A DNA stretch of 63,854 bases, counting the filler, from Welwitschia mirabilis (taxonomy: Eukaryota): the NCBI GenBank assembly GCA_051453625.1. It is 5 parts of one record of this genome, joined end to end, with 100 filler letters (N's around TTAATTAATTAA, not from the genome) between each part and the next. Parts side by side here need not be neighbours in the genome. Positions count along the whole stretch, not along the records: positions 58,454 to 63,854 come from JBOZIK010000001.1; 4 more parts are not named here. The stretch is one strand, 5' to 3'. Shown here piece by piece: positions 1-63,854 of this stretch. Below the pieces are notes generated by a model. It was given only the letters and a program-made list of their open reading frames with translations, did not search any database and was not told the origin of the DNA. The stretch's first letter is position 1. Each line of letters starts with the position of its first letter. The position numbers and the translations under genes were made by a program.

Positions 1-697
1 GAGACACAGCCTAACATCAAGGAAACCCCTTTCTGCAGCTACTAGATGGACCTCCTGCTTTCAAGCTTTCATCACAAGCATATCAAGTATAAAAGATGGT
101 CGGAATTAAAGGAGGAAAGGGGTATTTATAGTTTTAAAATGAACCATAATCCTAAACGTCCGTTAAGAAAATCGTAGCTGCTCACATGGGTTGCTTGACC
201 CCATTTAAAATAGTATTTATTGTAGATATGTAAAATCAGTTATTATCCTATTCATTATCCACATGACAGTGGGGACGATGCCGCCTTCTTGCCTTAGGTT
301 ATGTGCCCATATGATACCATTAGCCCCATGGGTTGTGATCACATGTTACCTATGTGGTCATCCTATATATAGTCCAAATGACATGGTGGATGATGCTCTT
401 TCATCATGTCCACATAATAATTGATTGTCCCATCTATCATGGGGATAACAGTGGGGATGACACTCTTCCTAAGCTCCTCAAGTAGCATAAATTGGTCTTC
501 TTTACCTTTAGTCCTCTTTCATTATGCTGAGTATCATATCATTCCTGAAATACCTTCAATTATGTCAAGAATTACATGTTTTCATGATCATCTTATCGTC
601 TCTCCATAATCAGCAGAATTATATCTAAACCTGTATAAATGTCCTACAAAAGTACTACAAATACACCATCAAATTCCTACAAATTGGCATCGCAACA
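1..697 (-). mobile_element. Partial LTR of Athila-like family A (runs off the left edge of the window)
   Basis: Ends ...caaattggcatcgcaaca (minus strand begins TGTTGCGATGCCAATTTG), matching the termini at 39779, 48013 and 59239. Bases 1-130 resemble 57960-58090. Confidence 0.75.
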
Positions 698-1399
698 AGA
701 CCCATGCTCTTTATCACCAACTTATTATCAAAGCCCAAACTAAATATGGCTATGATAACCACATTATTCATAAAATTTTTTAACCTAGCTAGTATGTACT
801 ATTCTTTAATACTAAAGTTTATTTAATTCATAACAAACTAACTTCTAGATGTTTAGTTTCTTATTTAGTAAAGAAAGTGCATTCAAGTGGCTTTGTTAAG
901 ATTTTTAACCTAAAAACTAAAGAGAAAATGAAATTGAATGGACAATGATTAAAGCTTTATCAATTACCTAATGATTGTTTTGATATCATTAATATCATAG
1001 AAGCAATTGAATTAGGTGATTCTCTTCTTAACGAAGGATCCTCCTTTCATCATTGTCTAAATGTTTTCTTAACTTGACCCATTTTGTTTATTCTTCATGC
1101 TAATCAATCATTTATGACATTGCCATTACTTCATCATTATGATTCATGGAGCTCTAATGATTGATGAACTTAACTCTTATTTAAATTCAAGGTATTCAAA
1201 TTACTATGAACTTCTTATTCTTCTTCTAAAAGAGCTCTAATTTTTGATAAGTATTCATAATTAGATGTTTGTCATCCAATTCCAAGAAGTTATTCAAACA
1301 TTTAGTAAGTGTTACCATATGTAAAATTAATCAATATCAAATACCTTATGAAATTATTACATTTCAAAAGAGATAAAAAAAAGAACAATTAATGAGTAT

Positions 1400-4030
1400 G
1401 ATTCCATGATGTTTTAAGGCAAGCATACTAGAGGAATAATTGGCCTTAAGATCCACTCTTTCTTAGCAATACAATATAGTATCTATGGAGACTTCACTAG
1501 GAGGACATTTGATTATGATTGATTTATATCTTATGGATACCTTCTCCTTTGGTGGTGGATGCACTTCTCTCATCATAAAAAATAGTGTCTTTAAATACTA
1601 CTTAATAATTCACTTGTGTAATTACATTGTTAACCTTAATAAAAGGAGAACTTACGAGTTGGCATGTCTAATATATTAGATAAAGAGAGGATTATAATAT
1701 CTAAGATACCTCTTTTATTAATGCTTATTGACTATCTAATTCATAATCACTTGATCACTTATTAATTCATCATTATAAGCATTATATCATACCTCATCCA
1801 TGTTGGATAGTATGTTGATGATTTGAGATGAGTCTCATTACATTATCATCTAAGATAGAATGGTCAACCTTCTGCATGTTACCTGTGTCTATACTTTTCA
1901 TTTCTCAATAGTGGTTCAATCAATTTCTCAAAGTCAAACCACACTTTTCTCTTATTTATACATGAGTTCTAGCTATTAGGTAGGATAAGTTATCTATCAT
2001 AAACTTTATAAATTTTATATTTAAATTACTAGCCTTAATTTTACTATGCAGTTATGATGATATTTCTTATAGTCTATTTTATAATACACTCTTACATCCT
2101 TACATTAACTTTTGGCTTTACCATTCCACTCTTAAAGGCCCACTTAATCAACATTTGGACACTTAAATTTCTTTGTAATAATTATAGTCATGTTTACATT
2201 AATCTTTCATGTTTATATTTAGCATTCCACTGCCATGTGCTTCTTTATGATCTTTCACTTTTATTTTTCTTTGTTGTAATAATTATTATTTTTCTACCAA
2301 TTTGTGGTCATTTGATGGGATTTTATGAGTTATTTTGCAAGACATTTATACAGGTTAAGTGCAATTCTGAGGATTTTTGAGAAATGATAAAAAATATTGG
2401 AANNNNNNNNNNNNNNNNNNNNNNNNNNNNNNNNNNNNNNNNNNNNNNNNNNNNNNNNNNNNNNNNNNNNNNNNNNNNNNNNNNNNNNNNNNNNNNNNNN
2501 NNTTATTATTGTTCTACCAATTTGTGGTCATTTGATGGGATTTTATGAGTTGTTTTGCAAGACATTTATATAGGTTAAGTGCAATTCTGAGGATTTTTGA
2601 GAAATGATAAAAAATATTGGAAATGTGTAATTCTTACCCAGTTTTGATATATTAAAGGCATATTCTGATGCATAGAGATTTGAAGAAGGATTATTGATAA
2701 AAATGGTAGATTTATTCTTAAGAAAATAATCAAAAAATACTGCCATCCCCTCCATCATCCCCACAACAAGCAAGACAATGACTGCTATTGTGGACTACTA
2801 AATCATTGCTAAGTCATTGTTCTGAGTCATCTTTTATAATGTGCTATTATCCTCATTATTGTCTGGATGATAGTCAAGATGACACTAACATGTAGCTGAC
2901 TCTAATAGCGACCTTGACCATTTCATCTGTTTCATTTATTAGCGCACATAGTCGCACCTATCATTTATCTTTTTCTACTATGAGTTGTTATAAATAAACT
3001 AATGTTTGAATCTCCTTCTCATCTTTGTTATATCAAAAATTCTCATGATAGGAGATCGAAGGGTGGGAGATTCATCTTGAGCATTGCAGAATGATGTGTA
3101 CTTGGTGGAGGGCTATGTATCCTCCATTGAGACCCAACTATTTTGTAACTAAGATTCTTGTTACTCTTTCTCAATATAAACTTTGTTTTATTTTCATATT
3201 TGTATTGTAGATTTTCTAATGATCCTTATAATCTATGTTGCCCTTAATCTAATGATAATTTCTTAGGTGATATAAATTATCAAGGACAGCCTTTGTTAAG
3301 GTTGAAATCAAGTAGGGTTAGTTAATTTCACATTTGCATTTAGGATAGTTGAATCTTGCATTGTTCATTGTACTATATTTCTTTGCATTTCTTATTTATT
3401 TTTGGTTCTTATATTCTTTTACAAAGTAACCTAACTCTCATCTCATAGACTTCAACGTGAACACGACATTTTAGGTCTATTCCCACTCATACTAGTGTGA
3501 TATATTATGTAAGATATCTATTTTGGTTGTCATTAAATGTAAAAACTTACATAAATACACACTGCAATAATTATCATAGCATCCCATAATATTAGGGCAT
3601 GACATGAAATTTTAGATTTAGGGAAACTTAGTATCAAGACCATTGTCCTCATCTAGAATACGCCCCCTTCTACAAAAGCATTAAGATTTTGATGCTCCTA
3701 TATGCTCTTATGGTAAAAAATACTAAACTCCACTGGGATACACTAATGGTCATTATCAAATTTGATTTATCTTATACTTGGACATTACATCACTTTCATT
3801 AGGTATCTAACTAAGTATACATATAGAATGCATATTTTTCTACTTAAAACTATCCTAATTTGGCTATTGTTTTAATTTACCATCCTTATCATTCTAGACA
3901 TAACTGAACATCTAGAAATCAGCAAGCAAGATAAGTCTTCTCATACAATTTATTTAGGCTATCATATCTTACATTTTGATAAGTATATGCCTTTTGAACC
4001 CTAAGTTTATTTGACATTAAATATCATATC
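1400..4030 (+). pseudogene. Highly degenerate Ty3/gypsy pol (RT to RNase H), Tat/Ogre-like, interrupted by a solo LTR
   Basis: Collinear decayed motifs: NWP*DPLF (~1438; cf. CPKDPFPLP), LMDTFS (~1531; cf. FMDAFSGY), YVDDL (1811-1825), LGKLS (~3618) and MVKNTKLHWD (~3710). Many stops and frameshifts. Confidence 0.55.
2287..3569 (+). mobile_element. Solo LTR of Athila-like family A with 5-bp TSD ATTAT
   Basis: Starts tatt(t/g)ttctaccaatttg and ends tacacactgcaata (decayed TG...CA). Homologous to the reverse complement of 47000-48013 and 38554-39779. Flanks 2282-2286 and 3570-3574 are both ATTAT. The first ~120 bp is repeated across the gap. Confidence 0.8.
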
Positions 4031-4479
4031 ATTTCCTACATCATCCATACAATAATCGCTAGAAAACCTATGTACTATACTCTTGGAAATTTTATATGGT
4101 CATGGCCTATAGCATCCTGATGATCTCTACTAGGATACTTATGCACTATACTCTTAGGAATATTGTATGATTGTGGTGTATATTATTCATGAGCTAGTTG
4201 TAACCATAGCTAGCAATGCCACATGTTGTCCTAATGATACATGGGATAACACATTAATATAAATATTTAAAAGGAAAATCTTTCATTATTTCTCCTCTAA
4301 TTTTTTTCTACTTGCATGCTCTAGTTTCTCATCAGTTTCACTATCATTCTTAGCTCATGTTCTCATCATTTTCCATCTAGTTAATATTAATTAACAATCA
4401 TGAAGTATAATTTTCATACTTTGTACATATTTCTTCTCACATTTTGCTTATATACTTCATATTAGATTAAATTGAGTAA

Positions 4480-6060
4480 TTCCCTTAGAAACACATTTTT
4501 TGTTTTTTTTTGCTTGATTTGCATTGATAAACTTACAAAATTGAATCTCATGAACTAGTTTAGTAGATATTGGTATTTCCTCCTAAAAGTCCACTTTTTC
4601 ATTATTTTGGATTTTTTTTGGGCCTTTATGCACTTAATTTATGGTTATTCTTAGCATATCAAGTGTCAAAACAATCCTTATCTCATTAGCTATATTTTGG
4701 GTTTTGCAAGGCATCATTTGGTTATTTAGTCCATGTGTTTTGAGCATTTTTTACTATTCAATATATAAAATAATGCCTAATTTGTATGCCTCTCTTCATA
4801 TAGTGGTATAAGGGGTTTCCCGTCATGACCTCACACTTGTTCCATTACTATTCATGAGGTAGAAAGAAGGGAACATAAAGACTTTATGCAAGATAAGAGG
4901 CATAACCTTGCTTCTACCATATATCAAAGGAAGATGCATTTTAAATACTACTTAGAAAGGCTAGAGGATAATTTATATAATGTGTTGGTGAAACTTCCCA
5001 TTCATGGATGGCTATTACATGTCCATGGCTCCTATTTTGAGGGCTAGATCATATAGTTCTATGAGGATTTTTAGGTACTATTAGACGATGGATTACATCA
5101 TGAGAAAATCAGAGCCATAGTGAAGGCTGCCGTATATACATAAAGCCACAACACATTGTAGTGGTGATAAGCCTTTCTACAAATGGAGAGAAAGTCAATC
5201 TTATAAGGGGTAAATGGAGAGAAAGTCAATCTTATAAGGGCTAAAACTAAGAGGAGGACATCTGTACTTACTTTAGAGTTATCTCCATGTATAGATGATG
5301 AACAACAAGGGGTGGTAGTCATATATTTGCCTCAGCACTATTGAATTCTTTATATTGCTATTATTTATAACATTTTCCTTATTCATCATAAGTTACATGT
5401 CATAATATCCCATCTTCAGATTTTGTCTCTTATCCATAGAGTGAAGAGGATGGATCTTCCCACCTTTATTTAGCATCAAATTTAATGGTTGATCACCCAA
5501 TATGGATTTTCTATCCTTTTCTATTCTTATTTATTAGGTGTTTTATTTATATGTTTTGATTACCATCTTATTAAAACACCTTCCATTCTATCCAACTTTT
5601 AGTAGATGATACTTATTTTAGAAGGCTTGTGATTAAGATTTTAGATATGATACCATTAGCTCTTAGAGAGGCCCCAATAGCACACCCACCTCTTCCTTGT
5701 CCAAAGCAACCAAAGGTAGTAAAAGACATCTCATTCAAGTAGCTTAAAGCTCTACTTAGAGGCATGAAGCAGAGAGTCTCTTCCTAGATCACTGATTTAT
5801 ATTTTTTCTGCATCTCTTTCTTTTACTAGTAAGCTGCATGTATTCAGATGTTAGAGAAGTAGTTATAGGAGGCACGGGAGATTTCTAGAGCTACCTTAGA
5901 AAATGTGACTAAGTTCTATGAAGATACTTTAGTGGATATTCTAGAGATGATTAGAGTACATCATGAGAATATCACCTCTACTTTATGGGATTACATCTTC
6001 CATTACTTCCTAGATATGGAGGAGTCCATCATTGAGCCTCTTATGGAGCCAACCCAAGTA
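4480..6060 (+). repeat. Dispersed repeat copy 1: probable retrotransposon post-pol region with a decayed extra ORF
   Basis: Collinear similarity to 59300-61490. Examples: 5921-6050 'agatactttagtggatatt...cattacttcctagatatggaggag' vs 61361-61490, and 4900-4965 vs 59716-59780. Confidence 0.7.
5181..5240. repeat. Perfect short tandem duplication (31-bp period)
   Basis: aaatggagagaaagtcaatcttataaggg occurs at 5181 and again at 5212. Confidence 0.9.
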
Positions 6061-6520
6061 AGATTGCATGTATATTGAGTTTTGATCCTTCCCACATTGG
6101 GATCCATGATTTTCTTCTTATATCTATTTTTGATATGATGGTACTAATTCACGTGTTATCTATTTGTGTTTAGTGGAGTTTTAGCTTATTTAAGACATTA
6201 CTCAAACTTATGAGCACTAATCCATTTTACATATTTTCATGTTGGCTCACTTTAATTCATTCTTACTTCTGCTTTTTTTGGATTATATTGTTTAGCTAAG
6301 ATGTTTTAATTGGATATAAGAGCAAATTTTTCCAAAAAAAAAAAAGGAAAATGTTAATCTTTACTTAAGTGTTGTCATGGCCATAGCCATTCCCATGACA
6401 TGGCCCATGACACTCTCACACTTAATAGTTATCTTTATGCATTAATTTCATAAGAATATTAAATAGGCCAACCTGACATTACTCTTTAAAAGTTATTCTT
6501 TTGTGTCTCTAGAATATAGT

Positions 6521-7754
6521 TTATTATAGCTTTGTACTAATATATATTTATTTGCATTTATATTTATAATCGTTCTTCCATAGGGATATATGTTGTAACT
6601 TTTATAAAAAGAATACAATTATTACAACTTTCAATGGAATGTTTAAAAAAACTAAAAATTAGAAAGTTAAAAAGAAGATGATCTTCAATAGATGATGCAA
6701 GGGAGCAAAAATGCTCTATAGATCCAATTAATTCATGCTTTTCTTCATCTTTGCTTTAATGATTCCTGTATCTTGAACTTAACAATTAAGTGAGATCCAC
6801 CTAAAAATTGCTAACACCAAAAGATGATGAAATAATATTGAAAGAATAAAACCAACTTAGAATTAGTCCTACCTAAATATTGCTAATTCCAAATGAAATG
6901 TGCAATAATAATAAAAGGTTTTAAACTAGTTATTATATTAAAATCTAAAATAAATATACATTACATTAATTAAGGGGAAGAAGAAGAAGAACTTATTGAC
7001 TTACCTTAAATCATTCTGCCCACAAGAAAGATGATTAGAGCACCATCATATCCTGGTCTCTAAGTCTTTCCCACATTAAGCCAACCAAAATATCCATTAC
7101 AATGAGGGCTTAAGGCCTTTTCATATATGATAGAAGACTTGTAATATAAGTTATGATTGTGTTACATAAGGAAGGTTACTTAAGGATGGATACATAAGGT
7201 GGAAGTTATAAATATTTAGCATATAGCCCCAAATATGATTCCTTTATCTTCTAGTATAGACATGGTAATGACATGTCTTGTGAATACTAATAATGCTATA
7301 AATAGATTTCATGTCATGTTTCTTTCACATAACCGTCCTCATTATCACTACATGTTACTACATCATGTCATCTTATACTTTTACCATGTGTCATGAGGTT
7401 TATAGATTTATTCAAGATGAATTATAACTTAGCCTATAAGGGTAATGTGATTATTTCCTCAAATAGATTTATAAATGTAAGTTTTACAACAATTTATTTT
7501 AAAAGGAATATGGCATCAATAGTCTTGGTGGGTGGTGCTAGCATTTGGTGCTGCAATTTGGTTAATTTATGCACAGTTTTTCTAAAGTCCATGATATACC
7601 TACACATATTAAAGAAAGTCCATAATCTCATGCAAAAGTAATAAAAAGGGAATAAAACATTAATATGTGATAAAAATAATGTATTTTAATGTTTCTCCCT
7701 ATGCTAATTTAATCAATTATACTTGCTTATAATGTCAAATTTTACATGCAAACA
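6521..7754 (-). repeat. 3' LTR of element 6521-12694
   Basis: Minus strand begins TGTTTGCATG at 7754; aligns throughout with 11359-12694. Confidence 0.85.
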
Positions 7755-10700
7755 CATCCCATAACTAGTCTTTTGCTAGTTCCTTAGTAACAAGGTAATA
7801 GAGAAATAGTGACATGGAAAAATTAACTAAGTGAAAATGGCAAGTAAGAAAATGGTACGACATTTTTGAAAACTTTTGGTTAATTTTTAATGATTAATAA
7901 ATCAAATATAAAATAATTTTTATAAAACTAGACATCATACCCCCTAATCAAAATTAAACTTTATCCTCAAAGTTATGAAGATAGGAACTTGTACAAGGCT
8001 TTTAAGAGTAAGTTAATTACAAAATAATAGCACATGATAATGATGTAAGTATTTAGGGGAAATCATAATGCAATTCTAAAACTAAAATGCAATCTTTAGG
8101 ATGTAACATAATGGAAAACCATCATCTATAAATTCAAAAGGTAGATTACCTAGATTATCTAATGGAAACTCATCACCTGCTAATTTTATTTTGAATTTAA
8201 AATGTTTCACATTATTAAGCAAATAAGACATCCTATAAGTAATCATGCAAGTCATTAAAAATTGGTTAAGCAAAATCTCTAAATATACAAGTTAAGAAAA
8301 GTAAACACAAGAGCATTTTCCAATTCCACATTTTTCATTCCAATTTACATTTTTCTACAATCATGCTTTGTTTCTTGTTTTAAGCATTTTGATCTAACTA
8401 TTATAACATCTCCTTCCAATAGAGTTAAATATGTTAATTTATGATGGAGTTAGTTCTACATTGCTAGTGAGCATTTATAGCCCTAATTTTTGATTGATTA
8501 ATAATTAATATACTTTTGGATAGGATGTATTTCATTTTTATTTTAATCATCCTTTCCATATTCAATACATTTTTATGCACATAACGTAATCATTAGTTCA
8601 TTAGCCTAATCAAGACCAATCTTATCCTTATAAAATGCTTTAAAAATAACTAGCTTAGCATAAAAGTGGATTTCACATTAATTCAACCATATTTTTCAAT
8701 TGGAAGATCTTAAGTGAAACTAACTTTAACATACTAACTTAAAACTAATAAAAACCCTTTTCTTAAAAACTATAATTAAACTTAGTTTCTACATAATTTA
8801 TAATAATAATATAATAACTTATTAGTAGTTTATTCCATTAACAGTCATGAACTAGGATCATCTAACCTTAAGAGCTTATGGATAGATGGAAGGAAATGGT
8901 GATTAATAATATTTATTAGACAGAGTAAAAATGAAAGGAATGGAAAATGGATTTTAAGGTAATAATGATTTATTAAATGATAAGGGAGAAATTTGAGGTT
9001 TCCTATCTAAAAATGTTTAAGGTAATGATTATACAGGTAGAAGTTCTTAGGTAGTTTAAGACATGAAAGGATATCAAGCATGAAATTTTTTTAGTAATTT
9101 TAATTTTTTAAAACAAAGTATATCCTAAAATAAAAATTTACTCTAAAAGAACAATCTAACTTAAATGTACATAAAGAAACTAAAAAAATTTTAAGGCATT
9201 TTTCAAGGTACTATATGTTTGAAAGATCATGTTAGTAAATGCAAAATTTAGATGATGAATCAAAATTATATAAAGAATTTAGTGATGAAGAGGATTTCAT
9301 AAACTTTTATACATGAAGCCATAAAAACTAGAAGAACATTAATGCTAGAAGTAAAATTAATACATTCGAAATAAAAAATTATTCATCTCATAGCCTATTT
9401 ATGTCTACTTAACAACTCATGTAAGACATCATTTTCAAGTGAAAACAAAGATGAATTAAAATGCATTAGAGATGAATTATTATCAAGAAAAGTATCATAA
9501 GATGGTTTTAAAGGTGTAAAGCATCTATCTTCATCATCAAGGTTTGAGTCTTACTTGAAAGATAAAAATGACATAACTGGTTCAACGTGTTATTAAGAAA
9601 ACAATTATGATGCTTCAAAGGATGGATCATGAAATGGATCTTGGTTAATGTTCTCTTCCTCATTAAAATTTTTAAGGGATTATTAGTTGCATAGGCAACA
9701 TTGGTTGTTTTCAATGTTGTTTACTTCATTATTATTATCTATTGATGTTTTATCTGATCTGTAGAAGTTTAATTTTTCATCTACCTTAAATTTTTATTCA
9801 ATCAATATAGATTGATTATTATTATATGTATCTAATACTACTCTAAAGTACAATCTAGATATACCTAATTGATGACTTTCTAAGTTATGTCTAAACTCAA
9901 GATTATTTTAGATTTCTTTGCTGGTGTTGTAGGCTTTTTTATTAATCCTAATGGATATGTTTTGAGTGTTATTAATGTTATTCTCATTAATTCCTTTAAG
10001 ATTTCCTAATTTCATAGGTTAATGGAATGTGGGGAGGCTTTATGATTTTTATTATTTATTAAGAGTGCTAAGGATTTGATCATTATTTTTTACCATTTGT
10101 TGAAGAAATTTCTTAAGATTTTTATTGGTTTTCTTAGTGGATTCTTGCAAAGATTGTGACTAAAGTTTAAGTGTGTTGGAAGAGGATTCAAATACACCTT
10201 ATAAAACTCTCTAAAAGATATATTTAAAGGGAGGTAAGGTGGTTTTTTATGTATATGAAGTTAATAAGTGGTGATCAAATGATGAAGGAAATTCAAAGGA
10301 AGATAAAGGGTAAGGGTTAAATGATGATAAATACAAAGCATAGGGTGAAAGATAAGGATCATGAGGAGTAAAGGAAGGCATTAGATCATACTCCTATGGG
10401 TTAATATATGGATTTTGAAATTCATAGTTATTAGGAGATTGATTCATATATGGATGGAGTTGAGGATACTCCTCAAAGATATGTTTAGGTTGATAGAAGT
10501 CCTCTATAGTGCATTTGGAGTACTTATCCTTCTAAAAGCTATAGGGGTAGATAGATCATTGATTAGAAGGTGTCTAAAATTCCAACTAATTAATAGGTCA
10601 TACTTTTTGGGATTTCCTTAGATTTTGATAAAGCTTGTAAATTGAAATAATTCAAAGAACTTGTAAAAGGTCTTATTTCAAGTATTGTAGTGTTTGGAAT

Positions 10701-11358
10701 AGAAAAGCTAGTAATACTAATTAGGCAAGGTGATGATGTTGGCTGATTTGAGTAGAAAGGTTTGGAAAAAAAGGTAGAGGATTTATTTAGTTCATGGAAA
10801 AGGTTTTAGTTTACAGGTCTGAGAAAAAGTAAATCAAAACCCAAAACATTTGAAACTTAAAAATTTGCAAGTATAGGAAAAATCATATACATTTTTAATT
10901 TTTCTTAAAATTTTTTAAAAAAAAGAAAACTATTAGAAATGAAAGGTTTATAAAGAATTTACAAAATTTCAAAAAAAATAAAATATATAAAATAAATTGT
11001 TAGAGTTTAGTTTAGTTTTACCCATAATCTTAGGTTCAGTTGCACTTGTAGAAAAGTTATGAGACCTACAACATAAAAAGTATCAAATATAAAAAATGAA
11101 TTTTAGATGTTAGATTAGATAATCAAACTCAATAATTTGGAGCAGTTTAGGTTTTAATAGAAATAAACTAGTACCTACCATTAGAAGGGGGAAAACACAT
11201 AATATAAAGAGAAAAAGACTAGTTAGGGTATCATTTGAAAGAAGGATCAGTATCCACCACTAGAGAAATAAAAACTAACTAAAAAAATTTAAGAAGAAAA
11301 TCATGCACTCTTAAAACAATTAACATGGCAATATATCTCTAGTAATAGTCCTGAAATC

Positions 11359-12694
11359 TAATTGTAGCTTTGTAGGAATCTATATTTATTTAATATTACA
11401 CTTAGAATCGTTCTTCTACAAGGATATATATATATATATATGGCAACTTAGGATGTATGTGGTAACTTTTACAAAAGGAACATTATTATTACAACTTACA
11501 ATGGAAACTCAAATAAAACTGAAAATTATAAATTTCAAGAAGAAGATGATATTTGGTAGATGACATATGGAAATGGAAATGCTTTAAGGATTTAATCAAT
11601 TCATGCTTCTCTCCATCTTTACTCTAATAATTCCTATATTATAAACTTAATAATTAAGTAAGTGCCACCTAAAAATTACTAATGTCAAATTATTATGTAA
11701 TAATAGTAAAAGAATGAAACTAACTTAGGATTATTTCTACTTAAATATTAGTAATGACAAATTAATATGTAACTATAATAAAAGGATTTAAAATAATTAT
11801 AGAACTAATCCTATCTAAATATTGCTAATACCAAATGAAATGTGCGATAACAATAAAAGGATTCAAACTAGTTCTTATATTAAAATTTGAAAGAAATATG
11901 CATTACATCAATTAAGAAGAAGAATAAGAAGAACTTCTCAACTAGCCTTAAATCATTCTGCTTCAAAACAAGATGATCAAAGCATCATGACATTCTAGTA
12001 TCTAAGTTTTTTCCATATTAAGATAATTAAAAATCCATTACAATGAGGAATCAGGGCCCTTTTATATATGAGGAAAGGCTTGAAGTCTAATTCATGATTA
12101 CATTTGATGATAGTTAAAAAAGGGAAATTACTTCAGGATGATTATATAAGAAAGAACTTATAAATATTTGGCATGTAGCCATAAAGATGATTCCTTTATT
12201 TTCTAATAAAACATTATGATGATGTGTCCTTTAACTACTGATGATGCTGTCAATGGATGCCATGTTATATTTCTTTCATGTGAATACCTTATTATTGCCA
12301 CGTCGTTGTGATGTGTTACCTTGTACTTTTATCATCTGTTATCAGGTTGAATATTTATCTAAGATTAATTATAACTTAGCCCATGAGTTTAATGTAATTA
12401 TTGCCCTAAATAGATTTAGGAACATGAGTTTTGAAGCAATTTAGCTCCAAAGGAAGGCAACACTGATATCTTGACTAACAACACTAGTGCTTGATGCTAG
12501 AATTTGGTCAGTTTATACACATTTTTTTCTAAAGGTTGTAATATATCTTCTGTTAAGAGAAGTCCATTATTTCATGAAAAGTAATAAAAGGATAAAAACC
12601 ATTAATATGTGATAAAACGATTATTTTAATATTTCTTCCTCATGAAATTTGATCAATTATACTTACTTATAATGCCAATTTGTAAATGAAAATA
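11359..12694 (-). repeat. 5' LTR of element 6521-12694
   Basis: Aligns with 6521-7754 and adjoins the PBS-like sequence. Carries an extra (TA)n-containing insert near 11425 and an extra ~72-bp subrepeat. Confidence 0.85.
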
Positions 12695-12796
12695 ATAGTA
12701 TCAATTTTATTTCTTCTCATGTTTGACAGATTGACATCACAAATTCATATTTTACTTTATTTGTTAAGGAATAAATAAAAAACTAGATGGGGGCTA

Positions 12797-13815
12797 TGTT
12801 ATGATATCAATTTATCATGTTTTAATAGTGTTTTTGAGAATATTTTCTAGGTAATGGAAATCTAATTCTACTGATTTCAAGGACTTCATAATCATTAATC
12901 AAGATGATTTAATTTTAAGATTAAACATCATATTTAGTTTTACCCTAGTATGAATTTCATCTCTGCTAAGGTAAGATTCAACTAGATGAAAAGAATTTCA
13001 AGAATTAAGGTGTCATTTCTAATGTCATTTCCATGATAACAGCCAAGGCGATGCTTATCATCTGAATTTAAATCTTAATAATATGATGATGTGGCAACTC
13101 TTGATTGGCTTTGGAGATCTATCATCCTCGTTGTCATCCTCATGATCATAGCAATTATAACAATAGCATAAATTCTCATTAACAAATTCATTTTGGATCT
13201 AGTTTTCACCTAAGGGTAACCCTTTCTATACCAATCCTTTAAAGCCATAACTTTCATTTAGAAATTATAAAATCCCCCATTTGACCTAATTTTCCCATCC
13301 TTTTTAGCTAGTAAGGAGTGATGATAATTGCATTTAAGAGGGTTAAAAATCTATTCCAGTGTTTAAAGGAGATACTTCTTGGTGTTGGGCTATGTTTCTA
13401 TTATTAAAAACTCACTTTTCATGTTGGTGATGATTTGTAAGAAATTTATATTAAATTATATGTTATATTCAATATCACTTTCTCTTTTGTCCCTTATAAT
13501 TTGTGTTTGATTTAATTAATTCTTTGAATAGATTAATTCTATTTTGATATAGTTAATAATAAATGAGTTGAGGTAATAACAACTCAGTAATTGATTATCA
13601 TGGGCTTGCACTTTCATTTTTTATTAGTTTGCATTTATCGTTATTTAGATTTCATTCTATTTTTCATTCCTTACATATTAAATTACAAGAAAATCAAAAA
13701 GTGTTTTGATATTTAGATGTAATGATATCATCACTCTAATTCTATTACTCTAATGGCATGTTAAACTTATGCTTTAAATTTATGACATCTTGGGTTAAAT
13801 TTTCCTTTACTAGCC
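12797..13815 (+). mobile_element. Diverged or truncated LTR related to family A
   Basis: Starts tgttatgatatcaatttat (cf. TGTTGTGCTATCAATTTG). The motif gacatcttgggtt...tactag at ~13784 resembles the family's distal LTR segment. No clear end or TSD. Confidence 0.5.
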
Positions 13816-14149
13816 TAAATTTGTTATGTTGTTTTTAGATTTGATTCTTTTGAAATGCAATTTAAGCCACAAAAAAACTATTAATTTTGGAATTATGCTA
13901 CTTTGATATTACTGTAAGAATGAATTAATTTCAAGAAAATAAAGAACAAATAGATTTCTATCATGGGAAGTTTACTGAATATGATTAAAAAATGGAAATA
14001 ATGTATTTTCCAATTGTATTATAACCTGTATTGAAAAAAATAAGTAGGATTAAAAAAATAAAACAGAAGTCAGACATGAAAAGTTTTTAGAATTATTAAA
14101 TTTTCTTTCTCTCTCTCTCTAAAGAAAGTTAAATATTTTAGATATTTTA

Positions 14150-14601
14150 ATAGTGTAAGAAGTTTTTGATGTCTTTCCTGAGGAGCTACCAGGATGTCCT
14201 CTAAGAAGAGAGATATAATTTAAAATAACTCTTACATAAAGAATGAAACCTATCACAAAGGCATCATATAGAATGTCTACTATTGAGTTGGTGAAATTAA
14301 AAACTCAACCAATAACACTTTTGGATAAAGGATTAACAAGGCCAAACATTTTACTTTGGGGTGCATCAATTTTATTTATTAAAAATAAGGATGAAGGATT
14401 AAGGCTATGTGTGAATTATAGAATTCTAAATAGGATAGTAATTAAAAATAGTTACCCATTACCAAGAATTAATGATTTATTTAATCAACTAAAATTTATC
14501 AAATTTTCTTTAAAAATTAATCTCAAATCAAGATACCATCAACTTAGAATCAAAGAGAAAGATATTTTCAAAATAGGAATAGGATTTTGCATGAGGTATG
14601 G
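14150..14601 (+). pseudogene. Ty3/gypsy chromovirus (Tekay/del-like) reverse transcriptase, N-terminal fragment
   Basis: DVFPEELPGCPLRREI...KPITKASYRMSTIELVKLK...WGASILFIKNKDEGLRLCVNYRILN...KNSYPLPRINDLFNQL...INLKSRYHQLRIKEKDIFK...RYG (ORF 14243-14662). Truncated before YxDD by an LTR insertion. Confidence 0.92.
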
Positions 14602-16580
14602 TATTGTACTACCAACTTATATGTATTTGATAGGACATTTGAGTAGTTTTATAGGATATTAGATAGGTTTATGTTGGATTTGTATAATAATGAAGAGCTA
14701 AAAAGAAAGATACAAAAACATGTAATCCTCATTACATTTTATAGCATTTAAGGTAGTTTATAATATCTCTTATCTGAAGTGAAATTCTTGTAAACATTAA
14801 GGCTAATGCAATACATGAAGAACTATTAAAAAACCTATCATTCACCTCATCATCTAGATAACTATACAAACAACAAAACACTTAAGATAATGAAGATTCT
14901 AATTAGAATCAACCTGATAGATGATATGGAATTCTTACGAGGTGGAATCATCTCCTACATCATCTAGAGAACTAGCAAGATAACATCTAAAATAACACTT
15001 TACTAAAATTTACATAACTTTAGCCACTTGCCTCTATGTTTCGTGTACAGTTGTTAGGATTTTGCCCATGCCTATTGGTTTATTTTATTTATGTGTCTAT
15101 TTTTGTTAATAGGTATTGAATCCATTCTCAACTCCTGCTTGTCTTTGTTTGAACTAAAATTCTCATTATAGGATATTAAAGGTTTAAAGATCAATTCATA
15201 ATTGTAAAGAGACCTCTTCCTTAATTTTAGGCTATGCATCCTCTATTAAGATGTGGCTACTTTGTAATATGGATGTTGGTTTAAATCTAATTCAAAGAAC
15301 TCTTTTGCATATCCCTTATAGTTTATGTTACTTATGATTTTGTGACATCTTTTTTAGTGATATAGATTATGAGGGCTATGTTTGTTAAGGCTAAGAATTA
15401 TTAGTTTAGGTACATTATATTTTTTTCCTAGATTATCTTTACATAATTTTATATTTTGTTCGATGTACCTGATAGATTAGGTTGGTCTTGATCTAGTGAT
15501 AGCATTTTTTGATTAATCTAGGCTATACAAAACTGATCTATGTGACAAGATGATCTAGTATTGGATAGAATTTGCACCTAGTTTATATTTGTATTCATTT
15601 GCATAAGTATGTTGCATTATCATTTTTCAAATTGTTTTTTATTTTTGCTTAAAAGATACAAGTGTTTCATTTCTTTAAAATCAATTCTCTTTCTTTTAGC
15701 TTGTGCCTTCAACAAGAATATAACTTTTGGATCACTTCCATCTATCTTAGTATGTTGTGTTATGTAAAATTTATATTTATTTGTGAATGATAGGATCTTN
15801 NNNNNNNNNNNNNNNNNNNNNNNNNNNNNNNNNNNNNNNNNNNTTAATTAATTAANNNNNNNNNNNNNNNNNNNNNNNNNNNNNNNNNNNNNNNNNNNNA
15901 ACATCTTGGCACCATTGCTGAGTAAGACTATTAAGGAGTACAAGGGTTGTCATTATTTGAATGAGTATAACGGACCTCTATTTGATTCTTTGTCTGAGTG
16001 ATGTTTTATTTTATTAGGAGCTATAGGTTTTTTGTGTGTAGACAAACTTTAGATGCATACATTATTTTTTCTAAGCTCACTTTATTTTTAAAACTCAATC
16101 ATCTTTAAGCACCTACCTTCATCTTGAACTAAGATTCTCTTCTTCCCATTCTTCTAAAAAATGAATAGTGATAGAAGAACTTGTATAAAAAGTCTTATTA
16201 AAAGGTGTAAAAACAAACCTGAGGATAATAATAGTAATACACTTCAAGAACTTTTTTCTAAAAAAGAGAAAAAGGAATTTGAGAAAAATGGTAAGAAAAC
16301 ACCTAGAGAGATTTTAGCAGAAAAAGAGAGATCAACATAAAATAATATTGAGAATGGGATTTGGTCCCATTTCTCTTTTTAACCACCTTATTATTTCCCC
16401 TTTTCTTTTCAAAATCCATATAGAACTAATGATGAAAATCTTAGAGGTTCAATCTCATACAATCATTTTTACCCATCTAATCCATATTTCATGAACTACT
16501 ATAAAGAAGAAAATGAAAGGCAATAAGAAGATACCAACGAACACATGAAAAACACCAATAAAAAATTAGAAAATTTGGTT
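14602..16580 (+). mobile_element. Family A element 5' part: LTR (14602-15903, spans a scaffold join), PBS and start of internal region
   Basis: Starts tattgtactaccaactta. LTR end aaca is followed by tcttggcaccattgctgag (15904-15922, tRNA-Asp-type PBS). The interior 16161-16580 is homologous to the minus strand of 45940-46330 and 37150-37620. Confidence 0.75.
15800..15899. other. Artificial scaffold linker (N run, TTAATTAATTAA, N run); also at 35219-35318, 44638-44737 and 58354-58453
   Basis: The same six-frame-stop 12-mer sits in the centre of four 100-bp gaps. Confidence 0.95.
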
Positions 16581-16599
16581 GCTATTGTTTTTGTCTTTG

Positions 16600-17230
16600 A
16601 AAAAAGATCTTGAGGATATGGAGGAAGATTTTACCCATTTCAAAAAAAGACAATCATGGATAAGACACATCATCTTAACCACATTAGCTTTTGTGATATC
16701 AGCTCTAACTTATAAATTTTTTTTAATTTACACCTTACCAACATCTAATTCAAATTTTTTATTAGCATCAGTAGAGTACGAAAAAGTTCTAGTCCAATCT
16801 GTTTTATTTTTAGTTCATGATCAAGTTTACTCCTTGATCAAGCAAAATTAATGTAATTGCAAGTACAAATCTTCACCTATATTAAGTAAGAGTTAGGTAT
16901 GTAAATTTTACATTTTACATCCTTTTGTGCTTTCATGCTCTATCATGTTTTTTCATGCTTTCAGATTCATGGCAAGCTAGCTTCACATAAAATTTTCAAA
17001 ACAAACTTCAGCATTCAGTATCAGAGCTTCTAAGAAGGGGACAAGGATATTAGAAAGAAGGAATTAAAGATAGCTTTTGGTATGAAGGGTAGTTATTACA
17101 ATGGGTTGAAAAGCATTCATCAAGAACTCTCAATAGCCCTTGTTAAATCCTCTTTTTGAGGAAAGTGACCATTCCTATTATAACACTCTTTCGAGTTTAT
17201 AGTAAAAATGTTTTAAGCTAAGTTTTAAGT
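16600..17230 (+). mobile_element. Ty1/copia 5' remnant: LTR-like segment, tRNA-Met PBS and gag N-terminus
   Basis: tcagtatcagagc (~17015-17027; cf. TGGTATCAGAGC) is followed by NPLFEESDHSYY at 17146-17181 (cf. PPLFDGSNYSYW). Confidence 0.5.
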
Positions 17231-17699
17231 AAAAAGATTGTCTTGAAAAGCTGAAAAAAAATCTAAGGAAATGAATCTCTACTCTAATCAAATGCAAATT
17301 ATACTTTGAAGATAATATTAATAAAGAGTTAAAGGGAGTTTCTAATAGGAGAAAAACTCCCAAAAAATAAAGAGATGAAAGTAATTAAAGCAAATGAGTT
17401 AGATTTCCTTAAAAAAATCTACTCAATGAGGAGTCCTTGTACAGAACTTCATGAATTTTGTATAAGAAATTCATGGTTTGTAGAATATAAATTGATCAAT
17501 TAAGCTAAGAGAACCATGATCACATTTATGCAATTACTGGAATTAATAGTGCTAATTTTAAGGTTAAAAAGTAAGGATAGTTGTATAGTTCTAAAATTGT
17601 AGCACAAAAATCCACTTCTACTTTACTAAGCTTCTTATACTATTAACATGCTAAGAGTAATCTATCCTTTAGGAATTTAGTATTTTAATCATTTCTAAA

Positions 17700-18720
17700 C
17701 CGAATTTTTATTTCTCTCTTATATATATATTTGTTTGTTTTTTGAGGAATTAACAAAACCTTGAGCTTAGAGTAACTGATGAGGATAAATTTTAATGTAA
17801 ATTATGATTTATTAAAGAATTGTTTTCATTATCTTAATCATGCATTTTAAATACCAATAGATGTTTTTATTTATTAGTATAATTACTAATCAATAAGTTA
17901 GTTAGTTAGTATGTTAGTAGGTAGTCTGTATGTTTTATTATTATGTTTTAGGTATAGGATATCATATGGCATGAAGATGAAAGAGACGGTTGAGGTGACA
18001 AAAAAGTAGTAACAAAACCCAATCATATACCTATTCCTATGGAGCAAAGAATGGAAACAAAAAAAACAAATAAGGGTATAAGAAGAGGATCATCACCAAA
18101 GATGGAAATATTTTTGACAAAATATTCTAGGAATAGATAGGATAAGAAGATCAAGAAAGGTAGCTCTAGCTATCCTATAAAGGGCATAACAGCATTTTTC
18201 ATAGTCTATAGTAGTACTTATAAAGGAGAACACAAGAATTAGCACATCTTTATATAATAATTGATACTTTAATATAAATATGAAAAGCATATTTTAGTTA
18301 TTAATTGAAAAAGTAATATTATTTGTATTTCCTCCTGTTTTTATAGCTAAACATAAATCAAGTTAATTAATAGTACTTAGAAATAAGTATTATCTAGCAT
18401 CTCATCTAAATTCTATCATGCTTTATTACTTTTATGATCCCCCCTTAATATAATCTATGTACATAGTAATTTAGTAGTAATAAACTAACTTGACTAATTT
18501 AAGCAACTTCATCATGAGACTATTGTGATTATGCATTTTGAACTAAATGGTTGAATCTCAACTATTTCTTTAATAAGCCTTTGGTTATTTTTATGTAATA
18601 GTGTGAGCTTATTTTTAGGTTAAGAACAACATAGTTTCTGCATTTTTCTAGTATTATTTTATATTTTTTAATGTTATTTAGTGATATTTTTATACTTATT
18701 TCACCATATAAGTACCCTCA
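17700..18720 (+). mobile_element. Athila-like 3' junction and LTR of a further family
   Basis: tttgaggaattaacaaaaccttgagcttagagtaac|TGATGAGG at 17777 resembles the Athila PPT/LTR junction. Right boundary uncertain. Confidence 0.4.
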
Positions 18721-20319
18721 TTAATCTATGGAATCAACATTTTATAGAATCCTAGTTTTGCTTGTTCTTCATTAAACAATTTATTTTGTATATCATCAAA
18801 ATTATTGTCTTCCAAACATGGCTTTAATGGTGATTTTCCATAAGTTCCTTAAGTGTCTATGTGTTTTGAATCTCTCTTAGAAATTTTTGTAAACATTTTA
18901 TTTTAGAACATAAAGAAGTCAATATCTTAAAGAAATATTTCTTGTAATTATTCTATTATTTGAAATAATCTTAGCAACATCTAGGTTTTGAAGNNNNNNN
19001 NNNNNNNNNNNNNNNNNNNNNNNNNNNNNNNNNNNNNNNNNNNNNNNNNNNNNNNNNNNNNNNNNNNNNNNNNNNNNNNNNNNNNNNNNNNNNTTATTTT
19101 CAAACCTTATATAATTATAAATAAAAAATATAGTAGGTAAAAAAAAGAGCATTGGAAAAACTCTTATTTTAACAACCATCTTTAACGTTTCATTATTTGA
19201 TTTTTACTTTAAAAACCCTTTCTACTTGAACTAAAGGCATAATTTTGACATTAGTTAATGAGTTTAAAATGTTGAATAAAGAGAGTGATGAAAAAATTGT
19301 TTGAAAAATTAAGAAGTTTCAATATAGAAAACATTTTTGTTTTAAACTTAAAAGTTCAAAGATATAAAATGTCCAGATAAAAAATGTTATTATTATAAGG
19401 AAAGAAGGAATTTAAAATTTTATTATTATTAACCGAAAAAAAAGGAAAGTCTTTGTTGAATAGTAAACTTAAAAATAGGAATGCAATAGTGATTAAAGAA
19501 TATAAAGATAAGACAAAAGACCAAGATCCAAAACCAAGTCTAGAAGAGTTGTGTAGATGTTAAGTATTTATTTGTTTCTTATGATAGAATAAGTATCCTT
19601 ATGATATGTTCTTGTTAAGAATAAGTTATGTAATTAGTTCTTGCATGTCTAGAAGTCTTGCATTTCTATTTTTACTAATATACGAAAGGAATTTTCCAAT
19701 GAAATGATAATTTTTTCTTTTAAAATTTTTCATTTGGAGGTTGGAGGGGCATATAGGAAGAATGATAAGGATGTAAATAATGTTTAAGTTTATTTTTCTA
19801 AATATGTTAGTACACTTGGGAATACCCTTTATGCTCAACATTTACTTAATATTTTCTAGGGGACATTTTTAAAATTTTGTTAGAATACCATAGTGATATT
19901 CATGGTATTATTTTTAAAAATATAATTATAGTTGAAAAACTATTTTATGTATAAAAATTTATAGTTAAAAAATAAATTTCCTTTGATTTTTGTTTCACAT
20001 CTTCTTATACTTTCTTTTATTTCCTCCATATTTCCTTTACTTTTAATAATACTATCACTAAAAAATAAAGTTATCAAACCTATAAACTCCTAATAAAATA
20101 GTATTAACAGATAAGATATCCTTAAATGAGTTTCCATGTAGTTTAAGATCAAGAAAGAACAATCATAACCTAGTATACAATAATCTTAAAAAGACACTGC
20201 TATTGAATATAACCCATATAATATATTTAATAAATAATATAAATCAAATCCAATGCTATTTTTTTTAACTCTACTCTTTTCAAAAATGAACTAAAGCCTC
20301 TCTTAAATCTAGATAAGAA

Positions 20320-20770
20320 ACCCCTTTGGACATATACTTACAAAGTGGGATTCCAAAAGAATAAAATAATTTAGTAGTTCCATTTAAAATAGTCTTTTTC
20401 TATTAATCATTATTTAAACAACATCCTCCCATGCCATACACAAAGTTTATTATAATGAACTCACCAAATCATACTATCTTTAAGGTCTAATTTGTGGAAC
20501 CACTACATGGCTAAGCCAACTTATTAAGGATATAACATACCTATACAACTCTATGTATTTACTTCATTCTTTTATTACCCTTGTTTTAACTATGGTAAAA
20601 GGTTATTGTAACATTTCATAAGAGTCATGGATTTTCATTATTAATTATAGTACATTCTTCAAGGATCATATCCCTTAAATGCCTGTTTACTTCTTTATAA
20701 AAAACATGAGATTTGTAATTTACAAATATAAAACTTGATAGCACTTTATCATGGAAAAAAGAGATTATGA
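20320..20770. repeat. Dispersed ~450-bp repeat, copy 1
   Basis: Collinear with 24600-25045; shared blocks include aaaataatttagtagtt, tattaatcattat, ttttaactatg-taaaaggttat and catatccctt. Confidence 0.85.
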
Positions 20771-21199
20771 TTAGATTTTACCCTTAATATTCATGTTTAT
20801 TATTGCATGGCTATTCCTTAAGGGAGTTTTCTTATACACCTGCTTATCCTTCCTCATATTCTTCATCCTTGTTCTACTCCACTCTTTAGATACCAGCAAA
20901 GAGTCACCTCCTAGATTATTTTTATTCTTTTATAGTTGTGAAAGAGGCTTGTTTAGTTATATTCTTTTTCCTTGGATAGTTCCTTATTATTTGTCCTTTC
21001 ATATTGTAATGATGGTATATTTTTAGATTTTGTTGAATGTTGTGGTTATTGTAGGATGCTGATCATTCTAATAGTTATGGAAAGTTATTATTCTAAATCC
21101 ATATAATACATTTTTTTTAATATGATTCTTATGGGAATTTTTATTCTAATAGGCAAATACCATTTCACAGCCTTCATAAAATGGTTTCTATCAAATCAT

Positions 21200-21620
21200 T
21201 TACAAGATCCTTTTGGTGGAAGAATTTATACAAAATCATTTGCAATTTTTTCTAGGTTGTACTATATTTGATACTTTGCTAATTTTTAAAGGTCATCCCA
21301 ATGTTTATTGAGATTCCTTCTCCCTAATCTTAAACAGTTAAATTACATTTTCTTATCTTTGATAAAATAATTTGGAATAAATTCTTTCTTAAATTCTTTT
21401 ATCAAATCTGACTAGTTCATCCAATCATTTTTTGAGGTACTAAATTAGCTCCACCATGTTGTTGCATCTCTAATTAAAAACATTACTGCTTAACAAATTC
21501 ATAGATTTCTTTTTATGTTGTTAAGTTTAAAATAATTTTTAATGTACTATAACCATTCTAAATATTTGTACAAGATCAAAAAACAATAACATAAATTTAG
21601 ATTTATACCCTTTTGACATA
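21200..21620 (-). pseudogene. Ty3/gypsy gag (retrotrans_gag) remnant
   Basis: Minus strand reads EWL*YIKNYF...DATTWW (21468-21451)...LIKEFKKEFIPNYFIKDKKM*FNCLRLG. Confidence 0.65.
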
Positions 21621-22186
21621 TTCTAATAGCTCATAATATTTACTTTGACTTAATTTTTTGTGTAAATTACATAATGTTGATGACTCTAGCAATAGTGTGA
21701 ACTATCTTTATAAATTTTGTATCTTCTCATCTTGATCTTAAATGGAGAGTTAGATTTGAAATTGTGATCCTTAAATTGTTTATTATGATGGTTGCCTTTC
21801 TAATACGTATAAGATAGAATCTAATTTATTATTTATTTGTTTTTACAAGGTCTATACATTGCATGATTAGCTTTAAGCTAGTAATAAACCTCATTAATTC
21901 ATTGTTCAAAGTAGTAATGTGAGTATTCATAAAATCCTCCACAACCTACTAATGTATGTATTTTCTAGGGGTCATCCTTCTCTTTTACCTATTACTCAGA
22001 TTTTTATAACTTGGATTTCTACTAATTTGTTATTTTAGAAGTTATAATTAAAAAACTCTTATTATTATAATAATAAACTAATGAGAATNNNNNNNNNNNN
22101 NNNNNNNNNNNNNNNNNNNNNNNNNNNNNNNNNNNNNNNNNNNNNNNNNNNNNNNNNNNNNNNNNNNNNNNNNNNNNNNNNNNNNN

Positions 22187-24420
22187 GTACTTATGGTTAT
22201 GTGGGATTCCTACTTAGAATAATAACACTCCCTTGTATTAAAAGCTATCTTATTTTTTATATAAACTAATGATGTGGACTATGTAAATCCTCATAGGTCA
22301 TATGAACTATGTAGTTAGAACAATAACATCCCTGAGATTAGAAAATACATTATTTATTCTATAAAATAATGATGTTAACTCTATTAATTCCTATGGGCTA
22401 TAAGAACTACCTAGTTAAAATAGTTGCATCCTTCTATGTTGAAAACTACTACATATACTCCATAGATTACTGATTTATAATCTATGATTCCTTATGGATC
22501 ATATGGGTTAATAATCAAAATAGTAGTATAACCTTATGTTGGAAACTAGCTTATTTTGTCTATATACTTATGATGTAAATTATATGGATACTTGTGGGTT
22601 ATATGGACTACCTAGGTAAAACAATAATATCCTCTTATATTGAAAGCTACTTCATTTATTCTATAGATTGATGATGTGAACTCTTTGATTTCATATGAGG
22701 TATATGAACTACATCGCATTCCATCATGTTGGAAACTACCTCATTTGATCTATAGGCTAATGATGTGAATTCTATGAATTCTTATTGGTCATATGGGTTG
22801 CCTAGTTAGAATAGTGACATTCCTTATATTGGAAATTACCTCATTTTCTTTAAAGATTAATGTTGTGAACTCTGTGAGTCCCTATGAATCATATGGTCTA
22901 TCCAGTCATAGCAATAACATCTTCTTATGTTGAAAATACCTTATTTTCTTTGAAGACGAATGATGGAGACATTGTGGATTCTTTTGACACATATTAGCTA
23001 CCTAATCAAAATAGTAATATCCCCTTATGTTGAAAAGTGCCTTATTTACTTCATGAACTAATGATGTGGATGTTGTGAATCCCAATGGGGCATATGAGCT
23101 TTATAGCAAGAAAAATGATGTCTTCTTATGTTCAAAACTATCTCATTTGATCTGTATACTCCTGATGTAAAATCTATGAATTCTTGTGGACCATAAGAAT
23201 TGCCTAGTTAAAATAGTAATGTTTACTTATATTAGAGATGGTCTCATCTACTCTGTAGACTAATGATCTAAACTTTGTAAATTCATATGAGTTATATGGA
23301 CTTTTTAGTCAAAATAAGAATTCCTTCTTATGTTGAAAAGTACCTCTTTTGCTTTATAGACTAATAATGTAAGAGTTTGAATTCGTATGGATTATATCCC
23401 TAGTCAAAATAATGGCCTCCACATATGTTGAAACTGTCTCATTTTTTAATAGACTAACAATGGGAGCTTTCTGAGTTCCTCTGGTTATATGGACTACCTA
23501 TTTACAATAGTGACACATTGATATGTTGAAAACTAACTCATTTAATTTATATACTAATGATGTAGACTTTGTGAGTTCCTATGGATCACAAGGATTTCTT
23601 AGTCAAAATAGTGATACCTAAAATAGTGATATCTCCTTGTATTGAACACTACCTCATTTAATCTATAGACTAATGATGTGGACTCTATGANNNNNNNNNN
23701 NNNNNNNNNNNNNNNNNNNNNNNNNNNNNNNNNNNNNNNNNNNNNNNNNNNNNNNNNNNNNNNNNNNNNNNNNNNNNNNNNNNNNNNNNNNNNNNNNNNN
23801 NNNNNNNNNNNNNNNNNNNNNNNNNNNNNNNNNNNNNNNNNNNNNNNNNNNNNNNNNNNNNNNNNNNNNNNNNNNNNNNNNNNNNNNNNNNNNNNNNNNN
23901 NNNNNNNNNNNNNNNNNNNNNNNNNNNNNNNNNNNNNNNNNNNNNNNNNNNNNNNNNNNNNNNNNNNNNNNNNNNNNNNNNNNNNNNNNNNNNNNNNNNN
24001 NNNNNNNNNNNNNNNNNNNNNNNNNNNNNNNNNNNNNNNNNNNNNNNNNNNNNNNNNNNNNNNNNNNNNNNNNNNNNNNNNNNNNNNNNNNNNNNNNNNN
24101 NNNNNNNNNNNNNNNNNNNNNNNNNNNNNNNNNNNNNNNNNNNNNNNNNNNNNNNNNNNNNNNNNNNNNNNNNNNNNNNNNNNNNNNNNNATATGAACTA
24201 CCTAGTCAGAACAATGATGCCTCCTTATGTTGAAAACTACCTTATTTACTCTATAGACTAATGGTATGGACTCTATGAGTGACTAGAAGCTATATGGACT
24301 TCCTAGTCAAAATAGTAGAGTTTTTTTAATGCTAAAAACTATTTCATATACTCCATAGACTAATGACATGGACTTTGTAAATTCCTATGAGTATTATGGA
24401 ATATCTTGTCAGAACAATGG
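22187..24420. repeat. Degenerate tandem array, ~100-bp unit, at least 17 visible units, interrupted by a gap
   Basis: Approximate consensus ctacctagtcaaaatagtgacatcccttatgttgaaaactacctcatttactctatagactaatgatgtggactctgtgaattcctatgggtcatatgga. It recurs at ~22205, 22305, 22405, 22506, 22606, ... 23590, 24196 and 24296. Confidence 0.95.
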
Positions 24421-24599
24421 TGTTCATGGGCCCTATTTTAATCATAGTAAAGCCTATTAATATCAGGTCAATATCATTTCAACATTACTTTATCTTGTAT
24501 AATTTACTTACTCTTTTACTTTTATAAATCCTTTTCATCTAATATTAATTCTAATGGTCAAATGAATTTAATTATATTTTATTGGTAAAGATTAAAATC

Positions 24600-25045
24600 T
24601 TTAACATAGAACTCTTGATTGAAAAGTGGAATTTGAAAAGAACAAAATAATTTAGTAGTTTCAGTTGAAATATGCTTGCTTTATTAATCATTATCTATAT
24701 AACATCTTCCCATGCAAAATAGAAGGCTTTCATATGGTGGGGCAGCTAGGTCATGCTACCTTCAAGGTCTAGTTTTTGGAACTACTAGGGAATCAAGCCA
24801 TCTTGTCAACAACTTAGTATACTCATGAAACTTCCATGCATGCCCTTTACTTTTCCATTTCCCTTATTTTAACTATGATAAAAGGTTATCATAATGTTTC
24901 ATAAGAATCTTGATTATTCATTATTGAGTACACTATGTTTCACAAAGGTCATATCCCTTGAATGGTTGTTTATGTTATTTTAACAAACATGACAAGTATA
25001 ATTAATAAATATAAAGTAAGATAGCATTTTATTATGGGAAAAAAT
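24600..25045. repeat. Dispersed ~450-bp repeat, copy 2
   Basis: Direct-orientation homolog of 20320-20770. Confidence 0.85.
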
Positions 25046-26032
25046 AATCGTAATACAAAGTATAATAAAATAATTTTAACTAGCTAAGAAGTGAAAGAAA
25101 AATATCTCCTCTTAAGAAAATATGAATAAAGAATTAAGAACCATTCTTTCACATCTAAATAAGTAGTAGAAGACTTTGAACCTTAAATACAACTATAGTT
25201 ATTAAAGAAATTATTTCATATCAACCTTAAAAAATCATCAATACCAAATTAAAATCAATAAAAAATAATGAAAATTCCTACATTACTTTGAAAACTATCC
25301 TATTTTAAAAGCTAAATGTAATAACTAATAGAAATAATAATAATGAAATTTAACTTGTATCAACTATTATTCACATACATGAAGGAAGATACAGAATTCA
25401 AATAAACTTGAGTCTAAATGATTTATTATGCACAAGTACAACATTAGCTAATTTAAATAATAACACCTAATACTTTTGTGAGAGTTAGCAATAAAAAAAT
25501 GTAGATACCTAACTTTGGAACTAGGCAACATTCTACTTTACCTCTTTTAACTTAGAATGTGGGATCTCTACAAACCTTATATTCAAATATTAATCTTAAT
25601 CTAGCATTAGCATGAACATTTTACAACTACACAGCTATATTAACTATAAGTGAACTACCTAATATACTAATATTATGATGGGATCAACTTCTAACTCCAC
25701 TATAATCAATTGAACTAATTCCATAATGGAATGTAAAATCAAGAAAACCACATTTACTATCTAATTTGCAATAAAGTCAAGTTAGATTAGATTCTTTATA
25801 ATAACTTCAATTTTAAAGTTATATAGATTTATAGCTTTTAATTGTATCTTAAATAAGATAAAATCTTAAAAATACAAACATTTTAACATAGATAAATTTA
25901 AGATGAATCATTAGTATTTCCATCAAGTCTAAACATAGAATTTAAAAATGTATAATTATTTCTCAACTTATATGGAATAGACAGTGATGATTCTATAATA
26001 GTTCTAGTAAATTTTGAAAATAGGTTAGAAAT

Positions 26033-27540
26033 ATTATTAAGCTTCATGGAGTTCCTAAGGTAATAATTTTAGATAGATATAATAAATTCACATCTAGATT
26101 TTAGAAAGCTTTTTATAAGGGATTAGGTACAAAACTAAATTGAGTATAACTTTTCATCCTCAAACTAATAGATAGATTAAAAGAATAAATTAAATATTAG
26201 AAGATTTATTAAGATTGGTTATTTTAGACTTTAGAAAATCTTGGGTAGATCATTTGCTACTAGTCAAATTTACTTGTAATAATAGTTATCAAGAGTCAAC
26301 TAGATGTGCACTATTTTAATCCTTATATGGAAGATATGTAGAACTCCTATGTTTTCATTTGACATAGCAAATAAGAGAATACCACGAGTTTTATCCACTC
26401 AATACTTAAAAGAAAACATTAGGAAAATTAAAAAGAAACTATAGATAGTGAAATATAAATAAGAGAAACATGCCAATCAGCATATAAGACAAGTAGAATT
26501 TCAAGAAGAAGATCATGTATTTCTCAAGTGTTCACTACTTAATGAAGTCTTTAAATTTGGTAAAAAAGGTAAATTATCCTTAAGATTTGTAAAATCATGT
26601 TATATCAATAGGATAATTCTACTTATAACTTATGAATTAGCTANNNNNNNNNNNNNNNNNNNNNNNNNNNNNNNNNNNNNNNNNNNNNNNNNNNNNNNNN
26701 NNNNNNNNNNNNNNNNNNNNNNNNNNNNNNNNNNNNNNNNNNNNNNNNNNNNNNNNNNNNNNNNNNNNNNNNNNNNNNNNNNNNNNNNNNNNNNNNNNNN
26801 NNNNNNNNNNNNNNNNNNNNNNNNNNNNNNNNNNNNNNNNNNNNNNNNNNNNNNNNNNNNNNNNNNNNNNNNNNNNNNNNNNNNNNNNNNNNNNNNNNNN
26901 NNNNNNNNNNNNNNNNNNNNNNNNNNNNNNNNNNNNNNNNNNNNNNNNNNNNNNNNNNNNNNNNNNNNNNNNNNNNNNNNNNNNNNNNNNNNNNNNNNNN
27001 NNNNNNNNNNNNNNNNNNNNNNNNNNNNNNNNNNNNNNNNNNNNNNNNNNNNNNNNNNNNNNNNNNNNNNNNNNNNNNNNNNNNNNNNNNNNNNNNNNNN
27101 NNNNNNNNNNNNNNNNNNNNNNNNNNNNNNNNNNNNNNNNNNNNNNNNNNNNNNNNNNNNNNNNNNNNNNNNNNNNNNNNNNNNNNNNNNNNNNNNNNNN
27201 NNNNNNNNNNNNNNNNNNNNNNNNNNNNNNNNNNNNNNNNNNNNNNNNNNNNTAGCTATACTACCACATTTATCTATGTTACATAATGTATTTCATGTGC
27301 CACTACTAAGGAAATGTATTTGTAATTGAACCAAGGTTATCCCAAATAAAGATATAACTATTCTTTCTAATTATTCTATAGAAGCTCAAATAATAAAACT
27401 ATTATATAAAAAATAAATGATACTTCAAGGAAAAAAATTAAGTTATATAAAGTTAATTAATTAGGGGAGATATAAGTTAAGATAATATGGAAATTAAAAC
27501 ATGATATCTTACAGTGGAAACCTAAACTACTAACAAGTTT
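26033..27540 (+). pseudogene. Chromovirus (Tekay-like) integrase core, C-terminus and chromodomain remnant
   Basis: IIKLHGVPKVIILDRYNKFTSRF*KAFYKGLGTKL...FHPQTNR*IKRIN*ILEDLLR...WVDHLLLVKFTCNNSYQES...LYGR...GKKGKLSLRF...HNVFHVPLLRKC. Contains multiple stops. Confidence 0.92.
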
Positions 27541-29400
27541 CTAGGAGGAGACCTCTTAAGGGAAAGAGAATTATCATGTCTAGTTTTCCCTAAGATTAGA
27601 GAAATATTTAAGTTAAATTGGTAAGTATGTAAATATTTAAAAATAAATTATGGTTACATGTTCAAAAAAAGAGGGGGATTAAAAGTGAAAATAAATGATT
27701 ACATGTCTAATTATTTTAGAAATTTATTAAAACTTATAGTTATTACTTTTAGTAAATTAATTACAAGATTAATTTAACTATGGAGTTTATTATTACTTGT
27801 GCATGATTTTATATTGCTATAGTGTAGAATTTATTTTTTTACTTGTTTTTGTAAAATTAGTTACAGTTTTATGTGTACTTCTTTTAATTGTATCATGATG
27901 ATAAAATAGAAAATATATGTGATCTTAAGTACTTATTCATATTATCTATTTCATGTAGTTAAATTAGTTAGTAGTATTATTGCTTACATCCAATGGTCAA
28001 GCTTGGAAACAATGGATTATAGGAACCTAAACTACTTATAGAAACTTAAATCTTACTCTTAGTATTTTATTATAAATACCTAAGTTTCTTAGTCATTATA
28101 GTCATAGATTCATACCTTGAAATTTTGAATGTATTGAAGCTTGGATATAGATAGCAGTACTTGAAGACTTAGCTTAGAATAGGTATGGTCTCAACATCTT
28201 CTTGTAATTAATGTATTGTCCCAACTTTATCTTGTAATACTTGCATGATTTTAGTGCTTTTTATGTCATCATGTATGTTTAGAAATGTTTTTATAGTATT
28301 AATAATTTAATTGTAAAGATTTTATTAATATCTTATAAGAATCACTTAGGAGTTTACAAATATGTACTTATGGTATATCCCTTATGTCATAGCTTCTTAT
28401 GATCTTATACAACTTATGGGATGTTACCTATCATGTTAATGATAATCTAGATTAAGCCTTGTCAACTATTTGTTATGAACCATTGTGAATAAATTATATT
28501 AACTATTAACCATGAACTTGAAATTGTTAAATAAAAGAATTAAATCTGGCTAAGGTAACCAATTGTTCAAACCTCAGAGAGTGGTACTATGTATTATGAG
28601 TCCCAAGGTATTGAGACTGAACCTCCAAAACAAAAAGGAAAAAATGTGCATAATTATTATTGCTTTTATAACTTCTAGTTGTATGCAATTAGATTACTTA
28701 AATATATTGTGGAAAAATAATAAAGAAGATAATATAATATTGATATCGAGATCTTGGTCATATCTTATATCTTTTAGTGTTTCCCCAATTGTATCTTGGT
28801 ATCTGTATTTTAGCCTATTCCTTGCTCTGGGCTATACAGGAAACTCTGATGAAATATAGTTCTTACATCATATATCCATATGAAACACCCGCTATAAAGG
28901 ATCATGTTAAAAAAAGATACTGGTTGCAGAGAGAATTTTATGTGTAGTACATATTTAAAATATTTCTTGATGTGATACTTAAGTTTATCCTTAGAAGTAG
29001 TAAAAAAGTCTATGAGTTGCTTGTAAAAATTGCATGATTATTTGTGAAAATAGTATAAATGTTTAGTTATCTCCTTTTACTTACAAAAAGTTATTTAGAG
29101 AATTTTTTTGTAAAATGCCTTACTATTTTACTAGTAGTAATGCATAATTTAAATCATAAAATATTAAGTTCAATAAATTCTAGCAAGAACATAGTTTATT
29201 TACACTTTCTAGAGAAACATTTCTAAGTTTACTATTAGCATGTATGATTAAGCGATTTGATTGTTAAAGAAAGATTCTATAGCTCAAAATCCTAGTTTAG
29301 TTTTACACTCCAATTTTCTATGTAATTAAAGTACTTTCACTAGCCAAGAAATATAATGTTATGTCCAAAATATACGGAATTACATGTGGTTAATTAAATG
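27541..29400 (+). mobile_element. PPT and 3' LTR of the Tekay-like element
   Basis: ttaagggaaagagaa (27557-27570) directly follows the integrase and precedes tatcatg (decayed TG start at ~27572). Right end not determined. Confidence 0.55.
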
Positions 29401-30814
29401 AGTTATTTCTTTGAGCCCAATTCACAAGGTGACGTACAAGTAGATGTTACTTGGATTACATGTATTATAAAACTAGATTAATCGGTTCTCAATTAATAAC
29501 AATAAGAAAAATTCCCTCTTCCTCTTGTCACAATAACTTAATCATCATTAAATGTTTTATAACTACCACCTCACATTAATTTAAGAAGCCTTAAATAAAT
29601 CCTTGGTATGATAATAAAATCTAAACTTATTATCTTCTTTTACATCACAATTCTAGTTATCCTAATGATATAGTTGTTTCCTATCCATTTTCATGATCTT
29701 TAAAAAGGAATAAAGATAGCATTATGACTACACATTAATGTAACAAACCTTATGACCTCCTCACTACCTTGTTGATGCCTCTTTTTTGTTCACTCACATG
29801 GCTCACCATTGGATTGGTTAGTTGTTTAATAAGCCAATGTAACCTAACATTTTTAACATGATTTTTTCCTAGCTACTGTATCTCCTTCTCTTTATTTTCA
29901 TGGTTCTTATAGGAAAACTATAGCTACATATCCTTGTTAGCTAACATTTTCTATCTTGGGAAATCTCTTCTCATAACAAAGCCATTAAGAACTTTCTAAC
30001 CCATTTGCTTATTGTACAACTTTCTACTCTTTCCTCTAATGTGGCATTCTTTAGGATAATACAATTGCCTAAGTGTTTTCTTTTTTCACATCCTCTAACA
30101 CATAGGTTATACCACTTCCTTAGCCACTATTAATCATTATTATGGATATTTTCCACTTTTGAGTGGTTGAATCCACTAAAAGGTCTGTGATCATTTTTAG
30201 TTTCTCATTTTAAAAGACATGTCCCTTTATTATAATTACTATAATGAATATTTAAGAAATATTACTATGGATATTATAACATTAACTTTACTACTATATT
30301 CTAACGTAAAGCGTGAGAATAAAAATGAAGCTTCTAACTGCAAAATTAGTATTCTTGTATGTATAAGTTATGAGCATGTTAGTTGACTAAATCTTGGGTA
30401 GTCTTTGGATTAAAATTTAAACATATACTATTCTAGTATACTTAAGGATATTTTTGGGATATAAAGTTCATCTATATATATTTTACCTAATTAAAGAAAT
30501 CATTATTATGTCTTAAGTAATCTTATAACCACACCTAGTTTAGCTATGAGTAATGTAGTCTTCGTATTGTTTAATCAACTAAGAAGGAATTATAGATTCT
30601 TAGCCTTTGTCAAATTTAAAAATCATATCTATTTGATGAACTTAAGGATGTAATTTAGTTCATGATCTAAAGCTACTCCAATTGGTAGGCTTCTCATAAT
30701 CATATGATTACTTGTCATGATTATAAAAATCTAAATTAAAGGAATACCATAAATATTCACATTATTACTTCCTTTTGGGTCATGCATTGAACTACAACTT
30801 ATACTATTGTAATT

Positions 30815-31379
30815 ATCATATCCCATATTTTTTAAACCTTATTTACTTGAATAATAAGTTTATAAAGATTTTAGTCAAATGAATAATTAACCTTATTTAA
30901 GCTTCTTATCAAATAATATATCAATTTTAAATTAACCTTAGTTTGTAATCTTTATAGTTTACCATGAAAATAATAAAAATTATGTCAAAAGGTTTTATGG
31001 AAAAATCTATCCAAACATGTAAAATCAAATTATTCTATTATATGAGGAATTAAAATCATATTATAAAACTAATAAATTAAAAATGTGAAGAGGACCTAAT
31101 AATATATTCTACCTCTTATTTACTCATTTAGATTCTTCATAAATGTGATATGGGTATTATATTATGGATAAATAATTTCTTCCTTGTATTATATGATTGA
31201 TAGATTTTATGCATTTTGAAATAAATGAGCATTTAAATAAGTACATGACCTCTTACTTAGAACCAAGAATGAAAAATGTGTAGATTTACTCTATCATGGC
31301 TCTTATGTTCTTGAGATGTGTAAGGGCACTTTGTTCATAGCATACTCATTACTTTATTCATTGGAATTGAAGAGTTTAT
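30815..31379. repeat. Dispersed ~570-bp repeat, copy 1
   Basis: Collinear with 44019-44577; shared blocks include aaaccttatttactt, tataaagattttagtcaaatgaataatta and ttcatagcatactcatt. Confidence 0.9.
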
Positions 31380-31706
31380 NNNNNNNNNNNNNNNNNNNNN
31401 NNNNNNNNNNNNNNNNNNNNNNNNNNNNNNNNNNNNNNNNNNNNNNNNNNNNNNNNNNNNNNNNNNNNNNNNNNNNNNNNNNNNNNNNNNNNNNNNNNNN
31501 NNNNNNNNNNNNNNNNNNNNNNNNNNNNNNNNNNNNNNNNNNNNNNNNNNNNNNNNNNNNNNNNNNNNNNNNNNNNNNNNNNNNNNNNNNNNNNNNNNNN
31601 NNNNNNNNNNNNNNNNNNNNNNNNNNNNNNNNNNNNNNNNNNNNNNNNNNNNNNNNNNNNNNNNNNNNNNNNNNNNNNNNNNNNNNNNNNNNNNNNNNNN
31701 NNNNNN

Positions 31707-31755
<49 letters not shown>
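31707..31755. repeat. (CT)n microsatellite
   Basis: Direct reading; abuts a gap. Confidence 0.95.
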
Positions 31756-31758
<3 letters not shown>

Positions 31759-32058
31759 TTCTATTGCTTGTAGAAGATGAAGCTTGAAAGTTTGAAGCTA
31801 AGAACCTCTTAAGCTTGGATCTTCATCATCTTTAACTATCAAAGTATTATTAATCTTTCCAAGTAAGCTCCTTACTCTTACTATTTATATGATCTTCTTC
31901 TATTAGAATGTTGTAATATTTTATTATGGAATTATTCATGGCTTTTATACAAATATGTTATAAAATATTATCCCCTTGCATAGGCATCCACCAAGATGTT
32001 ATAATGAGATATGAGGAGGTCTCTTATGCTTGGTGATGGTGGATGACTAATGGATGAT

Positions 32059-35000
32059 TGTTATGATGTGTATTTTTGTAATCCTTTTTACTTTGATAAA
32101 TCATAATAATCACAACAGATATATATTATAAAATACACACTCTAGTATNNNNNNNNNNNNNNNNNNNNNNNNNNNNNNNNNNNNNNNNNNNNNNNNNNNN
32201 NNNNNNNNNNNNNNNNNNNNNNNNNNNNNNNNNNNNNNNNNNNNNNNNTTGTAATCCTTTTTTCTTTGATAAATCATAATAATCACAACAGATATATATT
32301 ATAAAATACACACTCTAGTATGAATGGGAGTGATTCAAATGTTGTAACCCACTAAAGACTTATGAGAGAAGAATGCGAATTGATTTCCAGAGAAATATCT
32401 TATTCTAAATTTAAGAATAATCCAAGAAAATAAATTTATAAGAGAACGCAAATGTAATCTAACCTAAATAAACCCCTCTTTGAGTAGTGAATTAATGTCT
32501 CAAGAAGATTGGCCCTGTATATCATAGANNNNNNNNNNNNNNNNNNNNNNNNNNNNNNNNNNNNNNNNNNNNNNNNNNNNNNNNNNNNNNNNNNNNNNNN
32601 NNNNNNNNNNNNNNNNNNNNNNNNNNNNNNNNNNNNNNNNNNNNNNNNNNNNNNNNNNNNNNNNNNNNNNNNNNNNNNNNNNNNNNNNNNNNNNNNNNNN
32701 NNNNNNNNNNNNNNNNNNNNNNNNNNNNNNNNNNNNNNNNNNNNNNNNNNNNNNNNNNNNNNNNNNNNNNNNNNNNNNNNNNNNNNNNNNNNNNNNNNNN
32801 NNNNNNNNNNNNNNNNNNNNNNNNNNNNNNNNNNNNNNNNNNNNNNNNNNNNNNNNNNNNNNNNNNNNNNNNNNNNNNNNNNNNNNNNNNNNNNNNNNNN
32901 NNNNNNNNNNNNNNNNNNNNNNNNNNNNNNNNNNNNNNNNNNNNNNNNCTGTTACTCAACATGCACTACAAAACATACTAAATTCCAAGAAAGAAATAAA
33001 TGAAATGGACAAAGGTCAGATGATTGTTATGAGTGTTATCCTATCTGTTATGAAGATAACTAAGGGGATATTGGCTCAAAAATTACATTCATCATCCTAC
33101 ATGTCATGAGGATGAACATGGGGATGCCACCTCTTTAGAAAGGATGAGTCAGCAGTACCAACTCTAGTCCATGTTAGCATTTCCATATGGAATCTATAGT
33201 GCGATCATCCTATCTATTATGGGGACAATGGAGGGTATGACCATTCTATTTATCTTTTTAACTTAAAATAAGTATTTTTTTACATTAATGATGTTCCTCT
33301 AAATCCATATGTATTAGAATATGCCTAAAATGCCTATGAATATGCCAATAATTGCACTTTTTTGTGATAGTCTATCAATTCTTCATAGTCCTTAAAATTG
33401 TATATAAACCTGTATAAATGCCCCACAAAATAGCTCATAACACTACATCAAATATATACAAGTTTGTACTACATTATAGCCTTGCACTTAGCTTTTGTCA
33501 GTCTCTGATAAAAACTAGGAAAACAACTATAATTGTGAGTTAAATTACTTTAAACAAAATCAATTAAGAAATTATAAAATAGGCTTACAAATAATCTTAA
33601 ACACATCACATAAAAATAGCATGCAACACATCATATTTATGAAGTGAAAATTGCAAAAATCATGTCTTATGAAAGCTTTGAAATAACTCAAAAATTTATA
33701 AAAATGAGACATAAAAAAGAATCCTGCCTAACCCTCCTTCCCTTGAGAAAAATAATACATCTCATATTGGTTAGTGAAGCAAATAAATCAGACGAAAATG
33801 AGAAGTGGATGTTGGGTGTTATTAAATTTTGACAACTAAGAAATTAAGTGTAAAGCTGAGTGGAGAAATGTTAGATTTCAAAAAGAAAGATGTCAGAAAT
33901 ATTCTGATAAACATGAAAAATGTAAACAATGAAAATGCAATGAAGTGGATCCATGAGTACTCAACAAATGTGCCTTCATAAAAATTATTATGAACATTCT
34001 TTAAAACTACAAAAAGACTGAAAATGAATAACACAAAATTTACAAAGAAACTTATCTAATCAATAAATCATCTCTTTATTGAAAACTAGATAAGAAAATC
34101 ATTAAATGTTAAGATTTTAACATCTTAAAAAAATAAGGGAATGACTTTGAAATAACTAACTGAACAACAAAAGAAAACAAAAATAATGGACATAAGGAAA
34201 CATAGAGAAGATAGCCTACCTACCCTAAATTTTAGTCTAGCAAATGCCTGTGAAAGAAATCATAACATCACTTAATTAAAATTGCATGAATAAATGTATA
34301 ATTTTATAACTTTCCATTCTATAAGGTATTTTTTATGATGATGATAAAAATCAAATGCTTTAAACAATAAATGATAAGATCAAAAAGTTGTTAAAAAATG
34401 AACTCATTTGTTTACATCTCAAAACAAACACCTAAGTCCTTATTAATGAAATGATCATATACAAAGGCTAATAGTCTAGGAAATAAGAAATGCCTTCAAT
34501 AATATCAAGAACATCACTAATATCATAGCCTCAAAGTTTTTATTATTATTTTATTATCTATGATGAAGAGAGTGTAACCATAGTTAGAGAACCAAGAACC
34601 TATGAAGCATGGCCAACTAACCTCCTAGTGAAGTTCTTATAGCTACCATACTACACCTTCAAAGGATCCTCTTGGGAAAAGTTACCCCAGTGTACTTATG
34701 ATAGGACATGGTAACCATGTTTTTGAAATCTCTTACATATAAGACATCATGATCTTATTTCACTTTTTTTGTTTTTTCACAATAAAAAAAACATTCCACA
34801 TGATCAAACGAAGCAATAAGATAAGAGACAGAAAAAACAAAAAAAAAACACTCTTAAACAACCTAAGACCTTTGCATCATTGAGGAAAACATTATAAATA
34901 AAGCATCTTCCTTTAAAACAAAGTTTATAAATGTGTAAATGTCTTAATATTTAATGAATCCAATTTTATGACTATAAAATATCCAAGTACAAAGACTACT

Positions 35001-38000
35001 CATAAAAATAAAATAAATACATAAGTCATGTTTGAAAGATGATCAAGTAATGTCATAATGGCATTAAAAGAAAAAGTTAAAAGAAAATTTAGACAATGCT
35101 AAAAAAGAAATCCTTCTCATCAAGGGAAACCTCTAAGGTTAGTGCTTCTATCATGTTTATATTAGAAGGTTGCTCCTATATTTTTAACCTTTGTCCATTA
35201 AATTCTAAATTTATTAAGNNNNNNNNNNNNNNNNNNNNNNNNNNNNNNNNNNNNNNNNNNNNTTAATTAATTAANNNNNNNNNNNNNNNNNNNNNNNNNN
35301 NNNNNNNNNNNNNNNNNNGAATCTTTTTATCATTCAACTCAAGATATAGATTTTCAATAAGAAAATGAGACTTTTTCATTTAGCATGACTAATAAAATTT
35401 TGTCTTCATAAGATTTAGCAACAATATAACAGATAAAAAATTCATATAACTCATGGATAAATAATCTCTTATAAAACTCATGATATAAAGGATTTGAAAC
35501 ATAAATTACATGCAAAGCTTGATATTGAACATAGAAGGGTATTATTTAGGATTCAAGGATTTGTAATAAATATCTTAGGGTGAGTGATTAATAAAAATAC
35601 CTAAGAAGCTCCTTAGCATTTAATTCTTAGCATGAATTTGGATCAAGAAGATAAGATTTGCCCCAATTTAGAGTTCCAAGATATTTCAAGTCTTATTTTT
35701 AAAAAGGTTAATCATTGAAAGGATAGGGTAGAGTTGAGTTTGTAAAATAGAAAAATATGTTACTATTTGTAGCACATAAAATTTTAAAAGAAAAAGATTG
35801 AGAGATTTTTAAAGTAGACTCCTCAAGGTGATTAATTTCAAGGATAGGGATGTGAATTGAAGAATTACTTGAATGTTCAAAAGGGATTAAGGGAAAAATT
35901 TTATCATTATTAAGATCACAAGTTAATGCCAAAATAGAAGTAGAGGAGTAATGTCATTTTAGGTTTTTTATGAAAGAACAAGTGAAAGAGATGGAGAAAC
36001 ATGTAGAGACCCTTTAAGTTGGTATTTTTCATTGAAAGATATAAGTATATTCTCCATTAAGTTTATTTTATTTTCTAGTGATTCTTATCTATTCCTTTCC
36101 TTCTCATTGTTGACTTCATCATTACTTAATTGAATGCTATCTTTACTTTCTTCATTATGTTCTTTAATTATAATTCCCTCTTTTTCATAATCTTATAGAT
36201 ATCATTGCTTATATTTTGCTCTTNNNNNNNNNNNNNNNNNNNNNNNNNNNNNNNNNNAATGATTATTGTTTTGTTGATGATTATTTTTCCTTTCTAAATT
36301 GGTGGATTCCTGAAAAAGATCATTAAAAAGATTATAAAAATAAAATTTATCATTGTCTTCATCATGTGATGGAATATTTTCTAATATTTACTAAGTTTCC
36401 TCTTCTTCCTTTCTATTGAATAATTTTATTAATTCTAAACTATAATCCTCATTTTTAGTTATTGAATTACTCTTACTAAGTTGACTCTTCTTCACTGANN
36501 NNNNNNNNTCTAATATTTCAATTTTATCATCATCTTCTTCTTCATCATTCTTGTCATCTTATTACATGTTATTATTTTTTAATTCATTAGAAGGAGAACT
36601 GCGATAATTATGTCTATCATAGATTAATAAATTTTTAGAGTTTTCATAAGTGGATTATTCATTTGGGTTGTCTAGCAGTAAATGGATGCTCAAGATATAG
36701 TCTAATACCTCAATATCATCATCTAATAAATAGTCATCCTCATCCTTATTGTTGAAAGGTTGAGTTGAGTTATCATTTCTCCCCTTCACTCATCTCCTAA
36801 TGAGTAGGATATTGAAGTTTGATTTAAAATTTCATCTTCTATTTGAAAGAAAGAATTATTATCATTTANNNNNNNNNNNNNNNNNNNNNNNNNNNNNNNN
36901 NNNNNNNNNNNNNNNNNNNNNNNNNNNNNNNNNNNNNNNNNNNNNNNNNNNNNNNNNNNNNNNNNNNNTTTGAAAGAAAGAATTATTATCATTTATTTCT
37001 AAGTTATCCTCATTTTCATCAAGATAGGATGAAGTAGAATAGGTTTGAGAATGTTGTATAATAAGAGAATCTTGATTTTGTAATAGTATTTGTTGTAACA
37101 TTTTAATCAAAGTTTCTAGTTTGTTATTGGAATTTTCTAGGATTTTAATGGAATTTTCTAGTTTTTCATTTATTTCATTAATCATTCCTTTAATTGAATC
37201 ATTTTCTTCCTCATAGTAGTTAATGAAAGATGGTTTTTATTCATAGTAATTAATAGGAGATGAATGGGATTGATAAAAATGATTGTGAGAAGTTTGTCTA
37301 AATTAGGCAAAATTCCTAAAATGTGAAAAATTTTCATTGTTATTTCTATATAAAGTTTGAAAATAAGAGGGGAAATAATAAGAAGATTAAAAAGAGGAAT
37401 GAGTCTAATTTCTACTCTTAACATCATTTTGTATTGTTCTCCCTTGATCTGCAAAAAATTCTCAGAGAGTTTTCTTACTATTNNNNNNNNAATTTTTTAA
37501 GTTTCTTCTTCTTTTTGCAAAAATCTCTAAAAGTCTTTGATTACTATTATCCTCAGAATTTTTCAAGTTTCTCCTCCTTTTCACAGGAATCTCCTCAAGG
37601 GTCCATGTATCACTATTTATTGCAACAATTAAGAATGATAATAATGAAACAAAAAAATCAAATTCAAAATGAGAATAACTATAGAGTAAAGATTGAGTTC
37701 TACTTTCTTTAATATTTCATCTTTTTATTAAAAATTGTTTGGATCCTTAATACTTAGAAAACAAATGTATAATGGCTATCATTTTCTAAATTATATTCTA
37801 AAAACGTTTCTTTCATAGAATTAAATTTAGAAAAAAAATGGACTTTGAAGGGGTATTGTACACACCTAGAGATTGAGTACCTAATTTTATCTCAAAGCCA
37901 ACTAGTCCTTCTCTGATGTTTCCTCTATTAGTAACCCTTTTATCTTATACTTATTTTTTGGATTAACCATGCCACATCATCCTATAGATAAAAAACAATA

Positions 38001-39779
38001 GAACATGAAATAAAAACAACTAATATTCATCCTTTTAATCATAGGGATAACTGAAAGGATGACGAACACAGAGAGTAAAAATAGAGAACAAAAATTTAGT
38101 ATAAATCCAAAAGCTAAAAATAGACCATTATTCTTATGGTTGTGTGGACGATACATGGGATGATGAAAAACTAATTATTACAAACTAACAATTATTGTAA
38201 TCTAAAAACAAAAAGTCAAGAATAAAAATAGACAGATCGTCTACCTTGTCATGGGAATGATAAAGGATACAACAATTATTTAATTATTAAAATAAAAATT
38301 AAAATAAAGATTTATAGAGATAGAAAATAAATGGAGAAACTATCATTTACAGTGTCATAGAGATGATAGATAGGATTATAGACTATTATTCTAGACTAAA
38401 AAAATAGAAAACTAAAAACTATAAATATATAAATCCTAATTATAAAATACAATATTACTATAGATAAATAATCAAACAAAAATCCAATTTACTCACTTGA
38501 ATTATGAAAATGCTCCTACTCCTTAGTAGCCTTCCCTAGTAATGGTGCTAAGATGTTGCAATGTGTATTTTTATAATCTTTTTTATCTTGATAAATCCTA
38601 ATAATCATAGTAGATATATATTGCAAAATACACACTATAGTATGAATGGAAGTGACCCAAATGTTATAACCTATCAAAGACTTATGAGAGAAGAATGAGA
38701 ATTGATTATCATAGACTTAAGAATAATGTAGAAAAATAAATGTACAAGGTAATGAAAATGCAATCTAACCTAAATGATCACCTATCTGAGTATCGAACAA
38801 TGTGTCAAGAAGATTGACCTTGTATAACCTAGATCAACTAAGGATATTATTACTAACTAAGATTAACTTAAGCTATCAGGTAAGTCTAATAAATTGTAAT
38901 GAAAAATCAATATAAAATTGCTTTCTTCAATCTTAACTAAGGCTACTCTTAAGACCTATCATCAATGAAACTACAACTAGATCAAGGAAAACATAAACCA
39001 TAAGGGTAATATAACAAAACTAAATGCACAAATGAAATAGAGTCTTATATTAAATTCAAACCAGCATCTGGGTTACAAAATAGCCAAGCCTCAATGAAGG
39101 ATGCACAACTCTTCACCTAGGGAACATCTTTCTACAACTCATAAGATGGATCTCTTGCGTTTCAATCTACTATCACGAGAATGTCTGGTGCATCGAATAT
39201 GGATAAGAAAGTCAAAGGAGGGATTTATTTGTACAACTCAGAAGGCAAAACCACCACTTAATATGGACTATAAAACCTACTTAATTCTAAGAAAGAAACA
39301 TATGAAATAGGCAAAGATCACCTAATGGTTATGAATGTCATCTTACTTATCACGGAGACAACCAAGAGGATGATGATTCAAATGTTAAATTCATTGTCCT
39401 GTATGTTATGGGGATGACCATGCAAATGATACCCTTTTAGAAAGAATGACTTAGTAGTACCAGCTCCATTTTACATTATCATTCTCATGTGACATCTACA
39501 GTGCTATCATCCTACATGTCGTGGGGACGAAAAAGAAGACAATAGTTCTTTTTGTCTTTTTAACTTAAGAGAATCATTTCTTTTACCCTAGTGATCTTCC
39601 TCCAAATCCATGTGTATTAGAATGTGTCTAAAATGCCTTTGAATATGCCAAGAATTATACATTTTTGTGATCATCTATCAATTCTCCATAATCCTTAACA
39701 TGACATCTAAATCTATATAAATGTTATGTAAAATAGCTCATAACACCTCATCAGATACATACAAATTGACAGCACATCA
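32059..39779 (-). mobile_element. Complete non-autonomous Athila-like LTR element (family A, LARD-type) with TSD ATGAT
   Basis: LTRs at 32059-33476 and 38554-39779 with TG...CA outer ends. Flanks 32054-32058 and 39780-39784 are both ATGAT. PBS tagcaccattactagggaa at ~38532-38550 and an Athila-type PPT junction at 33477-33510. No pol motifs seen. Contains gaps, including a scaffold linker. Confidence 0.85.
35708..37620 (-). pseudogene. Decayed N/E/S/Y-rich internal ORF of family A
   Basis: ORF fragments 36862-37185 and 35708-35932; homologous to fragments 45364-46128 and 16161-16580. Confidence 0.55.
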
Positions 39780-39784
39780 ATGAT

Positions 39785-42142
39785 TATGGCTAAGTGACCA
39801 AGGAATTCACTATCTTAAAAAAAAAAAAAGGAAATTTGGCTATCCATGTTTATTTTAGTATAATATTTATTTTTATCTATTATGCATTAGGACCATCTTA
39901 TTAGAGGTAAAGTCTAATTATCAAAATTCTCTTTAGGCTAGTACTCTTTCATGAAAAATCTCAAGGCTCATAGTAATAGTTTTTTTTGAGTTGATTTGAT
40001 TTTCATTTCTATAATGATTTTGTTTATTTCTATAATCAATTATCTTTTTTTAACTAATTACATAGTATATTTATTATTTTTCTGAACTAAGTCATTACTT
40101 AAGTAGTTATAAAAACTTTATCATATTTTTGATATAGTAAAAATTAAATTTTCAGAATAGAGGCATAAGATAAAAACACCATATATCATTAATTGGTAGG
40201 TATAAATTAGTGATTTTTTAAGTCTAGGATTATGTTAAAAACATAAAAATGTAAAAATAGTAATTTTTCTGATGAGTAACTATTTTAAAAAATGTTTTTT
40301 ATTAAAATACCTTAAAAATAAATGCAAAAAATAGTAAGCAAGTAATTTATGTTTCTATACTTATTTATCAACACATTTGCAAAGCTGAGCATCTAATTTG
40401 TAGGAAATTCGATAAGCATTTCAAAACATCTTTAATCATTTAAAAATTCAAAGTATTTTAGAAGTTATGATTATTTTAGTATAGGGTGGTATAACTGTAA
40501 TTTTAGAAAGTTTGATAGTCTTTAGCCTTAAATGATAATGTTAGAAATAATAATACTTTTATAATCCCAAGATAGTTTAAGTTAAGTTCTAAGGAACCTA
40601 TTATATGTATAGTTTCTAAAAAACTACTATAATTTCAATTTTGCTTTATAATTTAATTTTTCACTATGATGTCTCCCTAAAGCCCAAAAATATTATAACT
40701 AATTTTTAAAATTATAAAAAAATTATCAATAAAACTTTATACAGAAATTAATTATATAAAATATGTTTCTATTAGTAGATTTAAATTAAATTATCTATAA
40801 GTAGTATTTAATTAAATAAATAACTCCTTTACTCTTTTTCCTTAGCTTACTTTGAATGTGCATACTTATAATAATTTTTACCTTAGTAGTTAAGTGACAT
40901 AAATATTCTCTAGCTTATTGCTTATTTTTATTGACTTATAATATAGTCATATTAAATCTTAGTTAAGTACTTATATCTTAACAATTATGCTTGAGTAATA
41001 TTTTCTTTTATTTATCTTTTTCACTAATCCATGGAGATTGTCATATAAGCATGGAAGAGTGTAGAATTTACATAGTTTTAGGTATGTTTTAGTTTCTTTA
41101 AGTATATTATTTTATATTTTTAAATTATTATTAAATGAAAAATAAAAGAATATTTCCTTTATTTAAATTACAGAAAGAAAAGGACATTTCATTTATCTAG
41201 ATTTTTATTATTATAATCTTCGAAAAAAGAAATATTCTCGTATGTGTTGTTTTTTATGGTTTTTTTAATAAAATAAATTAAATNNNNNNNNNNTAAATGA
41301 TGATTATAATTATGATAACTAGTTAAATAATTTAAATATCTACATTAATTAGAATTATTTACATGCATTTGTATTGTATATTCATCGAATAAGTCTAAAT
41401 TAAGATAATTCTAATAATGTTCATCCCCACACTTAGGTTTCATCATTAAGGTGGGTGCATTACATTTTTTTTAATAATACCCTTTTGGAAGTGGAGTTGA
41501 TCACCACTCTCATACCCTACCCTTGACATCAATGAATTATGTTACACCATTTGGAGATGATTCAAAAAAGTGATGGTTATTTGTATGTATGCATCCATCC
41601 CTTGTATCGTCTATCACCTATATGGGGGTATATCGAGGTGAAGTGAAACTCTATAGAATTGAGCTTAGCCTTGTTTGTATAATTTAAAACTTGAAGTAGA
41701 ACTAATTCACAGCCAGAGGGTGATTGGATATCAAGTTAGAATGTGATTAATTGAAGTTATAACCTTTTATTTTATTAGTTAATTTTATCTGTAATATTTA
41801 TCCATGTATGTTGACAACAAGTTTACATCTCCTTAACGATTCACAAAATATTTTTATGTGATGGAAAACTAGGAATATATAGAGGGCATAAAATTATAAC
41901 ATCATTATTATTTATAAACCAAAATAACTTAAAATTTAATTACAGGTAAATATATTATATTAATATGATTTGTCTTTCTTAGAATATAGAAATTCTAATT
42001 TAGGAGTAAGTAGAATTTGGTCCTATATTCTATTATATTTATCAAGTAAAAATATTAAAGAAGAAAGAAATTTAAAAAAATAAAATAGTGCTTAATTAAG
42101 ATAAGATAAAAGAGGATGTCATAGATTAGTATCAAAGATCTA
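39785..42142 (+). mobile_element. Tekay-like 5' LTR (likely continuing from 31707-32058) with tRNA-Met PBS
   Basis: Ends ggatgtcata (42123), then gattagtatcaaagatctaggtt (cf. TGGTATCAGAGC-TAGGTT). A gag remnant lies downstream on the same strand. Confidence 0.55.
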
Positions 42143-43338
42143 GGTTAACTTAAATAATACTTATGTTAAGCACTTATAAATTTATAAGAATATGAATTCA
42201 AATATAGTTTTAATAACATTACTCCTTGATAAATATAAAGTTAGTGCTAATCATAAAAACCTTAATTATTAAAAGCTATAAAGTTGGTTATATCCCTAAT
42301 AATCTTAAACAATGAGTAAAATAAATTATATCTTTGATAATACTAGATTCCAATATAACCTTAACTCCTAGGTAAGTATGAATTTAATCATAACTTCTAA
42401 TACTTATGAATTTCATGATACCTATAATTCTTCTCCTATTTAAATATATAACAAATTACATTTGTATTAATTCTAATAATTATAAAGATTATTCTAATCA
42501 TAATCTTAGCACTTGAATAATCCTAGGATTTAGTTATATTTTTGATAGCTTCAAAGTCTTCATAATGTTAACTATAATCCCAACCCCTAGATGATCATTA
42601 TGCTAATCATATTTATGATAATTCTCACTCCCTAAACAAATTAAAAAAGAAGATGTATTCAAATCACTAAAGACTCTATCACATTATAGCTATAGATGAT
42701 AATCACCTAGAAGAATTCCAATTATCTTAATAGTTTAAGACAATGATATTATATGATTTCTTAAAGAGCTTAATCTTCTATTAAAAAATATATAAATAAT
42801 ACCTTATAATAAAAAACCCCTAAAAATAATTAAATCTCTAACAAAGTCATTTATCCTAAATTATATAGTCACATAATGTTTTAGTACAAGCCCATATTCA
42901 TAACTTGTAAATCTAATTTATTGAAAATGAAGAAAAGGGATAAAATTTATTATGTACTTTAAGATATAAATAAACACTCATTACATCATAATGATAATCA
43001 TGTCCTTCCTAAGATCATAAAAGTATTTTTAAGTTTAACCTTTAATAACATCGATTTTATTTCCAAATATAATCTCATAAAGATTTCCATTTCTTTTAGA
43101 TGGCTTATCGTCATTAGTAAAACCTTAAATTTAGGTTAGTTACATTAAGTAATCAAAATTAAGAGAATTCACAAGATAATCAACAAAATAATGATGGAAA
43201 TTAACCTCACATTCAACCTTAATCTAGAACATTTATGAATAAATTCATGTAGTTCCTATTACAAATGATAAATCAAGGTCAAAACACACAAGCAAATAAT
43301 AGTATCAATGAACCTAAGGAAGTGGGTATGACAAAATT

Positions 43339-43709
43339 AATTCAAATGTTTATTAAGATAAATCTATCATAGTTTATAAGAGGTTCAGATCCTTCCAAAG
43401 TAGAAGCATTCCTAAGTGATATTAAAATAGTTATAGGTACCTTAGGATGTGATAAATATGAAAAGGCTTCCTTAGCTATTTATATGTTATAAGGAAAAGT
43501 TAGTTTATGGTGGAAAACAAAAATGATTAAGTTACGAGATATAAAACTTTCATAGATATAATTGAAGTATATCTTTAAGGAGAAGCACATCACCACAGTC
43601 TATATTCACCAGAAGGTCATAGAATTTTATAATCTAAGACAAGCCCATAATGTAACCATAGCATCTTATGAGTGCAAATTTATAGAATTATTATATGTGT
43701 TACATATGC
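43339..43709 (+). pseudogene. Chromovirus (Tekay-like) gag remnant
   Basis: IQMFIKINLS*FIRGSDPSKVEAFLSDIKIVIGTLGCDKYEKASLAIYML*GKVSLWWKT...FKEKHITTVYIHQKVIEFYNLRQAHNVTIASYECKFIEL. Confidence 0.85.
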
Positions 43710-44018
43710 NNNNNNNNNNNNNNNNNNNNNNNNNNNNNNNNNNNNNNNNNNNNNNNNNNNNNNNNNNNNNNNNNNNNNNNNNNNNNNNNNNNNNNNNNNN
43801 NNNNNNNNNAATATTTTTAGATACAATCAATTATTATTAATTGAGAAAAATATCTCATTGTTTTAAATATGAATTAATTAATGTAGAGTAGAGCAATAAT
43901 AAATTTTGAAAAGTAAGCACCCAAAATATTTTTGAATTTAATAATATGTAGTTAGGTATTCTTAAGCTCTTTATGTATCTTGATTCCCAAGAGTGAATCA
44001 GCCTAATTGGGAGAGAAT

Positions 44019-44637
44019 ATCATATTCCATATTTTGTAAACCTTATTTACTTAAACAATAAGTATATAAAGATTTTAGTCAAATGAATAATTATCCTTAT
44101 TTAAGTTCCTTATCAAATAAGATGTCAATTTAAAATCAACCTTAGTTTGCAATTTTTATAAGTTACTATGAAAATGATAGAAGTCATGTTAAATGTTTAT
44201 GGAAAAATATATTCAAACATTTAAATTTACATAATTTCATTATGTACGAAATTAAATTCATATGATAAAACTAATAAATTAAAAATTTCAAGAGGACATA
44301 ATAATATATTTTACCTTTTATTTACTCATTTAGATTCTTGGTAAACTGGATGTGTATATATTATGAGTAAATATTTTTTTCTTGTGTTATGTGATTGATA
44401 GATTTTATGAATTTTAAAATAAATGAGCATTTGAACAAGTATATGAATTATTACCTAGAGCCAAGAATGATAAATAAGAAGATTTACTCTACTATGACTT
44501 TTATGTTCTTGAGATATATAAAGAACTTTATTCATAGCATACTCATTTATTTATTCCTTAGAATTAAAACATTTATCTCATTGTGCCATATGTTAATTTT
44601 GAGATTTATGTATTTCTTCTTTTTATGCATGTCTTGA
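44019..44637. repeat. Dispersed ~570-bp repeat, copy 2
   Basis: Direct homolog of 30815-31379. Confidence 0.9.
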
Positions 44638-44737
44638 NNNNNNNNNNNNNNNNNNNNNNNNNNNNNNNNNNNNNNNNNNNNTTAATTAATTAANNNNNNN
44701 NNNNNNNNNNNNNNNNNNNNNNNNNNNNNNNNNNNNN

Positions 44738-47700
44738 TAATCATTCAAAGTGCAAGTTAGAGTTGGCTTTGCAAAATAGAAAAAGATGTTACTTTTTTAA
44801 GCACATGAAGTTTTCAAAGAAAAGGATTGGGAGGTTTTTAAAGTTGAGTCCTCAAAGTGATCTGTTTTATTAATTTTAAGGAAGGATGTGATTTAAAGAT
44901 TTACTTAAATGTTTAAAAGAAATAAAGAAAGAGAGTTTATCATTATTAAGATCACAGGGTAATGTAGAAGTAGAAGTAGAAGAAAGGATATCATTTAAGG
45001 TTTTGCAAGGAAGTAGTAGTGAAAGAGATGGAGAAACATGTAAAGACTCTTTAAGTTGGTTTTCATTAGAAGGTATAAGCCTATTCTTTATTAACTTTAT
45101 TTGATTTTCAATTGATTTTTTTAATTCCTCTTCTTTTTATTATTAACTTCATCATTACTTAGTTAAATACTCTCTTCCTTGATCATATCTCCCTCTTCTT
45201 TATTATTGATATCATTGATTGTGTTTTGCTCTTTTATTTGTTTTGTTGAGGATTATTTTTCTTTTCTAAGTTAGTGGATTCCTTAAAAAGATCATTAAAA
45301 AGACTATAGAAAGGAAATCTCTCATTTTGTTCATTATGTGATAAAATATTTTCTAATATTTCCTTATTTAATTGCTCTTCCTCTCTGTTGAATAATTCTG
45401 TTAACTCTAACTATAATTCTTATTTCTAGTGATTGAGTTGATATTACTAAGTTGACTCTTTTCATTGATTTTGGCTCATTACTTATCTCCATTAATGTCA
45501 TAAGTTGAGCTTCTTTTAAAGGTGGAATGACTTCATCCTTATAAAGTAAGTGAAAACAAGAAATATGATCTAATATTTTAATATCATTTTCATCTTCTTC
45601 TTCATCACTCTTGTCATCTTCTTGCATATTGTTAGATTTATTAGAAGGCAAAATGCAATTATTATGTCTATTGTAGATTAAAAAATTTTCAGGTTTTTCT
45701 TGAATGTATTCTTCATCTAGTAAATGAATTTCATGAATATAATCTAACACATCAATATCATCATCTCACAAATGGTCATCATCATTTTTATTGTTTAAAG
45801 ATAGAGTTGAATTGTTATTTTCTCCCCTTTTATCATTTCCTAATAAATAGGATGTTGAATTTTGATTTAAAATTTTGTTTTTGTTTTGAAAGAAAGAATC
45901 ATAATCATTTATTCTTAAGTTTTCAACCAAATTATCTATGTTTTTATTGGAAATTTCATTGTTCTTTCTCATTTTGTCAATCATTTCTTTTATTGGATTA
46001 TTTTCTTCCTTATAGTAGTTAATGGATGATGTTTCTTCTTCATAGTAATGCATGGGAGATAGATAGAATAGATAAAAGTGGTTGTATGAGGTTGAATCCC
46101 TAAGATTTTCATTGTTATCCCTATACAAAGTTTGAAAAGAAGAGGGGAAATAATAAGATAGTTGAAAAGAGGAATGGGCTTAATGCCTAATATCAACATT
46201 ATTTTTTATTTTTCTCCCTATTTCTACAAAAATTTCTTAAAGAATTTTCTCACTATTATTCTTAGAGTTTTTTAAGTTTCTCCTTCTTATCTCAAAATTT
46301 TTTTAAAGTATCCTTGTATCACTATTCATACTTAAGAAGAATGAAAAAAAAAAATCTAGTTTAAGATTAAGATAAGTTCACAGTAACAGTTGAGTTCTAA
46401 TTTTTTTAATGTTTTAACAAAAATGAATTCAAAAGAGATATTGTATGCACTTAAAGATTATGTTCTTGATTCTATTTTAAAGCCAACTAATCTTTCTCTA
46501 ATATTATCTTCTATTAGTAGTCCTTTTTCTCTCATATTTCTTTTTCTAAACTGATCATGTCATAGCATCATATAACCAAAAAATAATATAAAAACAATAT
46601 AAAAATAACTAACTATCATCTTATATATCATGGGAATGATGGAGGGGATAAAACACATAAGAATAAGAAAATAGAAGTATAGCATAACAGAAACCAAAAG
46701 CTAGAAAAACATAAGTTGTCATCCTCTTAGTCATCTAGATGTTAAAGAGGAAACAAAAATTTGGAAACAAAAACTAAAATCATAAATTGTCATCCTAAAT
46801 ATTATCAGGACAACAAAGGAGATAATGATTATTTTTCTACTGAAACTGAAACTAAAAATTTGCAAATAAAAAATCTATGGTTCTTAATTAAAATACAACA
46901 TTACTATGGATAAATAATCAAATGAAAATCCAATGTACTCATTTGAACAATGATAATCCTTGTGCTCCTCAACAACCTTTCCTAGCAATGGCGCCAATTT
47001 ATTGTGGTATGTATTTTTGCATGCATACTCTAGTATGAATGAAAGCGACCCAAATGTCATATCTCATTAAAGACTTACGAGAGAAGAATAAGGATTGATT
47101 TTCACAAGTATATGTAACTAAAATTTAAGAAAAATGCATGAAATAAAGATGCAATGCAAATGCAATATAATTAAATCTAAATGCAATGCAAAATAAATCT
47201 AAACTACTTTCTTTTAGCCTTAATAAAGGCTACAGTTAAGACCTATATCATTAATGAAACTATCATTAGACCAAGGGTAACATAGACCATAAGGGACATC
47301 TAATAAAACTACATGAATAAATGAAAATAGAGTTTTATATTAAAAGGNNNNNNNNNNNNNNNNNNNNNNNNNNNNNNNNNNNNNNNNNNNNNNNNNNNNN
47401 NNNNNNNNNNNNNNNNNNNNNNNNNNNNNNNNNNNNNNNNNNNNNNNNNNNNNNNNNNNNNNNNNNNNNNNNNNNNNNNNNNNNNNNNNNNNNNNNNNNN
47501 NNNNNNNNNNNNNNNNNNNNNNNNNNNNNNNNNNNNNNNNNNNNNNNNNNNNNNNNNNCTTTAAAGCATACTTCATTATAGAAAAGAAACGGACAAAATG
47601 GTCAAATGTCAATTGTCAGTTACAGTGGCATTCCTGGCTAGCATCTAGTGACCAAGGGGATGATGGCTCTTTATAAAACATGACTCAACGATGCTAGCTC

Positions 47701-48013
47701 AGCATCCACATGAGCATCTAGTATGGCATGAATAGTGTTGTTATCCTAGCTATCGTGGGGATGATCAAGGGGACAATAGTCTTCTTTATCATTTAAGTAA
47801 GAAGAAACTAGCTTTTTCCATCAGTAATATTCCTCCAAAAGCCATGTATATTAGAATGTGCCTCAAATGCCTCAAATCTTACTAAGAATTGCACATTTCT
47901 GAGATCTTTCATTGATCCTCTAAAATCCTTAGAATTGCATTTAAACTTCTGTAAATTTCATACAAAACATCTCATAAAACCCCATTAAGTACACATAAAT
48001 TGATAGCACATCA
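44738..48013 (-). mobile_element. Partial family A element: 5' LTR 47000-48013, PBS and internal decayed ORF
   Basis: Minus strand starts TGATGTGCTATCAATTT. PBS TGGCGCCATTGCTAGGAA at 46996-46979 (cf. tRNA-Asp PBS TGGCGCCGTTGCCGGGGA). Interior collinear with 35709-38550; includes ORFs 45364-45750 and 45766-46128. Confidence 0.88.
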
Positions 48014-48169
48014 GATATATTAATTAAGCACGATACAAAAATGATGGAAAAATGTCATCCTGGAAAACTATGTAGGCTATTTCCTACATTTTAATACATT
48101 TTTAAAGATGAGTAAGTTTTCCATCCATGTATTCTTTCATAACCAACTAACTTTTTCCATTATAAATGT

Positions 48170-49480
48170 TCACGGAGTGCTTCATCATGGAGATTGAGTG
48201 ATATTCTCTTAATAAAGTTAAAAGATAAAGAAGATATAACATCAAGAATGACACATATAGAACATGTGAGATGATTTATGGAGAGAATGATATTAAGTTA
48301 AAGGTAATTGAACTATACCTTTCTATAGGATTTGATGTTCGAGCTACAAGATATATATATGACTTGAGGCTTTAAAAAAGGTATTGAAATAATCACATTT
48401 GTAAGTCATGTAATGAGTTGCACCCATGTTAAGTATCTACATCTCATCTTAAAGTATGTTTTTACTCATACCAATAAAATCAAAGTTTTCAAAAATAACA
48501 TTAGATTTAAAATGATTATCATCTTATAATGAATTAGATTCTTTAGTTACTAGATTTGGTCTTCTTCCAAGAAATCCTATAAACTTTTGTGGTATGGCCT
48601 TATCTTCTACACTGTGAGCATTAATATTTTTTTCTCTTTGAAGTAGTAGCTTTTGAATATGGCTTAGTCTTCTGTTGATATGAACTACAAGGAGATGAAA
48701 TAATAAATTATTATTTTTGTAGAGCCTTTTATTTATCATAGACTTATCCTTAGGCTAATGAGCGTTATTTTCAAGATATTTATTTTATCATAAAGAACCA
48801 TAAGAATGAGAAACTTTGAAGGCTGCATTATAAGACAAAAAGCCTATAAATTTAAATTATGCTTTTATGGCTCTAAGATCCTTATTAAGTATCTCAAAGT
48901 TTATATTGGATGATTACTTACTCACATGAAGAGATGGAATATAGATATGAAGAGATGAATCCTCTAAATAGTAGCAAATTAAGTTAATGTAATGAATGCA
49001 TACTTAATTCTTTGGGTTTATGCCATCAATAGTTACTTTAATATCTATCATCTGAGATATGAGCTAACGTATTTTTCCTTTCTTGTAATAAAAGTTATTC
49101 ATGCTTGTAATGAGGTTAATTAATTCTACATCATTATTTACATAAAATATATCACAGGAAGTATAATAGTTGGTGTAACTTAACTTACTTCAATTAACTA
49201 ACTTTTTATAAGAAATGGCCACTAATTTGTGCATTATCTGTATGAGCTTGATATAAATGGCTTTCTATACATTTTATGTATCCTAATTCAAAAGAGAAAC
49301 ATGTGCTTTATTGAAAAAAATATCTATAAGATCTATAAATGTGCATTCTAAACATGAAATCATTATTCTATTCCTTTTAACTATGATCATCATATAAAGT
49401 TCTCTTAATATTGGTTGTGATTTCTATTGTCAATATTGACATGTATCTATTTGATAAGATTTTGGAATCTACCTTTTGAT
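48170..49480 (+). pseudogene. Highly eroded, internally deleted Ty1/copia gag-pol
   Basis: Motifs in copia order: DVRATRYI (~48334; cf. DSGATRHM protease), LILKYVF (~48442), EGCII (~48818; integrase zinc finger), LNSFWVYAIN-like (~49003), LYELDI (~49240; cf. HQMDVK) and LKK-IY (~49311; RT). Confidence 0.55.
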
Positions 49481-50149
49481 ATTAAAGTTATGATGAACTT
49501 TGAGAGGAGATATAATAGGTTTGACAAGTAATGAAGTAAAATCAAAGTCTAAAGAAATATTGCTTACATTCACTACTAAAAATAGTGTATCCATCACACA
49601 AATAAATCATGTCAAAACCACAAAAGAAAAAATGAAAATTAAATACAATGATATAATCATAAGAAAATGGATCTTACTCTAATTCATAGTTTCAAGTAAT
49701 CTATCTAAATCATAATGCAATAAAAGGGTTACAATAGAGAGGTATAGTTATAATGAAAGTGGATCTTCTTATAATTAAAGTGATCTATCCAAATCAAAAG
49801 TGTAACAAAGCTACTAATCCCTAGAAATGATCAAAATCCTATGCATACAAAATAAAAACAAAAGTCATTTACTAAAAATTCTTTATGTGTATGAGTTAAA
49901 TTTTATGAATAATTTTATATTGAATTAATGTAATCAAAATTATTGAGATTGGTTAATTTTAGGTTTGTTTCCAAATATGGTTAGTGAGTACATCTTCTCT
50001 AATAATGTTACCCTTGTCTTTTAAAAAAGTAACAAGATAATACTTAACTGTGTCTTTAAGTCATCAATTGATTTTAGTTGTCATAGCTATATTTCCCCTT
50101 AAGAGAGAGTATTATGTAATTTCAATGATCTAATTATACCTTAGACTTA

Positions 50150-51302
50150 GTATATTTTAAAATAGATTATATATATGCCTTCCTATTAAGTTGGTAATAA
50201 AACCCTAGTAGATCCTACCACTCTGCCTCTAGCCTTTACTCAATTATTTTCTTAATTACTAAAGTGTACATCAGAATCTAGAACTAGAGGTGCTTAGGAC
50301 ATTTTTGCTTAATAGAAACATAGACAACCTTATATCCTAAATTTCATAGTTAAGGTACTTAGAGATTGTACAATAAGCTTAAAGAATAGCATGGCCTAAC
50401 ACAAATCTTTATCTATGTAAGGCTTTTCATGCCTATCACGAACTAAGACTTGTTGTCAATTAATAACATTATGTATTTAGGGTGAATGTAATTTAGAATT
50501 TTTAAAATCTTAATCACAAAAATTAAAATTAATGCAAAAAAGAAGAAAGAGAAAAGATAGACACACTAAAACAGATGCATAAAGGGTTAGATTTGATACA
50601 GTTAGTGAATCTTGCTCAACATTCCAACCTAGCTTAATCTATCCAAAATATAAAGCCAAGTCTTAAAGGTACCCAAAATAAAAAAATAAAAAAATCAAGT
50701 CAAGTGGATCTTTCTCCACATTCCAACTTGACATGATGAGAAAAAGAGACAAAGATAAAGGTTAAGGGCTTACAATGATGAAAAATTCCCAAAAACCTTA
50801 GGGAAAAAATTGGAAAAGGCTTAAAACACTAATTTTTATGCTTTGAAAAATTTAAAAAACATAAAAAAATCTCAAAAACCAAGAAAAATGGTTGAAAAAC
50901 AAGAAAAAACTAAAAATGCCTTATGTGCACAAAACATCTAAGCAATCTCATATGTGTGCATAATAGGAAAAAGTAGCTACCAAAAATCACATGTGTGCAC
51001 AGCCAAAAATGAAGAGCATAAAAATTTTCAAAAATTGATTTGAACCACACTTAGAATCAAAACTATAATCTCTCTAACAATAGGAAAGATCTTTCACCAT
51101 TGCACCAAGGCACTATTGGCATTAAAAATGTGTAGCAAAAATATGAAAATTAGAGTTTTAAAATGTCACTATAGGCACATCATAGTAGCTAGTAGTGGAG
51201 AGAAATGATAAGACTTCATAATGGGCATTAATATTAAGGAATTAAGGCCTTATTAGCAAGTTTAACTAATCATCATGGCAATTTTATGCATTTCTTATAC
51301 TT
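50150..51302 (-). mobile_element. LTR/5'-UTR-like fragment of a gypsy element
   Basis: Composition and short motifs resemble Tekay 5' regions; no diagnostic coding motif. Confidence 0.3.
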
Positions 51303-51539
51303 NNNNNNNNNNNNNNNNNNNNNNNNNNNNNNNNNNNNNNNNNNNNNNNNNNNNNNNNNNNNNNNNNNNNNNNNNNNNNNNNNNNNNNNNNNNNNNNNNN
51401 NNNNNNNNNNNNNNNNNNNNNNNNNNNNNNNNNNNGCATAGTGGAACTAGGTATTTAGAGCCAAACAATGTCATTCATATATTCCTGAGTTTTTTTAATG
51501 TAAGTAATTCATTCTAACCACTTTCGCAAAGAAAAGATG

Positions 51540-52520
51540 AAGGAGGAATATTTTCTAAGAAGAACCCCTTAATTTGGCCCCATGATTAAAGATTTATTTT
51601 ATGTACTTTGGAAATTATATAGAATGATCCCATTATACATTTTTAATTCCTAATGATAAATCCTAATCTTGATCTATAAATACTATACTTATTCGTATTA
51701 GAGGACATCAATTCATAAAAAACATTTATCAAAAATATTAAAGATGTAGTCATGAGTTTCTTCTAAGTCATTCCTATGAATGGATAGCTACTAAGCTAGC
51801 ATAATGCTTCTTAGATTAGCATAAGTATATTTTTAGATTATATGCTTTACTTTCAGATAATAAAGTACTACATGTTCTTGGTTCATTACTTTGATATCAA
51901 GTTATGAATATCATAATTGTTATATTTAGGATTAGCTAAGGCATGCTTTTATTTTAAGATCTATTTTGATGATTCTCCTCTTTTATTTTAGCTTGCATAA
52001 TATAAATGTTTATTTGATAAATCTTTAGATATCCTTACTTTCCATTCTTATTTTATTCTTTATATAAAGACTAGATGGCTTGGTTATATAGCTCTCATGT
52101 TTATGATAGATGAAAGTATGCCATTGTTCTTGAGCTTGGGTTACATGAATACTCATGCTTATAGTGGATTATATCATTTTGAATTGATTAAAAGTAAAGC
52201 TACACATTTTTAATTTAACTACTTATGATTTTATTTAATGTTATTATGTTAGTTTAAATGAAATCTCACATTTCTAGATCTCTAATATCATTTCACTCTC
52301 TACTACCCTTTACTATTGTGCTTTCTTTACTAGCAAATTTCATCATCTATATCTATGAAAGAATGACACAAGGACTATACTAAAAATAAAATTCCTTGTA
52401 TTTTTTGTTAACATTGGGTTTTCCATGTAAGAGTTTTATTCCTATTACTATATACAAGTGATAGATACAAGTATATCCAAAATTCTACTGTGAATACCAT
52501 TTTAGCATTATTGCCTAGGA
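51540..52520 (+). mobile_element. Athila 5' LTR remnant and PBS
   Basis: ...gaatacca is followed by tttagcattattgcctaggac (52501-52520, decayed tRNA-Asp PBS), upstream of Athila gag. Confidence 0.55.
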
Positions 52521-53479
52521 CAGTGTCATAATAACTATAGTGGATCATGAATAGAATTTACCTTTTTTTATCCTTTTTAGTATTTGTTTTTTCTTTTATT
52601 TTTCCTTTTATTTTATATTAGTTCCCTTACTAGTACCTTTTTATTTTTCTTTCCATCACTAGTAGATTAGTGTTAATGATGTATGAAACTTGATCAATGG
52701 AACTTGATCTGGTGACTCCTTTTTTTTCCTTTTTCTTTGTACTTTATTCTTTTTTAAGTTTTTCCTTTTTGTTTCTTTTATTTTAATTTTCCCCTTAGAA
52801 AATATTATCTAGATAGTATATCAAATTTTCTTGCAAAAGATAATAAAGAAAATAAATAAAAGATTCATTCTTATTTTTAGCTTCTTTCTCTATTGTCTCT
52901 TGTTTTTTCTCTTCTCTTTTGTATCTTAGATGACTTTCTTAGTATGTACTTAAAGATGGATTTTAGAAAGAAGAACTTGATTAAAATAAATCTTATAAAA
53001 GTGCTTTAACACTTACAAATTTTATTTTTATAATATTCATTTCTTATATTGCATTGCATTTTTTATTATTGCACTAGGCCTTTCTGGAATATTTACTCAG
53101 TTTGTTTGTTAATCATCCAAATTAATCCTATATCTTAGACTATTATGTTTTTTTAACAACTCTTACTCTTATTTTTATTGAACTAATTTTGTGCCATCTT
53201 ATTGGTACTATTGTCTTTCCTCATTGACATTACTAGCTTCTTGCATTAACCTATCTTCATCTTTTGCAAAACATATGCTTATGGAATCTTGAACCTTTTC
53301 TCTTACTGTGTGCTTGTAAAATCATAAATTGTCTTGACTGTTTTACTATGTTTAATAAACTTAGAATAAATCTCCAATGGTATATTACATAAAATCCATC
53401 TTAAATTCAACATGGATATAAATTTTAGAGGCTAGTCATAAGAGAGACCTAAACAGAGCCAAGATGACCTTGATAGTAA

Positions 53480-55550
53480 CTTTTATCCAAACCAACCTAG
53501 ATGATCTTTGAAAGGATATATCCAACCCTAATGTTTAAGTACATATTATTGCATTATTCAATCTCTGAATGCCAAATGAATTTAATTGAAACTAGCATTT
53601 ATTCAACTTCTTATACACTTTCATGGTTTAGAGTCTGATGATTCTTACTTACATCTTAAAGGTTTTGAGTGGGTTCTTTCCATAATTCCTTAAAATATAG
53701 ATACATCTAATGCACTTAGATTTATCTTATTACCGTTTTCCTCAAAGAAAAGGTAAAATATTGGCTTTACACATTGAAACATGTTTTCATTACCATATGG
53801 ATTGAATTCAACTAAGTATTCATTAGAAATTTTTTCCTAGCAATAGGACCAATGCCATTAGAAGAAAAATCATAACGTTCTAATAAAAGGATAGTGCAAT
53901 ATTCTCCTATACCTTAAAGAGATTCAAGAATCTACTTCATAAATGCCCATACCATGGTTTTGAGTAAGAAAGAGTCATAAGTTTCTTTTATAAAGGACTT
54001 TAACCCAACTATAGAAAACTCATAGACATGATATATAGGGGAATATTTTTAGATCTTAAGATTGATGAAGCTTGGGATTTCATTAAAATCATGGCTAAAA
54101 GTTCTAAGAATTGTAAGAAGCCTAATAAGCCAACAATATTACAAGATCCTATTAGATCTACCAATATCTTCAAAACCCCTAACAATACTAAGGTTAACTA
54201 AAAGTTGGAGTACCAATCCTAAGCTAATAAATCAAAGTCTTTATTGGAAAATTTATCATGTGGATAATCACAAAACTTTAGCTTGTCCATCCATCCTTAT
54301 GTTTCAAAGAGTAGTGAAAGAACAAAGTCAATGCTATAGAACAACAGTGATAAAATCAAAGAACCAACCAATTCTACTTGACCACCTATAATCCTAGATG
54401 GATAAACCATCCAAAATTATCATAGAAATAAGACAATCCTACTCAAGCCTCAACCCGTTAATCTAAGAATTTAAATCCTTCTTTAACTTTCAACTCTTCA
54501 TAAAATACACTTCACAAGTTCATGGAAGCTCAACTTCACATTAACTTATTACAACAATCATTTAACTAACAAATCTCTTTCAGATTACAAAAGCTAGAAT
54601 AAGGAATGCATCAACCAAGCCAAATCACTATATACATCCTTACATCACTTAATCAACATGATAAGAAAATGCATTTTATTATGCATGAACCTAGCCCTAG
54701 TAGTTTCAAGTTGACTAAAGATACAAAAATCAAGAAAACTAAAGTCATAATTTAAGAAGTATAAGAGCAATCAACAAGAATTTAGAAGAGAAACAAACTT
54801 AATAAGAAGAATTACAACAACATTAATCTAAAAGTAAGGAAAAAGAAGAGAAAAAACAAGAAGATAAAGAAGTTATCCCAAATTACGAAGAATCAATATC
54901 CTTTTCTTAAAAACTTAAGAAAATCACTTGGCTAAGAAAACAACAAGAAGAACTAGAAATTTTTAAGGAACTAAAAATCAATATCTCTCTTTTAAAAGAC
55001 ATTAAACATTCCCCTTCTTATGCTAAGTTCTTGAATTATCTATGCACTATTAAGAGAAGGGTAAATGTGAAGAGTAAAGGCTTTATTACTTAACAAACTA
55101 GTACTATCATATAAAACCAAATCCCTCTCAAATACAAAGATCTAGGATACCTCACAATATATTTCACTATTAAAGATACAAAGTTTCAACATGCCTTATT
55201 AGATCTTAGAGCTAGTATCAATCTCTTACCTTATAGTATCTACAATGAACTTTGTTTAAATGATCTTAAAGATACTAAGATTTAATTATAATTAGATGAT
55301 AATTATTTGAAAAAAACTTTGAATATAGTAGAATATGTGATTATTCAAGGATAAAATTGCTACTTTCCTATGGACTTTATAGTTTTGGAGATGTTAAAAA
55401 CTAGTTGTATGATTCTTATTATCTTGGAAAGACCTTTTCTAGATACTTATAATGCTCTTATCAATTATAATAATGTTATTATGTATATATCTTTTAATAA
55501 TATGAATGTTAAGTTGAATATCTTTAATATCATAAAATAATCTAATGACT
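53480..55550 (+). pseudogene. Athila-lineage gag plus aspartic protease pseudogene
   Basis: LKLAFIQLLIHFHGLESDDSYLHLKGFE...LPFS...KCPYHGFE*ERVISFFYKGL...KYKDLGYLTI...ALLDLRASINLLPYSIY...FPMDFIVLEM...IILERPFL. No RT follows. Confidence 0.92.
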
Positions 55551-56909
55551 TGATAGGAGTGGAGTTTGTTAAAATTTTGATTATCTTTATCCTCCTTCTT
55601 ATGAGAAAATATTTCTTCTAACTTATCATCTTCTTTGAATTATGATTCAAATGGTTATTATTATTCTTATGTTATGGTTCTACCTCTTTAAGATCTTAGA
55701 TATGTCTTTAATAATGACCCTCTTGATTCATTGATTTCTAATTCAGCTATGTCTGTATTAAAAGAAAACATTTTGCAATAATTATTAATTCAGTAAGAGA
55801 AACAAATAAGATGGTCCTCTCATAACCTGAAATGNNNNNNNNNNNNNNNNNNNNNNNNNNNNNNNNNNNNNNNNNNNNNNNNNNNNNNNNNNNNNNNNNN
55901 NNNNNNNNNNNNNNNNNNNNNNNNNNNNNNNNNNTGATTCATTGATTTCTAATTCAGCTATGTCTATATCAAAAGAAAACATTTTGCAATTATTATTAAT
56001 TCAGTAAGAGAAACAAATAAGATGGTCCTCTCATAACCTGAAATGTTTGAGCCTTAATAAGTATTCTTCTGACACCTTCTTAAAGTTTTCAATTCATGTG
56101 TGGAGTCTTCCCAGAAAAATATTCCTAAGCCTAATGTATTACTTAACCAATCATCTTGTACTTTTAACCATAATCATTTAATTTTTTTACCTTCACCCAT
56201 AAGTACNNNNNNNNNNNNNNNNNNNNNNNNNNNNNNNNNNNNNNNNNNNNNNNNNNNNNNNNNNNNNNNNNNNNNNNNNNNNNNNNNNNNNNNNNNNNNN
56301 NNNNNNGTACAGACCAATCTCATAAAACTAACTTGATTTTAACAAATAAGTTTGAATTTAATCTATTCACTCTAGTCTTGGGATGCATGAACCAAATTAT
56401 TGAAAACCTTATAAGTTCAAGGATTCTTGTTTTCTAGAAATCCCTAATCATTTCCATTTATTGCATCCACATTTTAGCTATATTTACTCATTTAAGTCTC
56501 CTACATGTCATCCCTTATCACCTACATCTCATTTACCCCTTCCATCATATTATGATTTCATGAGACGTACTAATTCTAGTTAATGATCTTTTCTTTAATT
56601 CATGAATAAAGAGGTCTTTTACCTTTTCAAAGCATAGTTTAAAATTTTATAAGTTTTTACTTTTTCATTGAATAGTCCTTTGAATGTTTGAGTTATTTAT
56701 TAAGATTTGCATTCATTTAGAGATCTTTAATTTGGAATTTAGGGAAAAGTTAAATTTTTATTTTCATGTATTTCTTTATTTTAAATAATTCATGGGGATG
56801 AGACTATCTCTCTATAAGGATAATTAGCCAATAACCCCTTTCATGTGCTATAAATACAATAAGGAAATGTGGATGTGTGTGTGTATATATACATATACAT
56901 ATACATATA

Positions 56910-58353
56910 TGTTGTAGTGTGAATTTATACAATTTTAAAACCTTAAGTAAAACTTGTAAATCACACTACTTGGAAAAAATACACACTAGTATAGATGATA
57001 GTTAATCTGAATATTATAATCTATAGAAGGCACTATGCTAGAAGTTAGAGAATTTATTTCACAAAGTATTTTTAGTCTTTTTTACTTTTAGTAAATGAAA
57101 GTAAATAACAATGCCAGATAAATAAAGGTGAAATGCAATGAATGTAATGTAAGTGAGATGGGTTCTACTTGGATTCTAATTCTCTTATTACAAGAACTAG
57201 TTCCTTATGATTTAGATTAGTTAAAAAGAGTTTANNNNNNNNNNNNNNNNNNNNNNNNNNNNNNNNNNNNNNNNNNNNNNNNNNNNNNNNNNNNNNNNNN
57301 NNNNNNNNNNNNNNNNNNNNNNNNNNNNNNNNNNNNNNNNNNNNNNNNNNNNNNNNNNNNNNNNNNNNNNNNNNNNNNNNNNNNNNNNNNNNNNNNNNNN
57401 NNNNNNNNNNNNNNNNNNNNNNNNNNNNNNNNNNNNNNNNNNNNNNNNNNNNNNNNNNNNNNNNNNNNNNNNNNNNNNNNNNNNNNNNNNNNNNNNNNNN
57501 NNNNNNNNNNNNNNNNNNNNNNNNNNNNNNNNNNNNNNNNNNNNNNNNNNNNNNNNNNNNNNNNNNNNNNNNNNNNNNNNNNNNNNNNNNNNNNNNNNNN
57601 NNNNNNNNNNNTCTATTTGGATTCCAATCCTCCTATCATAAGAATTAGTTCTTATAACTCATATCATTTAAAAAGAGTTTATCACTTATTCCTAACCAAC
57701 ATAAACTATAAGATATGCCAAAACGAATATACAAATATGAAATAAAATAAAATAAAATAAATACAATGTAATATCTACACTAATAAAGTTAACATTAATA
57801 AAGGTTGTCCTTATGATCTAAATAAACTATAGATCTATTACTAAATTATAATCAACTTAAACCATAAGGGACATTCACACAATAATAGTTAAAAGAGTAA
57901 TTGAATTGATCATAAACTTTTGCATCCACTTATAACAAAGTAGCAGTGACTAAATGGAGGATACTTAGCCTAACACTAAGTTAAAATTCTCTTTATAGCT
58001 ACTAGAACGACCTCTTATTCTTTAATCTTCTATCACTAGACCATCGAGGTACAAAATATGGAAAATAAAGTGAAGAAAATGAAGGGTATTTATGGTTGTA
58101 CATTGAAGTTTTAGAAGCTTAACCCTAGGAGTCATAGAAGAAACCCTAACAGCCCATGTGAATTGCATGACTTTAATACAAATATAAGTCTTCCCTTCCA
58201 TATAAAAATAGGTGTTGTATTAACTATTATAGGGATGACAATGGGAATATCACTCCACGTTGAAAGGTGATCCATCAACTTCAGGCCACATAGTCAACTC
58301 TATAGTTTCCATCCATGTCAGTAGTGTTATTGTTCTACCTATTGGGAGGATGA
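56910..58353 (-). mobile_element. LTR related to family A (contains a gap, truncated at a scaffold join)
   Basis: Begins tgttgtagtgtgaattt...aaaatacacactagtat, like 32059 and 38554. 57960-58090 resembles 1-130. Confidence 0.7.
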
Positions 58354-58453
58354 NNNNNNNNNNNNNNNNNNNNNNNNNNNNNNNNNNNNNNNNNNNNTTA
58401 ATTAATTAANNNNNNNNNNNNNNNNNNNNNNNNNNNNNNNNNNNNNNNNNNNN

Positions 58454-59239
58454 AGTCGTTCCTCAATGGAGGATACGTTGCCCAACACCAAGGTAACATC
58501 TCTCTGGATTACAAGATGGTTTTCCGGTCCCAAGATCTCCTGTCACGAGAATGTCAAGTACTTTAGAAGATGATTAGGAATCGAGGGGGAGACCTTTATT
58601 TATAGACAAAAAGGGAAAAGGGACTGATAGAAAAGCATAAGAGAAACTTTAGCTAGCATGTAAGGAAAAGTCACAAATAACAGGTGATAACTCAAGAATA
58701 CAATCTGTAAAAATATGGAATAATAGTGTCGTCCATGTTGTCATCCGGATGATGGACGAGACGATAGGGATTTACAATGAGTTATCTGTTTAGCTTCCAG
58801 TTTAACTATCTATGATCCTGATGCAAAGTCCTATTAACTAGTTCTAGAGATGTCATCCACTAGTGTCATCTGGATGATAAGGTAGACGTTGGAGTCTGAT
58901 AATAAGAACTTCACTTCAACTGCAAGTCATCTGGAAATAAGTCTGTCATATGTCCAATTAGGGTTGTCGTTCTGACTGTCGTCTAGACGACATAGGGGAC
59001 GAAAGTCTTTTGTTCATCCTTTGTTAGTGTGATATCTTGTTGTTTGCAGGGATAATCATCTAAAAATATAATTTATCCATATCTATATGAAATTCTTGTG
59101 AATTATCTGATAAACTGCATGTTTTCGTCTTGTGCTCTTAGATTCTCGATTGTCATAGGAATTAGGCATTTATCTATTAGTTTATCTGCAAGACAACTCA
59201 AAATACCCTATCAAATACACCTAAGTTGGTGTCACAACA
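58454..59239 (-). mobile_element. Partial family A-related LTR, comparatively CpG-rich
   Basis: Ends aagttggtgtcacaaca (minus strand TGTTGTGACACCAACTT); similar to 39090-39779 and to the start at 14602. Confidence 0.78.
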
Positions 59240-59299
59240 TTCTCCATTGTTTAAATTTCTTAATTTTGCTTATGTACTTCGTTCTAGGCCGTATCTGAC

Positions 59300-61495
59300 G
59301 ATTTCTCTCCTTAACCACCTAAATTTTTGGTCGATCTATGCTTAGAAACTTATGAAATCAAATTTCGTTTGCTAAATTTAAAGTTATGAGTATTTTCTCC
59401 TAAAATTTCATGTTTTTCACTTTTTGGAGTTTTATACTCATTATGCACTTAATTCATAGTAGTTTTTGCCATGTTAAATATCAAATTAATTCTTATTTCA
59501 TTATCTATGATTTGATTCTTATGGGAGAGCATTTAGTTACCTATAAATAAAGTTATGAATATTTTTCCTTTTTCCCTTAATAGGGCACATATCTATTTTT
59601 TTGGATTTCTTTATATAGTGATATAAGTGCATCCTCTTCTTGAACCCACACACGCTCTATTGCTGCCTGGGGAATAGAACAATGGGAATGAGATACTGTT
59701 CTATAGAAACAAAAGCATAGCCTTGCTTCTGCCATTTACTAGAGAAAGATGCACTTCATCAACTATATTCAAAGGCTTAAGCCTGACTTAGATCATGCAC
59801 TAGAGGAGCTTGGTATTTGAGGATAATTATTACATACTCATGGCTTTTACTATGAGATGGATATTATTTAGTTTTACTAGACCTTTGAGATTATNNNNNN
59901 NNNNNNNNNNNNNNNNNNNNNNNNNNNNNNNNNNNNNNNNNNNNNNNNNNNNNNNNNNNNNNNNNNNNNNNNNNNNNNNNNNNNNNNNNNNNNNNNNNNN
60001 NNNNNNNNNNNNNNNNNNNNNNNNNNNNNNNNNNNNNNNNNNNNNNNNNNNNNNNNNNNNNNNNNNNNNNNNNNNNNNNNNNNNNNNNNNNNNNNNNNNN
60101 NNNNNNNNNNNNNNNNNNNNNNNNNNNNNNNNNNNNNNNNNNNNNNNNNNNNNNNNNNNNNNNNNNNNNNNNNNNNNNNNNNNNNNNNNNNNNNNNNNNN
60201 NNNNNNNNNNNNNNNNNNNNNNNNNNNNNNNNNNNNNNNNNNNNNNNNNNNNNNNNNNNNNNNNNNNNNNNNNNNNNNNNNNNNNNNNNNNNNNNNNNNN
60301 NNNNNNNNNNNNNNNNNNNNNNNNNNNNNNNNNNNNNNNNNNNNNNNNNNNNNNNNNNNNNNNNNNNNNNNNNNNNNNNNNNNNNNNNNNNNNNNNNNNN
60401 NNNNNNNNNNNNNNNNNNNNNNNNNNNNNNNNNNNNNNNNNNNNNNNNNNNNNNNNNNNNNNNNNNNNNNNNNNNNNNNNNNNNNNNNNNNNNNNNNNNN
60501 NNNNNNNNNNNTCATGGCTTTTACTATGAGATGGATATTATTTAGTTTTACTAGGCCTTTGAGATTATCTCAACCACTAGGGAGGACGACTCACGTTATG
60601 ACCAGATCAAAGCCACTGTAGGAGGACATTACATATACATTGAGCCATAGCACATCACAATAGTTATAAGGGTTCTTAAAGATGGGGAGAGGATTGATCT
60701 TGATAGAGGTGAGTCAGAGAAGCAAACCTATGTTGTCCAGCTAGAGTTATCATATCATGTAAATGATGATTGGTGAGGGGTGGTTGTGACATATTTACCT
60801 TCATATTACCATATCCTTCACCAAGCCATTATCTATAACATAGCTCTAGTTTGTCAAAACTCGCATGCTACGATTGCCCATCTTTAATTTTAGCCCTTAT
60901 TCGTAATGGAGAGAGGATAAACTTAGCTATCTGTATTTGGTGTTGATTGAGATGGATGAGCACCCAATTCTGATTTTCTACCATTACCTATCCTTGTCTA
61001 CTGAGTGCTTTCTTTTGACGATTCAAGATCCCTATTCTAGTAGAGACTCCTCACTCAGTCCACATATCAGTTGATCATACTATTTTAGGTGATTGGGGAT
61101 ATAGATCCATGCTATGGATCCACTGGCTCTTGGTGAGGCACTTGCAGCACAGCCCCCTTCCCCCGTACAACCTCAGGAAGTTGGAGGTGTCACCTTAGAT
61201 CAGTGCATGACATTATTAGAAGGAATGGAACAGAGATTATCTTCACAGATAGAGGATCTTTATGGTATCATTACCACATGACCCGACAAGTTAAAGGCAC
61301 ACATTCATGTTATAGAGGAGAAGGATCGAGCTACCTTGGAGAGGGTGATAGATATTTAGTAAGATACTTTAGTGGGCATCTCTGAGGTGGTTCATGTCCA
61401 TCACAATGTGACCACATCTAGTCTATGAGAGCACATCTCTCACTACTTTCCAGATATTGAGGAGCCTATCATTAAGCCACCTATAGAGACAAGTG
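59300..61495 (+). repeat. Dispersed repeat copy 2 (homolog of 4480-6060), cut at 61495
   Basis: Collinear similarity to copy 1 stops where the CACTA-like terminus begins. Confidence 0.7.
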
Positions 61496-61716
61496 CAATA
61501 TAAGGAATTGGGGCTTTTAAGGCATTTATTTAAATAAACGCCTTAGTTATAGGAAAATTTAAGGCGTTCATTTCTTTTAACGCCTTGGATTAGAAAACTT
61601 TAAGGTGTTTCATAAATAAACGCCTCAAAAGCTCGTCGTGTTACTTTGTTAAGGCGTTGTTTAATAAACGCCTTAAATGTTTTGGATCTTTTATGGCGTT
61701 TAAGAATACAAATGCC
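61496..61716 (+). mobile_element. CACTA (En/Spm)-like terminus: degenerate TIR plus palindromic subterminal repeats
   Basis: caatataaggaa at 61496 (cf. CACTACAAGAAA). Five inverted pairs taaggcgttt-N-aaacgcctta follow at ~61518, 61560, 61601, 61650 and 61692. Confidence 0.75.
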
Positions 61717-61721
61717 CACGC

Positions 61722-61912
61722 GTTTCCAAAAACAAAACTACCACGCATTTCTTATGAAGACACAGTGTGCAGGGGCTGCTTTCTACATCGAATCGGCTTT
61801 CTCTCGGTCTCCATTATGTGTTCCCAAAAACAAAATTATCATACATTTCTTATGAAAACACAGTGCATGGGGGCTGCTTTGTGCATCGAATCGGCTTTCT
61901 CTCCATCTCTAT
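61722..61912. repeat. Two-copy tandem duplication, 98-bp period
   Basis: aaaaacaaaa...catttcttatgaa-acacagtg...ggggctgcttt...catcgaatcggctttctctc begins at 61728 and 61826. Confidence 0.92.
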
Positions 61913-62015
61913 TTCAGGTATTTTTCATTTTTGCTTTTGCTTTTAGAGTTTTTAGTCTCAAACTAGTTTTGCGATTAGTAGAGTTATCCTCAATGTATTG
62001 ATTTAGATCTCGGTA

Positions 62016-63096
62016 ATGACCAAACGTGAGAATTCCCTGGCCTTGAGAGAGCACGATGGAGGGATAATTGTGGACCATGGTTTTAGGGTTCAGGCAGCTA
62101 CTTCTATACTTTGTAAGTCACTTGTTTCATTTTAGGTAGTAAATTGTACTTGTGATTGAGCTATTTTTGCAAAATAAAATGTTTGTAGTTGTGCTGCCTA
62201 CATAAATGCATTTGTAGCGATGTACAAAAAGAACACGGGCCATCCCCTTGTGGAGCTTGTGCACATTGTATGATTTCTTGTTCTTTCATTCATTCTCTTT
62301 AATTTGTCAATTACCTTCCTTGACATTTTCATGCTTGAAAATTTAGTGCCTTTTTGCCTCTCCATCAATATCTTTTAACAAAAAGGTTAGATTGTGAAAA
62401 TCATAAGCAAATTTTTCTTAGTTTTCTTAGAACACAAGCAATATTTTTCTTAGTAAACTCTCTTTACATCATCATTTTAATTCATGCTATGAGTATTCTT
62501 ACAAGTATTTCGATGTCGCTAAATTCATAACAGGAGCTGACATAGCTAAATATTAAAGAAGCATTCGATGTGGCTGTTAATCAAGGTGCTGAAAGAGTAA
62601 TTATAAGTCCCTATTTTCTGTCTCCTAGAGGCCATTGGAAAAAAGTTGTGGCTGCAATTTGAGTTTTCTTTTCGGGAGCAGTCCTTTTCACACAATTCAT
62701 ACTGTGCAGCGTCATTTTTAGACATTGATACAGGAAAGCTTTACATTTTTCTTATAGACAATCTATAGAATTTTTCTCTGTGGACACCTATAAAATTTGT
62801 TGGCATCTTCCTGGCCAGGCTTCTCTTTATAAAAGAGAGACAAAGATCTTTGTCTTATTGCACATTTCCTGGGTCATGCATCTTTTTAATAGGGTTTAGA
62901 TATTACAAATGAAGATCTGGTACAGTTGGGCATGTCACAGTTGGGCATGTCTATAACAATTGGTTCCTTTTAAACCTCTTTTCATGTTATTGTTTGATAT
63001 CTTCATATCTCATCTGTGGCTACTAAAGATTTAAAGGATCATCCTGATTTTTCATATGTTGTCACAACACCTATTAATCTTCATAATCTTATGTTG
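62016..63096 (+). pseudogene. SIRB: Sirohydrochlorin ferrochelatase (SirB, CbiX family) intron-containing pseudogene, four exons
   Basis: Exon 62016-62112 MTKRENSLALREHDGGIIVDHGFRVQAATSIL|gtaagt. Exon 62206-62267 AFVAMYKKNTGHPLVELVHI|gtatga. Exon 62534-62644 cag|ELT*LNIKEAFDVAVNQGAERVIISPYFLSPRGHWKK|gt. Exon 63004-63096 HISSVATKDLKDHPDFSYVVTTPINLHNLML|gtaagc. Collinear with plant SirB (IIVDHGSRR...TGYPIVEPAHMELAEPSIKDAF...QGAKRVVVSPFFLFPGRHW..DIPSL...TAPLG). One in-frame stop and two damaged acceptors. Confidence 0.88.
62922..62951. repeat. Perfect 15-bp tandem duplication in SirB intron
   Basis: acagttgggcatgtc occurs twice in tandem. Confidence 0.9.
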
Positions 63097-63854
63097 GTAA
63101 GCATGTATATTTTTAGACATAATTAATTTACAACCCTTAACTTTGCTACATTCAAATAATATAATGTTAATTGTTACATATAAAAGCTACAATGAAACAC
63201 CGCTATCCTATGAGTATAGGACCACATATGTGATAGAGATCATGTAAGGTAAATATCAGTGATTAAAATCTTATCATCCTTAAATAGAAAGAATTGCAAG
63301 TCATAAACAAAACACTATCTCTCTCAATTTCAAACAAGAAAGGGTCTTAAATGGGCTAATGAAATGCATATAGAATCCAAAACAAAAAAAACACAGGTTT
63401 AGATATTAATAACTAGAATAAAAACTAAATACAATAACATGAACTATTATTTAATCCTTTAAATTTTTATCAAAGATGGAATCATTTCTAATCTATAAAG
63501 CAGATACACGTAATCAGCATTCTCTTAAAGAGGTAAAGCCTCAAGCAAGAGGGAACCCTCTTTTTTGGATGATGCTATGTATGTAACCAGTAGTTTACAA
63601 ATCTAGAATGCCTTTGCATGGTTGTTTTACAAGAGTATAAAACATGCATACTAATGCTTCAAGATTGAAGGCAAACTAATATGCTCTATAATGACTGAAA
63701 TCATGGCCTAACATATGTACCAATATGGGCTAAGTATAGCTTAAAATGTGTGTCACAAAAAAGGTTTATGTAGAGATTTAAAAGTTATTTTAAAGGTGTT
63801 TGAACTTAAAATTCTAGTTTTGAGTTTTAACAATTTACTAATGTCATAGTAATC

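Follow-up and report, generated by a model that had tools for sequence, protein, structure and literature searches.

How does a piece of a housekeeping gene come to lie directly behind what looks like the end of a DNA transposon? The capture of gene fragments by CACTA elements is well known, and siroheme is needed by sulphite and nitrite reductase. The question arises at the right end of a 63,854-nucleotide stretch of Welwitschia mirabilis DNA (assembly GCA_051453625.1), which we refer to as the window. An original prediction, made from the sequence alone, proposed that a Pack-CACTA transposon begins at position 61496 and carries an intron-containing copy of SirB (sirohydrochlorin ferrochelatase, CbiX family). 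We asked whether the terminus is a genuine CACTA end, whether the gene copy is the plant's working SirB gene, and whether the two belong to the same mobile element.

Results

The flanking host repeat

The window is very AT-rich (17-32% GC per 2 kb), contains 28 runs of N in its draft sequence, and is filled with old repeats of 65-84% mutual likeness. A frame at 14240-14662 has the look of a gypsy-type reverse transcriptase, as judged by eye only. The left flank of the candidate element consists of the following features:

59346-61492, plus strand: old unclassified host repeat, homologous to 4529-6052, with an N gap at 59895-60511
61493-61495, no strand assigned: GTG, the predicted 3-bp target-site duplication, of which the window holds the left flank only

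Two parts of the host repeat could be aligned with its other copy by blastn and MAFFT, namely 59346-59856 with 4529-5041 at 65% identity, and 61328-61492 with 5888-6052 at 71% identity. The likeness ends at 61492, as would be expected from the prediction that homology breaks exactly where the element starts. The exactness, however, should be interpreted with some caution, since the two copies are ~30% diverged and the position of the break is good to a few bases. Moreover, an open frame common to both copies also terminates at the break. Given this divergence and the shared end of the frame, the break alone is no proof of an insertion.

The host repeat was without any family in a Pfam scan, and the 49 open frames of at least 65 aa in the window gave no Pfam match at E ≤ 0.01. 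Consequently, the proposed setting in retrotransposon-rich chromatin is loosely supported: the old repeats that fill the window agree with it, but none of the 49 frames has a significant match that would identify them.

A decayed terminus of a high-copy family

Three features make up the left end of the candidate element:

61496-61511, plus strand: decayed CACTA-type terminal inverted repeat; CAATATAAGGAATTGG in the window, with CACTA restored by the family consensus
61512-61716, plus strand: subterminal region with five palindromes, which are inverted pairs of TAAGGCGTT-like 9-10-mers
61518-61545, 61560-61587, 61601-61627, 61650-61675 and 61692-61716: the palindromes, inverted pairs with a spacing of 41-49 bp

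At 61496 the window reads CAATATAAGG, with CAATA instead of CACTA. Taken alone, CAATATAAGG is weak evidence for a terminus, because the 12-mer pattern is frequent in AT-rich DNA; with up to two mismatches, 54 matches were observed in the window versus 36.7 expected. None of these 54 matches to the short terminal-repeat pattern stands out as a second terminus.

We aligned contigs of two DNA runs (X1 and X2) and raw reads of two RNA runs (X14 and X17) to positions 60512-63854 at 80% likeness. These are runs with the same species label or runs containing the window sequence; part of the window is contained in 13 of the 24 public runs listed, with no RNA run among them. In X1 and X2, one contig each differs from the window by 2 differences in 305-327 bases, and the window locus itself is therefore present in both runs. 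Contig counts and summed depths derive from low-coverage assemblies and serve as a rough guide to copy number.

The match to the window sets in at 61499 in 58 contigs of X1 and in 72 contigs of X2. The left flanks of these contigs agree with each other at 0.43-0.45, which is the level of AT-rich noise, and in both runs their consensus ends in CAC. Together with the TATAAGG of the window, this CAC yields the family terminus CACTATAAGG, from which the window copy departs by one changed base in the CACTA signature. The predicted decayed CACTA-type repeat at 61496 is thereby borne out: the CACTA start exists at the family level and has decayed in the window copy. The CACTA terminal repeat of Arabidopsis, as given in the part of the rice and maize catalogue available to us, is CACTACAA (PMC8903248).

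Further groups of 36-112 contigs each begin to match at 61512-61515, and ends resembling ACTATAAGAAA or ACTACAAGAAA (ACTAYAAGAAA-like) occur in their flanks. These groups look like sister subfamilies of a CACTA-like family. Matches end at 61545, the close of the first palindrome, in 89 and 131 contigs, and 50 contigs run on past 61552 with another palindrome unit. The summed contig depth is 3,290-20,746 over 61408-61631, ~200 over 61632-61743, and 15-170 further right, including SirB, with a fall of ~15-fold at 61632, inside the palindrome zone. The CACTA-type end belongs to a high-copy family, and of the terminus only the outer ~135 bp are clearly common to this large family. From these data, we judge it highly probable that the terminus at 61496 is the end of a CACTA-family element.

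Subterminal palindromes

Direct and inverted short repeats at close spacing characterize the subterminal region of CACTA elements (PMC8978399, in the part of that study considered here), and short repeats of this type are present at 61518-61716. The core motif of the palindromes is TAAGGCGTT/AACGCCTTA, and within the window the array of five is confined to this segment, in agreement with the five subterminal palindromes first proposed. When one mismatch was allowed, half of the 18 window matches to TAAGGCGTT (9/18) fell within 61518-61700, as did all four exact matches, and a total of 18 matches was reached in none of 100 shuffles. As single-stranded DNA, the palindrome stretch folds with a z-score of -5.23, which was equalled in 0/200 shuffles. 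The palindromic repeats are presumably putative transposase-binding sites.

Two other candidates were rejected. First, neither 61496-61716 nor 61496-61632 constitutes a complete miniature element, as judged by eye, insofar that the first 19 bases lack an inverted copy at either right border. Secondly, matches to the palindrome pattern at 119 metagenome loci contain a single hairpin each, and their likeness to the window is a 31-38-bp pattern only; these loci are unrelated to the window element and most likely ordinary hairpins.

A SirB copy made from DNA

The SirB copy comprises four exon pieces and a trailing intron:

62007-62112, plus strand: SirB-like exon A, preceded by AG at 62005-62006 and followed by GTAAGT at 62113; approximately residues 60-85 of conifer SirB (tblastn)
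62206-62267, plus strand: SirB-like exon B (tblastn); acceptor destroyed, donor GT fits
62534-62644, plus strand: SirB-like exon C, the CbiX core (Pfam CbiX), with an in-frame TAG at 62543-62545
63005-63097, plus strand: SirB-like exon D (tblastn); donor GTAAGC intact, no AG acceptor in the ~25 preceding bases
63098-63854, plus strand: intron-like sequence to the window end, with no next SirB exon within the window

The first exon thus starts 511 bp inward of the terminus, close to the ~520 bp originally given, and the SirB copy is cut off by the window end at 63854. Searches by tblastn with Taxus SirB and 119 other plant SirB proteins (the best 120 of 1420) returned the four pieces in order, covering approximately residues 60-179 of the 214-aa Picea SirB; no C-terminal SirB match was found in the window. 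Among these best 120 of 1420 protein matches, the top scores belonged to three conifer-type proteins (140-142 bits, versus 134 for the best angiosperm), and the plant's own SirB protein was absent. Exon C was the one of five translated pieces to match Pfam CbiX (PF01903; E = 1.5e-5, 25.7 bits, cut-off 22). With its stop written as X it matched Taxus SirB at 67% identity (one match among four candidates), or at 73% by tblastn, and solved structures gave weak CbiX matches only (E = 0.2-0.3).

RNA reads clip at 62009, 62111, 62551, 62643, 63005 and 63097, and the joint from 62643 to 63005 is carried by 17 reads in X14 and by 32 reads in X17. The borders derived from RNA fit AG and GT dinucleotides in the window at exons A and C and at the donors of exons B and D, and the SirB exon borders accordingly coincide with splice junctions of an expressed SirB mRNA. 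The four exon pieces are separated by retained introns, as predicted. Since introns are retained, the copy was made from DNA and not via spliced RNA.

The SirB copy is not the working gene

The window copy agrees with SirB in the order of its exons and in the placement of its introns. This would also suit a native SirB gene in syntenic position, with part of a transposon in its promoter. We rejected this explanation as extremely improbable. Exon C is interrupted by the in-frame TAG, and it encodes PRGHW instead of the conserved PGRHW. Exons B and D have each lost the splice acceptor; at exon B, positions 62203-62205 are TAA in the window, as against the CAG that would result from the C (for T) at 62203 and the G (for A) at 62205 in other copies and RNA reads. 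Neither a 20-base mRNA motif from just upstream of exon A nor a 21-base mRNA motif from just downstream of exon D has a window match at up to three mismatches, and the absence of the upstream motif means that the first coding exon, with the start codon and the targeting peptide, is missing. Hence, the copy contains a CbiX domain, but not a complete open frame with usable splice sites.

The RNA reads come from another copy. None of 262 reads in X14, and one of 352 in X17, are at least 99% alike to the window copy, whereas 259/262 and 349/352, respectively, are less than 95% alike. At the exon places 62053, 62566, 62573 and 63058, among those listed, essentially all RNA reads carry another letter. 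The exonic RNA thus represents a different, expressed SirB, as befits DNA captured from a gene at another chromosomal site. The window copy itself is dead and fragmentary, and it is other than the working gene. Compared with the RNA, the window copy has A/T where the RNA has G/C at 82 places versus 27 of the reverse in X14, and at 110 versus 37 in X17. Compared with the other DNA copies, A/T-G/C changes are balanced (272 versus 321 in X1). The drift toward A/T relative to the expressed SirB may reflect deamination of a silenced repeat.

Several diverged copies

At the intron place 62437, another letter is present in 11 contigs of X1 and in 10 contigs of X2, with a depth of 78.5 versus ~6 for the window allele. 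At the other places listed, 1-9 contigs differ from the window copy. SirB-like DNA, introns included, is therefore present in roughly 4-12 diverged copies at a likeness of at least 80%. The presence of a normally single-copy housekeeping gene in several intron-bearing copies points to a mobile carrier, and the multi-copy segments are consistent with amplification by a mobile element.

Linkage between the terminus and SirB

Whether the CACTA end is that carrier depends on the zone between the palindromes and exon A, in which two further features were found:

61717-61722, no strand assigned: structural seam between transposon-derived and other DNA, seen as a contig break and a 37-letter replacement
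61722-61815 and 61820-61913, plus strand: tandem duplication with a 94-98-bp unit; the units are 84% identical

Among the matches listed, one 454-nt contig, which comes from another SirB-like copy, aligns to 61717-62011 only, and its 150 letters leftward are without fit. At least one copy is therefore without this subterminal region at 80% likeness. Also among the matches listed are a contig that spans 61717/61722 with 37 other letters between, and a joint from 61712 to 61872 that skips 61713-61871, found in one contig in X1 and one in X2, where the shorter side is 48 letters. These bridging contigs indicate that the junction between the palindromes and the SirB-upstream zone is present at more than one locus. 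Two further joints (61526 to 61773 and 61544 to 61847) are anchored by just 21-25 letters on a side and could have arisen by chance. With respect to the sharing of terminus and insert, the matches listed include two contigs that connect the terminus zone with the SirB zone and one that does not. The linkage that would show the terminus and SirB travelling together is thin.

These observations bear directly on a competing explanation, in which truncation or aberrant excision of a CACTA element left its 5' end stranded at 61496-61716 (~220 bp), where it happens to adjoin a SirB pseudogene. The pseudogene would then have spread along another route, for example by segmental duplication, with a Helitron or a MULE, or inside a retroelement. 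We regard this explanation as a real though less than even prospect. It would account for the seam, where one contig loses likeness and another has the 37-letter replacement, and for the drop in depth from thousands to ~200 at 61632. Such remnants do arise: a 264-bp 5' fragment of a Pack-CACTA element left after aberrant excision has been observed directly in Arabidopsis (PMC6379663, in the part available to us). Furthermore, the left CACTA end alone is present in the window, which ends inside the SirB copy. However, the joint from 61712 to 61872 (X1 and X2, 48-letter side) and the contig across 61717/61722 connect the palindromes to the SirB-upstream zone, and because these contigs come from other copies, the junction has been copied more than once, which argues against a stranded remnant. 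In addition, the sequence from the seam to exon A (61717-62007) shows no further transposon terminus, and the CACTA end points toward SirB, as a capture model requires.

Transposase content

No transposase-like frame was found in 61496-63854. The original statement that no transposase is visible up to the window end is correct, and it concerns the 2.36 kb scanned. A long autonomous CACTA element with transposase genes to the right of the window, and with SirB as a captured fragment in its 5' part, is an unlikely but conceivable alternative to a Pack-type element. Full-length CACTA elements of Chenopodium carry 5' captured fragments upstream of their transposase (PMC8978399, in the part considered here), and the 2.36 kb are the only part of the present element that is visible. 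Positive evidence for an autonomous element is lacking, however, as 0/49 window frames of at least 65 aa match a transposase family. Since SirB is still running at the window end, any transposase would have to lie beyond the remaining SirB exons.

Discussion

On balance, our results favor the interpretation that a decayed CACTA element, either Pack-type or autonomous, carries a captured SirB fragment, and that its left part occupies the window from 61496 onwards and continues past 63854; we hold this to be somewhat more probable than its negation. Three observations point to this CACTA element as the carrier. First, the interior of the end faces SirB. Secondly, no other terminus lies between the two. 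Thirdly, their junction is present at more than one locus. The proposal of a Pack-CACTA element with captured SirB is sustained in part, by a CACTA-type end, retained introns, a copy that is not a working gene, and multiple copies. Our results add a reservation insofar that the linkage is thin, and that one contig loses similarity at 61717.

According to this interpretation, a 5'-truncated fragment of the genomic SirB gene would have been captured at the DNA level by a CACTA element. The fragment would then have multiplied together with the element, by means of a transposase acting in trans or encoded further right. The window copy would have inserted into an older repeat and would since have decayed as silent DNA.

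Some RNA reads cover the intron places 62120-62205 with at least 12 differences from the window copy. It could be speculated that SirB-carrying CACTA derivatives form a still-transcribed subfamily that directs small RNAs onto the single essential SirB gene, although we consider this improbable. If true, such a transcribed SirB-CACTA subfamily would make the "epigenetic conflict" of captured fragments with their donor genes testable in a concrete example.

If the Pack-CACTA reading holds, this locus would be another example of how a DNA transposon can multiply and disperse a segment of a housekeeping gene within a large plant genome; the general picture of gene capture is unchanged by it. For annotation, SirB-like matches of this kind are to be treated as dead transposon cargo and not as members of a gene family. 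The palindrome-rich terminus could moreover serve as a query with which to look for its transposon family.

The comparisons with known systems that follow refer to parts of the published texts. Pack-type elements of all TIR superfamilies have been catalogued in rice and maize, and the part of that catalogue available to us contains no mention of gymnosperms (PMC8903248). We found no dissected gymnosperm Pack-CACTA element in the literature so covered; the supplements of genome surveys may list captured donors, possibly including SirB.

The closest parallel is with the Pack-CACTA elements of Arabidopsis thaliana, which were defined and observed moving by Catoni et al. 2019 (PMC6379663). Like these, the window element has, in its visible part, a CACTA-type terminus and chromosomal gene DNA in the place of a transposase. 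The Arabidopsis elements likewise form small families with common terminal sequence, and their fragments come from genes elsewhere. They differ in that both termini (26 bp conserved), 3-bp duplications and movement are documented for them (PMC6379663), whereas the window element is represented by one decayed end, its mobility is long past, and its host, also a seed plant, is another species with very AT-rich DNA.

The excision remnant of 264 bp described in the same study (PMC6379663) resembles the ~220-bp end in the window, which also has a TIR and subterminal repeats joined to other DNA. Such a remnant, however, would not be co-copied with neighbouring DNA, whereas the junction in the window seems to recur at two or more other loci.

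In full-length CACTA elements of Chenopodium (PMC8978399), as in the window element, the gene fragment follows the subterminal repeats at a distance of a few hundred to a few thousand bases from the 5' end. The Chenopodium elements encode a transposase, and the window element is compared with them from its left 2.36 kb.

Among gymnosperms, ~400,000 transposon-captured gene fragments per genome were reported in a comparative study centred on Platycladus (2026, PMC13477047). The SirB copies of Welwitschia, as putative captures, resemble these in being transposon-borne, multi-copy and silenced fragments of donor-gene exons. The Platycladus study (PMC13477047) is a genome-wide statistical survey, whereas we have dissected a single locus.

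RNA reads and a tandem duplication at the SirB copy

The 93-bp intron at 62113-62205 in the decayed SirB copy is covered by RNA reads, with 16 reads from X14, one of the two RNA runs, at position 62120 and 14 at 62153. Each of the X14 reads over this intron carries at least 12 differences from the window's copy. Either the expressed SirB, a separate paralogue, often keeps this intron, or another SirB-like copy is transcribed unspliced.

Between the subterminal palindromes and the first SirB exon lies a further repeat:

61722-61913, tandem duplication of a 94-98-bp unit, 84% identity

A few RNA reads fall on this tandem duplication (depth 1-3), and the aligned DNA contigs showed that 61713-61871 is absent from another genomic copy. 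The duplicated sequence may be an intron of the donor gene, an untranslated exon or transposon DNA.

Other repeats in the window

At 17-32% per 2 kb, the GC content of the window is very low. Gaps of 44 N recur in pairs with 12 bases between the two, for example at 15800-15899, 35219-35318, 44638-44737 and 58354-58453, and look like an artefact of assembly or masking. Elsewhere in the window the following features were recorded:

14240-14662, open frame of 140 aa, judged by eye to resemble a gypsy-type reverse transcriptase at its beginning
22188-24420, decayed satellite-like tandem array, period ~100 bp, copies 60-74% alike, with a gap of 500 N breaking the array at 23691-24190
32249-33464, 38571-39767 and 47008-48013, a ~1.2-kb unit present three times, at spacings of 6.3 and 8.4 kb
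6584-7752 and 11451-12692, direct repeat pair ~4.9 kb apart, 74-77% alike

A Pfam search of the open frame gave no match even at E <= 1, which illustrates how strongly the coding repeats of the window have decayed. The DNA between copies of the ~1.2-kb unit is likewise similar (70-79%), with 35709-39054 resembling 44738-47344. This arrangement looks like two old tandem long-terminal-repeat elements with a common middle repeat, or like a duplicated block. The direct repeat pair may represent an old, short retroelement's two long terminal repeats.
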